64,000 bases of DNA from Trypanosoma brucei. Lineage: Eukaryota. The stretch lies in NCBI GenBank assembly GCA_000002445.1, contig CH464491.1:3488001-3552000 (forward strand), in the 5' to 3' direction. A program made the translations under genes and the position numbers. The notes under the pieces were generated by a model. The model had not been told where the DNA came from. It searched no databases and saw nothing but the letters and a program-made list of their open reading frames with translations. Below are positions 1 through 64,000 of this stretch, piece by piece. Each line of letters opens with the position of its first letter. The stretch's first letter is position 1.

Positions 1-1757
1 CCCACTCCGTGAAACACGGAAGCCCGATTACTTCTCTTTTTTGTTTCCCCTTTCTCTTAAGGTGAAGTGTGGGCCTGAAACATGAAGCCAACAGGCCAAG
101 TTATTTCAGGGTGGACGCTAAGATGCGTATGGCTCCTTTGCTCGCGATGTCACACCCCTCCTTCCCTTCGCACAACTCCGTGAAAAAAAAAAAACAAAAC
201 AGAAAAAAAAACGAACATCAACCTCGACAAAAGAACAACAACCTTAATACGCGGGTATTGTTCCTTCATCCCTTTTTCCTTTTCTACATCTTCACTCAGT
301 CGACAAGAATCAACATCACGGTCTTTTTCCTTTCCTTTCCTTCCCCTCCCTTCCATTTTAGTTTTTTTTTTTACTATATCTTTGTGTCTCCTTTCCTTCG
401 TTGTAATTATCGTTACACCTGAATATTTTCTTCTTTTTCTTTTTCGCTCAGGTGCGGTTAAGCACAGCACCAACGGGAAGAAGGTGGAGGCGGAGGGGAA
501 GAGGAAGGGGGAAAAGGGGGGTATACAGAATAAGAAAAAAAAAAGAAAGCTGAAAAATGTTGACAACTCCTGCCGTCGCGGTCTAAAAACGAAAAAAAAG
601 AAAACGTAGACAAAAAAGTACAAAGAAAATGAAATGAAAGGAAAGAAAAAAAAAACAAACAAACAAGAGTGAAGAGAACATTAGTGACGGCGGGTTGAAT
701 GACAGACGCGAACGTGAAGAAAGTGTTGAAGAGTGAAAAAGAAAATGAAGGGGGAAAAACAGGAAAGGGGAAGCAAAAACAATAATATACGATAAGGCGT
801 GGTGCTGCGGAAACAAATGAACGAACTGAAGGCAGACACCTCCGTCTTAACTCAAGTTTTTGTCTAGTATTCAATGCGAGGGGCTTATCTAAAATTTTAA
901 AAAGCCTTTACGTTTCGTTTTCGCAGTCCCCTTCCTTTCCTGCGTACGATCATCACCTTTATTTCTCATCCATCTTTTTTTTTGTTTTGCAATCACCTTT
1001 TTCTCTTTCGTACCGTTTTATACGCCCCAGCCTTCATCTCCCCCTCCTCCAAACCCCACACCTTCCTATCTTTATATTTCCTCCCCATATTCAATATTCC
1101 TCCCGTACTCATTATGTCGCTTCGCGTAGTGCCGAAGAAGAACGCAAAAACGCCTCAGTTCCTTTTCCTCTTGTTCCTCTAAAAAGCACCTGTAGTAGGC
1201 GAGCACACGCAAGCATAAACATACACTTATACGTACATACACGGTCACGTGCATATATGCAATATATATATATATATATATTTATATGCGTATATGCATA
1301 TAACGATGCAAAAAAGGAATAATTCAGCTCGTTCACCGTGTTGACGGGAGGGGGCGTTGCCGTGAGCCCTTCTTTTTTCTTGTGATGCACACATTTTGGT
1401 TTTTCTCTTTTCCTTTTCATTTCATCCGTTTATTAATTCCTTCATCTCCCCTCTTTTCATTCCAACACTTCCCTCCCCTTTGATTTGTCTCTCCCTGTTA
1501 CCATTACGCGAAACCTCAGCCGACTCTTCTCGCTCCTTTCCCCCCTTTCACTAGCACAAATTCGGTAGAAACATCAAACTTCTCTAAATTGGAACACGAT
1601 GAGGTAGGGGACAGTAATAAATGAAAGAAAATAAAAGGTAGGAGGAAATAAGAATAAAAAGAAAACAACAATAACAACGACGTTTGTCCCTAATTTGCTT
1701 CCTTTCTGTTCTTTTTTCCCCCCCTCTTTTCCTTTTCTGAAAGCACACTCACTGCCA

Positions 1758-2408
1758 CTAGTAGGCAAACCACCACCAGCAAAACAACGTTGCGGCTCCT
1801 CCAATAATCCACATGAGACTATTACCACCGCCCGCCTGCTTCTGGCCAGCCAGTGACGCCTTCACTTGACCCGGGACTTCTTCACGCTTCCTACTGTTCA
1901 GCACCGCAGAAATAACGTTCTTCCCCTTGCTCCCGCGGCCAGTGCCATTCCCATCGTCCCTCAGTCTAACCTCACCCCATTTACCATTGACAGCAGTCAA
2001 ATCAACTGTGCAGCGCACTGTCTTGGAGTGCACCAGGCGGCGGTCCTGCTGCTTCTTCTCTTTGATGAGGGCCGGGACGTTTGTGCACCGCGGCTCAATG
2101 CAGTCTTCCGGTTCTTGCAAACAATACTCGAGGCGGAAATCGTCAGTAGCGTTTACATCTGACACGTCCTCGCCCCTTGCTGTGGTGGGACTGAGTGTGA
2201 TGAGGACTGAGGCCGAGGCACTGGGCTCAATGACGCCCTTCGTTGGCTTGACGAGGTAACGCTCTGGAGTTGTGGTGAGCATGCGGAACAGAACTTTCTC
2301 GAAGGAGATATTTGTTATTTGAACCAAGCACTCCTCTTTCCTCTTTGCCGTCATGTGAAGCCTGTCGGGCGTCACTATAACAGACGGTGCCGCCGTTTTA
2401 CTTCTCAT
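1758..2408 (-). CDS. VAP-like protein: N-terminal MSP (major sperm protein) domain with a C-terminal transmembrane anchor (VAMP-associated protein family)
   Basis: 216-aa ORF. The N-terminal region reads '...EECLVQITNISFEKVLFRMLTTTPERYLVKPTKGVIEPSASASVLITL...', matching the MSP-domain pattern (F.V.N...P..Y.V.P..G.I.P......V.L). The last ~20 aa, 'LMWIIGGAATLFCWWWFAY', form a hydrophobic tail anchor. Coding-like composition on the minus strand. Confidence 0.6.
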   Translation of the reverse strand: MRSKTAAPSVIVTPDRLHMTAKRKEECLVQITNISFEKVLFRMLTTTPERYLVKPTKGVIEPSASASVLITLSPTTARGEDVSDVNATDDFRLEYCLQEPEDCIEPRCTNVPALIKEKKQQDRRLVHSKTVRCTVDLTAVNGKWGEVRLRDDGNGTGRGSKGKNVISAVLNSRKREEVPGQVKASLAGQKQAGGGNSLMWIIGGAATLFCWWWFAY

Positions 2409-2986
2409 TTTCTCGTTTATCTTACAATTTTCTGCGTTGGTTGCTTTCAGAGTATATTTGTGCAGGTACCTGTGGAAATAGGTGACCTTCTGCTCACTTA
2501 ACTTCTTTTTTTCTTTTCGCTTATTTTATGCTCTCCGTCCACCACGTCGGAAAAGGATGTGTATTTATTCGAATTGATGTCGCTACAAGTATCCTACTCC
2601 GGAAAAATTGTTTATCGAGGCAACAGTGCAGCAATGAAGAACAGAGGGGGATATATATATTTACATGCATAAGGGAGGTTGAAGCGAGTAAGGTCCGTGT
2701 GCAAGGGGGACCATAAGTTCTTAAAGTGCAGTTAATATATTATCTGTTCCCTTTTCTCATGCACCAACATTACACCATTAATGGGCACCGTGAAGAAATG
2801 CGCCGATGACACTGTATGTACAAGCGGTGATGGCGGGATGGTCAGGGGCTGAGATTACACAATCATGTTGACGACAGTCTTGCACAAAAAACACAAGCTT
2901 GTTCCTCTCTTTTCATCATCTCAAGACAATTCATCCATTTTGCTTCCTTACGTGCTCGCAATCCTTTCCACACGGCTGACCACCCC

Positions 2987-3730
2987 TCAAAACCACACTA
3001 CCGGGCCGAGTCCCGTTCCCACAAAACTGCCGTACACCTCCATCGGCCACTTCTCCACCTGTGGTTCCCTTCCCGAGTCTTTGAGACCACCAGTTGCACT
3101 GCGGGTGCCGTCAGCATTACCCATCGCATTGGAAGTCGAGCCTCTCGCCCCTTCTGCGCGATGCAGGTCCACAGGATCCCGCACAATAACGCGATCCACA
3201 CGTACAACCACTTCATCACCCTTCTCGTAGGGATTAACTGCATCCTCATCGGTGCCATCATCAACGCGAAGCATCCAACATTGATTCCCCTCGTCAAAGA
3301 AGGACGGTGCAATGAGCTGGTCACCCGGCACAAAGAACACGAACTGAAAAAAATCCAAAGAAAGAAATATACCTTCACGTGTCTGCGCGCCAATCGTTGC
3401 CCGCACACGGGCCCCTGGTGTAGGCGAGAAAACACACACACGGAACTGCACCGTAAACCAAGCAGACGCGGAGGAACCGCGCACGATACCGGATGTATAG
3501 TGCGCCACCTCATGGATAGCCACACATAAGCCAAGGGAGGGGACAATTCTCCCCACATACCGCTCCGTCAGCCGGTGCATCAGAATATCATCAACCGTGC
3601 ACTGATAAGCCTGTGCGTCAGGGGACCCCTCTCCGGTGGTATTGCGCTGTCTTTTGACTTCCCCATCGGGTAAATACACTGGCTCCACCTCTACTACATC
3701 TCGCATCGCGTAACTGTGGAAAAGGCTCAT
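2987..3730 (-). CDS. RNA polymerase III subunit RPC25-like (Rpb7/E-family subunit with N-terminal domain plus S1-like fold)
   Basis: 247-aa ORF. The segment 'IVPSLGLCVAIHEV...FRVCVFSPTPGARVRATIG...GIFLSLDFFQFVFFVPGDQLIAPSFFDEGNQCWML' closely parallels yeast RPC25 'IIPNVGLCITIYDL...FRAVVFKPFLGEIVTGWIS...GIKVSLLGIFDDIFIPQNMLFEG...ESAWIW'. The C-terminal 'TGLGPVVWF' resembles the RPC25 C-terminal 'DGMGLVSWWE'. Assignment is from my memory of the family and was not searched. Confidence 0.55.
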   Translation of the reverse strand: MSLFHSYAMRDVVEVEPVYLPDGEVKRQRNTTGEGSPDAQAYQCTVDDILMHRLTERYVGRIVPSLGLCVAIHEVAHYTSGIVRGSSASAWFTVQFRVCVFSPTPGARVRATIGAQTREGIFLSLDFFQFVFFVPGDQLIAPSFFDEGNQCWMLRVDDGTDEDAVNPYEKGDEVVVRVDRVIVRDPVDLHRAEGARGSTSNAMGNADGTRSATGGLKDSGREPQVEKWPMEVYGSFVGTGLGPVVWF

Positions 3731-5159
3731 TCCAACTCCTTCTGCACCTTACACGCTTTTACTTATACAAGTAATCACTCTGCTTCGTATTCGTCCGTTC
3801 CCTTTCTCCGTTTCGCTTTGTTCCTCCCGCTTCCCGCTCCTACAAGTAGATATGTGCACAGCAGCACACATGTATGAGGGAGAACCACGGGGGCAAACAA
3901 GGCTGCTTGCGTGCGGTTACTTCTCGCTACCTTCTAACCGTTTCCGGGTTGGCACAAGAAGCTAAACACCGATGCCAACAACGGTAAACAACGGAAGAAA
4001 GAATGGGAAAAGTGTCATGTAAGTTGCTTCAGTAAGGGATGACTAAACAGCCCGAAGAGTGAGAGTCCCGCCGGGGTTATAAAACCGCCTTTTTACCCAC
4101 CTAAAACCGACAACAGAACTTCTGTCATGTAACTGCATCAAATTGAGGCGGACACGACCCTAGAGAAGGGGTGGTTATTGATTCCTTCGGTTTATTTCCC
4201 TTAAACAATCAAACAAAAATAAAAAGTTCCGTGTCATGTTATCTTTAACTTCCTTGGCGTTATTTTATTTTATTTTTTTGACCGTAAATGCACGTCCGTT
4301 TCACCCTCCAGAACAGTGTGTAGTGTTCGGAAAGAAGGGAACTAATAGAAGTAGAAAGGAGGGCGTAGTGGTGATGATGATGAGGCGGCGAATAAGAACA
4401 ATAGCCAAGTAAAAGAAAGTGTTGAGAGGCGTGGCATAATTAGTGAGAATAACATAGAGCTACACACGACTCAAAGGGAGGATACCACCGCAGCATATGT
4501 CAGACAGACCTGAGAGATGTGTGTGCGTGTGTGGGTTTGGTAAAGATGCCCTCCTTTTGGGTGATGCAGTATGTCGCGAACACCTTCATCCTTTTCCCTT
4601 TCTTTGCAACCTCCCCGATCCGTCACTCACATGTAAATATGCATATGTGGTTGGTTGCATACGCTCATTTCCTCTCTGTCTCATTTTCACACTACAAATG
4701 TCTCACCCTAACGCACCCTTTTTCTTCCCATGCCTCTTTTTCTTTACAACTTCACCGTAGCTCATATACACACATATATATGTATGTATATACATGCGGA
4801 TGTGTGAACGAATATGTTGGACGCCTTCTCTCCTGTTGGCATGGGGACAAGTCACTTCCAGAGCTCATCAGAGTTTGAAACAGTGACGAAGTGTCTCGAA
4901 GAAACACGAAAGAGGTACTTTGCTTACTCGAAGACAACCTTCATTTACCACTGGGAAAGTGTCGGGCCGTGACAGGGTCGGGCATCACCAAAAAAAATTC
5001 GAAGAAGCGGAGTTTCCCTCCACCCCGCTTCCCTCTTCTTTCTCCTCTCATAGCACCTCCCCAACGCATTCTTCCAACCTCACAGATTCATTTCTTTTAT
5101 TTTTTTGTTGCTTTTCTCACATGGCTTTCAAACTGGTGTCCCAGGAAAAAAAAAAAGGT

Positions 5160-5188
5160 GCAGAGAGAGAGAGAGAGAGAGAGAGAGC
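5160..5188. repeat. (GA)n microsatellite
   Basis: The sequence 'cagagagagagagagagagagagagagc' is directly visible. Confidence 0.9.
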
Positions 5189-5420
5189 AAAAATAAGTGT
5201 GAGGAGAAAAAGGCAGCGACGCGTGAAAAACAAACAAAAGCACAATCGCGCCTTTGGATTGGAGAAGAATACGTAGAGCTATGTTTGCGTATAAAATTCA
5301 ATGCCCCTTCCCTATTTTATTCCCTTTGCTTTCCTCCGTTCCTCCCCCCTGCTGCACAACCTCTGCCTTCTCACCCAACTAAGCTCAACTCCCGCTCACT
5401 CACGGGATTGTAATCGCACT

Positions 5421-6854
5421 TTAATTCAGTTTCACTGGCACTCCACGGCGGATGGTGCCCCACCCAATCAGACGGAAGTTCTTTTCTACCAGACGTGAAA
5501 TTGCGATCTGCTCATCCATAGTGCAGCACACCGGCGTAACTAGAGTGAGCTTCGCAATATCGGGACTCTTTGTAATGCTTACTACTGTGGCCCCCGCCGT
5601 CAGGGTGCCCACATTGATCTGAAGTGTCTCCTGCACATTCAACTTCTGCACGCGCTTCGCGTTGCGATCTCGCTGCTTACTCTGGCCAACCATCTCGGAG
5701 AATAAATAATATTGCACCTCAATCTCCGCGTACACCTGCGGCAACGAACCTTCCTCTCCAATCATATGTCCAACCATTTTGTCCTGACGCGTCAGTGTGG
5801 GGTCAAGCGTGGTCCCCACGGCGATAAGACCACCTGGTATTGCGTATTGCAGCGAGTTGTCCTCTGCCTTTAACGTTAACGCCCGGGTTCGCAGAGGTGT
5901 ACAGCTGAATGTTCCTCCCGTTTGTGTGTGCACCTGTCCTGGCCGAATCTCAACAATTTGATTCACACGAAGAACACCTTGAATCACGGTACCCCCTGCC
6001 ACACCGCCTCGCAGAGTCTCTATATCCACCTCACCCGGCTTGTTAATGTCGAAGGAGCGCACCACCGTCATCCGTGCGGGACAATTAAGCTGACGCGTGG
6101 GAAGGGGCATACGGCACAGGTACTCCAGCAAATAATCCACATTGCGCTTCAGTTGTGCGGATATGGGAATGATAGGAGCACTGAGCCCAATGGTGCTGTC
6201 AATGTAGTCGCGTATCTTATGGTACTGATCCTGTGCGTGGACTTCTCCAACAAGGTCAATTTTGTTTTGAAGGATAATCAGGTTTCGCAGCTTCATAATC
6301 TCAACTGCTTTGAGGTGCTCAAGTGTCTGCGGCTGTGGGAATGGCTCATTTGCGGCAATGAGTAGGAGCGCAGCGTCCATGATGGCGGCACCGTTAAGCA
6401 TTGTCGCCATCAGCACGTCGTGTCCTGGACAGTCAACGAAGGAGAAGTGGCGTTTCAGCGTCAGCGGGGCTCCACAGGTTGGGCAGCCAGTTTTGTCCGG
6501 CTGCGAGGAGGGGAAGGCATGATAGGCAGCGGGAACGGGGCATGAGTCACAGCGGAACACCTTTGCGTTGGCATAGCCAAGGTGAATTGTGATATTCATC
6601 ACAGCCTCGCGGTGGTACTTCTGAGTCTTGACTCCGCTGAGCGCCTTCACAACGGTTGACTTACCGTGAGCGACGTGACCGATTGTACCGATGTTAATTG
6701 TGGCCTGACGCGACATCACTTCAAAGGTCTCCACGCTCATCTTATCGAGATCCATCGCCGAGAGGTTCTGCGCAGCGAGCCCGCAGTCGCGTGTCGGGTC
6801 GCTAGAGAGCGTCGTCTCATCGATTGTAAAGTCGGCAATGTCATTCTCGCTCAT
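5421..6854 (-). CDS. EIF2G: Eukaryotic translation initiation factor 2 gamma subunit (eIF2gamma), GTP-binding
   Basis: 477-aa ORF. It carries the G1 P-loop 'GHVAHGKST', 'DCPGH' (G3), 'NKIDL' (G4), and a zinc-ribbon-like 'CDSCP...CPTCG' insert characteristic of eIF2gamma/aIF2gamma. A ~45-aa N-terminal extension is present, as is usual in trypanosomatid eIF2gamma. The start ATG at 6852-6854 was verified on the minus strand. Confidence 0.85.
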   Translation of the reverse strand: MSENDIADFTIDETTLSSDPTRDCGLAAQNLSAMDLDKMSVETFEVMSRQATINIGTIGHVAHGKSTVVKALSGVKTQKYHREAVMNITIHLGYANAKVFRCDSCPVPAAYHAFPSSQPDKTGCPTCGAPLTLKRHFSFVDCPGHDVLMATMLNGAAIMDAALLLIAANEPFPQPQTLEHLKAVEIMKLRNLIILQNKIDLVGEVHAQDQYHKIRDYIDSTIGLSAPIIPISAQLKRNVDYLLEYLCRMPLPTRQLNCPARMTVVRSFDINKPGEVDIETLRGGVAGGTVIQGVLRVNQIVEIRPGQVHTQTGGTFSCTPLRTRALTLKAEDNSLQYAIPGGLIAVGTTLDPTLTRQDKMVGHMIGEEGSLPQVYAEIEVQYYLFSEMVGQSKQRDRNAKRVQKLNVQETLQINVGTLTAGATVVSITKSPDIAKLTLVTPVCCTMDEQIAISRLVEKNFRLIGWGTIRRGVPVKLN

Positions 6855-6989
6855 CTGCGCAGTTACAGCGTGTTGTTAATTCTTAAAACTGTTATCCTTC
6901 TCCCTTACCTTATATACTTTTCTTTCTCTTTCTTTACCTTACTTTACTTTTCCCCCTTATTATTATTATTATTTGTTTGATCTTACTGA

Positions 6990-7100
6990 AGTTGTGGTGG
7001 GACGTGAAAAGGAATGAAGGAAGGAAAGGGGAGAAGTGGTAGGAAAGGTAGTGTTATACCGTGCCAAAAATGAAGAAGAAAAATAAAAAAAGACCCCAGT
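6990..7100 (-). promoter_or_regulatory. Candidate polypyrimidine tract / SL trans-splice acceptor region upstream of the eIF2gamma CDS
   Basis: On the transcribed (minus) strand this ~110-nt stretch is about 75% pyrimidine ('...tcttctccccttt ccttccttcattcctttt...'). It lies 140-250 nt upstream of the ATG at 6854 and is followed by AG dinucleotides and a purine-rich putative 5'UTR. This matches the kinetoplastid arrangement of a polyY tract, an AG acceptor, then the 5'UTR. The exact acceptor site was not determined. Confidence 0.3.
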
Positions 7101-8021
7101 AGCACCAGTCACGAAAGCACGCTTCGTGCCGTTGCTGTTCACTCTTTTCTCATGCTTGTACTTTCTTCACTTTTCGCCTATTTATCGGAGTAACGTTTAC
7201 AGTGTTTGATTTCCGTCTCCCTCTTCGTCCTCCCCGCCGTCCACTTTGCATGCTATTTTCTGTAACAAGCCAAGGACAGAAGGACGTCTGGGAGTGGTGC
7301 GCGTTCTTTCTGTTCGCTCGTTTGCCACCGTGGAGACCTCCCCATTGGAATGGTGAAAACGAAGGCAATAAATAAATTAAATAAATACAAGCAAATAAAT
7401 AAGATATAAGTTCCCCTTCTTCATCACTTCCCTCTACGTGAACAAACACGAATTATTTATAAACCCGTCTCACTCACTATTCGACCCACGCGGTGCAGAA
7501 TAAATAAAAGCACACACACAGACGGTGAACTCAAAGAGAGAAAAGTTTGCAGATGGAGCTGTGTCGCTACTATGGACACGACCTGATGCAAATAGGCAAT
7601 ACGATGTTAACGGTAATGGTTATAAAATAATCTCTAACATAGTAATAATAATGAGGACGGCAGTAGTAGTAATAACAAGTATAATAACTCCCAACGTTTA
7701 AGCAAGGCACTGAAGGTTGATAACATGAACAAATAACAAAACAAAGTAGAATATTTGGTTAATCACCCATGTCAACGACATGATGAAGATAAGTTAGCGA
7801 CTGGAATCGCGCACACACCACTGACCTGGAAAGGAAAGAAGGGAATGGAAGGGACGAGCGAGGGCGCGCCCGAGTCCGCCTAACAGCGAATAGAGGCTCA
7901 CGATGCGTTGCCCGTCATGTTAACTTTCCGACCCACTTTCCTGCTGCTCGTTTTCTCTCTCTCTCTCTCTCTCCTGTTTTTTCTTTATTTCTTTCCTCTT
8001 TACCTCTGCCATTCATATTGG

Positions 8022-9098
8022 TCACATCTTCAAGAGACGAAACATCTGGCGGACACTTATCCCGCTAGCTGGAACCTCCCCGCTTCCTGTTGTGGCATTT
8101 TCACTGGTATACCTTCCCTTACTGTTGTTGAGAATATCCACCAGTGTCCGAAGGTTGCCTTCAGCACTCTGCAACCCCGCCTCAAAGGCTCGCACAACCA
8201 TCCAGCGAATAACAACTGCCACATCCCCTGGCGCAGTTAGCTGTTCTCCTTTCTGAATTTGTGTTAAAAGCCCCTTCACGCAAGTTTCGTCGCCGGCGTT
8301 CATTCGCCGAACAGTGTCGGTAATGCGGCGCATTGTGTGAAGTTCCTTCTGCGCGTTCTCAAGTATTCGCTCCTCCGCTATACCACCTGTAACCACACAC
8401 CGCTTTAGGGAGTTAACAATATGCTCCACGGTGGGTACGAGAGCGGTAATCTCTCTGTTGAACTGCTCCACCTGTACGCTTATAGTTTTCCCTTCCGCTT
8501 CATCGCGCTGGTCGCCCATCTCTCTCCGAATCTCCTCTGTTCGCTTCTCCAGTTCCGTGCAAACGCGCTCGTACTCCTTCACAAGTCGGTTATTATCAGC
8601 AGCCAATCCGTCACACTCCCTCTTGTAGTTGATCGGCTTCCCGGTGTCGTCAGTTGCGACAACTGTGGCATCGCTAAGTTTCTCTTTCATTAGTTCCAGT
8701 TCCGCACTCCGTTCTGCGAGGGTTTCGTGAAGGCCAGAGACCTTCGCCCGCTCATCCGTAAGTTCGCGTGTAAGTTTATTTATTTCAAAGAGCATTCCCT
8801 CGTTTTCTTCTAGCAACCTCCTCGTAATATCATCCAAGTTGGGACGGGGAATGGGACTGCTCCCACCACTGCGGCTCGATAGCGATTGACTTAACTCTGT
8901 GGATTCACTTAAATTTCGCCCCAAAGGTGTGTGCCGTCTGTCACTTAGCGACATGCCGCTTTTTAAATTAGTGGTACTACCGTTATTATTGTTGCCTTCT
9001 TTACAAATAAATAAATAAGGGTGCATACTTATCCCCACGCCAGGTTGCGAGAATCGATTGAGCGTCGGCCTCACGGAGTCGCTATGGGCAGCAGCCAC
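8022..9098 (-). CDS. Hypothetical coiled-coil protein (Glu/Arg/Leu-rich heptad region in the middle of the protein)
   Basis: 358-aa ORF with coding-like composition and no recognisable catalytic motif. A long predicted alpha-helical coiled-coil stretch is present ('LLEENEGMLFEINKLTRELTDERAKVSGLHETLAERSAELELMKEKL'). The true start may be an internal Met. Confidence 0.5.
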   Translation of the reverse strand: MAAAHSDSVRPTLNRFSQPGVGISMHPYLFICKEGNNNNGSTTNLKSGMSLSDRRHTPLGRNLSESTELSQSLSSRSGGSSPIPRPNLDDITRRLLEENEGMLFEINKLTRELTDERAKVSGLHETLAERSAELELMKEKLSDATVVATDDTGKPINYKRECDGLAADNNRLVKEYERVCTELEKRTEEIRREMGDQRDEAEGKTISVQVEQFNREITALVPTVEHIVNSLKRCVVTGGIAEERILENAQKELHTMRRITDTVRRMNAGDETCVKGLLTQIQKGEQLTAPGDVAVVIRWMVVRAFEAGLQSAEGNLRTLVDILNNSKGRYTSENATTGSGEVPASGISVRQMFRLLKM

Positions 9099-9140
9099 AC
9101 TTTCCGCAGCGTATGGAGAAAAAAAACGTATGTGAATGTG

Positions 9141-9141
9141 C

Positions 9142-9176
<35 letters not shown>

Positions 9177-9186
9177 GTGTGTGTTG
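9141..9186. repeat. Compound microsatellite (CT)n-(TA)n-(TG)n
   Basis: The sequence 'cctctctctctctctctatatatatatatatatattgtgtgtgtt' is directly visible. Confidence 0.9.
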
Positions 9187-9747
9187 CCGTTGGCACGGTA
9201 AATAGAGACGGGATATGAGAAAGAGGAGCGAAGAATATATATATCAATATAGTGATTCATGCAAATATTTCGCACACACACAAATATATATATATATATA
9301 GACAATTATGCACGTAGCTAAACACATAAAAATAACCCACCGTAAGTGGCTTCGCCAAGTATAGAAGAAATGACAGGAGGGAAAAGACACTTTCCCATTC
9401 AAGCGCACAGAGAGGCATGAAAACAAATGTATACATTCATTTACCCCTAAATATATGAATGAATGAATGAACGAATAAATAAATGTATATTCTGATGTTC
9501 TTGAAGCATCTTCTCCTCATCCTGCCGTTTACCTTTTACATTTATTTACTTAAAAACAAAGAAAGGTAAGAAAAAAAAAAGGAAAATAAAATCCAACCAC
9601 CCTCATTTACATCCCCTTCTCACTTTTTCTCCCCGTCCTTTCTTTCATAATGGCACTTACCAGACATTTCTGCCCACCCCCCATCGGGAGAAATAATGAA
9701 ATGAAAAGATCACCAAAGAAAAACAAAACTCCGAAATAAATAAATAA

Positions 9748-9770
9748 ACACACACACACACACACACATA
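9748..9770. repeat. (CA)n microsatellite
   Basis: The sequence 'acacacacacacacacacacacata' is directly visible. Confidence 0.9.
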
Positions 9771-10198
9771 CGCAGAGAGGGAGACACAGACATCCGAACA
9801 GAGAGAAATATATAGGAAAAAGAAACACAACAACAACAACAAAGAAACAAAAAAAAATGCTGATAATACTGATTATGACGACGAATGCGAATGGGAGTGG
9901 CGGCTCCGCATCCCCACAGATTTCCCTCCTTTATTCACCCAATACGTAACTACCGTTGGAAAGGTAAATATAGGTAAATATATAAATAAATATAAGTGTA
10001 AATATATACATAAATATATATTCGTGTGTACGCGCGTGTGTCTGAAACCAGACAAACCAAACGGAAACACACAACATCAAAAGCAGAGTAATAATGAACT
10101 AATGCACCCGTCCACCCACACGGAGTGTTACCTTGAAGAGATGGCAATTGCGCGCAACGCACGAAACGGAACAGAAATACCCCTCCTCCCCCCTTACC

Positions 10199-10219
10199 AA
10201 TAATAATAATAATAATAAT
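10199..10219. repeat. (AAT)n microsatellite
   Basis: The sequence 'aataataataataataat' is directly visible. Confidence 0.85.
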
Positions 10220-11112
10220 GGTAGTAATAACAAACAAATTAGATACTGCCTCGAGGTTTGCTTGAATGTAAACATCAAATGACACGGAAATCAATCAAAA
10301 CGATCGGATGATATGTCAAACGTCCCTTTCTTTCATTCACTGCTTAATTTTCCCCTCCAGTTCTCTAATACAATATCTTATTTCACTTTTCCGGGAGGAG
10401 TGCGAGGTATTTCAGAGTCCAACCTTATTACTTTCTTCCCCTGTGCTCCCCTCTCTCTTTTAGCTTATTTAACTTTATTTAACACTAATACTAATATTAC
10501 AAACATTAATTTTTCTTTTTTTTAAAAAAAAATTTAAATTACCAGTGGGAGTAAATAAATATTTTCCTTTGCCCTCATATTTTCCCTAAATCAGTTTATT
10601 CATTTCTGAAATATCCGTCAACCACCCTCGGTCAACACTCCCCGAAACAAAGTTGAACAATCGGACGAAATTAATACTACAAGAAGCAACGAAAACAAAA
10701 CAAAACGAAAGCCATGCGGCAAATCTTCTGCTCGAGAAATATATTGCCACCTCAACACGCATTTTAGATATTTTTTGTATATCCAAATATTCCGCGTTTT
10801 CCTTCAATGTAGTTTTTCGTCTGCTCACCTCCTTCCACTTTTCTTTGGAGTAAATCTCCCGCTTATTTGCATTCGATTATTTATTTATTGACTCATTTTT
10901 TGTTTTGTTTGATATGTACTTTATTGTTTCTCATTCATGAGAGTGGGGAGATCTGCGGGAATGTTCTCGTCATCATCATCATCAATTTGATTTCTTTTAT
11001 TTCTTCGTTTTTTTTTCTTATCTTCTCCCTCCATTGTTCTCTTTTCTCTTTTTTCTTTTTCCCTCCCCTTTAAGCAGCAACACAAACGAAAGGTGTCCAC
11101 ACACTCTCCTAT

Positions 11113-11137
11113 CCACTCACTCACTCACTCACTCACA
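11113..11137. repeat. (CACT)n tetranucleotide repeat
   Basis: The sequence 'ccactcactcactcactcactcactcacac' is directly visible. Confidence 0.85.
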
Positions 11138-11709
11138 CGCATAAATAATTACATATGAACACACAAGCGCTTCATGAGGGTTTTCAAAAAAAAAAAAAAG
11201 AAAAAGAAAAGACACACCTTTATTTTCTGCACTCGGATTCATTTCAGTCTTTTCCCCCTTTTTTTCTTATTCATTTCTCTCTCCCCATCCCTCTTTCCTT
11301 CCATGTTGGTGTTTTTGCATTTATTGTGCATCGCTTAAATCCATTCCCTGTTTTTTTTTCTTTCTTCATTTTCATTTTTTTCTTTAAACACTTCGTTTTA
11401 TTTGTTTAAATAATTATACCTATGATATGTCGGAGGTGGTTGGGAGGGCTCTACAGCACCACCAGATGTGAAGCGAGTGAAAACAGCGGGGAAAACAAAC
11501 AAACAAAAGATAATCGGAGAGATGAGTACAACTGATGCATCGCGCAAATATTCAAAACATTCCCTCTTTTTTTTTTCTGCGCTAAGCCACCAGTGTTATG
11601 CAGCGCCAAATGCCACTAAATCAACGAGAACCGAGAGAAAAAATGAATAGAAAAATAACTAAACAATAATAATAATAATATGCATCGAGTCGAGAAATGC
11701 ACGTATGCT

Positions 11710-11735
11710 TACATACATACATACATACACACATA
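11710..11735. repeat. (ACAT)n tetranucleotide repeat
   Basis: The sequence 'acatacatacatacatacacacatat' is directly visible. Confidence 0.8.
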
Positions 11736-12378
11736 TGAATATTTATTTATAGAAACAAAAATAACTTCTGCTGTTACTTTTTACCGCTATCACTTTCCTC
11801 CTCTCCTCCTCTCACTTACTCTCTCTCTCTCTATTTCACTTTGTTGTTGCGCCTCACACATGCCACTCCATCTTATCTTTGCTTTTTCTTTTTCTCTCCC
11901 TTTGTTTACCTTATTTTATGTTTTTTTGCATTGTTCCCAACAACCCCCTCTTCTTTCTTTCGTTTTGTTTTTTTTTTAATTGCTCCGCATTGTGAGCCTA
12001 CTCATGATCTCCATCATTCCACATTCCTCGTTCGTGTTCTAGTCGTTGCTATTACACATCACTTGAAAGGTTCTGGTAGACAACCATAAGCGCGGTTAAA
12101 TACTCAAAAAAGCACACAGTAATACGATCACAACCTCACATAGCTCACATGAATTGGCACAAAGGAGGGACAAAACCAATTAAAATCATACGACTATATA
12201 TACATGTATACATGTATATATCGCACAAGTTAACTAAATATGATATATTTGAACATATGTAACACGTGGGTGGTGGTTGTGGTGGTGTGTGGGACATCTC
12301 CGCTTTTTTTTTTATGAAGTATTATGTACATCATTATCGATTTTCTTCTCTCTTTTCTTTTCTTTTTTTTTTTCATTT

Positions 12379-13443
12379 TTAAATTTTGAAGGATGGTCTT
12401 ACTCCCCGTGCTGTTGATACTGTCCTCGAGCCGCTAAGCTCCAGACGCTTTTCCCACTGCTCGCGAAGGCCATCCAACTTGTACTGCCGGTCTCGCTCCA
12501 TTTGCATTCTTCGACGCCGTGCCATTGCCAAGCGGCTCTCCGTCACTGTTCGATGCTGCACAACTTTGTTAACCTTTTCATTTTCCAACTTTACATATCG
12601 GTTAAGTGCAGCTTTTTCTTTCTTTAATTCCTCAGTGACCAAAACTTCTTCTCCTTGCGCTGCTTGTACGCTGGCACGATCCCTCACATCCCTGCGTCTA
12701 AACTCCCGCTCCATCAAATAGTCGAGCATAAGTTTCCTTCCCGCAGAGCTTTGCCTCGTTGATCCCACTGAGAGGCTGCGACGTGTGCCGGAAGCCCGCA
12801 AGTTGGACAATATGGCCTCAAAGCGCAACTGCGTCACAATGTCAATGTTTTGATTGCTCGGCCGTGTGCTGGACTTCCCGCCGGATGGCAGACTTGTGAC
12901 AGATGACCGCATTCGAGGGTTTGCTCTGCTTCCACTACGTCCTCCATCATTCCTTTCGCTCTGGCCATTAATATATTCACCATCATATGAATAACCCGAA
13001 CAGCCTTGATGATCCACAGTGCGGACGCTGGAAAGTATGGGCGAGGCGTCACCAGTTACAAGTCCATGCGCGTCATCTTCTCCATGAAACACACAGTCGC
13101 TCCCGTGGGATCCGGCGTCATGTGATTCAGCAGTGGATTTAGCATACCCGTTGCTGTGCACACACACATCCAAATCATTTCCGGGGTTCATTTTCCTTCC
13201 TCTCGTCTCCTTTTTCCTTTTATCCTTCGAGACGGCACGCCGCGTACCAGCCCTGAGTTTCCGACTTTCACAACGGTATTCCTTGAAATACGGTGTGATG
13301 AGCGCTAAGGACACGGCAAGCGCCCGAAGAAATGTACGGGCGCACTCGTATGGGGAGAAAATGGTGTAGATGGTGCTTTGTATGAAACTTGGAAACTCTC
13401 TTTCCTCAATCTCAATTTTTCTTTTATTCAAATGAGTAAACAA
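12379..13443 (-). CDS. Hypothetical protein, Ser/Arg-rich with a C-terminal coiled coil. The probable real start is the internal Met at 13191 ('MNPGNDLDV...')
   Basis: 354-aa ORF. The first 84 codons sit in low-complexity, polyT-rich sequence typical of spacers, which suggests the real start is the internal Met. I verified an ATG on the minus strand at 13191-13189, encoding MNP. The C-terminus 'EELKKEKAALNRYVKLENEKVNKVVQHR...RRRRMQMERDRQYKLDGLREQWEKRLEL' is coiled-coil-like. Confidence 0.45.
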   Translation of the reverse strand: MFTHLNKRKIEIEEREFPSFIQSTIYTIFSPYECARTFLRALAVSLALITPYFKEYRCESRKLRAGTRRAVSKDKRKKETRGRKMNPGNDLDVCVHSNGYAKSTAESHDAGSHGSDCVFHGEDDAHGLVTGDASPILSSVRTVDHQGCSGYSYDGEYINGQSERNDGGRSGSRANPRMRSSVTSLPSGGKSSTRPSNQNIDIVTQLRFEAILSNLRASGTRRSLSVGSTRQSSAGRKLMLDYLMEREFRRRDVRDRASVQAAQGEEVLVTEELKKEKAALNRYVKLENEKVNKVVQHRTVTESRLAMARRRRMQMERDRQYKLDGLREQWEKRLELSGSRTVSTARGVRPSFKI

Positions 13444-14604
13444 AAAAAAATTGAGACTGAGCCACCACTAACAGTTTTTGCTTTGCTTTCCTTTCTTTTT
13501 AGTGTGTATGGATGAAGTGCAAACCCACTTAAACAATGGGTACTTGCACTCGATATGGATTAATTCCGATTATATGTATATATATATGTATATTCTGCTA
13601 CTGTATAAATATATTGATTTCCCTTTTCTTCCCTACTTCTTTTCTTTCCCCCCCCAATGTTGCTTTTCTCCTTAATAGCAACAAATGAACACGAGCTACT
13701 CTTTTCGATTTGAAGCAAAAACGACCAGCGACGAGGTAAAAATAAAAATATAAAATATATATATATATCACCTGCTTACTGGAATATGAAAGCCTACAGA
13801 ACTAAGGTTAGCTTCTTTGTTCAAGATAGGTGCGATAACAACAACAACAGCAAGAAAAGAAAACGAAAGAGCGGAAGAAGAAGAAGCATCCAATTTCTCA
13901 TTTTTCCTCTTTTAGTTGCGTCCTTTTCTCGTCACACGTGCACAACAATCAGAGACGAGGAAAAAAACAAAACAAAACAGGATGAGTGGGAGAATATTTC
14001 ACCGTATAGACCCGGGGCAACATCCGAACGTGCCTTACCATTATTTATTCCTCCTACAGGTGCTCTTACGGTGAGGTGAATTGAAAACAACAACGAGAAA
14101 ACAAAACAAAACAAAAATACAGCACGAACCAATCAACAGGGGAAAAAGAAACAGGGGGCCTGGGGGAAAGAAGCAAACAGCCTGCTTCGCGAAAGTACAC
14201 AAATAGATAAACACGCATATGTCTTCTAAGCGCGTGTGTGCGTGCACCTTCGGTTGGTTCCTTGAATAAATGACCGGTGTGAAGCGGAGCGAGAACCAAA
14301 TAACTCCCATTTTTCTAAACCCTACTCTCCCCCCACCTTATCTTTTCCACTCCTCAAAATTTGCCGTCACGGTTGGATAGTTCAGCACACGTCTCAACGT
14401 CCCTCCCCCCACTTTCTCTCTCTTTTTTTTTTTGACAACATTCCCTTCCCCTGTTCCACCAATAAACTTCTTTCGTGCCCACTCCTCTTATCCTACTTGT
14501 CATAAATGCACATGACGCTGACATTCACACCCGTTATCCCGACACGCCCGACATCCTCCTCTCTTTATCCTCCCTTTTTTTCATCACGTTCCAACAAGAT
14601 TATC

Positions 14605-15279
14605 CTACACAGATGTGCGAGCGAAGCCGGTGTTGTAATGCAGAGCTTGTGTGAGGAATCGCTGCAACATAAGAGATTCTGCCACATCAAACTCTACAGT
14701 CCACTCAAATGTCTCATCGCCTTCTTCACCCGCTACTTGTTGCTTTTGTTGGGCGGGCCTCGTTGATGTGCACTTGAGCGTAAATGTGTATGGTGCTGCA
14801 GGATTCGGTGTGAAGGTGGCGTTAGTATAACGTGAGTGAACTTCCACCTTTTCTGAACGCCCCTCCAGCACAGCCAGAAAACGTGCGGTGTAAACCGCTG
14901 GCAACATCACAGAAACAACACGCTCTGCCTTATTACCTTCTTCTGTCAACATACGTGCCTGGCGATGGTAATCAAGGACAACAAATGTATCACGGTGAAG
15001 TACTCGCAATAGATGGCCTCTGCTGATATCTTCATCATTCCAATGGACAACATCAAAAGCAGGCGGGAGTTGGGCGCGGCGAGCCCGTTGTTGTGCGAGT
15101 GAAGGTCGGCGCCACTTTCCTCCAGTTGCTCTGTTGCCTTCGCCGCTACTTCCAACTTCCTTCCCATCAGCATCACTGGAAGAAGCGGCTTCTAGGCGTA
15201 GGGCTGATGTGGCAAAGAGTGCAGCACCCAGTGGTTTCCGAATGAGCGTCGTTTGCTGGCTGATGATACGTCGGAGCAT
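14605..15279 (-). CDS. Hypothetical protein (possible mitochondrial presequence 'MLRRIISQQTTLIRKPLGAALFATSALRL')
   Basis: The ORF track gives 14605..15354, but the first 25 codons are encoded by a T-rich spacer. I verified an internal ATG at 15279-15277 that gives 'MLRRII...'. The N-terminus is Arg/Ser/Leu-rich and amphipathic, consistent with a mitochondrial targeting peptide. Confidence 0.45.
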   Translation of the reverse strand: MLRRIISQQTTLIRKPLGAALFATSALRLEAASSSDADGKEVGSSGEGNRATGGKWRRPSLAQQRARRAQLPPAFDVVHWNDEDISRGHLLRVLHRDTFVVLDYHRQARMLTEEGNKAERVVSVMLPAVYTARFLAVLEGRSEKVEVHSRYTNATFTPNPAAPYTFTLKCTSTRPAQQKQQVAGEEGDETFEWTVEFDVAESLMLQRFLTQALHYNTGFARTSV

Positions 15280-15505
15280 CTCACTTTGCGTCCGAATACG
15301 ATTACAAAAGAAAAAAAAAAGAAAACAACTCACACGAAGGGTTTGGGTGAACAAGGAAGGACACAGCCAAGCTTCAAGCGCTCCAAGGTTAGAGTGTTTC
15401 CCCGTCAGTTAATCGCACCTGATGGTATTAGTTTGTTTGTCACTTGTCTTCCCTTTCTCCTTCTCCCTTTTCTGTATGTGTGGTACCCTTACAACTTACT
15501 TATCC

Positions 15506-15528
15506 TTTTTTTTTTGGGGGGGGGGGGA
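15506..15528. repeat. Abutting homopolymers T(10)G(12), which read C12A10 on the transcribed strand
   Basis: The sequence 'ccttttttttttggggggggggggaagg' is directly visible. It lies in the spacer about 230 nt upstream (in the minus sense) of the probable start of the 14605..15279 gene. Confidence 0.9.
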
Positions 15529-16035
15529 AGGGTGAACATGTAATTGTGGTATGCAAGTGATAAAGTTAGATAAAGGGTTCCACGACGAGGTCAATCAATC
15601 AAAACAAGGACCAAACTCAGCCACTAGCGGTGTAAGTTGAGAGTGCAATCACGCTCAAAAGGGTTTAAATACCTTCAGAAGACGGGGAAAAACAACAGCA
15701 ACAACAACAACAACCGTTAAGTCCGACAAAAGGTTGACGGAGTAACTTGCACACATAAAAACACAAGGAGTACGATCCGTGACACAAGAGGAAGTTCGCA
15801 GCGAGATTAACCCCCTCCCCCTTTTTGGTAGTTATTTAAGTTCTCTTCACTCACCTTCCGCTCGTTGCGCCTTTTTTTTTTCAATCCCGCACACCCTCTC
15901 TTTCCCATTCACTTTCCTCCCTCCCTGCCTTCCCAACACAAACGCTCGTACAATTTAAGTGACACTAACGCCAGTGGAACGCTTTGTTCTCACTCTTGCG
16001 GCGTCCTCTCTTGTTGCCTTCCTTTTTTTTTCTTT

Positions 16036-16494
16036 TTAGCGTTGAGCCAACCCCAATGCATCCATAACACGTTCAAGCATCAAAGAAACGGCTGCACCAC
16101 CTAACGTACCACCCACAAGCCCGGGAGCTTTATAATAACGACAGCCGTACACTCCACCCAAAAGACCACCAGAAAGTGTAGCATTCCACACATCCTTACG
16201 GCCCCGTCGCTTCTCAAGCGCAACCTCAATGCCACCGAAAAGGAAACCAAAGTAGGCAAAACTGAAGCCGAGTCTGTGGGCCGTTTTCAAACTGTAACGG
16301 AAGAAGTCGGCGGTGCCCATCCGCTGCGTTGTGGATTCGGCTGAAATCATTGCACCAAAGAGGGAAAATCCAAAACCCATTACGTAACCACCAACAACGT
16401 TCATAGCAGCTGGGGTAATGGTGCTGTCCTTCAACACCATCATTGCCTTCTGTGAGGGATCAATTTGAGGTTGGGGGTCGAGAAGTGTTGTCAT
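16036..16494 (-). CDS. TIM17: Tim17/Tim22/Tim23-family mitochondrial inner-membrane preprotein translocase subunit (Tim17-like)
   Basis: 152-aa ORF with four predicted TM segments and glycine-zipper motifs: 'GGYVMGFGFSLFGAMISA', 'GFLFGGIEVALE' and 'LSGGLLGGVYGCRY...GLVGGTLGGAAVSLM'. This matches the Tim17-family (PF02466) pattern. The size fits the single trypanosomatid Tim17 homologue, which is about 150 aa. Confidence 0.7.
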   Translation of the reverse strand: MTTLLDPQPQIDPSQKAMMVLKDSTITPAAMNVVGGYVMGFGFSLFGAMISAESTTQRMGTADFFRYSLKTAHRLGFSFAYFGFLFGGIEVALEKRRGRKDVWNATLSGGLLGGVYGCRYYKAPGLVGGTLGGAAVSLMLERVMDALGLAQR

Positions 16495-17479
16495 CGTGAT
16501 GAGTCTTTATGTAATGGTCTCGTTTGACAAATATACCTGTAAGATACCTATGGCCAGCTTTTCTCTACTTGCCTTTATTTCTGCTGTGAATGATATTGAC
16601 CTCCCGGTCAGTTCTGATTGATTATGTGTTGTCTCCGATGTTCCTCCCTATTGCAGTGTTGTGACTAAAGCCCACCCTGCTTGTTTGTATTCGTCTTCCT
16701 TTCACCTTCACCTGATTGTATTCGCGTAAAAAAAAAGGTTTAAACGTACACGGTCGGTCAGCAGACCAGTGGAGTCGAAGGTGCGCCACCGATGATGTAC
16801 GAACACCACGATGTTGAAAACGCGGGAGTGTCAGGAAGAAATGGAAAGAAAGAAATGTGTGGGAGGTATTGTGTAGGAAGACATTAGGTGATAACATTAA
16901 CGCATGCGTATGCACCCACTGACCTTCACAACACTCGTCAGAATATTACCATGTCTACACATAATCAAGAATCAGCACCATTCTTATAAGTAGAAACCCG
17001 CCGCAACTCTGTTGCCGTTTCAGTCCACCCTTCGCCCGCAGCGCACGTCCTCCCGGCGTACACAATAAACACCACCCATCGCCTCCAAGCAATTTCCTCT
17101 TGCTCCTTTTTTCAACCGCATTCCCTCTTCACAACAAATCCAAACAGGAAAAAAAAACGTATTATGGTTTATAGTACCTGCATAGAGCAAGCACATAAAT
17201 ATATGGCGGGCAACAAATTGAAGTGGGGCCTCACCCAAAAGAAAAAAAAAATGATATTGATCACAAACCACTGGTGTAGCGTGCCTGTTACGAATGGGTT
17301 CGCAACCCCCTCCCCCCAACTTTCTGTCCTGCCTTCAGTTAATTGAGAGCCACCTGTGTCTAACTCCCTCCTTCTATCTGCTGCTCTCGTAACAACATGA
17401 AAGGAAAAAAACAAAAAAAGAAAACAAAAAGCATCGGCAACGGCAGCGAGCCCGATAAAGAGCAAAAAATAAGTAAATG

Positions 17480-17506
17480 AATATATATATATATATATAT
17501 ATATAT
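17480..17506. repeat. (AT)n microsatellite
   Basis: The sequence 'atatatatatatatatatatatatat' is directly visible, in the spacer downstream of IFT25. Confidence 0.9.
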
Positions 17507-17561
17507 TGCATCATTCCCCGACGACCATTTTGTTCCCGACAAGTGTGCACGTTTCATAATG

Positions 17562-18038
17562 TTACATCACCACTTCAGGATTGGACTCTAGGACGGCTAT
17601 ACGCTGCTGCGACTCTTCTCCCTCTACTTCTACTTCAAATATTCCCACAAACTGGTTGTAACCTGACAGGATGCGCAAACGCAGATATCGTACGGCTTTC
17701 CCGTCACCTGTTGGGTCAACAGTTATTCGCTCCCTCTGCTTTTCATTGCCTCCCGTGCGCGGCAACGACAACTTCGAGATAACATCAAAGTTAGTGGGAA
17801 GAGCGGAAGTGCAACGTTCCACCAACACATCTTTGGCATCGTGCAGCGTAAGTGCAACACCGGATATGTTTGCCGAGGCCACAGAGCCGACGGAAAATAT
17901 AATATCTTGAGGAAAACCACCGGTTGTTAGAATAAAGGTGGTTGGATCTCCGTCAATAAGGCACGATGGAGCCATGCTTGCATCATCATTTCGGAATGTT
18001 AGATAAACAGGGTCTATGCTCACCTTTGCCATTCGCAC
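17562..18038 (-). CDS. IFT25: Intraflagellar transport protein 25 (IFT25/HSPB11-like, galactose-binding-like domain)
   Basis: 158-aa ORF. 'LIDGDPTTFILTTGGFPQDIIFSVG' aligns with human IFT25 'IIDGNPETFWTTTGMFPQEFIICF'. 'VRYLRLRILSGYNQFVGIFEVEVEG' aligns with 'ATYLRFIIVSAFDHFASVHSVSAEG'. Alignment is from my memory of the family and was not searched. Confidence 0.7.
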   Translation of the reverse strand: MRMAKVSIDPVYLTFRNDDASMAPSCLIDGDPTTFILTTGGFPQDIIFSVGSVASANISGVALTLHDAKDVLVERCTSALPTNFDVISKLSLPRTGGNEKQRERITVDPTGDGKAVRYLRLRILSGYNQFVGIFEVEVEGEESQQRIAVLESNPEVVM

Positions 18039-18833
18039 TTCTCCCTCTCCTTTTTTCTTTTAAGTTTTATTTCTCTTGATTTCCACGATCTTTCTCCTTT
18101 TTTTTTAAAAATTTTCGTTCTATGCAACTACCCTATTTTAAAGTTAGTACCTTTCTTCCCTTTTTTCTTTTTTTGAAAATCCCTCTTTCTTGTTCTCGGT
18201 ACGGCAGAAATGTCGACGACCAGACGGCCACCTCTAAAAGTTTCAATATTCACAGAACAAAATAAAAGTCAGGGAAATCGGGTAATAGAGGAAACTGTAA
18301 GTGCTGTTTGCAACACGGCATCAAGAGAAGAATCAAGAAACCGGCTTATTAGAAACAGTGCATTACAAAACATTGTTAAGCGCATACATGCATATATGTA
18401 TGTTAATTGTTTGGCGGTCACATCCGAAGTTAGGGAAGAACCATCTCCACCGCCCCCTTTTCATTTCGTTCGCACTCCCTCGGAGGTTGTTGCCCACCCG
18501 CCTCTTCACCATCTTCAGTTATTTCTGTTGTGCATCTTGAGAGGCCTTGACACTCAGCATCCCCCACATTTTTAATATTCAGCGTTGTGGTCGCAGAAAC
18601 ACAATCACAAGTGTATGGATGTCGTTGGTGTTGTCACCAATAGGCATCCTTCGCTTCCTGTCCACCTTTTCCGTCCGCGCCGGTAGTCGTGGGTCACAAC
18701 ATTGACGTGACTGGGCGATGACGCAGGACCAAAATATAAGCTCACTATCATTACGTGTCTTCACCTCTCTTGCCAAATAATAATCCTAAAACAAAAATGA
18801 GTCCCTTTCCCTGTCCACACAACGGCAGCATCA

Positions 18834-19775
18834 TCATCTCTTCCCCCTGCCCTTCCTCCTCTTCCCTAAACCAGTGCGGCGGGGGCCCAAATCAAACTCC
18901 CGTGTGTATCGTATAATTCCCTGTGAAGGCCTATTCGGGTTCTCGTCACCACCACGTGGGGCCCAAATGCTCCCGCTCTTGTCGCTGCCCTTCCGCACTT
19001 TCACCTCCCGTATGCGCTCGTCATGTTTCACCTCTCGCTGTACCCTTCGTATGGTCTTGTTAAACACACGCAGTGTACCGCTGTTTAGATCATAGCGACC
19101 CGATTGTTTAAGTGGCGTCGGGTCACCCATACGGCGAAGCAGATGAGCTCTCTTGAGTTGCCGCCGCTGGAAGAGGGCAATACGCCGATCTTTAGCAGCA
19201 TGCAAGGCACTGCCCTGAGTATAATCAACTGCTTCACCATGTGTCTCCCGCTCCCAACTCGCTCGTTGGCGCAGATCCTTCTTTTCCCCTGCCAAGAGGC
19301 GAAGACGCTCAGCAAAGCCTACTCCAGTTTTGTTATTTCGTAGGTGGTCATATGTACGTGTGTGTGGAGATGCCGGAGCCCCTCCTCCACTACCGCTGTT
19401 GACAACACTCCTACTGCCGCATCCCCCTACCGATGCTGGCCGCTTGCCCCCAATGCGTTCAAACTGCCGCCACGACTCTTCAATGCGCTCCTCCATCGTG
19501 GCGTCAGGGGCATGCAAAGCTGCCGTACGAGCATACACATCTTGCAGTTGCTCGTTGATCTTTTGGTGATGTACAAGCAGGTCGCGATGATCCTGCTTAG
19601 GAGTTTTGGGGTTCTTGCGGAATGTCTCAGTAGCCTCCGTGGCTTCGTGGTAGTGAATACCGCGATGAAGCGACCGTGGCCCGGGTATGGTCCTGCGTCG
19701 TTTTACGAGCTCACGAGTGGCGCGGCTATTCAGAGGTGGCATCACTAAACCTGAGGAAAGGGGAAAACAATGCAA
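18834..19775 (-). CDS. Hypothetical basic (Arg/Lys-rich) protein
   Basis: 313-aa ORF with coding-like composition and no recognised domain. Highly basic C-terminus ('GPRRTGLGKRRKGRGKR'). Confidence 0.45.
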   Translation of the reverse strand: MHCFPLSSGLVMPPLNSRATRELVKRRRTIPGPRSLHRGIHYHEATEATETFRKNPKTPKQDHRDLLVHHQKINEQLQDVYARTAALHAPDATMEERIEESWRQFERIGGKRPASVGGCGSRSVVNSGSGGGAPASPHTRTYDHLRNNKTGVGFAERLRLLAGEKKDLRQRASWERETHGEAVDYTQGSALHAAKDRRIALFQRRQLKRAHLLRRMGDPTPLKQSGRYDLNSGTLRVFNKTIRRVQREVKHDERIREVKVRKGSDKSGSIWAPRGGDENPNRPSQGIIRYTREFDLGPRRTGLGKRRKGRGKR

Positions 19776-20173
19776 GGAAGAAACAAGCGGCGATGAGGTT
19801 GGCGAGCGACATCGTACGTACCCACTCGAAATGCGGTGTGTTAAAAGCAGAAAAATGCTTTTTCATTCTCCTTTTCCAATGTACAGACGGTCGCGGCCCG
19901 ACGCCGGCACGCACCGGGTGTCGTCACATGGCAACAACAGTTTTTTTTTTTCGAATTATACAACTCGCTCAGGTGGTTCCCAACCGTGCGATGATGATGG
20001 AACAATGGAGGATATTAATCAGAGCAACAACTGAAACCATCTTGCTATACTAAAATGCCCTGTCAAACCACAAGGTAACAAAAAGAGCAAAAAAAAATTA
20101 GGTAGGGTATTCATTTCACAACGCGAACGAAACAATAGACGATCGATGACTAAAAAGACGTATTCCACACTAC

Positions 20174-22339
20174 TCATCTGCCGTGCGTTAAACGCAATAC
20201 TTCCAGAACATCGTCTGTACACATTTTGAGGATATTTTTGGTCATGACCAACAGCTCTTCGGCAAGATCTTCTAGAAACTCGTCTCCGGGACACTCCTTC
20301 ACGGGGAGCCACACAGTCTGGTACAAGGCGTCGCCACATTCCGTAATGGCATGACACTGCACGGGAGGGGATGACTCCACCACTGGCAAGCACGCTGGAA
20401 AATGGTACAGCGGTTCAATACAGTAAAGCGCTTCCATTTGTTCGCAGCAAAAATGACATGAAGTGGCTCTATCCCTCATACCCGAGTATGTCACGATGTC
20501 CATTGAAGTGCGCAGCGGTTGCCTGCAGGTGCCTGCCGTGAGCAAGCGGCACTCTGTGCACTTAAGGACACGCTCCACCCAATCCTTGGGGTTGGGCGGG
20601 TTAGTGTCGCCGTACTCTGAGAGAGACATTGCTTCCACCTCAACAACCGCTGTAAACATTGTTTCCGCCACTCTTTCATGTGGTCTTGGATGCAGGGGGT
20701 GCCTGATACGCTCGTCAGCTAACCGCGGACTACCCGCGAGGTAGCAACTTATGGCACAACAACGTTCCAGAAACCTGCAACAACGCAGAAGTGTCCGACT
20801 TAGTGCCTCAGGTAGTGCGCCCCTATTTCCTGTCAGGACGGCCTTCTGACGCAGGGTAAGCCTCCTACGATGCTTAACTCTCTGCCGCCGCATAGCTCCT
20901 AAAAGCAGAGCAATGGCAATATCGCTCACACAAACTTCAGGACTCCCCGCGGCACGAAGCTCAATCCATTCGTTCATACAGTCTGCAGCGCTTTGAAGCA
21001 GGATTTTAGAGCAGAAAGGTGAAATGAATAACCTCACTTGCCCACCGGCGCTGTCACTATTGATGTCCTCACCACTACCTCGGGCAACATACTTAATGAG
21101 TAATGCAATGACGGTGTGAAGTGCATGCAACACAACGGCAGTAAAGCCGAACAGACCCCGGAGTAGCCTTCCAGTCAGCGTGTGCGAATCAAACAAGAAA
21201 ACGCATGCACTTGTGTGCTCGTGCTTGCGCGGGTCGGTGTCCTCCTCACCTACGTGGTCAGTACATTCATGGCTATCATCTTTACTCCTCATTGCAGTGC
21301 TAGGCTCATTATAATTGCTAGAGTCGCTGCCATTATTATTGATGTTGCTGCTGAAAACAGGGGGGGATGTTGTTGTATACTGTATAAGACCGCATTTCAC
21401 TACCAACTGCAGCAACACCGAAGCAGTGATTGCGCGGGAACGGACACGAAGTAGAATCCCACCGCGGTGGTTTCCGTCGCCCCCGCTTTGTCCCTCATCC
21501 CCACTGTCGTAAACCTTTATGTATCGTACGTCGCACACTCCATGGACGACAGACAGTGTGGACGGAGCATTCATCAACTGGGCTGCCTTCTGCTGCGCCA
21601 ACCACTTCCAGTCGCTTCCGTTACGGACCGTGTCTTGCGTTGGAGCAACGTCGCTACACTTCACGGGCACACGACCCAAACTGCCAAAAATTCTTCGATT
21701 GTCATCGCGCCTAACTGCTGGTGCATCAACTACTGTGGTAGCTTCTGCAGTGTCTGCATTCCTCTGTCCGACCCTCTTTCGTGACGAGTTGCGGCCATCT
21801 TCCTGAACGGTGGGTGACGCGTTTCTCGACATCGGTAGCCTCGCAAAGGATTCGGACACTGCGGAAGGTACGGAGACGGTTCGCGACGGCTCCCTCCGTG
21901 ATAAAGGACTTTGTTCACCACGGTGCGACGACTGGGTTGAGCGCGGTGAGGAAGCCCGGTAAGACTGATTTTGAAACATTTCGCGCATGACGATGTGCTC
22001 CCGAAAAAACACCGGCCCGATAGTTCCCCCTTCCCCTCCTAGTTTCGGCTGAAGTATCGCCGGCAAGCGCCGTTCCAATGTGGTGGTCACCTCATGGAGC
22101 GGTGGGAGTCGCGGGAACAACATCAACAGGCCTATGCCATTACCGTTATCGTCAGCGTTCCCTTCCTCAACTGATGGCGCCGCACTTGCCTTTGGTGTGT
22201 GGGAAGTCCATAGGCACCTAATGTACCGCATGCACACGAACACAATGACGGCCAAAACAAGTGAGGCAACGGTCACTTGCAGTTCGATCAGCGCGTCAGC
22301 TTCGCTGGGGAGAAGGAACTGAATGCGGACAATTCGCAT
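20174..22339 (-). CDS. Hypothetical protein with an N-terminal signal-anchor/TM segment and a C-terminal Cys/His-rich region
   Basis: 721-aa ORF. The N-terminal 'LVLAVIVFVCMRYIRCLW' is a hydrophobic helix. The C-terminal ~150 aa contain clustered Cys/His ('KCTECRLLTAGTCRQ...SCHFCCEQMEALYCIEP...CHAITECGDALY'), suggesting a zinc-binding module. No family assignment is possible by eye. Confidence 0.5.
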   Translation of the reverse strand: MRIVRIQFLLPSEADALIELQVTVASLVLAVIVFVCMRYIRCLWTSHTPKASAAPSVEEGNADDNGNGIGLLMLFPRLPPLHEVTTTLERRLPAILQPKLGGEGGTIGPVFFREHIVMREMFQNQSYRASSPRSTQSSHRGEQSPLSRREPSRTVSVPSAVSESFARLPMSRNASPTVQEDGRNSSRKRVGQRNADTAEATTVVDAPAVRRDDNRRIFGSLGRVPVKCSDVAPTQDTVRNGSDWKWLAQQKAAQLMNAPSTLSVVHGVCDVRYIKVYDSGDEGQSGGDGNHRGGILLRVRSRAITASVLLQLVVKCGLIQYTTTSPPVFSSNINNNGSDSSNYNEPSTAMRSKDDSHECTDHVGEEDTDPRKHEHTSACVFLFDSHTLTGRLLRGLFGFTAVVLHALHTVIALLIKYVARGSGEDINSDSAGGQVRLFISPFCSKILLQSAADCMNEWIELRAAGSPEVCVSDIAIALLLGAMRRQRVKHRRRLTLRQKAVLTGNRGALPEALSRTLLRCCRFLERCCAISCYLAGSPRLADERIRHPLHPRPHERVAETMFTAVVEVEAMSLSEYGDTNPPNPKDWVERVLKCTECRLLTAGTCRQPLRTSMDIVTYSGMRDRATSCHFCCEQMEALYCIEPLYHFPACLPVVESSPPVQCHAITECGDALYQTVWLPVKECPGDEFLEDLAEELLVMTKNILKMCTDDVLEVLRLTHGR

Positions 22340-23655
22340 GAACCGTTGACTTGTCTTTGCCTGCCGCCCTCAGATACAGGACCAACATCGCATCAATAAA
22401 AAAAAACAACAAACAAAAGGACCAAGTGAAGAGGGGACACGCAAAAAAAGAAACAGTTTAGCGATGATGTTGAGGGCGGAGAATACCCGCACTCATAACG
22501 GGAATAATAGATAGCATAACAGTCACATAGGCAAAAACACCTCACAATTGCTGAGCCCACTTCATAAAATATGAGAAACAGAAAGCAAAGAAAAGTTAAG
22601 CAGTATGATGAGATTGATGTGGGTGAAGCCTATTGAAAAGAGAGAATTCGTTAAACTGCCCAGAAATACAAAACATCAATTGCGTGTGAAAGCAAGACAA
22701 CCGTTCATTAACTGACTTTAACTCTTTTGCATCGCGCTGAGACCAGCGTGCACCTTCACGGTGGTTACCCACCTTTTGCGTGTTTTGGGGCAATCAATTC
22801 CATCTCTTTTATAGTGGGGTATCCCTGAGTCCTCCTTGACCAAGACGGGCGGTGATAAGGCCAAACGCCCCTCTCCGCTGCTTGGCATAGCGAGAGCATT
22901 CCTCCTGCTCTTTGAGATCGGTTTCCCCCTTTTTCTCTCCCGAAGTCAGAGAGGAAAATGGGTCTCACTGAAAACGATAAGCAACTACCGTTTAGAGTGG
23001 GAATGTGGCTGTGGCACCGCCCTTCCCCCCCAATTTGTGCAACATCCCCCGAGTCGTTGGCATAAGGCTCCATGAAATGTTCCCAAGCGAGGTTCCAAAT
23101 GCCAGTTGTGCTGGAATTAGCCTTACAAATGCCCCCGACACGATGCAGCAGGACCGGCCTCGTAGTAAAATGACTGCTTGCCGTGCTTCACCCAATCCCT
23201 CGTCACTTATCCCATAGTACCAGTGGCACACCCGGTGCTTATATGTGTAGTATTGCTCCACGAAACATGAAGATAATGAAGAAGCACAATCAACCAACCT
23301 TGATCAGTAGATGTTGCACCCACCAATCGCCAGGACTGCTGTGATGACAGCGCCAGCGATATTTTGATAGCTTCGAACAAAGAAACTACTAAGGGATCGA
23401 GACCAAAAGACAATAAAAAGGCACAAAGGGAGCTGCACTCGGGGCACGAGGATAAACTGTTACCGACGGCCATTAACGAGGGTTGGTTGAAGTCACAGCT
23501 AAAAGGCAGAGTGATTTGCGCCGGAATATGTGTCAGTCGGCACGCCCCTAACAAACTCCGTCGGTAGCCGTTCGTATGCTCAGGGAAATATAGCTCTGTT
23601 TGTGGACCAATTAGTTATACAAGCCGACGGGAAAGGGGACGGGGAAGCAGCCATG

Positions 23656-24195
23656 TTAGTATGCGAACGGGTCAACTTGTTTCGCATACCGCATCTCCTG
23701 TTCAAGGTGTTCAGTTTCTTCTTCTGTCCACTCGTTCTCCAGCTGAAGATATGTGCGCAACCTTGCAGCTCCCTCCATAATGGAAGGTGCCTCCTTTGCA
23801 ATTTCATTCACACGCTCTGCTACATAGGCACCGAGAAGCTCCCGCAGTTCCACAACGCACAAGAAGCACGCACACTCAAAGAGCGGCATAAGTATCTCAC
23901 GCCGTTCAGCACCGCGGACAAAATCCAGATTCCACTCCGGAACAAAGTCTCTAAGGGACCCTGTGAGGGGCCTACGTGCGTCAATAACGAATCTGCTGCT
24001 CTTTTCAAGGTAATCGGCAACGGCGCGCAACACTTCTGTAGAGAAACCAAGTTCGATCTCTGGCATCTCTGTGCATCCACTTTCATCTAACTCAGCGAGC
24101 CTTTGCAGAAGTCCGATATGATTCCATGCAGAAGCGGCCGGAATCGAAACGGTCTCACCATTGGGCGACACAAGTGTCACATCGCAAGCAGCCAT
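23656..24195 (-). CDS. SKP1-like protein (divergent Skp1 POZ plus dimerisation domains)
   Basis: The ORF track gives 23656..24294. The probable start is the Met at 24195 ('MAACDVTLVSPNGETVSI...'), and I verified an ATG there on the minus strand. The N-terminus matches Skp1 'IKLQSSDGEIFEVDVEIA...'. The C-terminus '...LFECACFLCVVELRELLGAYVAERV...LRTYLQLENEWTEEE' matches the Skp1 dimerisation-domain end '...[28 protein letters not shown]'. Confidence 0.6.
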   Translation of the reverse strand: MAACDVTLVSPNGETVSIPAASAWNHIGLLQRLAELDESGCTEMPEIELGFSTEVLRAVADYLEKSSRFVIDARRPLTGSLRDFVPEWNLDFVRGAERREILMPLFECACFLCVVELRELLGAYVAERVNEIAKEAPSIMEGAARLRTYLQLENEWTEEETEHLEQEMRYAKQVDPFAY

Positions 24196-24800
24196 TGGAA
24201 AAGCCACCCCCGCGACTTTACCGTTTCTTTCCTTTTCCTTGCTTCTACAAAGTCGTGCTTGACGGTGGCATCCATAAAAGAAAAGAGGTGGCACACATAT
24301 TTATTACCTCAGTTGTAGCCCCATTATCAACTCCCAAGAAATCTCTTCACAATTGATACCGACAACAAGGGATAAAGCGATCGATAACTGCTACCCGGGT
24401 AGTTTTTGTTCCCGTCGCTAATGTAGCTGAAATTGCGCACCGGCGAACGAGTGTCATTAAACACACACACAAACCAGTGTAAATATATCCCAATCATGTG
24501 CCCCTCTGCGACGCATCCATAGAATGGCTTTCAGACGCCGCGGGGTTTGTTTTTTCTCGGTGTCCATAAGGAAGAAGTCTGGCAGAGGCTTCAGAAACAT
24601 GTGAGGAATAAAAAGTAATTAAAATAAGACGCAAGGCACGGTGATTAAGGTTTTAGTTTGTGTACACTTGCATCTGAAGACAGTATCTTCCTCTGAGTAA
24701 CAGCCCCTTGATTTTCCACCCACCCATCTGTCCTTACTTCTCTCCATCCCTTTGCCTGTGCACACACTTATCCCAGCGTAGGTAAAATATACAAACGAAC

Positions 24801-24826
24801 ATATATATATATATATATATATATAT
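24801..24826. repeat. (AT)n microsatellite
   Basis: The sequence 'atatatatatatatatatatatatat' is directly visible. Confidence 0.9.
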
Positions 24827-25812
24827 GCTTGTGGGTGTACTTGCGTGTACGACACTGCCCATCCAGCTTCGGTTTCATTCAATTACGTCCCCTTCCTCCT
24901 CGAACCGTGGCTCAACAACCCACCTTTGGCCGTTCTGTCCCCACTTATCACAAGAAAATCGACCCCCATCCGGCGTCCCCTGCCCTTCGTCACTTTAGTT
25001 ATGCCTACGAGAGCAAGAAAGCGAAGATAGTGGCCCAAACGAAGCGCGAAAAAAACAACATGAAAACAGGAAAGGTCTAGTTGCAGCACAAACGTATTAT
25101 ATTAGCCAATGGAAAAGAGAATACCACAACATGGGGTCCGAGCACGCTTAACCAAGTGAATCAACGTGACCAGCCAGATTGTGGTGGCAACGACAACGGC
25201 AGGGGGGGGGGAGGAGGGGAGGAAGAGGATAACACCAACATAATGTGACGGAGCCAAATTGCATTGGTCACCGCTTTTTCTTTGCGTGTTTCTTATATGA
25301 AATATGATAGGGGTGTTGCGCCTGCCTGGCTCTTCACCCAAGCAAATAAGAGGTAGCCGCCTTCTCTTCGTCAGGGAAAAGGTGGAGCCACGCGCTCCCT
25401 TTTCCCCATCTGAGCTCTGACAAGAGTCGGTAAGGTAGCAACCTAGAAGTGAGTCACATAATAAACAGAGAAACACCGATACCGATGTTTTACAAACTTT
25501 CCTCCATCAACCTCTTTGACACTCATTCACTCTTAATTACACTGAACACACGACCATGACGCCCTTTTCACCCCAAACCACTTGTTTCGCCCAACGTAAT
25601 CTCCTTTTTTTAACTTTCAAAAGTCTCCCTTAGCCCTTTTCCATCCACTCTATTTGCAGTGCCGAGGAAGAATGAAACACATGCCTTCCTACCGCAGTTC
25701 AAAACCTCCCTAATCAACGAGCGACTGCCTCTTTCACCATCTGTCTGCCACACCCTTCCCCCCACCTCAATTTTGTTCCTTCTCTTCAACTAATTTCATT
25801 TTACTCACCTCT

Positions 25813-28272
25813 CTATTCTTCTTCATTTACAGGCCACTCATTTTCCAGCTTTAAGCAGTCCATTTCCTTGCGTGACCAGTCATTTTGCACTTGGAAGCAT
25901 CTGCGAACTAACGCCGCCGCCTCAAAATGGTCTCGGGCCCCATAGCTCGCTCTCACAATGAAGTCAGCACACCACGCTGCACAGAGGCTCCGCAGTGATG
26001 GGACTTGGAGCACTTCTGCCGCGCGCATGACGCGCAGCAACAGAGCAACGCGCTCCGCAGCGGGGGGCTCTACTAGAAGCACTCTGGAAATTCCAGAAAC
26101 CTTGAGGAACGGAGTGGGGTACGTATAACTCATATTTGGTGAATGCTCAACTATTTCCATCGCACGTGACACCTGCTCCTCCGTCTGACCAAGTATGTCG
26201 CGGTAGATGAAATTCCGCTCCCAGGGAGTCAAGAGTGCCACTAGAGGTGCAGTGAGAGGTTCAGGCGCGAGTGTGGGAAGGAGCTGCTCCTGGCGACTGT
26301 TCTCGTAGGGGTGTTGTTGATGGATCGTGGCGAAGTGCCGGAGGTACACGGCACAGTATCGCACGGCATCGGTTGATGGAGTTCGGTAGGGCCGCGACGC
26401 ACGCTCATCTGCGCGGGGACCACGTGCGGAATGTATTTTGCGCGTCTCCGAGGTAGTCGATACTTCAAGCGACGGAGCACCGTCTAAAGGTGCAGACAAG
26501 TCCGCTGGAATGCAAGTATTGCTTGGGCGTAGGGTACTGCTGCTGGCTGACTTCCCCAGTGAAGATTTGTGTGAGGAGTGAAATGGTATTGTCTGACTAA
26601 TCTCGAGGTTGCTACTCGCCCCGCTTCGCCTCGATTCCGTCTTTCCCGCTGCTTCCCACTCACCGGCTATCTCATTTGAATCACAAAACCAGTTCTGCAA
26701 TTTGATGACGATTTCCTTGTCAGTGATGTGCATGCATTGCCGCATCGGGCGGCCCTCGACTTCTCCATTGGCACCTTCATCATCGCCGTCATCGCCTAAA
26801 GCACTACTATTGGGTTGCTGCTTCCGGGTCTGGGAAACACTATCCGCCCTCATGCTACTCATAAGTCCACGAGGACTTAGTGACCTTTCACCTGAGAAAC
26901 GACTAGAACCCTCTATGGGAGATGACACGTCCTTACCTTTGCTTGAATGCTGGCACAGTGGCCGCGAAGTGGTCTCTAACTGCAATGTCTCCTCAATTGT
27001 GGGAGATGCACAGTCACCGCTGGGGATTGTGGAGTCGTCTTCGTCCCCGATCATGCATGGGGTGCGTTGATGGTAACTCCCGGGGGACACAAGCCCCTCG
27101 TTTGTCTGACTGTTTGGTGTGAAGAAAGGCATGACCGATCCCGTTCCTGACGCTACGAAAACCTCCTGCGTAAGCCCCTCTTCTGCCTCGTCTGTTCTTG
27201 GCGACACGACAGCAGCGGCAACGGGGCTACATTTATTAGCCGTTACCAGCTCCTCGTCCTTTGACATCCTGGAGCCGCACACCTCTGAGGGACTTGATTC
27301 CACATTGGAGGTTTTGCCATCACGTTCAAGTGTTTCGGGTGTGACCTCCGCCGATAGGGAGGGGGGGTCCTTATTATCTTCAGCACCACGGTCGCTAGTC
27401 TGTAACTCATCATCATCTGAACCAAGCGTGATGGCGTGCGCGGCGGTATTGGTGCTCGGTGACACTTCGCGTGATTTGGTTGACGATCGTTTTTGTGACA
27501 GCTCATCCTTGCAGCCGCCTTCTTCACCCCCCATTCCTGCCTGTATTTCCTCTTCCTCCCCACTCCCCCTACTTTCATCATCATCCAAGGTGCTGGGCGT
27601 GGCGCTATCATCTCCACTGGTTCCCCCCTTATCTCCCCTAAGTGGCACATGATGTTCTAATGGCGTGAAACCACCACTGTTGCCAGGCACCGTCTTGTCT
27701 CCACTGGCGTGAAATTTCTCCTGACGATCGCCTTCCAGCCCTACCTCATGTCCGCGAGGTGTCGTTCCCTTTGCTTCTGATTCGGCTTTTCCTCCGTGCG
27801 TGCACACCGTTGGAAGAGAAAACGTAACAGGTGACGGTGAAGGAGAGTCGTTATCGGCTTCATCGTCGTCAAGAACACTCGCTGTGCCATCTGTATCGTC
27901 AGAGTTTCTCGATGGACTACCCTGTTCCCTACCGTAGCACGCCCGCTCAAACCCGTTAACTTTTCTACCTCTCAGTGCTGATTTGGACCCTAAAGACTGT
28001 TCGCACACGTCGTTGATTGAACCCACATTAAGACTCCTCATGCCGCTTCGATGGCCGTCGTAATCTTCGTCACCAATTCGGTCGGGGGTCCGCTCGGAGT
28101 CAGAGTCGCTGCATACGTACGTGTCGCCGTCTATTGCTGTCCCCGGTGACGCGAAGCCGTACATTTCTTCCCAACTGTCCAACACACGCCGCACCATTCC
28201 CGAGAGCTGCGCGGCTTCCTCTGGTACCGCGATGCGCGCACCATCCTGCGTCTGCAAGAAAATTAGAGGCAT
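25813..28272 (-). CDS. SKP1-like protein with a very large internal low-complexity (Ser/Asp/Glu/Gly-rich) insertion
   Basis: 819-aa ORF. The N-terminal 'MPLIFLQTQDGARIAVPEEAAQLSGMVRRVLD' is Skp1 POZ-like. The extreme C-terminus '...LCAAWCADFIVRASYGARDHFEAAALVRRCFQVQNDWSRKEMDCLKLENEWPVNEEE' matches the Skp1 C-terminal '[25 protein letters not shown]'. About 600 aa between the two ends are Ser/Thr/Asp/Glu/Gly-rich and predicted disordered. Confidence 0.55.
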   Translation of the reverse strand: MPLIFLQTQDGARIAVPEEAAQLSGMVRRVLDSWEEMYGFASPGTAIDGDTYVCSDSDSERTPDRIGDEDYDGHRSGMRSLNVGSINDVCEQSLGSKSALRGRKVNGFERACYGREQGSPSRNSDDTDGTASVLDDDEADNDSPSPSPVTFSLPTVCTHGGKAESEAKGTTPRGHEVGLEGDRQEKFHASGDKTVPGNSGGFTPLEHHVPLRGDKGGTSGDDSATPSTLDDDESRGSGEEEEIQAGMGGEEGGCKDELSQKRSSTKSREVSPSTNTAAHAITLGSDDDELQTSDRGAEDNKDPPSLSAEVTPETLERDGKTSNVESSPSEVCGSRMSKDEELVTANKCSPVAAAVVSPRTDEAEEGLTQEVFVASGTGSVMPFFTPNSQTNEGLVSPGSYHQRTPCMIGDEDDSTIPSGDCASPTIEETLQLETTSRPLCQHSSKGKDVSSPIEGSSRFSGERSLSPRGLMSSMRADSVSQTRKQQPNSSALGDDGDDEGANGEVEGRPMRQCMHITDKEIVIKLQNWFCDSNEIAGEWEAAGKTESRRSGASSNLEISQTIPFHSSHKSSLGKSASSSTLRPSNTCIPADLSAPLDGAPSLEVSTTSETRKIHSARGPRADERASRPYRTPSTDAVRYCAVYLRHFATIHQQHPYENSRQEQLLPTLAPEPLTAPLVALLTPWERNFIYRDILGQTEEQVSRAMEIVEHSPNMSYTYPTPFLKVSGISRVLLVEPPAAERVALLLRVMRAAEVLQVPSLRSLCAAWCADFIVRASYGARDHFEAAALVRRCFQVQNDWSRKEMDCLKLENEWPVNEEE

Positions 28273-28946
28273 CTTTCAGTAACCATGCAGGATGGGGATG
28301 CTGTGGGAGTTCGGCGCTTGTGAACTCTTTTCTTTTCTCTACCGAGATCGGTTTCACGGGGGTTCTCTCCTTCCTACTGCCCCCTCTCCCTCTGCTGCCA
28401 GCTTTACCTCTTTTACTCCTTCCCTATATTCTTTTCCCTTTTATAACAACAACAATAAGAAAGAAAGTACTTATATATATATTGCTTAGTTTGCTAAATC
28501 AACTATACAACAATGCTATCACAAGGGCCACGAAATGAACTTTCGGGACAACTTCACTCAAGATCGACAACCGCGTGGATGTCCATTTGCCTCTTCCCCC
28601 CTTTTGTTGTTTTCCAATCCTTTAGCATCCCCTGACTGTGCTTGGAGCAGCCCCTGACGAAATTCTCTACTTTGAGAGGAGCTGTCCTCGACTTGATGCA
28701 GCCTTCTGGAAAACATAAATGCCACCAATGACTCTATCAAAAGGTGAACGGGGCAAGTCAACCCGACGGACAAAAGACAACAGTGGTTATGGGAGCAAGC
28801 GGTAGCAACGTGCGTGCACCTATGCGCATACACACATATAAGAAGTAACATCAACACAACCGATGCCTCTTTTTGTAGTCACCCCCACAAAAAAAAAGGG
28901 TGCCATAAGAAACTTGTTTTGTCCTTTTCCCCTTCCGACCACTGAA

Positions 28947-30266
28947 CTAACGATTCTTAACTTTGGACTCCAGTATGGACCGATGTCGTTTCGACTCACC
29001 TAAAACAAACCACTGAAACTGCCCACGGCGATAGTACGTTTCACATCGTGCTTGTGTGACATGCGGCGCTACTTCTCCACAGTGACCACCATCCGTGTTG
29101 CTGGAAACGTCGTAAAGACTCAGCACAGCAGACGCGAGAGGTACATCAAATGTACTGGTGCTATTCGCAATGAATGTCTTAAAGGCACACCCACCCACAG
29201 CTGTGGTGGAAGTGTTCTCCCATTCATCTCCATCCTCGCTATCATCTTCCCATTCGTCATCATCATCGTCATCGTAATCTCTGGCTCTCTTCTTGGATCG
29301 GTCTGGCGGCAAGGGCTGCTTTGCGTCAGCCTGCGGGCCCGCTTTACTTGTCATTGGGGACGCACATGCCAAAGCAGATAACATGCCTACTGTGGCAGAG
29401 AAATTATTTGAATTGTAATTCACCTCACTCACACCTAGACTTTTGCCGCGGTCGTCACAACCGATGCCATCAGCTTTCTTATAGGTGTTGAGATCAGCCT
29501 CTACCACGTGCAGCGGCACGCTAGTGGATGTGAAAGATGCATCACCTTCTGCGACCGAACACCACTCACTGAAGAGTACATCCGCCAACAACTCCACAGG
29601 TATTTCCGTGGGCTTTCGATCATCCTGCCACTTGTCGTCTCCCTCTTCTTTGACTCTCACGTCGCCCGCTGTAACAGCTACGATTTGCTCCATTGCATAA
29701 GTGAGATCTTCTCGGCGTATCGTTTTCCTCATGCCACCGACGCGCTCCCGCAGAATCTTTAGCAACTCTTCCACGAAAGTTTGCCGCCCTGCTGACTCGT
29801 AACGCCGCTGGAGGTGGCGGAGCACCCGGCACCGCGCAGCAGCTTCTGGTGGGCGTGGATGAGCCCATGGTGTCACCACTGGCGCAAGGTGGGATAAATT
29901 GAACCAACCATCCGCCATGGCACCCGTAAGAAAGGGATCTGCGCGCGTGTGGCCACTGACACGAGGGCGCAACCTGTTAGTGTCTGCCACCCACTGTGGG
30001 TTGGAGAGTGATGATGAACTTAATAGACGGACCCAAACCGGGAGAATGCCTTCAAGTGTTTTCCGCTGCTTAGCATGTAGAAGCGGACCCCCCGTGTCCT
30101 CACACTGCTGTTTTTCACCATCATACGCCGGCGAGGCTTCGTGCCCATCTAATACTGAGAAAAAGTTTTTAATAAAGCTCTCAGCGGTGCTGCCCTCATC
30201 GTGTGCCGCCATAAGCTGATGAAACGCTGTTGGAGCCCCTCTCCCCCTTTTCGTACCGTCGTTCAC
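28947..30266 (-). CDS. Hypothetical protein with an internal poly-acidic tract (DDDDDDEWEDDSEDGDEWE)
   Basis: 439-aa ORF with coding-like composition. No recognised domain by eye. Confidence 0.5.
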   Translation of the reverse strand: MNDGTKRGRGAPTAFHQLMAAHDEGSTAESFIKNFFSVLDGHEASPAYDGEKQQCEDTGGPLLHAKQRKTLEGILPVWVRLLSSSSLSNPQWVADTNRLRPRVSGHTRADPFLTGAMADGWFNLSHLAPVVTPWAHPRPPEAAARCRVLRHLQRRYESAGRQTFVEELLKILRERVGGMRKTIRREDLTYAMEQIVAVTAGDVRVKEEGDDKWQDDRKPTEIPVELLADVLFSEWCSVAEGDASFTSTSVPLHVVEADLNTYKKADGIGCDDRGKSLGVSEVNYNSNNFSATVGMLSALACASPMTSKAGPQADAKQPLPPDRSKKRARDYDDDDDDEWEDDSEDGDEWENTSTTAVGGCAFKTFIANSTSTFDVPLASAVLSLYDVSSNTDGGHCGEVAPHVTQARCETYYRRGQFQWFVLGESKRHRSILESKVKNR

Positions 30267-32120
30267 AAAGGCCAGCCAACAAAGAGAGATGAGTGAATTT
30301 TCAACAAAAATGAATACATCACCATCAGCATTACCGCCGAAGTGTTGACGGGGGAAGCAGCCGCGTTAACACTGATTCCGTTTAGCTGTTGGAGGACACA
30401 CCGTTGACGGCAATCCAATCATCGGCAATGTTTTATTACGGTAGTAAACCAGGAGAGAAGAGGGAAATAATGTGCCAACAGCGGATTACCCAAATATGTT
30501 CGCTTGGGGGACAAATATAAATCAATCAGAACGGTGCTAATGAATGAATGACAAGGGAGCACATAGCCGCGGTGGTGCGACCTGTCCTCCAGCTAGAGTA
30601 AATCGAAAGTGAGTAAGGGGAACAACCGTCCCTTTTTTAAAGAAAGAGATCACGTTTGAGTCTCATGACCCTGAGTCCACACATGCAAAAAAGAATGTGT
30701 TTACACCCTCTTTTCTCTCCTTGATCGGAATACAACCCACACGATATGTATATATGCACGCTTACGACAACCCATGTGTACTAATGTAGGATTTGGAAGG
30801 CGAATTGTATGCGGTGCTACAGCTGTAACAAAGCCACCCCTCAATCCCGGTGCAGGAAGCCTGCTGTGGCGATTTTTCCGCACCAAAGCCCCACCGAAAG
30901 AACTCTGCGCAGGTGGCTCAACAGTTGTAATCACAACACTCCACGCACATTTCATTGATGTAAGCGACGCGGAAAAAGGAAGTCAGTCGATTCATGTCTG
31001 AGAACCTCCTTGTGTGTAGCGAGTTGCCACCACGGTTGCCCAAACAAATGTTGCCCGACCATTCGTCCTCCCTTCCCTTCCAAATCTCAAACACTAATTT
31101 CCCCCCTTCACCACACTGGTGGAGTAAAATAAACAAAGAAACAAAAAATACCCGCTCTTTTTCACCCAAATCACTGTCCTGCGCGGCTTTTCATTTTGTG
31201 TTCCCCCTCGTTCTTTGCCCACACCAGATGTGTTCACCACATGGAGCCACTCTAGCATTCACGTAATACCGTTCCTTTATTAGTTTATTACTCTGGGGTT
31301 GTTTTGGCCCCTTACTTTAGTTAAAAGCTCTCCTTTCCACCTCCTAATATCCTCCTTTTTTTTTCTCACCTTATTTTATTTCCTTCGCCCTCTTCTGATA
31401 ACGCGTAGGAAAAATACACCAAGACGTTAAGAGGAACCAAATTAAGAGGAATATAGCACTGCGCACCCAATTCATAGACGAAATCAGTGACGTCAACGAA
31501 AAGGTGATGTGAAAATCAACGCTAAAGTCATCTGAAGGCGTTTAACAAACTTAGGGCGCCATTAAGCGAAATTGTGCGGGCTGCACGGCAGATGTTGCCG
31601 CTACTTGACTGCGGGGAAGCGTTCAGATGAAATCAAACTTTTCGCCCGTCTCCTTCGTCTGGTACACCCCCTTCTTCTCCCGTCCTCACTATTTGTTTCC
31701 TTTCCTCTTTCCGCCGCAATTAATTAGTTTCATGATCTCGCTTCCACCCTGGAGCAATTAAGCCTTCTTCATTCCCTCCCTCTCCCCTTACACACAAAAA
31801 AAAAAGCAGGGGGAAGGGGAGGTGGGAAACGATGGTGATGGAGAGGGAGCATGACTCAAAAGTTTTTAAACAACTCCACTGTTTCTTTTAGTTATCATCC
31901 GGTCCGCCGCCAATTCGATTCATGTAGTTCCGTTGACCACAATTGTTACCCGTACCCACCCAGTTTCAATACAAGGGGGACGATTTATAATCACAAAAGT
32001 TATGGCTCCGTTGCTAGTTATATGAAAGCCAGTCGGTAATTATGCCTTTTGTGATGGTTTCCGGGTGGAACAGAAACATGCCACCACTAAACGCTCCTTA
32101 CACAACCCACGCCTGCACAA

Positions 32121-35100
32121 TTAGGCGAACATTGAGTTGTGCGAGTGATGTTGCATTTCCTTTAGTTTCATGTTTTCTACTTCTTCACGAAGTAGCTCCA
32201 TCGTCAAGAGTCTATTCGCTGCTGGTAGCGTTGCAACTTTGCAACACGCGCTAAATGCCGCTGCACGTATAAGTTTTGGGGACACAGATAATTTACTAAG
32301 CTCGTCAAGATCGATACCCTTCTCATCAACAGGTACGTTCTCCGGTAGTGCACGACCCCACAGTATCCGTCGAAGGTGTTGTGTGGGCAAACTAAACCTA
32401 ATTTCTTGCTGAAAGATCAACGGTGTGGAGCGCAAGTCAAGGAACGACGATCCAGACCCATCGACCGTGGCTAAGAACAGTATAGGTCGAGGGAATTGTT
32501 TGGAATGGTAGTGGATGATCTTCGCTACATGGGCTCCTTGCTGGGAATGATTGAACAGCACCTGCGCCTGATCAAAGACGATAATTGCACCCAACGTAAG
32601 TGCCTCGCTGAAAACAGTACCCACCTCCAATTTGTCTAACAGCATGTGCTCCGCCAAGTTGCATAGACGAATGGTCGTGGCGCACTCATACGCAATGCCC
32701 TCCGCCGCAAGACTCTTGCCGCTGCCACTTGGACCATGGAAGAGGTACAACGATCCATTATCTGCACAGTCTTCCTCTTTAAAACCCCATTGTGCAAAAA
32801 GTGTGGTCCTCCCCTTTGCCAACCGTGCTACACCCTCCAACTGTTGTTGGGTCTCAGGTTCCAGTACAAGGTCGGAGAGGGAGCGCTTTGGAGTATGATA
32901 CGACGCCGTTACGGTCTTGCCGGGTTTTTCAGAAGCAAGGAAGAAGCCTCGTAACTGCAGTCGCGCCCCCTCCTCAAGGTCTTGCATACATAACATAGGA
33001 CTCGGCGATCGTTCCCGAGCCACTGCCTTACTGAGAGCCGTTAACACTGCGTTACGGATGAGCCCACCAGAGATTTCATAGTTTAGTGACAGGGCACGAA
33101 CGGACACGTCCTCATGCAGAGAAAGGGCGCTGGGGATATGCGCCCGCCATATTCCCTCCCGCATCTGCTGATCGGGGAGCCGGAACTCCACCATCAGCGA
33201 AATGCGGCGATTCATTGCCTCGTCGATCACCTGCGCCTTGTTTGTTGCGAGCACAACAATCCCGTCGTACTTTTCAAACTCTGCGAGAAGGGATGTAACG
33301 AACGGGTTGGCCTCACGAGCTTCAAATATGGTTTCACACTCATCAAAGAAGATCAGCGCATCGTTTAATTTTGCTTCACGGAATATAAAGCGTAGCACGT
33401 CGCTTCCCTTTGCTTCCGACTTGAACTGTAGCATGTTAACTAGGAGTATCCGCTTTTTGAGCTCGTGTGCCACGGCATTTGCAAGCATTGTTTTGCCCGT
33501 TCCGCTTGGTCCGTAGAATAGGAACACCAGACCACTTCCCCCTGTACCGAGTCCCTCACCAAATCCACAGTTCCGCTTGCATTCCTCAAACATGCCATAG
33601 TGCCGTATAGTCGATAGAACCAGATCAGTCGTTGATTTTGGGAGGACGACGCTGCTCATGGAAACATTTGGTTGGTAAAGCCGCGAACCAGGTACCATTT
33701 CCGCCGTTTCACTCTCCGTACCCATCAGGTAGTCGACAATTTTGCGGTCAATATCAACTATGTAATCCATAAGGTCTGTGTTGAAGCAGCTTCGTCCTGA
33801 ACCTTCAATGGACAGGGACAACACACCGTTGGATACTAGTGGCCCGGAAAGGTAGAACGCCTTGCGCGCGCTGACACGCTCCCGAAGAGTGCTACACAAT
33901 ACAAACAGTATGTAACCCACCGTCATCACACGCTGACCATCCCGCATCACGTAACGACCGTTGATAGCGATTAGTACGTCGTGCGAGACAACATTTCCCA
34001 CCATCAGCAACAGTATACGCTTTTCGAGGTCCGACAACTGCAGCCGCTGGGATAAGGCCTCAGCCCGTGGAAGAAACGTGCCACACCTGAGCGTAGCCTC
34101 TGTACGCGCGAGGTGAACCGCCGTCTTAACTCGGACCTTCCCGTGTAGCTCCCGCATCGTCGCCTCTACCTTGTTCTTCGGTACAAATATGGCATCTTCT
34201 TCATCCTTCATGTCGCTCTCTGCACCATGAAGGCGCACTGTATACGCTATAAGTTTGAAGGACTCTTCCATGTACTCGATGTCGCTTGCATACGGTTTAG
34301 CACCTTCTTCCTCAATGTCCATACGGTCAGTATGACCTCCTGGCGCGCTCTTTTCTCGCGCAGTTGCCGCAAGCAAGGGTGATGTTAGGCCCCCCGTGTT
34401 GTTCGTTGTGGGAGAATGAAAGTTTGCCTGCGGGTGTGATCCACCACGACACTCCACGGCGCTCAAATCCCTTGCGGGCGCTTCACTGCCACTTGGTGCC
34501 ACCGCTGATTGCGTACCAGGTGCCTCCAACCGTGGTGAACGGCTGCCGCTACAGCAACTTAGAGTATGTAGATTCATTTCTTCATCATCGTAATCATCAT
34601 CGTCATTGACATCCCCATCGCCCCATCCGTTATTGCTTCCCGCCCGCTTTTCGCTCTTGCGGACGTTTGTACACACTGGCGTTTCCGCGGCGTTGCCTTC
34701 TCCCCCTTCCTTCACCCCATTTTCTGCAAACTTGGCACGAATAGTAGCGCGCTCCTCGGTGAGGACGTCAGCAAGAGCCGTTTTTTCCAGTTTAATAAGC
34801 TGATCCTCCGGGAGATTATCTCCGACAAGTGCAGCAATCACCTCTTGCGGCATGTACACCCTGGACTCCATGAACGTCGTCTTGAATTTGGATTCCGTGG
34901 CGATTACCCCTTGCTTCACATGGTTGCGATAGTCGGCGAGAAAGTGCATGAGCTGTACGGGATTCAAACCAGTCCTGGAGGCGAGTGTACCAGGAGTGGT
35001 GGAATCTTTCGAGCATTTCTGCGGCCACACAGAGCCACTATGACATATAACAAGATACGTAAGGGCAGCGGTCTCGTGTTGACTAAGGCTTAATTTGTTC

Positions 35101-35966
35101 GAAAGCCGAATAATGCGTGGAGGCCGTGCCATTTTCTGCAGACGGATGGCCGTATGTTGGACGTAGAGCTCTGCCACTACGGATTGGCAGGGTCTGCACT
35201 GCTGGCAGAAGTCCAGCCGGGCTGTCATCAGCATACGAAGCACGTGCTCGTTACAGCCCACGAGGCCCGAGGTACCTTCCACCCACCGACGCCATATGTA
35301 GCGCATCTCGTGCGCCATAAGAAACTCACTGTCATCTGCAAACGGAGGAAGGCGGACATCCATAGCGCGACGCAGGGCGGCTACCAACAGAGTCTCAGTT
35401 TCCCCAGCGTGTCGGCCCTTTGGAGCGCTGCTGCTAGTGCCGTTGACATTTCCCCAGGCCTCGAATGATTCCCCCCGAACACGCTCGTTGTTACCGGTTT
35501 CATCCTCGGCCCCTTGAGTGGGTGGGAGAAGAGGAACTCGCTCCAGGTAAGTGACGACCTCGTTTGGAATGGCAAACGATTTCAGCATCTCAAATCTGTA
35601 TGGTGGTGCAGGTTCCCTCCCCCCCACCTGCTGTGAGGTTATGGTGCTGGTGTCACTACCCTCCGTGCGTGTGCTCCTACTCACCGTGGTATTACCATCC
35701 AGGCTACCGTTTCCAGGAGCGTGAGGGCGGCTCGCAGCACTGCCACTGTGGTTCAGATAAGTGACCTCCGATGGCGGTATAAGTTGCATGTAGTGATGTA
35801 CCAGGGGGGTTAGGAGGTCCAGCTGACTCACCGGTTCTCCCAAAAATTCCTCCTCCTTTTGTGTGGAAAGGGTGGAGAGAGTGACAACCATCCCAGCCTG
35901 CGTGCAGTCGGTGGAGGAGGGAGTGCCGACTGCTTCGCTGCGACTACGACGGCTTCGTTTCGGCAT
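32121..35966 (-). CDS. Tandem AAA+ ATPase (two AAA domains, D1 canonical, D2 with a degenerate Walker B) preceded by a ~600-aa N-terminal region of unknown function
   Basis: 1281-aa ORF. D1 has Walker A 'GPSGTGKT', Walker B 'LIFFDECETIF' and sensor/arginine region 'ATNKAQVIDEAMNRR'. D2 has Walker A 'GPSGSGKS' and Walker B 'IIVFDQAQVLF', where DQ replaces DE. The start ATG lies at 35964-35966. Confidence 0.8.
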   Translation of the reverse strand: MPKRSRRSRSEAVGTPSSTDCTQAGMVVTLSTLSTQKEEEFLGEPVSQLDLLTPLVHHYMQLIPPSEVTYLNHSGSAASRPHAPGNGSLDGNTTVSRSTRTEGSDTSTITSQQVGGREPAPPYRFEMLKSFAIPNEVVTYLERVPLLPPTQGAEDETGNNERVRGESFEAWGNVNGTSSSAPKGRHAGETETLLVAALRRAMDVRLPPFADDSEFLMAHEMRYIWRRWVEGTSGLVGCNEHVLRMLMTARLDFCQQCRPCQSVVAELYVQHTAIRLQKMARPPRIIRLSNKLSLSQHETAALTYLVICHSGSVWPQKCSKDSTTPGTLASRTGLNPVQLMHFLADYRNHVKQGVIATESKFKTTFMESRVYMPQEVIAALVGDNLPEDQLIKLEKTALADVLTEERATIRAKFAENGVKEGGEGNAAETPVCTNVRKSEKRAGSNNGWGDGDVNDDDDYDDEEMNLHTLSCCSGSRSPRLEAPGTQSAVAPSGSEAPARDLSAVECRGGSHPQANFHSPTTNNTGGLTSPLLAATAREKSAPGGHTDRMDIEEEGAKPYASDIEYMEESFKLIAYTVRLHGAESDMKDEEDAIFVPKNKVEATMRELHGKVRVKTAVHLARTEATLRCGTFLPRAEALSQRLQLSDLEKRILLLMVGNVVSHDVLIAINGRYVMRDGQRVMTVGYILFVLCSTLRERVSARKAFYLSGPLVSNGVLSLSIEGSGRSCFNTDLMDYIVDIDRKIVDYLMGTESETAEMVPGSRLYQPNVSMSSVVLPKSTTDLVLSTIRHYGMFEECKRNCGFGEGLGTGGSGLVFLFYGPSGTGKTMLANAVAHELKKRILLVNMLQFKSEAKGSDVLRFIFREAKLNDALIFFDECETIFEAREANPFVTSLLAEFEKYDGIVVLATNKAQVIDEAMNRRISLMVEFRLPDQQMREGIWRAHIPSALSLHEDVSVRALSLNYEISGGLIRNAVLTALSKAVARERSPSPMLCMQDLEEGARLQLRGFFLASEKPGKTVTASYHTPKRSLSDLVLEPETQQQLEGVARLAKGRTTLFAQWGFKEEDCADNGSLYLFHGPSGSGKSLAAEGIAYECATTIRLCNLAEHMLLDKLEVGTVFSEALTLGAIIVFDQAQVLFNHSQQGAHVAKIIHYHSKQFPRPILFLATVDGSGSSFLDLRSTPLIFQQEIRFSLPTQHLRRILWGRALPENVPVDEKGIDLDELSKLSVSPKLIRAAAFSACCKVATLPAANRLLTMELLREEVENMKLKEMQHHSHNSMFA

Positions 35967-36415
35967 TCGGGTTACTTCTCTTGTCTCTCTGAAGCACAGA
36001 TGTGAGGTCGGAAGCGTTAGACCAGAATACTAGTAAACGAAGAAAGAGTACGGGTTCGCAGTTTCCGAGGGAAAACGGAGGAAGCAGACGCAAGAGAACT
36101 TAAGGTGACACAGCTTACTGGAGTGTGTTGTCACCTTTATTCCTCCCGCTTCCCGCACACCCGCTACCGCTTTTGGCTTTTGTTTGCTTCCCTTTCTACT
36201 AGTGAGCTCGTGGGGATACAGCGGCGGGGCAGAGCATATTAAACAAAACGGGCATGTTACACGGAAGAGAGCAAACAGAATAAGATATTTGGGAACGCTA
36301 TTTCACCATTGACGGGGTCACGCCTGATCCAAACGAATGAACCGCAAACTCACGTCGCACCCCGGGTTCCCAAACACCACGAGGTGGTGAGAGGAAAACT
36401 CGAGCAAGGGCTGAG

Positions 36416-36416
<1 letters not shown>

Positions 36417-36448
<32 letters not shown>
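36417..36448. repeat. (CA)n microsatellite
   Basis: The sequence 'cacacacacacacacacacacacacacaca' is directly visible, in the spacer between the AAA-ATPase and BTB/CCHC genes. Confidence 0.9.
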
Positions 36449-36450
<2 letters not shown>

Positions 36451-36512
36451 AAGACAGCGAGACCGTCGTGACGCCTACGTATGGCGGCAGCGGTCCGGAA
36501 TTAATTTTTCAT

Positions 36513-37457
36513 TCAGTACCGACAATTGTGGTCTGTATGCCCCGTGACACCACATCTTGAGCATGCAACCGTTACCAGTACCAAATCCTCGTCGTCCACG
36601 CTGGGATGTTGGCCCCTAACTGCGTCAGCATTAGCTTCCGTACGCGCCCGTTCCTGTTCCGCGCGGCTTCGCAGGTAAGCCTCTGCCTTTTCCCATGGTG
36701 TAGCTTGCTCCCCTCCCCTTCCGTTGTTTTGACCACTGTGTTCTCCATTGGGACCCTGGTTGTGTGTGTGCGCCACGTCATTTGTCTTCCCCGAGCTGTC
36801 GGGTAAGGCGGTTGGGCGCCCATGGCAGTGTTGGAGTGGTTCCACACCGAAGGTACACACAACACGTGCCATGGTAAGCTGTGCGTCGTATGGCATCTCA
36901 TCCCACCGAACGGGGAACTTTGGTGGCGGCTGCCTTTGTTGTTCCTCCGCCCCGTTGCTATTCCAATGGAACAGTTTCCTAATGTACACGAAAACAACGC
37001 CGACATCTTCGGGTACCATTTTTTTGTCTGTGTAGACAAAGCGCCACATGCAACAATCTTCTTTCCATTCCACTTGCGCCACGTCAGCCATCATATCTAC
37101 GGTGCTCCCTTTGTTTGAATTGAAAAGGGCGTTAACTTCAGTAGCCGCTCTGGTGTAGCACGTCTGACAATCAATGAAGCTGTAGGCACTCGTGTCATTG
37201 TTCCGCTCACCGTCGCCTTTCAGCCTATCAGCAACGCCCCGAAAGAAACAACGAAACAGCGCGCAACTTGATGACAGAACTTCCACAGTTGATTCAAACC
37301 TCTGACCGCGTATCACTACTTGAACCCGTTGCTGCTGAAGCTGTGGGTCCGTGTGCAGCATCTGGCTGTGAGCAAACGATTGCAGAGAATGGGGAAAAAC
37401 TGGGTCATGGGTGAACTTGCTTGCCCCTAGGGCCTCACGTCGCATAGGGGAACACAA
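36513..37457 (-). CDS. Hypothetical protein with a possible BTB/T1-like N-terminal domain and a C-terminal CCHC zinc knuckle
   Basis: 314-aa ORF. 'VQVVIRGQRFESTVEVLSSSCALFRCFF' resembles a K-channel-tetramerisation (T1/BTB) start 'V.LNVGG..F.T...L'. The C-terminal 'CSRCGVTGHTDHNC' fits CX2CX4HX4C exactly. Confidence 0.5.
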   Translation of the reverse strand: MCSPMRREALGASKFTHDPVFPHSLQSFAHSQMLHTDPQLQQQRVQVVIRGQRFESTVEVLSSSCALFRCFFRGVADRLKGDGERNNDTSAYSFIDCQTCYTRAATEVNALFNSNKGSTVDMMADVAQVEWKEDCCMWRFVYTDKKMVPEDVGVVFVYIRKLFHWNSNGAEEQQRQPPPKFPVRWDEMPYDAQLTMARVVCTFGVEPLQHCHGRPTALPDSSGKTNDVAHTHNQGPNGEHSGQNNGRGGEQATPWEKAEAYLRSRAEQERARTEANADAVRGQHPSVDDEDLVLVTVACSRCGVTGHTDHNCRY

Positions 37458-38599
37458 TCATGTGGGTAGTCGATTCCAGTTACACAGTAGGCGCGTGTCT
37501 GGGCACGTCGAACACGGTGAGTGTTCAAAATCGTATAAATAAAGGGGGAGGGAGTACGCGGTTATAAAATTATGACCCAATGGTTTCGGGTAGCGACGGG
37601 GTCATATTGACCTAAACCTGCTAAAAGAGGTACGTACGCACTACTTCCATTCGTGCCTAGTTGCGCTCTCAAATAACCTTCTCCACGCCTTCTCTCACCC
37701 ACTGCGACTGGCAAACGCGCTGGCATTGTGGGTTCGGGAAGCCCACTGCACACCCCCAAATGCCAGACACCGTCGCCACTCTATAATGAGGAGCGCCAAC
37801 AGTGCTTCCGTCTTTTCCCTCTTTCTTCCCTCTCTCCTCCTTTCCAAGAAAAAAAAATAAGTAGAATGTGGCTGTCACATACGATGGCGCCCCACCTCAC
37901 CTCCAAAACGAAAAAAAAATTCAAAATGCCACTCCCTGCTTAACCCCTGTTTTAACTTCCTTCAGACACTGCAGTCGCGTAAATAGAACACAAATATATC
38001 CCGTCAGCGCCAGAATTGAAGGGGAGTGCATATGCGCGCTCATTGAGGAGGAAGAGGGGAAGGGGGGTAACCAAAGTAGTTCCTTTTTTTTCTTACCTGC
38101 CATATTTCTGATGTTTCCTCGAGGTAAAAGTGATCCGAAAACGCAGTGCACATGTATGGTAATGTAGTGCGGATTGATAATGGGGGAAAACGATGGTCAT
38201 CCTTGCATCGGCTTAGCTGAGGTGGGCACATGCTAAAGCAAGCATGTCACGGACGAGGTGCCTTCCTTGCTTACACGGTGATCATTCATGTTTTTTTTCT
38301 TTTCTAAACTACTTTAGTATGAAAGGCAAATTTTCGCACGGCGTGATCGGCCCCATCCAAAACTGTACACACAGTGTCCACCGCTCTTCCGACCCGTGTT
38401 TTAGTGCTGTTTCCCTTCTGTTATTTTCCTCCATCTTACCGTTCCATTTGACCCACACTTGCTTCCTCCATCTCCTTTTCCACTTTTTCTTTAACCCTTA
38501 AACGATATTCCCTGGGGAGGAGGGGGACATCATTTTATTTCTCACACACGCCCTTTGTGGACACCCACCCTCTTGCAGATCCGTCATAGCATTCTTAAC

Positions 38600-41500
38600 T
38601 CACACGGTACGTATTAACTCTTTTAACACGTTAAGTTCTTGGCTATTCGAGAACCAGCTTACTTGTTCAGGCCATTTCTCCGCGTACCGCAACATTTCTT
38701 CAAATACAAGTGGATCATCATCCGGCCGCAACACTGGAGCTTCCACTGTTTCCACATCACTGTTGCCATCATCCTCATCCATAGGCAACTCGGGCTGGTG
38801 ACTAACAGTTATGGGGACTGACGTTCCGGTACTTCCCCATCCACCTTCTGTCCTCCTTTTATCCGACAGTTTCCCCCTGTGCACTATCGCTACGTCAATG
38901 AAGGTTTGTCGATGACCAAAAACGATACAAAATTCCCTCGCACGCGTGAGAGCAACATTGATTCGATGCCAGTCCTGTAAAAACCCAAGTGTTGATCCAT
39001 ACCTTGAGCGGTTGTTTGTTCCGGCCCCCCCGTTGCGTACAGGCGCTCGGACACAGCTGATAAACACAAAATCCCTTTCCTTCCCCTGAAAGCTATCCGT
39101 GGTTGCAACTTGCATCTCGCTCCTGCGCTCCTCAGGGGTGAGATTGCTAATAATCGCTTCCCTCTGAGCACGGTAAAAAGTGATAATACCCGCATGTTTT
39201 GCAAACTCTGACACCGTAAGATTGAGAAACTTTCGAAATCGGCGTACGTGTTCTGCAACCACTTTTGCCTCGGTGTTGTTAACCACAGAAGTGCCTCGAA
39301 GTCCACCCTTTCCGCTACTTTCCATGCGACCCTCATGCACATCCACGAATATTAGTCGCGGGAGCTTTTCCAGCTTAGTCCGTGTTGCCAGGTGAATCAC
39401 CGCAGAGGCCGGAATCGCCCTTCGTAGTACGCTTTCATGCGTGCGGAGCTTCCCCTCGTAGAAATACTTGTTTGGGAAGGCACAAAGGCTAGGGTGCATG
39501 CGAAATTGTGTGAGCAGCGTGAAGGGGCGGTGACCCTCGTTGAGTAAACGTTGAAGGAGGCTGCGTCGTAGCCCACACGCCGCAGACTTCTGAGAAAGAA
39601 CGGTCGGCTGAAGTTGTCGTGAGTCACCGACAAGAACGACGCGCCGCTTTGCAAGCACAAGCGCGAGTAGGGCTTCGGGCTCTGTGCACTGTGACGCTTC
39701 ATCCACTACCACCACATCATATTCTGAAAGAAAGCGTTGTATCTGTGGTATAGAACCAATGGTAGTACAGACCACGGAAGCATCACGGATTATTTGGTCC
39801 TTCTTTTTGCTTCTACCATACAACATGACATTGCTGCTGTCGGCGCTGGCAGGAAGCGCCCTCTTACCATATGGTCGGCCATTTGTATCCATTTCGGCGT
39901 GGAACGTCTGCTGCCCACCCGCATCATCACTCGTCACATCAGTGCAGTCGTCAAGGAACACCGCTGGCCTTATGGCGAGGACCTGTGGGTCAACACTCTC
40001 CCGCACCCCAACACGCAGCAAACGACGGTTAGCCAACTGTGGGGCGCGCGTTAACAGGCTCCGCAATCGCAGAAGTACTTCATCCACCGCACGGTTAGAC
40101 GAAGCACATAGCAGCACTCGCTTCCCTTCTTGGAGGGTTTTCAACAAATTAATTGTAAGGGCAGCGATAGTTTGCGTTTTCCCCGTCCCAGGTGGCCCCT
40201 CAATGATGGTGATATCTGGCGGCGCCGCATCTAATCTCTTCTCGCCGAGAGCTTGTTCTTCCCATTCACTTACCAACGCAACAAGGGCGACGGCAACCGC
40301 ACGGGCCTGAAATTCGTCAAGGCAGTCGCGTAACAGGAGCTTTTTGGCAAAGGTGTCCCACCTTTCAGTTTCGAATAGCACGGTGTCCAGCACACGTGCA
40401 TGCTCCTGGGCCTTGCGTGCAGCCAACCTAGGCTTCATCAAGGTGCTAGCTATGCACCTACGCTGCACGTCGAAGAGAGCAGATACTACTGCGAGCGAGG
40501 GGCCAAGTGGAAAAAGCCGCTTAATATAGAAATGTTTTTTATGCATGATGAAGGCGCGCAGTGCTTGTGCAAAGGGTATTAATGGTATGTTCCAACCATC
40601 ACTAGACTCAAGGTCTGGGCGTTTCGACTTCGGCGGCGTGAACACGGTGAGAGTTGCGCTGCTCTGACCCTGCTGCACCACGGTAACAATACATATTTTT
40701 GGCATGCACCCCATTGTGGCCCACACTGTCGGGGTGTCACAGCCGCCAAATGCATCTGGTAGCGCCGACCTCAAGGGACCAAGCGGGAACATTAGCACAG
40801 CAACATCACCTTCCAATAAAACTGTACCTATTGACGGCAGAACCTTCGCTTCCCCACCAAGGTTAGCGAGTGTGATGTTGAACTGCATACGCGTCGGGTC
40901 CACCGGATTTACAGTTGCGTTACCTGTGCACACAACAGAGACTGAATTTTCAACAATCCAGGATGCGGGGCGCGTCCCGCCCTCCACCACACCCCTGACA
41001 ACGCTGTTATGAATGGTGTCATTATCCTCATCTTCACCAATCATGTCACCATACACGATGTCCTCCGGGGGGCGATTTTTCCCAGTACGGTTTCTCCATC
41101 GGCATCCGTCCAGCATTTCATCAAACTTGTGGTATAGCTCGTGGCGTAACTCCACTGCGATGTGAGGAAGGAATGAAGACACGTACGCGGTAAAGCCACT
41201 GTCCGTGGCTGTAGCAAAACTCTCCGGTATAACGGGCGCTTCTTCGGCTAGGCATGAAGCGCCCGTTCCAATAATATCGCTTACTGGCGGAGGACTCCGT
41301 AGGAAGTCTGTATACCCGACGATACGCCGTATCGCGTCATGGCATTGGCTCAATTTTTTAGCCTGTGTAATTTCACGAACTTTGCGTTCTCTTAAAAGTT
41401 GCAAGTTGGAGACGCCGACAGACTGACTTCCGTTCTGCCTTTTTTCTGCAACCCCTGATGCCGCCAAAAACTGCTGCTGTTGCTGAAAACGCTGCTGTAA

Positions 41501-44500
41501 CAACGCGTTTGAAATCAAGATCCGATTTGGCACAGCAGGTCTCTGACCCTTCGGAAACATCAAATCTCCCCCACGTGGGCGCTTCATCCCAGTGGTTGCC
41601 TCTTCCGTGCAGGTGACATTCGCTATCGTCCGATGTTCCCCCTGTTGGTTCTGCCGCCTCTCGTGATCCACTTGAAGTTGCACGTGAGATAAATTGAAGT
41701 CAGTTGCTGTTGGTCTTTCTGGCATCTGTCGGCCACGAGCCTCCAGTTCCCGCTTCTCCTCCATCGTGAACTTTTCTTCCTGGAGGGCTAGTGACATGGC
41801 GGAACGGTTATGGGCCTCTTTTACCTCTCGAATAATCGCAGTTAACCAGTGAATGTCGGCATTGAGGAGCGGAATAAGCCTATCCCCTTGGAAGTGCGGT
41901 AATAACTTGCTAAACGCTGAATGGAGTCCCAACGTAAAGCTTTCGTCCCGCGGCAAAGAGCTGAGCACCCGGGCAACATATAATAACGATTCTGTGAAAT
42001 TGTGGGGAACGTAATAAATCCATCCCCCTAACACCGCTAGCATCAGCCGTTGTGCGCACCGACGCAGCAGCTGAGGGTCGCACCAGCGCTCCAGAAAACT
42101 CTGGAAGTCCTCATCAAGTCCGTTTACACTGTTGCCGCAGTCACTACTATCGCTGCTGCTAACGCTACTGCTGCGGCTGATCATGTTGTGGACGCTACAA
42201 GCAGCCGTGGCTGTTGGTGCATCGGCGGCCTGTCGTCTTGTTTGTGCCGCCCCTAACGTATAAGTCGTAATTGGTGGAAGCAGCACGATGACTTTGAGCG
42301 ATAGCTTACCGCAGAGGGCTGAGGATAGTGGAGAATGCTCCGCCACCAACGCACACAGCCACCACATTACCGTCAGAACCCAGTCCGCTACTCTTGACCT
42401 GTCGCATGCACTCATTACGTTTACCCACATAACTCCTCTTGCACGGGCCGCGTCATTCACTTTCTTCTCGTCGAGCAAAAGCGGGTAGTCGTTGAGCACC
42501 TCGTCGTTAAGAATGAGTTTCTGCATCATCCAGTTCGCCGCTTCGGTGTAGATGGCTTCTCTATGAGCGGCAATAGGAAAATACAGGTTTAGTATTGTCT
42601 CACCGACTTCATGCATGTTTTCGTTCCCGGAAAGAAACAAAACTCCAGCGAAGTGTCGAACGTGAGAATCCGAGGAAGAGGAAAGTGTCGCAGCCGACGT
42701 CCACGCGTCGTCGTCAACACCACTACGTGTACCAGGAGTATTTCCACCTTTTTTTGTGATCTTTCGTTGCTTCATCACAGCGCTCGCGGCTCCACGGAGT
42801 ACGCGGGCGACCTCACTCATACATTTATCCACGAGTGACGCAAGGGGTTGTGCGCCCCTTTCCTGTCCTTCTTGATTGCGCGAAAAAAGCCAAATACAAG
42901 CAGCAGGACACTCAACAAAAACAGTTAACACCTCCAGCATTGAAAAGAGCTGCAACTGCGGTGATGGCGAACTCGACGCTTCAGTGACCTCCAGCGCTGC
43001 CGTACAGACCCTCTCCAGCAACCGAGGAAACACTTCCCACAGATCCCGAAAACAGCCTGCGGGGAGCGACTCGTCCGTTTTGGTGAATGCTTCCACGTCC
43101 GCGCGCGCAAAGTGTCTCAGTAGTAGCACCACCGAAATAGTGTTTGAGGTGCGACGTAAAATTGCGAATGCAATGTCAGCGACGCCCCTCTGAATTGACC
43201 GAAGAAGGTTGTGGTGGCTCTGTGTCGCTACTACTTGTGGAACTTCATCTGAGAGAGAGCACATAACGTTGCTTAGTGTGTGAATCACCACTTCCATATT
43301 GCGAAATGCAGCGTCACTGCACCCACTTCTGGCGGTGCGTGCTGTTTGTTCCGCTGCTCCAAAGTTGATATATTTACCTATGTTCTTCGAAAAAAGAGTT
43401 GCAATCCAACCGGCCAATTTTCCTGGATGCGGTTCGTCTGCTGGTCTCCCAGAGGCGTCGACTGGGGCCCCGGTTTCCGGTGTAGATTTTGGGGGTTCGA
43501 TGTGCGCAGCCAACCACCACAACTCCCGCAGCCGTTGCCCATACCATTTTGCCCTTCGCTTTCCTTCACATTCACCTGCGTTTTTTCCATTGGTTATGAC
43601 CATGTGAAGAATGGTCCTCGCGACACTCATCCGCGGTTGGCCACTGGGTACCGATGCCGGAAGTGCCGTTCCGTCCTCCAAGCAAGCACTAAGCATCGTT
43701 GCCAGCAGTTCCGTCGTGGGTTTCGACAATTGCCCCTCTTTGGGATCCCTGGCACTGGAAAGTAACCAATGAATAATTGCACCACCTCCAAGTGTTAGTA
43801 CCACCCCTTCGGACACCTGAGCTAGAGCTAACATCGCGTGAGGTACATTGCTGGCACCTTCAACGCTGCCGCTGGGTGTTTCATGTCCTATCGCATACTG
43901 CTGCTTCAGTTCCTTAGAAATGTCCATGAGTTCTTTGTCTAGGGCACCCAAAAAGGCGAAAAGACTGCAAAATCCGTCGGCAACTGCGCACCGCACCTTT
44001 TCCTCTGCCACCGGCATGGGTATGCGCACGAGATGCCTCAACGTACACAACAACTGCAGGGAAACAAACCATACCGCCTTCGCTGCGGTAGCTGGTGTAT
44101 CAGCATCCCTTCTGAAGTGGCTCACTCCTGAGAGTTCTAGAAGTATCTTTCGGGACAAAAAGCGCACTACTCTGCGCCTGTGAAAGAGCAATAAGACCAG
44201 AGCACCGTGAAAAGCCGTGCTCTTCGACGCAGTAAGCAAACTCAGCAAATCAACGTCGGACCCTGTGGAGGCACCTTGTGCGAAGGACTCGCCGTAATCA
44301 GGTTTATCTGATAGGACGTGCTCGAGGGCCTTGTGCACTACGGGTGAGCTTGCTCCAAAGGTGGGCCCCACGGGGATTAGGCCACGCGATAGTTGTCTCA
44401 CCATTTCGGGAATTTCTTCTAGTGTGAGTTCACTCTCACATAGAACAACTTCTTCGCTAGCCCCTTTCCCACTTTCCGCTTTATCGTCAGTGCTCTGAAG

Positions 44501-44701
44501 CGGGCCATCCTCCTCAAGGACTTCCACTTTAGTTCCCTTCGGGTACGCAACGAGACATTGGTGCAACTTCCCGACGGGCGTGCATGGGTCCCTGGCTACC
44601 CATTCCGCCATGAACTGGGCGTACCCAAAATTGTCCGGAGCTATCAACCTCGGGAAATGAGTACAACCATGGTCATCCATATCCTTGTTCACAGATAACA
44701 A
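38600..44701 (-). CDS. Large Upf1-like superfamily-1 RNA/DNA helicase (Sen1/senataxin-like) with a ~1100-aa N-terminal extension
   Basis: 2033-aa ORF. The C-terminal helicase core carries motif I 'GPPGTGKTQT', motif II 'VVVVDEASQ', motif III 'VLVGDSRQLQPTV', motif IV region 'FRMHPSLCAFPNKYFYEGKL', motif V 'TTDSFQGKERDFVFISCVRA' and motif VI 'RINVALTRAREFCIVFG'. This is the Upf1/Sen1/Dna2-family signature. The N-terminal two-thirds are helical and leucine-rich with no motif I can recognise. Confidence 0.8.
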   Translation of the reverse strand: MLSVNKDMDDHGCTHFPRLIAPDNFGYAQFMAEWVARDPCTPVGKLHQCLVAYPKGTKVEVLEEDGPLQSTDDKAESGKGASEEVVLCESELTLEEIPEMVRQLSRGLIPVGPTFGASSPVVHKALEHVLSDKPDYGESFAQGASTGSDVDLLSLLTASKSTAFHGALVLLLFHRRRVVRFLSRKILLELSGVSHFRRDADTPATAAKAVWFVSLQLLCTLRHLVRIPMPVAEEKVRCAVADGFCSLFAFLGALDKELMDISKELKQQYAIGHETPSGSVEGASNVPHAMLALAQVSEGVVLTLGGGAIIHWLLSSARDPKEGQLSKPTTELLATMLSACLEDGTALPASVPSGQPRMSVARTILHMVITNGKNAGECEGKRRAKWYGQRLRELWWLAAHIEPPKSTPETGAPVDASGRPADEPHPGKLAGWIATLFSKNIGKYINFGAAEQTARTARSGCSDAAFRNMEVVIHTLSNVMCSLSDEVPQVVATQSHHNLLRSIQRGVADIAFAILRRTSNTISVVLLLRHFARADVEAFTKTDESLPAGCFRDLWEVFPRLLERVCTAALEVTEASSSPSPQLQLFSMLEVLTVFVECPAACIWLFSRNQEGQERGAQPLASLVDKCMSEVARVLRGAASAVMKQRKITKKGGNTPGTRSGVDDDAWTSAATLSSSSDSHVRHFAGVLFLSGNENMHEVGETILNLYFPIAAHREAIYTEAANWMMQKLILNDEVLNDYPLLLDEKKVNDAARARGVMWVNVMSACDRSRVADWVLTVMWWLCALVAEHSPLSSALCGKLSLKVIVLLPPITTYTLGAAQTRRQAADAPTATAACSVHNMISRSSSVSSSDSSDCGNSVNGLDEDFQSFLERWCDPQLLRRCAQRLMLAVLGGWIYYVPHNFTESLLYVARVLSSLPRDESFTLGLHSAFSKLLPHFQGDRLIPLLNADIHWLTAIIREVKEAHNRSAMSLALQEEKFTMEEKRELEARGRQMPERPTATDFNLSHVQLQVDHERRQNQQGEHRTIANVTCTEEATTGMKRPRGGDLMFPKGQRPAVPNRILISNALLQQRFQQQQQFLAASGVAEKRQNGSQSVGVSNLQLLRERKVREITQAKKLSQCHDAIRRIVGYTDFLRSPPPVSDIIGTGASCLAEEAPVIPESFATATDSGFTAYVSSFLPHIAVELRHELYHKFDEMLDGCRWRNRTGKNRPPEDIVYGDMIGEDEDNDTIHNSVVRGVVEGGTRPASWIVENSVSVVCTGNATVNPVDPTRMQFNITLANLGGEAKVLPSIGTVLLEGDVAVLMFPLGPLRSALPDAFGGCDTPTVWATMGCMPKICIVTVVQQGQSSATLTVFTPPKSKRPDLESSDGWNIPLIPFAQALRAFIMHKKHFYIKRLFPLGPSLAVVSALFDVQRRCIASTLMKPRLAARKAQEHARVLDTVLFETERWDTFAKKLLLRDCLDEFQARAVAVALVALVSEWEEQALGEKRLDAAPPDITIIEGPPGTGKTQTIAALTINLLKTLQEGKRVLLCASSNRAVDEVLLRLRSLLTRAPQLANRRLLRVGVRESVDPQVLAIRPAVFLDDCTDVTSDDAGGQQTFHAEMDTNGRPYGKRALPASADSSNVMLYGRSKKKDQIIRDASVVCTTIGSIPQIQRFLSEYDVVVVDEASQCTEPEALLALVLAKRRVVLVGDSRQLQPTVLSQKSAACGLRRSLLQRLLNEGHRPFTLLTQFRMHPSLCAFPNKYFYEGKLRTHESVLRRAIPASAVIHLATRTKLEKLPRLIFVDVHEGRMESSGKGGLRGTSVVNNTEAKVVAEHVRRFRKFLNLTVSEFAKHAGIITFYRAQREAIISNLTPEERRSEMQVATTDSFQGKERDFVFISCVRAPVRNGGAGTNNRSRYGSTLGFLQDWHRINVALTRAREFCIVFGHRQTFIDVAIVHRGKLSDKRRTEGGWGSTGTSVPITVSHQPELPMDEDDGNSDVETVEAPVLRPDDDPLVFEEMLRYAEKWPEQVSWFSNSQELNVLKELIRTV

Positions 44702-45428
44702 AAGTTAGCGTGACTGTTTGCTTGTGGCCGTCTGAATACAATATTTACTTTTCCCTCTTTTTCGCCGAACTCCCCTTTTCGTATTTACTGTTTCTGCTTT
44801 GAGCTCGCCCCCCCCTTCCCTATCTCGGCCTGCCTCCACACCTGTATTCTCACGGCCGTACAGACACTAAAAAAAAATACAAAAGTGTTTGGCCGCAAAC
44901 GCTAGCTGGTGCACGACCGGAAATTATATCCTTTCACCTTTCCAAGTAAAAAAATGCGCGTGGGAAAGTGATTGCAAGTTTAATGATATACAATAACTTT
45001 AAAGATCAGAGGAAGGGAAAAAAAAGACTCCAAATCTTCTCCGTGTGGAATAAGATGTGAAGTGCCACAGAAGGAAGAATCCATCAAGCGACGACTACAG
45101 AGAATACGTTAGGCCGCCTTCAAACAAACAAACGGAGCGACGAACACGTAAAAAGCCACCTACCACATCGAAACTTCAATGTGATACGATTTTACTCCGC
45201 AAGCACTTCACCGGTTTGGGTTGTTGACAGCAACCAAGTCGTATATGAAGGGAGCAGGAACTGCAGCGGCTATGATCCGCTCCCTCACCCGTGTGGCTGT
45301 CGCGACGCCTCTCCCCTCTCTTTCTCATAATTTTATAGTTTCTCCATCAGAATTCCATTACGTACGGTGTTGTGAAGGTGAGTGTATGCGCGCGCGTGTG
45401 TGTAGTTGGGAGGAGGGGGGACTTTCCC

Positions 45429-46094
45429 CTATTGCGATTGGAGTTTATCGACTGCCCTGCCGTGTATCTTGAATGCTGGTGTAACCCACACTCCACAGGA
45501 GCACTGCGAGCCAACCCACGATTGTGTACCAATCTTCGCGGAACAGGAATTGTTTGGGCAATATACCGTATCGGGAAGCACACTAGTGCCTCCACTTTCG
45601 CAGTGCGCTTCACGACTTTCTGCAGCCACCCATATTGAGACATCGGGGTTAAGAAAATAGCTGGTACACACACCCGCATTTTGCTGATCGCTCTGCTGTT
45701 TGGGGGCACCTCGCCGCCCGAATGCCTTCGGGCCTTTGCTGCTTGAGTCCGCACTGTGTGGCATAATTTCTTCGTGAGTGAAGAGAATGCGTCTGCAGAG
45801 GCGACAAGCGTACACAAATGATGAGTCCTCAGTTACTACTGGAGTTTCCTCATGCTTGCCGCTGGTCCCTGCAGTCACTGAGGTAACGGTGCTACCACCC
45901 CCTTTTGTGTCGCATCCTGCCTCCTGACTCATGGCTGTATGCTCAAGAGAGAAATCAAAGACATCAAAGAAGAGAGGAGACCGGGGAAGAGGAAGGGCTA
46001 ATTGATCAGCTAAGATAAACATGTAGAAAACAGTAATAGATCTGCCGCTGTCCACATTAACGTTGATGGACCAGAACACCAGTTGGTGCGCCAC
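45429..46094 (-). CDS. Hypothetical small Cys-rich protein (two CxxC-type pairs; possible Yippee/Mis18/Mss4-like zinc-binding fold)
   Basis: 221-aa ORF, possibly starting at the internal Met at 45932 ('MSQEAG...', ATG verified). It contains 'YACRLCRRILFTHEEIMPH' and 'YCPNNSCSAKIGTQSWVGSQCSCGVWVTPAF', which together look like a beta-tent zinc-binding arrangement. This is a weak guess. Confidence 0.4.
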   Translation of the reverse strand: MAHQLVFWSINVNVDSGRSITVFYMFILADQLALPLPRSPLFFDVFDFSLEHTAMSQEAGCDTKGGGSTVTSVTAGTSGKHEETPVVTEDSSFVYACRLCRRILFTHEEIMPHSADSSSKGPKAFGRRGAPKQQSDQQNAGVCTSYFLNPDVSIWVAAESREAHCESGGTSVLPDTVYCPNNSCSAKIGTQSWVGSQCSCGVWVTPAFKIHGRAVDKLQSQ

Positions 46095-46214
46095 GAGGGA
46101 AAAAGACGCGCCTCGCTTTCGGTTTCTTTTTTTTTTTTTAAATTGCTAAGCGACAAATAATATTTAATACCATCATAGCCGACACGCGAGCCCTGTGCAG
46201 TGAAAAAAAAAAAC

Positions 46215-48197
46215 TCACAAGGCGGGAGCCTCAGCTTGTTCTTTTAGTGATTCCGAATTCTGACGGGAGGCGGTTATTTTCTCTTCATACCGCGCAATGA
46301 AAGACAGGAGCTCTTCCGTAATTTTCGCAATTTTCCCAACAACACCTTGTTCCACAGTGGTAAGGTACAATTGCGCATTTCCGGTTCCATCGCTCTTTGC
46401 CGTGTCGACCTCCGCGCACGCGAGCCCCAAGAGCTGCGGAAGGTGCTGCAGGAAGCGGACGAGGTAACACAAATGGGCCTCATCAAGCCAGCAGCAGGAG
46501 ACGTGACTACTCACCGCAGGTGCAGTGGGCAACAGGGAGGCATCGGCTACGGCCATCTGAGCAGCCTTTGCTGCCGCCCAATCGTACATCTCCGCCTTTT
46601 CCCGATTGTAGAGGACAATGTGGAGGAAAAGCCGCTCGAGTTGTTGCTTAATAAGGGTGACGTAGTCACAGTAAAGATTTTCCTCTTGCTGAGCGTACAT
46701 GAAGGGGTTGACAAAATCCTGAGATTCGCGTTGTGCCTTGTGGAAGCCACGCACAGAAATGATAAACGCATCGAGTACCGCGCGGCAGCTGAGCGCTGGC
46801 TCATACATTTGTGGGGCGTCACCACTCCTGTCAATCTCTGGGACCCCATTCGTGCCGCTCTTGTCATTTTCCAACCTGTGGATAAGTCGTGCATGTAGCG
46901 TTTCCCTATGCAAATGGTCTGATATCAGTCTGCGGCGCAGTGTACTCGGTGTGTTAAACACCGGTTGAAGAGCTGTGGGCTGAACTATGGGGGTAACCGT
47001 ATTGACAACGTTAACATGAGCGGACAAGGTGGGAATTCTTGCTGTTCCTGGTATCGTGGCCTTCCTTGGTGGGTTCATGGGCGTCGCAGTTGTGTGGGAG
47101 GGAGGAGAAATGCTTTGCGCCACGTTTTCCGGTGCCCCGACATCCCCTCGATTACTGCGCTCACTGCCTTCAATCTTCTGTTTTAACTGACTTTGCTGCA
47201 TTTTCTTTGCTTCCTGTACGTACACCTCAACACCAGTTCGTGTTCCCCTGAGGGAAGGATCAATACGGAGCACGAAATCATCAATCTTTTTGTGTGCAAA
47301 ATGATGAAAGGACGCCGCCCGTCGTTCCCACTCCACCACCCCCGCATTGAAGTTCACACAGTTCCTCACCATCAGTTCCACATCATCCCGCAGTGATGTC
47401 AGTGATTCCGCTATACTACTCCCCATGTAAAGTGTGGGGTCGTCCCCGGTTCGTCGTCGTCTATGTTGCTGCCCCAAGTAGTACCCGTTCTGTGCACGTT
47501 CCTTCATGATGATAAGGTTCATCTTCAGGGGGCACATAGCCTCGTAGGCGCTTTTCAACTCTGGGTACGCCTCCGCTACATCGACGGCAAAGGCGCCATC
47601 ATCCTCACGTCGATTCAATGAATCGACGAGTTTGATCAATTCCGCGCTTCTTCTATTGCTATCGTCCTCGCTGGTAGCAATACCATTCCCCCGACCCGGT
47701 TGCCGCCTCGAGGAGTCGTTATCCACAGCTTCCGGCCCTCTTTCCCTTGATTCCCCGTCACGACCGCGTTTGCCTGTAGAATGTTTCTCTGGGACCGACA
47801 CTGACGCCACACGGAAAGAGGAAAGGCGCCTGCCACCCACTTTCTGCGAAATATATGCATCTATTTTGCCCATTGCAAACTTCTCAAAGGTTCGTGCGGC
47901 ATCTGCATAGGCCCCCTCCGCGCCGTTAAAAAGGATGCAGTTGTTAACCATCAACCTGATGTCTTCCTTTAATGTCGTCAGCTGCACATCATATCCGTAT
48001 GCACCCTTCGCCGCGCGGTCAGCAGCCGTCGCTAGATCACATCGGTTTGGACACACCTTCGTGTAGCTTTCTGCAAGTTCCGGGTACTGCAATAACACAT
48101 CCTGTGAAAAAAGTCCATTTTCTTGTGGTCGGTCGAGCGAGCGGACGAGTGACACCATTTCCTCTCTGGGGTAAAGCAGCTGCCGGTTTTGACTCAT
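46215..48197 (-). CDS. Tandem-bromodomain protein (bromodomain factor, BDF-like)
   Basis: The ORF track gives 46215..48419. The probable start is 'MSQNRQLLYP...' at 48197, with ATG verified. The upstream 74 codons are encoded by a T/G-homopolymer spacer. BD1 is 'FSQDVLLQYPELAESYTKVCPNRCDLATAADRAAKGAYGYDVQLTTLKEDIRLMVNNCILFNG'. BD2 is 'FAVDVAEAYPELKSAYEAMCPLKMNLIIMKERAQNGYY...LRDDVELMVRNCVNFNAG'. Both fit the bromodomain ZA-loop and conserved Asn (NC..FN) pattern. Confidence 0.65.
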   Translation of the reverse strand: MSQNRQLLYPREEMVSLVRSLDRPQENGLFSQDVLLQYPELAESYTKVCPNRCDLATAADRAAKGAYGYDVQLTTLKEDIRLMVNNCILFNGAEGAYADAARTFEKFAMGKIDAYISQKVGGRRLSSFRVASVSVPEKHSTGKRGRDGESRERGPEAVDNDSSRRQPGRGNGIATSEDDSNRRSAELIKLVDSLNRREDDGAFAVDVAEAYPELKSAYEAMCPLKMNLIIMKERAQNGYYLGQQHRRRRTGDDPTLYMGSSIAESLTSLRDDVELMVRNCVNFNAGVVEWERRAASFHHFAHKKIDDFVLRIDPSLRGTRTGVEVYVQEAKKMQQSQLKQKIEGSERSNRGDVGAPENVAQSISPPSHTTATPMNPPRKATIPGTARIPTLSAHVNVVNTVTPIVQPTALQPVFNTPSTLRRRLISDHLHRETLHARLIHRLENDKSGTNGVPEIDRSGDAPQMYEPALSCRAVLDAFIISVRGFHKAQRESQDFVNPFMYAQQEENLYCDYVTLIKQQLERLFLHIVLYNREKAEMYDWAAAKAAQMAVADASLLPTAPAVSSHVSCCWLDEAHLCYLVRFLQHLPQLLGLACAEVDTAKSDGTGNAQLYLTTVEQGVVGKIAKITEELLSFIARYEEKITASRQNSESLKEQAEAPAL

Positions 48198-48292
48198 GGG
48201 CACGATCGGTGTTGCTGCGTCTCCATGCAAGAGAAATATATGTACAGAATTGTGGGTGGGAAGACAATATTGAAGAAAAAGATGTTTAAGTG

Positions 48293-48313
48293 TTTTTTTT
48301 TTTTGGGGGGGGG
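48293..48313. repeat. Abutting homopolymers T(12)G(9), which read C9A12 on the transcribed strand
   Basis: The sequence 'gttttttttttttgggggggggaagg' is directly visible. It lies about 100 nt upstream (in the minus sense) of the probable bromodomain-gene start at 48197. Confidence 0.9.
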
Positions 48314-48688
48314 AAGGAAACAGTGGAGAAAAACAGCAAAGAAATATCGGAGTAAAGGAAGTAAGTATTGCACCCGAACAACAGTAATAGAGTGTGTTCC
48401 GTCGAGCTTTCTGTTGCAATCAAATCCACGTCGCCACCATCATCGCCCACTTCTGGAAGATGCGACACAATGCCATACCATTTTCGATTCCACCAAATAG
48501 ACAACTTCTTTTTTTCATTTGAAAAGAAACCGTGCAACATAATATTCCATTTCCCTCCCTCAGGGACACTACCAGACACTGTCCCGGGGGTGTACACACA
48601 CTCCACTTTTTCTGCCTCGTGTGCATAAGTAAATGCGTCTGCGTGCCTTCTCCGCATGATGCGCAGAGATGCTTGTTTCCTTTTCGTT

Positions 48689-49534
48689 TCACACACGTGA
48701 AATTATTTGTTGCACTCGCATGTACTCATCCCCAGTTAGTGTTACAACGCCAGTAGCCCTCTTGCGGTCTCTGTCCTGCACCTCTGCTGAGCCCCGGGGT
48801 TGACAGCAGGACTGGCGGCGCCTCCTGGAGGGTGTAAAACACCTACCGACTTTCCCTGATGCAGGCGTCAGGGAAACTGTCGTGGCTGAAGTGGAAGGAG
48901 GTACGGAAGTTCCTTCACTTGGGTTTGGAACATGGGGGAAGCAGTTCAGCCGCGCGGGCAATGCGGTTGATGGAGCAGCACCTACACGTTTGGACGACGA
49001 GGCGCTACCCATATGTGACCTTACGAAGGGCCCTGAAGAGGGGCGTGACAACGTCGGGGCTCGATTCTTTCGGTGTTTGTCAGCCTTACGTCCGCTCACA
49101 GACCATCGAGGGACCTGTTGTGTGTCGTACCGACTCCAAGCGGCATCTAACAGTTTGATTGGTTGTTCAACGGTTGAAACGGACACCGTCGAGGTCCGTC
49201 GGAAAGAACCTGTTGTATATAAACCCTGCGGCCCCTCTACATTTTGACATTCCCCTTCTTTGATCGATCCCCCTTCGTCTATAGACACCATTACGTCTGC
49301 TGCGGGCTCCTGGTGTCGTATGTCAGCAACCTCTTCCGTCACACATCCGCTGCGATTTCCTTCTTTATTTTCGAGTGCCCTCCGGTGACAAGCATTAGTG
49401 GCACCGGACTCATCACAGATGTAGCCACGGCGCCGCAGTTCGTATGTATTTTCGTAGAGCTTGGCGGTTTCGCGCCGACGCGCTGCTCGCAACCGCTCCG
49501 CCGTTGTACAACCATCGGAACGAGGTGTCCACAT
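48689..49534 (-). CDS. Hypothetical protein (Ser/Thr/Pro-rich C-terminal half)
   Basis: 281-aa ORF with coding-like composition in the N-terminal half. No recognised domain. Confidence is moderate to low. Confidence 0.4.
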   Translation of the reverse strand: MWTPRSDGCTTAERLRAARRRETAKLYENTYELRRRGYICDESGATNACHRRALENKEGNRSGCVTEEVADIRHQEPAADVMVSIDEGGSIKEGECQNVEGPQGLYTTGSFRRTSTVSVSTVEQPIKLLDAAWSRYDTQQVPRWSVSGRKADKHRKNRAPTLSRPSSGPFVRSHMGSASSSKRVGAAPSTALPARLNCFPHVPNPSEGTSVPPSTSATTVSLTPASGKVGRCFTPSRRRRQSCCQPRGSAEVQDRDRKRATGVVTLTGDEYMRVQQIISRV

Positions 49535-50476
49535 CGCTTCCGTATGCTAATTGTGGTGGTAGTATATATCGTTTTATGTAGTGTCTATGGTTTGAAAAAC
49601 GAGCAGAGAAGCTCGAGCCCAGTCCGTACTTGTGATTGTGACGATCTGAGAGTAGAATATATGCTTTCCCGCGTTTCGATGCTTTTCTGTTGCCGCCACC
49701 ACTATTCCTTCCTGCTACGGTACAATCCCTGTCGTTGCGCTGTCGTTGTACTAACCCCGAGGGGCTACGATTACAGTAGAGTAAGGCGCTAAAAAACAGA
49801 TGCATATCGACACCGTATACGCATTTCCGCAAAGAAGCACACATGTAAGTTACCACAAGTTCAAACAATAAGAACAGTAACACCAAGGGAAGGGGAGAGG
49901 AATTATAGCACATGAGTAAAGGTTACTGTTCAGCACTACTCTCACTTGAACAACGTTGTACACAGCATAGTTGCTTAGGGAAACAAGAAGAATACCATAT
50001 ACACTGGTGGATTCGCACCTACTGTACAATTAAGTGGATGCACCAACAACTGAAAAATTGCACCCGCCGTGGCAGTTGAAGAGTGGACCTGAGGGCTGTG
50101 ACAACACACAGACCGCGGAAGCTACATATCGCTGTGACACCGCATTTCAATAAAATTCCGACAAACCCAGATAATTTCGAAATAAAAGAAAAAAAAGAAG
50201 AGGACAAGGGTAGAGGTACATACGGCGAAATATGCAAGGGGGATCAAGGCAACAAAATATGTTGACGCACAAGAAATACGTCACGAGAAAAAAGGCGTGA
50301 GGATTACTACCCCACCAAAATGGTGCCGCGTCTAACAGTGCATCGGCAGCACGTGAGTCTGTTCATGTTTTTTATGATTTGCTTTGGCGGCAGTGACGTG
50401 ATTATGTAATATACATTGAAGTGAATTAACCCGTGCCAACTGAAGATCCCCGTTTCTTCACGTAAAAGTTCCCCAC

Positions 50477-51484
50477 TTATTCTGACCGCTGTTGTCTCTG
50501 TCGGTGTTCCCCATGCGGATGTTGATGCTGCCGTCGTTGTTGCTGCTGTTGCTGTGCCATTTGGTGCCTTAGCAGCGCCTCAACCATGTCCCTTTTGTCC
50601 CGGCACCGCTCTAAAGAGAGCCAATTAAGCCACATCAGGGTCCGGAGGTTGCGCACTGTCATGGCTTCCAGCTCCTCACGTGTTCGAAGGACTTTTGCAT
50701 CGGCGATTACACCCTCCTCCTCTCTCGGCACCCTACGGCTCGAATCACTTCCACGTTTGTTCTCAGCAAGTCTCAGGAAAGAGACATTTTCAGGATTTGC
50801 CCTTTCAGCCGCTGGAGATATGGAGTGGATGGGCTGACGTACCGAGGGGACAAATGCCCTTGGTACTAGCACGCGCGCAAAACGCGCAGCCCTATTAATA
50901 TACGCCGGTATTTTTTTAAGGCCTGCTTCCGGGAACTCTGCCTCGAGCGAGTCGCGGAATGCCTTTGTGAAATGATTGCAATTACGTCTCAGCATGTGGT
51001 ACTTACTTGCCTCCCACTCAGGGCGTAGCTTTCCCACTATAGCAAGAATTTGTCGTATACTTGTGCCTCGAGGTAGATACCCAAGCAACTTACTCTTTTC
51101 AAACAGATACTTTGGGAGCATTTCTCTTGGCCTACCACAAGTGATACCACAGACCCCAGGTATAGGACGTGTTGAGCCGCTGAATGCCCATTCCGTGGAG
51201 AAAATTTCCATACCGGTGTGATAAATGCCCAGACCAATACGTGCATTTAGATTGTATGTGGTTTTGTCCACCTTGTTCTGCAGATTGTAAATATTCAAAA
51301 ACACAGGTACACCCATGCCCACGCTTCTACATCGGCCCTCGTCCTCTGACGTTTCCGGGCTGCTTTGCTCACTTGATAGTTGACCACGCTTCGACTCTGC
51401 TGGGGGGCATTGCTGTTTCAGTCTAGTCGATTTGCTGTCCTTTAAACTCTTGCTAGAAGGCCTGCAACAGCCTCCGCCCATCAC
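50477..51484 (-). CDS. PPPDE-domain (DeSI-like) putative deSUMOylating/deubiquitinating peptidase, with a C-terminal extension
   Basis: 335-aa ORF. 'VFLNIYNL', 'YHTGMEIFSTEWAFSG' and 'YHMLRRNCNHFTKAFRDSL' match the PPPDE/DUF862 signature in human DESI2 ('VVLNVYDM', 'HSGIEVYGREFAYG', 'YHLMHKNCNHFSSALSEIL'), with the catalytic His and Cys retained. The ~90-aa C-terminal extension contains 'EELEAMTVRNLRTLMWLNWLSLERCRDKRDMVEALLRH', a possible helix-extended-helix motif, followed by a Gln/His-rich tail. Confidence 0.75.
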   Translation of the reverse strand: MMGGGCCRPSSKSLKDSKSTRLKQQCPPAESKRGQLSSEQSSPETSEDEGRCRSVGMGVPVFLNIYNLQNKVDKTTYNLNARIGLGIYHTGMEIFSTEWAFSGSTRPIPGVCGITCGRPREMLPKYLFEKSKLLGYLPRGTSIRQILAIVGKLRPEWEASKYHMLRRNCNHFTKAFRDSLEAEFPEAGLKKIPAYINRAARFARVLVPRAFVPSVRQPIHSISPAAERANPENVSFLRLAENKRGSDSSRRVPREEEGVIADAKVLRTREELEAMTVRNLRTLMWLNWLSLERCRDKRDMVEALLRHQMAQQQQQQRRQHQHPHGEHRQRQQRSE

Positions 51485-52558
51485 CTACACCAGTGTGCAC
51501 AGCAAACAGGATGGGTTGCTAAGCTGGCGGTTGAGATTTTCAATGCTTCGTATAAATAGCTAAAGTTTTTGACGTCGTTTCACACTCAGTTGTCTTGACC
51601 CTTGCAGTGGGAGGGGCGGGGTGTAGAGTTGCGCAACTGGACTTCGCCACCGGTACTGCACCTGCTTGCCGTCAACACCGCCACCACAAGTCCTATACTC
51701 TTCCTGCCTCCGCTCGCCGTTCGCTTTTATGCGGGGAGGACAAGGGTAACTGTACGCAGAGCTGCCCAAAATACTCACCACAATAGCGGAGAGATGTGTA
51801 GATGAACCTATGAATAAATATGTAAAAGAAAAAAGCGTATGCTGCCTTTTGTAACGGAAAGAGGAACACGAAAACGGCGCCACACAAACCGATTTGGATG
51901 GGGAAGGAGGGTGGTCAACACGACGGACTTCGGTTACTATGAAGTTGGGAAAATAGTTCGTGAGTGGTGTCTTGGGAAACACAATGCCAGTCGTCGTCAA
52001 CATCATCCGTTCGCAGCATCGCCTCATGCCTGCATGCAAACGGGTAAACGCAACGGGAAAATGTCATCACATTCCAAGCCACTCTGTCCTTGTGAACACT
52101 ATGAAGGGGAAACCAGTCGGAACGAACAAAACAAACAAGCGATAAGGAATACTAACAACGGTAACAGAGGATGAACCACGGGCACAACCATCGTGCAAGC
52201 AACGTCCACCAATGAATGCAGCCACTACGGAAGCATACCCGCAAGTTTATTCGTGCACACAATTTCCCGTGGCGATATGCACGATGATCGGCGATTGACA
52301 TTCACACCCTACGTCTTTCATCCCCCCACGATGCCATCAATAGCTTCTCCGATTTTATCGTGTTAAGAGTTTCATCTTCATACCACAATTAAACAAGGGA
52401 TTATCAACAAACAAACGCGTACCGCTGCCGCCTCTACCCCTGCGAACACCATCGACGAAAATTTATACCCCGATACCTCACAACACGGGAGACCGTTTAA
52501 CGACGCGTTTTTCTTGCCACAGATTCCCTTCCTCGTTGTTTGTGCTACTCACCCACAC

Positions 52559-53509
52559 CTACCTCCATTCCTTCTGCCACCTATCTGTACGGCTTTTCAC
52601 ATACTCATAAACAACCATTGAAACCCCACTGATGGGTCCAGCGCGTAGGAGCGAGACGCCGAGACCGCGGTATATGACGAGCGGTGATTCTCTTCGTAGT
52701 AGCTCCACCACTGCCAGCGTTCCTACGCACCGGGCTTGTACAATTGTCTTGACTGTGTCCAGAGGATACAGAAGTGCCCATGTGACCATAGACGCCGTAC
52801 AGCCGGCTACAAATGTCCACTCAGTGGGCAACCGTTCCTCAATTCCGGGCGACTCGGTGCCAGTACTCGAAGTACACCAAGCACGGAGCCACCGCCTGTT
52901 TACATCATAGAAACCCAAGTAGCACCCAGCGAAACACGTATCCTTCAGGAGGTGGTAACCGAATCCATGAAAGTAACCCTTGATTCCCTCACTGCGGAAA
53001 ATATTCGCAGCACACACCCATGCGTTCCTGGTTGATCTCCGCGTGGAGTATTGTGTCCTAAGTTTTATGACGTGGAAGGGACAGCCAATAAACGTTCCCG
53101 CAGCACCGGCACACGCACCCGAGCGAAACGGTGACTCTCCCAGCCACGATGCTACCGACCTCAGCAGCTCATTGACATGTAAACTCCGGAAGGGATGAGA
53201 GGCCATGGGGGTGGAGTGAGTCGCTCGCGGCGGTTTGTTACAACTTCTCTCTGCACGAATCGAATCCCACAAGGCATATTGCAGGCTACGCTTCGTTGCC
53301 GACATGATAAGCGGTGGACCGGTACCACGGTACAAACTTCGCACACCTTCCTCGCGTGCGACGTCCAACATGGTCTTCCACGCCGAGCGGGCCGCCAACG
53401 GACCACACGCCTGCGCACGCGTCTTTGCACTGTCAAGAGGCTGACCCAGAACAACAGTTGTCATACCTTGCGCTGCACCAGGCAGAAACGTGAGTGCCCA
53501 ATCAATCAT
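52559..53509 (-). CDS. Mitochondrial carrier family (SLC25) protein
   Basis: 316-aa ORF with a tripartite repeat. It carries the carrier signature Px[DE]xx[KR]: 'GQPLDSAKTRAQ' in repeat 1, 'CPFHVIKLRTQ' in repeat 2 (with F replacing D/E), and 'YPLDTVKTIVQ' in repeat 3. Six hydrophobic helices are predicted. Confidence 0.75.
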   Translation of the reverse strand: MIDWALTFLPGAAQGMTTVVLGQPLDSAKTRAQACGPLAARSAWKTMLDVAREEGVRSLYRGTGPPLIMSATKRSLQYALWDSIRAERSCNKPPRATHSTPMASHPFRSLHVNELLRSVASWLGESPFRSGACAGAAGTFIGCPFHVIKLRTQYSTRRSTRNAWVCAANIFRSEGIKGYFHGFGYHLLKDTCFAGCYLGFYDVNRRWLRAWCTSSTGTESPGIEERLPTEWTFVAGCTASMVTWALLYPLDTVKTIVQARCVGTLAVVELLRRESPLVIYRGLGVSLLRAGPISGVSMVVYEYVKSRTDRWQKEWR

Positions 53510-53910
53510 TCATCTATCTTTATTCTGTGTACTTCGTCTCTCCTGCCGTATCAAGGCAGTTAGTGCCTGTAAGTGTGTGTGTGGGGAGAGGGGTGAGGTA
53601 ACCCTAAAAAAGTCAGTAACGAAGAAGAACAATGATTTTGGCTGGGTGCACACAGGCATGCCTGGAACCTTCACTTTTTGACAATCGATGAAGAGAATAC
53701 CTTTTGCTGATGCTTCCGTTTTGTTCTGCTTGTTTGTGGATCATGACAGAACCCGCAAAAAAATCCAGAAAAAAGAAAAGATTAGGTAACAGACTTCGTG
53801 CATTTAAGCATGCTGGTGTCCTGTAGAGGCTTGAGAGGAGGAAAGGGGGGAGGGGAGGGGGAGGTCAAAAGCAAAACAAGCCGTAAACAAGCACTTCACA
53901 GATCCACGTT

Positions 53911-54738
53911 TTACCTGGTAACGGTAAAAGGCCTTACAACCCACTCGCTGTGCTCCTCTTTACATCCTGGACAAACAATTGGGAGCGGCTTCCCTTCCTT
54001 ATCTGACACCATAGGGACCAGCTCGCCATACTGATCCATACGCAGTAGCTCTCTGTTGCACTTGTCGCAGTAATACGCCATCAGCCTCCCTTTCGGACCC
54101 TGTTCCCTTGATGTGGGACTTTCTCTAGGGGCGTAGTTTCTCCACCGATCTTCTACTTCCTGCAAAATGCGCGTGATGTCTGCAGAAGTCTTTTTAAGAT
54201 CTCTTTCTGCTGGGGTACGTGCGGGAACGAAACCTGCTTGCTTCCCACTCTTTTGGTCGCTTATGACGTAGCTGTTTGATTGCTTAGAACGAATATTCGC
54301 ATGATTGTTGAAATCGTCAAATGGCACCGCGGGTTCCCAGTCATGGTGTAAAAGCATGCAGCGAGGGCAACTCATGGGTAGGGGTTCCCCAGAGGGGGAG
54401 TTAGTCAGTTCCAGTGGGTTTCCATTGTGGTCCATAGCGAGCACATAATAGCCGCACAGTCCACATTTCCATGAGATCTTTTTAGCTTTCGCCGGGGAGA
54501 TATAGGGTTCTTCATCCATGATCACAGATTGATCCATGATCAGCGGCTTACGGTCCTCCTCCTCCTCTCTGCGCCCCCTTTCACCATCTTCCGATACATT
54601 CGCGACGGTGGACCGTTCCGCCCCGCGACTGCTCCCTTCCGAGGCGGTGCCACTGACAATACCACTTCCCCCGATTGGGGCTCCCCTCGGTATGTTTTCT
54701 AACGTTTCCACATCACTTAACGTTGCACTACTCATCAT
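53911..54738 (-). CDS. Hypothetical zinc-finger protein with two internally duplicated CxxC...CPxC modules
   Basis: 275-aa ORF. Repeat A is 'CGLCGYYVLAMDHNGNPLELTNSPSGEPLPMSCPRCMLLHHDWEP'. Repeat B is 'YCDKCNRELLRMDQYGELVPMVSDKEGKPLPIVCPGCKEEHSEWVV'. The two share the pattern C-x2-C-x(8)-G-x-L-x(9-11)-PLP-x2-CP-x-C-x3-H-x-W. The N-terminus is Gly/Ser-rich. Confidence 0.55.
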   Translation of the reverse strand: MMSSATLSDVETLENIPRGAPIGGSGIVSGTASEGSSRGAERSTVANVSEDGERGRREEEEDRKPLIMDQSVIMDEEPYISPAKAKKISWKCGLCGYYVLAMDHNGNPLELTNSPSGEPLPMSCPRCMLLHHDWEPAVPFDDFNNHANIRSKQSNSYVISDQKSGKQAGFVPARTPAERDLKKTSADITRILQEVEDRWRNYAPRESPTSREQGPKGRLMAYYCDKCNRELLRMDQYGELVPMVSDKEGKPLPIVCPGCKEEHSEWVVRPFTVTR

Positions 54739-55739
54739 GTGCTTCTAATCCCCTCCCTCGTCCTCCCTGCTGGCTTGACGTGCGTGTGTGTGTGTGTGGG
54801 GACCGCCTATATCTCTTCGCAGGGAGAGAAAACGTATGTGGAAGTGCACAAAAAGACAACAAAGGTTAAAGCCAAACGGCGGAAAACACATTAAATGATC
54901 CGCATAGATGTAATGGTCAGGTATCCGAAGCCCGCTGTTGTTATTGTCAAGTTTTCAGAGCCACGGCCTACCGGTGAGGAGCAGCTCTAATGATACACAT
55001 AAACACATACAATTACAAACGCACAAAAAAGTAGAGATACGGGTGCGTTCCAACGCGTGTACACGCACACATGTTGTTGTGGACTCACTGAGGCACGTTC
55101 CACGAAAAGTACATGTATATAAATACATACATTTCATTAGTTCTTTCTTTACTTCTCTTCACATCGGTATTATTTCACTAAATCCCAAACGCATCCTTGT
55201 CGTCTCTGCCTTTTTTTGACCCCGTAAATTGGTGTCACCCATTACCCACCAATAACCAAGCAACTTTCCACATGCAGCTGCACTTTTTTCCATACACGCA
55301 TATATACATATGTTCTTTTCTCGCCTTTGCCTCACAATGACTGGAAGCACACAACAGGGAGAAAAACAGCAGTACACGATGCATATATATATATATATAT
55401 TTGGAAAAAGAGAAAAAAAATAATGAGCCGCTTGTTCAAAAACAAAGGAGAATAAATAAGGCTTCATTTCATGCAGCAGAGGCTGCTCGGGGGGTTGGGT
55501 TGGCACAAGCCATGAGGTCGAAAGGTGAAAAGAGTGTAGGCAGAAGGAATACTGCTATACAACGGAGTTGGGTGGGAAAGATACAAAACAACCGCAACAA
55601 ACCAAGTCACAAGCAACCAAAGAGAGACTTGTGTGCGTCGTGCCCCGCCTTAAAACCACTACACAGCGAAGAGACAAGGACCTATACATCACCTTTGCAA
55701 TATCAGCACTGCTGATGTTATCCCGAAGAACTCACCAGC

Positions 55740-57299
55740 CTATTTCAATTTTGAAGCTGTGCGTTTGGCGGATGTCGGCAAGCGCTCCCCCTTGCGTCCC
55801 ACTGGCTGACCAGGGACAACATCCGCAAGACCTTTCACGTCAATCATGCACACATCCACCACGTCTTCTCCCGGCGAAAGCCCACCCGTGACGTACACCC
55901 GCCTGCCCTTCCCCACCGCCAGTGAGTGAAGGCAACGGCTTGGAGTGTGGACCTCATTGGTGTCGCTTGTCCTAATCTTCACCCATGAGAGGGCAACGCC
56001 GTGTGCATCTTCTTCCAGCTGAATAATCCACGCATCCGACAGAATCTGACCACCAGCCCCAATCCCACCGTGGACAAAGAGCTCGCACGGGCTAAGCACA
56101 CACGCAGCATGCCCATACCTCGGCGCCGGCCCCATATTATTCACGACTGCTGAAGTGACTACCCATTTCTCGTTCTCCACGTCGTACACAGCAACGTCAT
56201 TACAGAACTCAAATTCCATACTTGGAATCACTATGGAAGCCCTGGGATCCACCTTCGAGGCCTTCTTGGCTTTTCCATGCGAGGTTTCCGTATTAACTCG
56301 CGCCTGTCGACCTCCGTACACAACAATGTACCGCTCCAGTAGCAAACCGGCAACATGAGAGGAGCGGGGATGGGGTTTTGAACCCCCTGTCTCATTTTTT
56401 GTTGACACCCCTCGTTCGATCCATCTGTTCGTTGTAAGATCTGCCTTTTCCATCGAAGACGTGCACCCCGCGCTATTATTACCGCCGAAAACATACACAA
56501 GGTTCTTGACAACGGTTGCAGTTGAGCACGACGAGGCCATCACAGGTGACGACGGCAAACTCTTAATATAGGCAACGGACCCAGTGCCCAGATCAATGCT
56601 TTTGCTGCGGTGGGCATACTTGGAGTCTTTCCACCCACCGACAAATAACACTACTGGGGCTTTTGCAGAAGCTCGCGCAGAGGCTGCGTGCGGTGCCTCC
56701 GCGCTTTCCCTATCCTCTGCCTTTTCTTTTTTAGGATCCCGTTTGTTCCTTTCGATTAGTTCCATTAACGTACCTGCGGGCTGAATCACTGGCGGGTTCT
56801 TCACTGCCGGTTCCTCATGCTGCGTCTTCCACTGTAGGGCAATTCCCGCCAACGTCGGCCATGTAAGATCCTGAAGCCCATTACTTGGGAAGGTGGCGCA
56901 AGTCTCTACCGGTGATTGGCCATCGCTACTTCCAGCACTTTCAGAACCTTCCCCAACAGAGTCCTTGTCAGCTGATTCGTGTAGACGTTGTGCCTCCTCT
57001 TCCTCTTCGTCACGTTGCGCAATCCACATCTGCTCTTCAGTGTTCCATGACTCTAGAAAGGGCATGGTTAGTGCGGACTTATCTTCGTGGGGCAGAGTAA
57101 GTGCCTTCGGCAGAGACGACACATCACACCCACCGACAACGCACAGGTGGCCATTTGCAGGGTGAATAAATGAGATGTGACCGATGCGCATCCCCGAAGG
57201 CGCGTTGACGGAAGAAGCGAGTTGTACCGTTGCGTCTAAAAGCCCTGGTGGCCTCTTGTCCACGGCCACATCACCCGGCTTGGAACGCTTGGGCGGCAT
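55740..57299 (-). CDS. Kelch-repeat (beta-propeller) protein
   Basis: 519-aa ORF with repeated Kelch-like blades: 'LVYVFGGNNS', 'YIVVYGGRQA', 'LFVHGGIGAGGQ', 'VYVTGGLSPGED' and 'HLCVVGGCD'. The di-Gly plus hydrophobic spacing with W/Y residues is typical of Kelch/galactose-oxidase propellers. Confidence 0.65.
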   Translation of the reverse strand: MPPKRSKPGDVAVDKRPPGLLDATVQLASSVNAPSGMRIGHISFIHPANGHLCVVGGCDVSSLPKALTLPHEDKSALTMPFLESWNTEEQMWIAQRDEEEEEAQRLHESADKDSVGEGSESAGSSDGQSPVETCATFPSNGLQDLTWPTLAGIALQWKTQHEEPAVKNPPVIQPAGTLMELIERNKRDPKKEKAEDRESAEAPHAASARASAKAPVVLFVGGWKDSKYAHRSKSIDLGTGSVAYIKSLPSSPVMASSCSTATVVKNLVYVFGGNNSAGCTSSMEKADLTTNRWIERGVSTKNETGGSKPHPRSSHVAGLLLERYIVVYGGRQARVNTETSHGKAKKASKVDPRASIVIPSMEFEFCNDVAVYDVENEKWVVTSAVVNNMGPAPRYGHAACVLSPCELFVHGGIGAGGQILSDAWIIQLEEDAHGVALSWVKIRTSDTNEVHTPSRCLHSLAVGKGRRVYVTGGLSPGEDVVDVCMIDVKGLADVVPGQPVGRKGERLPTSAKRTASKLK

Positions 57300-57861
57300 T
57301 ACTACCTTTCGTTTTTATTATGTCGTCTTTCCTTCCTATTATTTCCAACCTACGGACAAATATGCCCTCCTGCTTATGTGCACTTGCGGGATTCCTGGAA
57401 GACGCTCGCGAAGGCAAAATTAAATAAATGTGGATACACAGCATATAAATACATATATGTATTGGGGTCATCAAGGACGGCTTTTTGAACCAGTGCGTGC
57501 ATCGTCCGTTCAGGAACCGCCGTCCAAACCGATAGCGATTAAGTAGCACTATCTGCACTGGTGCAACTCCTGTTGAATGAAAGATTATGCCCCCTCTGGT
57601 TCCAGAGCAGGGGGAGGGGAAGGAGGGAAACTTGTAACAACAGATGAATCCGGAGACATTTGCTGCGTGCCGACAGGATGATGCGCCAACTATTTCCCTA
57701 CCCTTCGGCTTCTCTCCACAAACACGCGAATCCGGAGAAAAAGATAAAAAAAACCAACCAAGAGATCCTTTTGCGGTCCCAGAACCGTTTCACTCTTGGT
57801 TGTCTTTAAATGGGAACGGATTAGAGCACATGGTGACGCTTAGTTACCTCCTCCGTCAGCT

Positions 57862-58587
57862 TCACCGTACTGCCTTTCTGTCTATATCGTCGATCTTCTG
57901 GACCAAATCTTCGCCAAGAATACGTTCAGCCGTATTTGCGAGCCGGTTGACCCAACTGGGCATCAGGACGGGTACCTCGACTGACTGACCGCCTGAGAGC
58001 CGCACCACCTCGCGTTCACCGTTATCGTATACCTCCACAACGCTACTTGATCCGTCCTTCTTTTCTCTTGCCTGGTGCTGATCGTATCGCACGTCGGGGG
58101 GAAGCAGCCGCTTGGCAAACGCCTCTGAAAAAGAGTTACAGTTGTTCTTCACAATGTGGTAAGATCGACCGGACCACCGCTCTCTGTTTCCTTTCATCTC
58201 CTGCACTAAGCCAAGCACTTCCCCGCGCGTTAGCTGAGTCGTGCCCAACACCAACTGCTCGCGGAAGGTATGCGGAGGCGTGTTTTTTGGCTCCACTTGG
58301 AACACGCCTGTATCTTCTTCGCAGCGGCCGAAAGCAAATTCCATCCCGTACAATTCAACGCCGGTGTGGTGGACACCCGCTCCGGTGTAGTAGAGTATAC
58401 GGTTGGCTACCGTTATATCATACACGTTGAGGAAGACGGTGTTTGGGGGCAGGTCAGATCGCACTTTCCTGTCGTTTCCCCCGATATCAAGGCGGCCTAA
58501 GATGTTGGTAACCGTGGCAGCAACACCACTGGCCAGCCCTGCAAAGGGAGTGGCGGGTTGACCTTGTTCCATGCCTGTTCTGTGCAA
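57862..58587 (-). CDS. PPPDE-domain (DeSI-like) putative deSUMOylating/deubiquitinating peptidase
   Basis: 241-aa ORF. 'VFLNVYDI', 'HHTGVELYGMEFAFG' and 'YHIVKNNCNSFSEAFAKRL' match the PPPDE/DUF862 signature, with the catalytic His and Cys retained. It is a paralogue of the ORF at 50477..51484. Confidence 0.75.
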   Translation of the reverse strand: MHRTGMEQGQPATPFAGLASGVAATVTNILGRLDIGGNDRKVRSDLPPNTVFLNVYDITVANRILYYTGAGVHHTGVELYGMEFAFGRCEEDTGVFQVEPKNTPPHTFREQLVLGTTQLTRGEVLGLVQEMKGNRERWSGRSYHIVKNNCNSFSEAFAKRLLPPDVRYDQHQAREKKDGSSSVVEVYDNGEREVVRLSGGQSVEVPVLMPSWVNRLANTAERILGEDLVQKIDDIDRKAVR

Positions 58588-58914
58588 GGAAATGGACGCA
58601 AGAAAAAGGATTCAAGACGCACAAAAGCTATGAGAGGCAGACGTAGCATTTGCGAAGTAACAGTCGAAAAGAATGCAACCAACTGCCCTCAATTTAGATG
58701 GGAATAAGAGAGGATATAACTTTACAGACACCAGCCACCAAGACAAGAGTTGCGTATGAAGACATGCATACACCAGGGTCGCGGAGTTACCAAAGAGGGG
58801 ACCGCGGTCCGCGGTACTCCATTTATCTCACCCCTCCATACCGGCAGGAGGCGCAGTGGATCCTTTCTTGGTCCACGTTTTCCCAGACAACTCTTGACAG
58901 CCTCCAGCGCTTTC

Positions 58915-59898
58915 TCAAGGGGTCTCGTCATCGCTATCGTCTAGCACCACTACTTCTGCCATCTTCTGGTCTCCCTCGTCGTCGTCGTCGCTACTGCCGA
59001 TGACAATGACTTCCACCCCCGCCTTCCGGTTTGCTGACCCGAGACTTGGATGCTTTTTAACTTCATTCCGCTCCGTTTTCCCCCATTCAAATCCGTCAAG
59101 GGGACAGGTGACGTGCATTTTGTACTGCCGCTCAAAAAATCGTGCTTGGTCTAAGGCAGTAAAGTATGCCGACACCAGCTCTGCTTGCGGCACTTCCCCC
59201 GGGGGCAGAAGAACCAAAACCTCCCCATTCACGGTGGGATCACTCGAGACTATTCGCGTGGCAGTTCCACCGCCGTCGGTATCACTTGTTGCAACACACG
59301 ACAAACTGCGCACCTCGGCCCAGCGTTCCTCCGAGAGGCAAGCCTCAACAACATGACTGTTCGCCTTACAGCAGTCACTCCCCACCTGTGTGAAGGCAAT
59401 ATCTAATGCCACGCTCCGCAGTTCAGACTCGCTTGGACTATGTGGCGCCCCATGGTTTTTACTATCATACTTCTCTACCTTTTCCACCGACCCTTCGTCA
59501 GACGAACTCATCATCATCTCCAGGGGCACTGACGACATGCGGAGGAGTTGTATAATGTAACGCACATGCACCGGCACACCACAACACCACACGAGTACAA
59601 AAACATGCCGCCGAATGTCAGGAATGAGCCACCCGGATACATTCAAAGCGAAGGATGTGGTGTTCTCGTCCATGTACAAAACCGCACCCCGCCTAATCGC
59701 ATCCACAACTGTGGCGCTGCAATATGTAAGAATATACTTATGTTTGCAGATATAAAGCAAAAGAAGGGGGGAAAACACTGGACCCCGGCAACACCTCCTT
59801 CCTTTCGCCGCTGGCCAACCAAACCTTGTGACTAAGGAAAAGAAGAGAGTGAAAAGTGGAGGCGATGGACAAATAGTTGGGATAAGTAGGTAACGCAA
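58915..59898 (-). CDS. Hypothetical protein with two C-terminal SIM-like motifs (hydrophobic V/I core followed by acidic/Ser runs)
   Basis: 327-aa ORF. The first ~75 codons are low-complexity and probably spacer, so the real start may be the Met at about 59673 ('MDENTTSF...') or later. The C-terminal 'GVEVIVIGSSDDDDEGDQKMAEVVVLDDSDDETP' contains two [VI][VI]x[VI] cores flanked by Asp/Ser/Glu, which is the canonical SUMO-interaction-motif architecture. Confidence 0.45.
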   Translation of the reverse strand: MRYLLIPTICPSPPLFTLFFSLVTRFGWPAAKGRRCCRGPVFSPLLLLYICKHKYILTYCSATVVDAIRRGAVLYMDENTTSFALNVSGWLIPDIRRHVFVLVWCCGVPVHVRYIIQLLRMSSVPLEMMMSSSDEGSVEKVEKYDSKNHGAPHSPSESELRSVALDIAFTQVGSDCCKANSHVVEACLSEERWAEVRSLSCVATSDTDGGGTATRIVSSDPTVNGEVLVLLPPGEVPQAELVSAYFTALDQARFFERQYKMHVTCPLDGFEWGKTERNEVKKHPSLGSANRKAGVEVIVIGSSDDDDEGDQKMAEVVVLDDSDDETP

Positions 59899-60300
59899 TC
59901 ATTGCCCGCGGTTGGACGCAGTCTGAAGTAGTTCTGCAAGGCAGATTTGAGGGAAAGATGCGGCTATTTGTAATCATCCACAGCGCATGCCCTGTGGAGG
60001 TCCACAACATCGTTCTATCCACCTCCCTGCCATCTTGTGCACGGTGAATATTCTACATAAATTTACGTAGCACAACACAGTAAAGATGTCTTCGTGTATT
60101 TTCGGAGGGGGAAAAAAAAGAGATTACGCGCACACGCAACCATCCGAATAAAAATGAGAGAAGCACAGGTGACATGTCTGAGGGAGACAGACTGTAGTGC
60201 CACCAACATGCAGGTTTCATGTTCTCCCTCTGGCCGTGAAGACGCCGAAGCGAATACCCGCACCTGCGTGTGATGGCGCTTTCCTTTGAATATTCTTGCA

Positions 60301-61416
60301 CTAGAACAAGCCGCTTCTCCTAAGTTTGTCAACAAGTTGCCTGTGGTGCTGAAGGGAACATTCGTCGGCGCCTTCCCCCTTTTCATATATTGGGGGAATG
60401 TTGCCATCTGTTGTGAAGGAAGGGCCAAACAATTTGCAGTCTACGCCCCGTACTGTAGCCACTGTGGTGGCTGTGTAGGGATGGGATGGACAGCTGAATT
60501 TGCGCGATCCAAAAGCCTCTTCGGCTCGCTCCTCTATGCACCTGCGTGATAGCTCACTTTCCTTCATCAGCTCAAGTTTGTGTGCACGCTGTTTCATGAG
60601 AGCCTCATCACGAAACAGATGCTCTAACACGATCAATTCAGTTCGCTCGCGCCCAACACCCGTACTCCAGCACATGTAATCGCGTATGTTGAAAATGTTT
60701 ATTGCCGTGAATCCCTGATCGAGGTCTAAGTAACGCAGACAAGGTCGCTGTACCCCCCACGCGCGTTGAGCTTTGCGTAAAAGCAACGCCCAGTGACCCT
60801 CACCCGCGCCGCTCACGGTCCTGCTGCTGAGAAGGATCGCCTCCTCGGCATCGCTATGACGGAGAACGACGCGAACACCGAGCTTCACTAGCAGGAGGGG
60901 CGGAAGTAGTGGGTAGAGCGGCAGCTTCACAACATCATCATCTGCGTGGAGCACGGGGGGGCTAGGGGCTGCTGTTGAGGAATTTGCGAGAGAACTCACT
61001 CCTGTCTCGTCTTCTGGTTTACTACTGTGGACTGGTGGCAACAATATCGAGGACGAAAAGTGCACCAGCGATGCGGGTGGTGAAAGTTTCTTAAAAACGT
61101 ACATTTTCTCTGTCAACGGCTGAGGAAGGTGATGAATGTCGTCAACTACGTCGCGATGGTGAGGTATGGGGACATAACCGTACAACCAGATGTTGAAGTC
61201 GTCATCGTCGTCGATGATGATATCACACGTTCCGTTTGGCGGGCTCAGCGCTTTCGGGTTGCTTGGAAGCTTATATTTGAAGATGGGGTCGTAATTGCTA
61301 CCGTAAGCTTCTTGCACTTGAGCGACCAGCTGTCGGTAGCTGTTGGCATGGGACCACATGCCTTCGCCCGGGCAGCTTCCCAAAAGCAGTAGGAACCTTG
61401 GGCCATACTCCGTCAT
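60301..61416 (-). CDS. Hypothetical protein with a protein-tyrosine-phosphatase-like P-loop (C-W-STGVGR, a CX5R signature with a one-residue insertion); possible divergent or pseudo-phosphatase
   Basis: 371-aa ORF. 'RDYMCWSTGVGRERTE' (aa 246-261, nt 60649-60672) matches the PTP/DSP active-site signature 'HCSAGVGRTG' except for an inserted Trp after the Cys. An acidic 'DIIIDDDDDF' tract and a Pro-rich linker precede it. The start ATG lies at 61414-61416. Confidence 0.5.
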   Translation of the reverse strand: MTEYGPRFLLLLGSCPGEGMWSHANSYRQLVAQVQEAYGSNYDPIFKYKLPSNPKALSPPNGTCDIIIDDDDDFNIWLYGYVPIPHHRDVVDDIHHLPQPLTEKMYVFKKLSPPASLVHFSSSILLPPVHSSKPEDETGVSSLANSSTAAPSPPVLHADDDVVKLPLYPLLPPLLLVKLGVRVVLRHSDAEEAILLSSRTVSGAGEGHWALLLRKAQRAWGVQRPCLRYLDLDQGFTAINIFNIRDYMCWSTGVGRERTELIVLEHLFRDEALMKQRAHKLELMKESELSRRCIEERAEEAFGSRKFSCPSHPYTATTVATVRGVDCKLFGPSFTTDGNIPPIYEKGEGADECSLQHHRQLVDKLRRSGLF

Positions 61417-62691
61417 GGCTTCGTGTTGAGGCTCCTTTCTTGAGGTGCAGGAGCTTTCGCACAGAACTTGCTCTAAACTTCACCAAAAAAAAAGAATGAG
61501 AAAGCCAGGAATAAGACAGTTACGGCACATATGTACATGCATATATTCGGTTCACGCAGTGGTGAAATAGAAAAGAAGATCAGCCAGTAAAAGGAGGGTG
61601 TTAGCGTGAGTGTGCCTCAGTGACCAGGTGCCAATATATGTAGCTCCTCGTGAATGAATTCATACAAAGAAAAACACCTTTGTTTTTCATTTCCGTTTTG
61701 GTGAGACGTCTTCTCTACACCTGACCTTGGCCCCGGAACGCGCACACATTCTAGTAAGTGAAAATTGTTCTTGAGTGAAAATTCCTCGCATCTGTGGTCG
61801 CACAACAGATGGCGGCCTCCTTCCTCCTTTTCCCCATTCTTTATCTTTATATACATTTCGGTGGAAGATCAGATATCTCTTCGCACTACGAGCTTTGATT
61901 GATGCGGCTTAGGGACGAGAAGCGAAGGAAGAAGGCGGCGACTGCGAAGGTAGCGATAACTGCGTCAGACCGCCACCCCTTCCTTTTTTTCTTCCTTCTT
62001 CCCTTGCACTCCGGTGGTTGTTGGGTGGGAAGGGGCGAATTGAAGAAAATTGTACAAAGTGAGAAGGAACCGCGGGGTGCTACACCGTTTCCCTTTTTTG
62101 CTCTACTGCTTCGCCCTGGGCGTGTTTTCGCTGTGCGCGAATGCGAAGCGAGGAATGAGACGGCCCGGGCGTCCTTCGGAGGGATAGGTGAGAGAGTAAT
62201 GAACCAGGAGCGCCAACAAGCGTAATAGTACTCAAACCAGCAACAATATCGACAATAAGGGAATGATGACGCAAACGATAAGTGTGTGTAGACAAACGCT
62301 TGCTGTATATCGCGTAGTATCGCTGGTGACGTGTCAAACCACCTCCTGCCCGCTTCCCTCTTCAACCCCTGTGGTACCCGTCCTAACCTTCTTTCTTTTC
62401 TTTCGTTATTCCCCGTCTCCCCCGTCTTTGCAACGAAACCCTGGAAGAAGGTGAGAACCAACCACCAAATCAACCAAGAAAAAAAAAAAACTCAATAATA
62501 CATTGAACACCATCTAATAGAAAAGTAAAACCTCCCTACGGGTAGTGGTGATGGTGATACGAAACAGGCGAAAGGCGCACCGACTAGGGAACAAACACAC
62601 ATCACGCCAGAACAAAAACCTGCAAAGAAGTGTGCGTATGGACGTATGTTTGATCATCTGCCTATATACATGTAATTATTGCACACACGCA

Positions 62692-62720
62692 AACACACAC
62701 ACACACACACACACATATAT
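62692..62720. repeat. (CA)n-(TA)n microsatellite
   Basis: The sequence 'aacacacacacacacacacacacatatatac' is directly visible. Confidence 0.85.
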
Positions 62721-63080
62721 ACACGGGCTTTACCGGACAACCCGCACCGTCACGGCTGTGTGGTGGTTCGTGCGCATGTATGTATGTATATGTGTGTGTG
62801 TTTGTTTCGCCCCACCTCTTCGCTTCTGACTGTCTTTTACTGCTCTCTTGTTACATTTATTCGACATCATGACTTTTACCATCATCAACTTGCTACACTG
62901 CATAAAAGCGTCTCTAACATTGTTTTTTCGCTGCTTTTCCACTTGGTTGCAGTGGCAGTAACGGAAAAGAGGGAAAAGGTTGATGAGGAGGGGAAAACTT
63001 CGCAGAAAGCGAAGGTCTCTGCACCGAAGAGGTACGAAATGTTATTCATCCCATAATCTATTCTCTCTCCCATTTGCCCT

Positions 63081-64000
63081 CTACGCACGACCGACGGGGA
63101 TGTCGCGAATCGCCAACTCGACGGCGGTTTCTTCCCCCTCCACTGCCCTGCGCATGCGCTCAAGGACACTCTTCTTCTCCAGCACCTTGCGTTCCTCGTC
63201 TTCCACATACTGCATGGAGCGGTTAACGAACCGGTCACGCTCTTCAACGGATTTGACACCGTGTACCTGCAGCGGGTGTACGAACGGTGTTGCCGCTCGC
63301 TCGTACTTCTCCAAGATGGCTTTTTCGACACTGAGGAACAGCTGCTCACCAGCGTCTTGTGTTGCATTGAGGGCATTAATGACGCCTGTCACTCCCTTCA
63401 TCTGCTCTATGAGCTCCTCCAGCTCGGCGCGGTAATTATTCATGTTGGGGTCAAGGCTTTCCATCGAAGAGTTGCGGTTATGCTCGACAAGTCGTGACTG
63501 CCGCGACAGCGTGTCGTGGCGATGCATTTTCTTAACCGTCAGCTCGCCACAACATTCCACGAACGGATCGTAAGCCTCCATGAAGCCTTCCGCCTCTGTA
63601 TCGTTAACTTCGTTCCTCGCGTCGCGCAGTTTCTGCCACGGCAGCCGCTTAACCATCTCACCAACGTACGACTTGATCCCGGGCACAACCGACAATACCC
63701 GCTCGCAGTACTCGAGACATTTGAGAAGCCGCTGCTTCTGCTGAGTCCCCATATTGGCGAACTCGTTGTACGTCGTTATACGCCTCTCCTCTTCTTTCTT
63801 TGCCTTGATTTGTTCATCAACAATTTCCCTCTGTTTGGCTGTCAGTTGCACCAGCTCTGCAGCCTTCCGCTGTATTTCTTCTACCAACTTTTGCTTGGCC
63901 GAGATAACGGCGTAGAGGTTATCCTTCATTTCCCTTTCCTTCACCTTATATTCCTCCAAGCACTTTTCGTGTGTGGCGCCCTCTTGGAGAAGTTTGTCGG
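63081..64000 (-). CDS. Hypothetical coiled-coil protein, 5'-partial (the reading frame stays open to the window edge)
   Basis: The ORF track starts at 63959, but that codon is TTG (Leu). The minus-strand frame remains open through 64000 ('...DKLLQEGATHEKCLEEYKVKEREMKDN...'), so the gene continues outside the window. The Glu/Lys/Leu-rich heptad character ('KQKLVEEIQRKAAELVQLTAKQREIVDEQIKAKKEEERR') indicates a coiled coil. Confidence 0.6.
   Translation of the reverse strand, partial: DKLLQEGATHEKCLEEYKVKEREMKDNLYAVISAKQKLVEEIQRKAAELVQLTAKQREIVDEQIKAKKEEERRITTYNEFANMGTQQKQRLLKCLEYCERVLSVVPGIKSYVGEMVKRLPWQKLRDARNEVNDTEAEGFMEAYDPFVECCGELTVKKMHRHDTLSRQSRLVEHNRNSSMESLDPNMNNYRAELEELIEQMKGVTGVINALNATQDAGEQLFLSVEKAILEKYERAATPFVHPLQVHGVKSVEERDRFVNRSMQYVEDEERKVLEKKSVLERMRRAVEGEETAVELAIRDIPVGRA

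What the first reader, a model, noticed from the sequence alone, without database searches (positions are those of the whole stretch)
50477..58587. Two PPPDE/DeSI-type putative deSUMOylating peptidase paralogues 7 kb apart, one with an extra C-terminal module
The ORFs at 50477..51484 and 57862..58587 both carry the complete PPPDE signature: 'VFLN[IV]Y[ND][IL]', 'YHTG[MV]E[IL]...EF/WAF[GS]' and 'YH..[KR][RN]NCN[HS]F[TS].AF'. Both retain the catalytic His/Cys dyad. The first copy also has a ~90-aa tail containing 'EELEAMTVRNLRTLMWLNWLSLERCRDKRDMVEALLRH' followed by a poly-Gln/His run. That tail could be a helix-extended-helix (SAP-like) nucleic-acid or protein-interaction motif. Two DeSI-like enzymes in one PTU, with differing appendages, hints at sub-functionalisation, for example one chromatin-associated and one cytosolic.
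Basis: partly seen in the sequence, partly recalled or inferred. Interest (0 to 1): 0.5.

Follow-up and report, generated by a model that had tools for sequence, protein, structure and literature searches.

The report
Two annotated trypanosome PPPDE peptidase genes
The window carries two old, already annotated Trypanosoma brucei-group genes for PPPDE/DeSI-type cysteine peptidases, and the tail on one of them really is a SAP-like fold, but that protein looks lipid-anchored to membranes rather than chromatin-bound.

Summary
Two minus-strand genes, A (50477-51481, 334 aa) and B (57862-58572, 236 aa), match Pfam PF05903 (E 2.6e-23 and 6e-29). Their His/Cys residues align with the catalytic H38/C108 of DeSI-1. 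[quoted passage not shown]

A and B are only 31% identical, so they are ancient paralogues. The gene order B-Kelch-Zn-ribbon-carrier-A is conserved across Trypanosoma.

The chromatin idea is not supported. A and every full-length relative seen, from Trypanosoma to Neobodo, Trypanoplasma and Euglena, start with Met-Gly, an N-myristoylation signal. In T. brucei this is followed by Cys5/Cys6, candidate palmitoylation sites. Elsewhere this SAP subtype sits mostly in RING E3 ligases.

Best reading: A is a membrane-tethered Ub/SUMO isopeptidase with a protein-docking tail, and B is a soluble one. A thioesterase activity like that of CLN5 is the main rival. Low interest; the extra annotation is incremental.

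The parts
50477..51481 (-). Gene A: 334-aa PPPDE protein with SAP-like tail (stop codon 50477-50479)
   Evidence: ORF; ATG start. [quoted passage not shown]
51464..51478 (-). Codons Gly2-Cys6 of A (MGGGCC): predicted N-myristoylation site (Gly2) and palmitoylation sites (Cys5, Cys6)
   Evidence: M1 and G2 are invariant in all 7 A-type sequences, while the next ~50 residues are not conserved. MG is also present in P0028-P0032 (P0028's record has an upstream extension before its MG) and in 9 further full-length cluster representatives. Lipidation itself is inferred from the known NMT motif, not shown.
51308..51463 (-). Ser/Lys/Glu-rich, poorly conserved N-terminal region of A (residues 7-58)
   Evidence: pLDDT below 50; not conserved in alignment A1; composition.
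50873..51307 (-). PPPDE (Peptidase_C97) catalytic domain of A, residues 59-203
51218..51220 (-). Codon of catalytic His88 of A (GIYHTG)
   Evidence: Aligns with H38 of DeSI-1; invariant column; coordinates.
50978..50980 (-). Codon of catalytic Cys168 of A (RNCNHF)
   Evidence: Aligns with C108 of DeSI-1; invariant column; coordinates.
50681..50872 (-). Linker of A, residues 204-267
   Evidence: Residues 201-262 have pLDDT below 50; confidence rises from about residue 263. Length and sequence vary among orthologues.
50561..50680 (-). SAP-like (RNF34/RFFL-type) helix-extended-helix domain of A, residues 268-307
50480..50560 (-). Gln/His/Arg-rich low-complexity C-terminal end of A, residues 308-334
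   Evidence: 11 Gln in 27 residues. A comparable Gln-rich run is seen only in T. grayi among the orthologues; the others lack it.
57862..58572 (-). Gene B: 236-aa PPPDE protein (stop codon 57862-57864)
   Evidence: ORF; ATG start. [quoted passage not shown]
58102..58440 (-). PPPDE core of B, residues 45-157
   Evidence: PF05903 E 6.1e-29. Profile hit to 2wp7, E 8e-7.
58366..58368 (-). Codon of catalytic His69 of B (GVHHTG, second His)
   Evidence: Aligns with H38 of DeSI-1; invariant column.
58138..58140 (-). Codon of catalytic Cys145 of B (NNCNSF)
   Evidence: Aligns with C108 of DeSI-1; invariant column.
57928..58101 (-). Kinetoplastid-conserved insert (VEVYDNGEREVV..VEVPVLMP) plus the last PPPDE helix (SWVNRLA) of B, residues 158-215
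   Evidence: Conserved in 14 B-type sequences, as far out as Bodo saltans. The Pfam match stops at profile position 122 of 151, just before the insert.

Best explanation
The two genes are the T. brucei-group members of two ancient euglenozoan lineages of PPPDE (MEROPS C97, DeSI-like) cysteine hydrolases. They are inherited as a conserved syntenic pair within one polycistronic unit. In both, a His (A: H88; B: H69) activates a Cys (A: C168; B: C145). That Cys attacks the bond that links the C-terminal glycine of a ubiquitin-like modifier (SUMO or ubiquitin) to a substrate lysine. Protein B is a minimal enzyme and is probably soluble. Protein A has three parts. (i) An N-terminal Met-Gly-x-x-x-(small residue) motif that is N-myristoylated, plus Cys5/Cys6 in T. 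brucei that are palmitoylated, tethers the enzyme to a membrane. (ii) A disordered spacer follows the PPPDE domain. (iii) A C-terminal SAP-like domain of the RNF34/RFFL/MANF subtype acts as a protein-docking module that selects partners or substrates. What is shown here: family membership, the dyad, the tail fold, conservation of the architecture and the synteny. What is inferred: lipidation, membrane location, the Ub/SUMO substrate and the docking role of the tail.
Against: No biochemical or localisation data exist for these proteins in anything I could search. PPPDE entries were absent from the supplements of the L. donovani and T. cruzi N-myristoylome papers. That is only a weak negative, because coverage is partial and no Leishmania A-type orthologue was seen. 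The T. brucei tail scores below the Pfam cutoff (23.2 vs 27 bits). The whole-protein AF2 model is mediocre (mean pLDDT 59.8). Substrate specificity of PPPDE enzymes is disputed in general: SUMO, ubiquitin or acyl thioesters (PMC13015453). Cys at positions 5/6 is not conserved outside T. brucei and T. congolense, although a Cys sits at position 4 in T. conorhini, T. c. marinkellei, P0028, P0145 and P0181.
Confidence: 0.6

Rival explanations
1. The SAP tail binds DNA or scaffold-attachment regions, so A is a chromatin-associated deSUMOylase and B is the cytosolic one.
Against: The conserved Met-Gly start, with nearby Cys, predicts membrane anchoring. The closest relatives of the tail are the RFFL/CARP2 and MANF/CDNF SAP-like domains. 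The matched MANF and CDNF entries are complexes with the chaperone BiP (6h9u, 9i5y), so the known partner there is a protein. Among the best tail-profile hits this subtype co-occurs with RING fingers. I did not look for a nuclear localisation signal.
Confidence: 0.1
2. A (and perhaps B) is not a Ub/SUMO isopeptidase but an acyl-thioesterase, that is an S-depalmitoylase like the PPPDE-fold protein CLN5. Its own lipid anchor holds it at the membrane next to palmitoylated substrates.
Confidence: 0.15
3. One or both proteins are catalytically dead scaffolds, and the PPPDE fold is retained only for binding.
For: The T. brucei tail is more degenerate than in its orthologues. B has NCNSF where most orthologues have NCNHF.
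Against: His and Cys of the dyad are invariant in both lineages across Euglenozoa. The His after the Cys motif also varies in active DeSI-1, which has NCNTF.
Confidence: 0.03

Closest known systems
Mammalian DeSI-1/PPPDE2 (PDB 2wp7, 3ebq) and DeSI-2/PPPDE1
   Same: Same Pfam family, PF05903. The permuted papain order is kept, with His before Cys, and the dyad aligns with H38/C108. DeSI-1 is the best structural match. Sources name the orthologues 'desumoylating isopeptidase 2' or 'deubiquitinase DESI2'.
   Different: Sequence identity is only about 23%. A adds an N-terminal acylation motif, a long disordered spacer and a SAP-like tail. B adds a 44-residue N-terminal region and a kinetoplastid-specific insert of about 40 aa. 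Activity is untested.
Arabidopsis DeSI3a (membrane-bound PPPDE SUMO protease acting on FLS2)
   Same: It is a PPPDE enzyme that works at a membrane on a narrow set of substrates (PMC6759571). That is the mode of action proposed here for A.
   Different: Membrane association of A is only predicted from its MG(CC) motif. The review I read describes no SAP-like tail for DeSI3a. The two were not compared directly here.
RNF34/RFFL (CARP1/CARP2) SAP domain, PF23632, PDB 1y02
   Different: In RNF34/RFFL the module sits between a FYVE-like domain and a RING finger. Here it follows a PPPDE peptidase. The T. brucei copy is degenerate (ERCRDKRD instead of DGCxEKxD) and scores below the Pfam cutoff.
MANF/CDNF C-terminal SAP-like domain (PF10208 ARMET_C)
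   Same: Same fold and the C.EK.D motif. In the matched entries (6h9u, 9i5y) the domain is bound to the BiP nucleotide-binding domain, so it is a protein-binding SAP-like domain. That is a precedent for a role other than DNA binding.
   Different: MANF is a secreted/ER-lumenal protein with a saposin-like N-domain. No relationship outside the tail was detected.
CLN5 (PPPDE-fold lysosomal S-depalmitoylase, PDB 6r99)
   Different: 10% identity and no sequence-family match. CLN5 is a lumenal glycoprotein, whereas A is predicted to be cytosol-facing and lipid-anchored.

Membership tests
PPPDE / Peptidase_C97 (PF05903) | Match to the family profile above the curated gathering score (29.2 bits) | tested here: met
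   A scores 83 bits and B scores 101.2 bits.
PPPDE / Peptidase_C97 (PF05903) | Catalytic His-then-Cys dyad (permuted papain order) aligned with DeSI-1 H38/C108 | tested here: met
   A H88/C168 and B H69/C145 align with H38/C108 of 2wp7. The columns are invariant.
PPPDE / Peptidase_C97 (PF05903) | DeSI-1-like three-dimensional fold | tested here: met
PPPDE / Peptidase_C97 (PF05903) | Cys-dependent isopeptidase activity on SUMO or ubiquitin conjugates | not testable with these tools
   Needs recombinant enzyme assays.
SAP/HeH domain, RNF34/RFFL subtype (PF23632) | Match to the family profile above the gathering score (27 bits) | tested here: inconclusive
   The T. brucei tail scores 23.2 bits, below cutoff. 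The T. congolense orthologue scores 31.4 bits, above cutoff. Other orthologues give weak hits to PF22968, PF10208 and PF07498 of the same fold class.
SAP/HeH domain, RNF34/RFFL subtype (PF23632) | Significant sequence relationship to a solved member | tested here: met
   The tail profile matches 1y02 (CARP2/RFFL) at E 1.9e-5.
SAP/HeH domain, RNF34/RFFL subtype (PF23632) | Helix-extended loop-helix fold | tested here: met
SAP/HeH domain, RNF34/RFFL subtype (PF23632) | Binding of DNA/RNA or of a defined protein partner | not testable with these tools
   Needs gel-shift and pull-down experiments.
N-myristoylated (NMT substrate), dually acylated proteins | Gly at position 2 and a small uncharged residue at position 6 (established NMT motif); nearby Cys for palmitoylation | tested here: met
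   MGGGCC: G2, C5, C6. G2 is invariant in A-type proteins. Position 6 is S, T, A, G, C or I in nearly all of them; P0006 has Pro.
N-myristoylated (NMT substrate), dually acylated proteins | Experimentally detected lipidation | tested here: inconclusive
   No PPPDE entry in the supplements of the L. donovani or T. cruzi N-myristoylome papers. The T. brucei lipidation study is not held in the library.
CLN5-type S-depalmitoylase | Membership of the CLN5 sequence family | tested here: not met

The most novel reading that the evidence does not exclude
The myristoyl-PPPDE-SAP proteins of Euglenozoa may be lipid-anchored 'erasers' that share one docking module (the CxEK-type SAP-like domain) with a large set of RING E3 'writers'. 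The same partner or substrate would then be addressed by both enzymes at a membrane. Alternatively, they may be membrane-anchored PPPDE-fold S-depalmitoylases. Neither possibility has been described for trypanosomes in the literature I could search.
Probability: 0.15. Interest if true: 0.5.

Novelty: already known. Interest (0 to 1): 0.2.

Why it matters
It matters little as a discovery. Both genes are already deposited and named as PPPDE-domain proteins in the T. brucei group, and the precomputed Pfam domains stored for the T. congolense orthologue already list PF23632 alongside PF05903. The useful increment is annotation. Protein A belongs to a conserved euglenozoan architecture of acylation motif, PPPDE domain and RNF34/RFFL-type SAP-like tail, and that points to a membrane-tethered enzyme rather than a chromatin one. 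This matters for anyone studying SUMO/ubiquitin removal or depalmitoylation in trypanosomes, where only the SENP-type SUMO protease has received attention. It also warns against N-terminal tagging of this protein.

Tried and rejected
- Single-sequence phmmer of A and B against PDB sequences found nothing. Family profiles were needed.
- I searched the window for a third PPPDE copy like the tandem one in T. grayi. There is none.
- Literature searches for functional work on trypanosomatid PPPDE proteins gave only passing mentions.
- I looked for experimental lipidation in the supplements of the L. donovani and T. cruzi N-myristoylome papers and found no PPPDE entries. The T. brucei lipidation paper is not held. 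A DESI2/myristoylation search was uninformative.
It ran after that row was removed.
- The Pfam scan of 145 hits exceeded the residue limit and was repeated with 134.
- The afdb50 library was unavailable, so I could not obtain the T. brucei UniProt or gene identifier.
- I rejected a recent local duplication: identity is only 31%, and both lineages are present in distant kinetoplastids.
- I rejected a pseudoenzyme reading, because the dyad is invariant.
- I could neither confirm nor exclude A-type or B-type orthologues in Leishmania. None of the named hits was from Leishmania.
Full report
**What is there**

The region lies in a run of minus-strand genes, consistent with a kinetoplastid polycistronic unit. 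The second codon of the first ORF and the sixth codon of the second are ATG. Starting there gives proteins of 334 aa (A, MGGGCC...) and 236 aa (B, MEQGQ...). [quoted passage not shown] B is identical to its record. A differs at one residue, D14 against G14. The window is therefore T. brucei-group DNA, probably chromosome 11, since the T. congolense orthologue is TCIL3000_11_13790.

Yes. Both proteins match Pfam PF05903 (Peptidase_C97, PPPDE) far above the curated cutoff, at E 2.6e-23 and 6.1e-29. They are 31% identical to each other over 121 residues, E 3e-14. Single-sequence searches of PDB sequences found nothing. Profiles built from the orthologues of each protein hit mouse and human DeSI-1 (2wp7, 3ebq) at E 1.4e-8 and 8e-7.

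**The tail of A**

- The T. brucei tail gives a sub-threshold hit to PF23632 (RNF34/RFFL SAP domain; 23.2 bits against a cutoff of 27).
- The T. congolense orthologue passes the cutoff at 31.4 bits. Other orthologues give weak hits to the same fold class (PF22968, ARMET_C, Rho_N).
- A profile of eight tails matches residues 70-105 of CARP2/RFFL (1y02) at E 1.9e-5 and the MANF C-terminal SAP-like domain at E 4e-3.
- A tail-only AF2 model is very confident (pLDDT 95; short helix, helix, 10-residue loop, helix).

The Gln/His-rich end, residues 308-334, is low complexity. Among the orthologues only T. grayi has a comparable Gln-rich run.

A starts with MGGGCC. In the alignment of A-type proteins, M1 and G2 are invariant while the following ~50 residues are not conserved at all. 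The same Met-Gly start, usually with Ser, Thr, Ala, Gly or Cys at position 6 and often a nearby Cys, appears in every full-length relative recovered.
- Named sources are T. congolense, T. vivax, T. cruzi marinkellei, T. grayi (two tandem copies), T. conorhini, Neobodo designis, Trypanoplasma borreli and Euglena longa. Several environmental sequences show it too.
- The few hits without MG begin inside the PPPDE domain and look like truncated gene models.
- B-type proteins never start with MG.

By the established N-myristoyltransferase motif, this predicts N-myristoylation of Gly2. In T. brucei and T. congolense it also predicts palmitoylation of Cys5/Cys6. That is inference. I found no experimental record.

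**Company kept by the tail**

A profile of the tail searched against 1.84 billion representative proteins found 1460 hits at E <= 1e-3, many with 2-6 tandem copies. I scanned the 134 best hits against Pfam.
- 112 match ARMET_C, 78 match SAP and 66 match RNF34L-like_3rd.
- About 47 carry RING fingers.
- 15 carry a PPPDE domain.

Named examples of the multi-SAP proteins come from a brown alga and a haptophyte. This SAP subtype is therefore mainly an accessory of ubiquitin-system enzymes, both E3 ligases and PPPDE peptidases. The solved MANF and CDNF relatives are complexes with the chaperone BiP, so their partner is a protein (entries 6h9u and 9i5y). That argues for protein docking rather than chromatin binding, though it does not exclude the latter.

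**Evolution and synteny**

At 31% identity, A and B are old paralogues. B has an orthologue in Bodo saltans, and A-type proteins reach euglenids. In T. grayi the order is B, a 525-aa gene (the Kelch protein by position), a 300-aa gene, the mitochondrial carrier, a 344-aa gene, A, a 169-aa gene and then a second A-type copy. The window has B, Kelch, a Zn-ribbon-like protein, the carrier and A. Locus tags in T. vivax (TRVL_00465 and 00469) and T. c. marinkellei (MOQ_005554 and 005549) show the same spacing. The 7-kb pairing is inherited synteny, not a recent duplication.

**Mechanism**

Shown here:
- membership of the PPPDE family;
- an intact His/Cys dyad in the permuted order;
- the SAP-like fold of the tail;
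- the conserved three-part architecture of A.

Inferred:
- both are Cys-dependent hydrolases of ubiquitin-like isopeptide bonds;
- A is lipid-anchored at a membrane and uses its tail to dock a protein partner;
- B is soluble.

PPPDE enzymes have been reported as deSUMOylases, as deubiquitinases and, in the CLN5 work, as palmitoyl thioesterases (PMC13015453; preprint 10.64898/2026.09.16.752001). Plant DeSI3a is a membrane-bound PPPDE SUMO protease (PMC6759571). A thioesterase role for a lipid-anchored PPPDE is the main rival. The chromatin model is a weaker one.

**Verdict**

The family and fold assignments are correct. The chromatin-versus-cytosol speculation is not supported. The genes are already annotated as PPPDE proteins, and no paper I could search treats them functionally. 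The new points are the acylation motif, the SAP subtype and the conservation of the architecture across Euglenozoa, and these are incremental annotation. Interest is low.

Noticed in passing
L001:11620-12402 (T. grayi contig JMRU01000090.1): T. grayi has a second A-type PPPDE gene in tandem, two genes downstream of the first. It has MGNVSSS at the start, HNCIHF at the catalytic Cys and a degenerate SAP-like tail. The T. brucei-group window has no counterpart.
   Followed up: partly
window 53911-54738 (-): A 275-aa protein with no Pfam hit contains two copies of a CxxC...CPxC zinc-ribbon-like unit of about 50 aa. The copies are 31% identical (E 3e-11). It lies between the two PPPDE genes, and a 300-aa gene holds the same position in T. 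grayi.
   Followed up: partly
window 57928-58101 (-), within gene B: B-type PPPDE proteins share an insert of about 40 aa (VEVYDxGEREVVxLxxGxxVxLPVLMP) between the catalytic-Cys helix and the final WVNRLA helix. It is conserved across the trypanosome B-type sequences and much longer and more divergent in Bodo saltans. The Pfam model does not cover it.
   Followed up: no
proteins P0073-P0217 (hits of the tail profile): The CxEK-type SAP-like module is very widespread (1460 representative proteins). It often occurs in 2-6 tandem copies and is fused to RING fingers. Named examples come from a brown alga (Sphacelaria) and a haptophyte (Prymnesium).
   Followed up: partly
window 38600-44701 (-), 46215-48419 (-), 55740-57299 (-), 52559-53509 (-): Neighbouring genes of the same transcription unit are a 2033-aa SF1 helicase (AAA_11/AAA_12), a bromodomain protein, a Kelch-propeller protein and a mitochondrial carrier. 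None has an evident functional link to the PPPDE genes.
   Followed up: partly
window 51440-51442 (-), codon 14 of gene A: The window encodes Asp14 where the deposited representative (P0001) has Gly14. The window is therefore from a T. brucei-group strain or subspecies slightly different from that record.
   Followed up: no
window 48689-49534 (-) and 58915-59898 (-): The ORFs flanking the two PPPDE genes (281 aa and 327 aa) have no Pfam match. They were not examined further.
   Followed up: no
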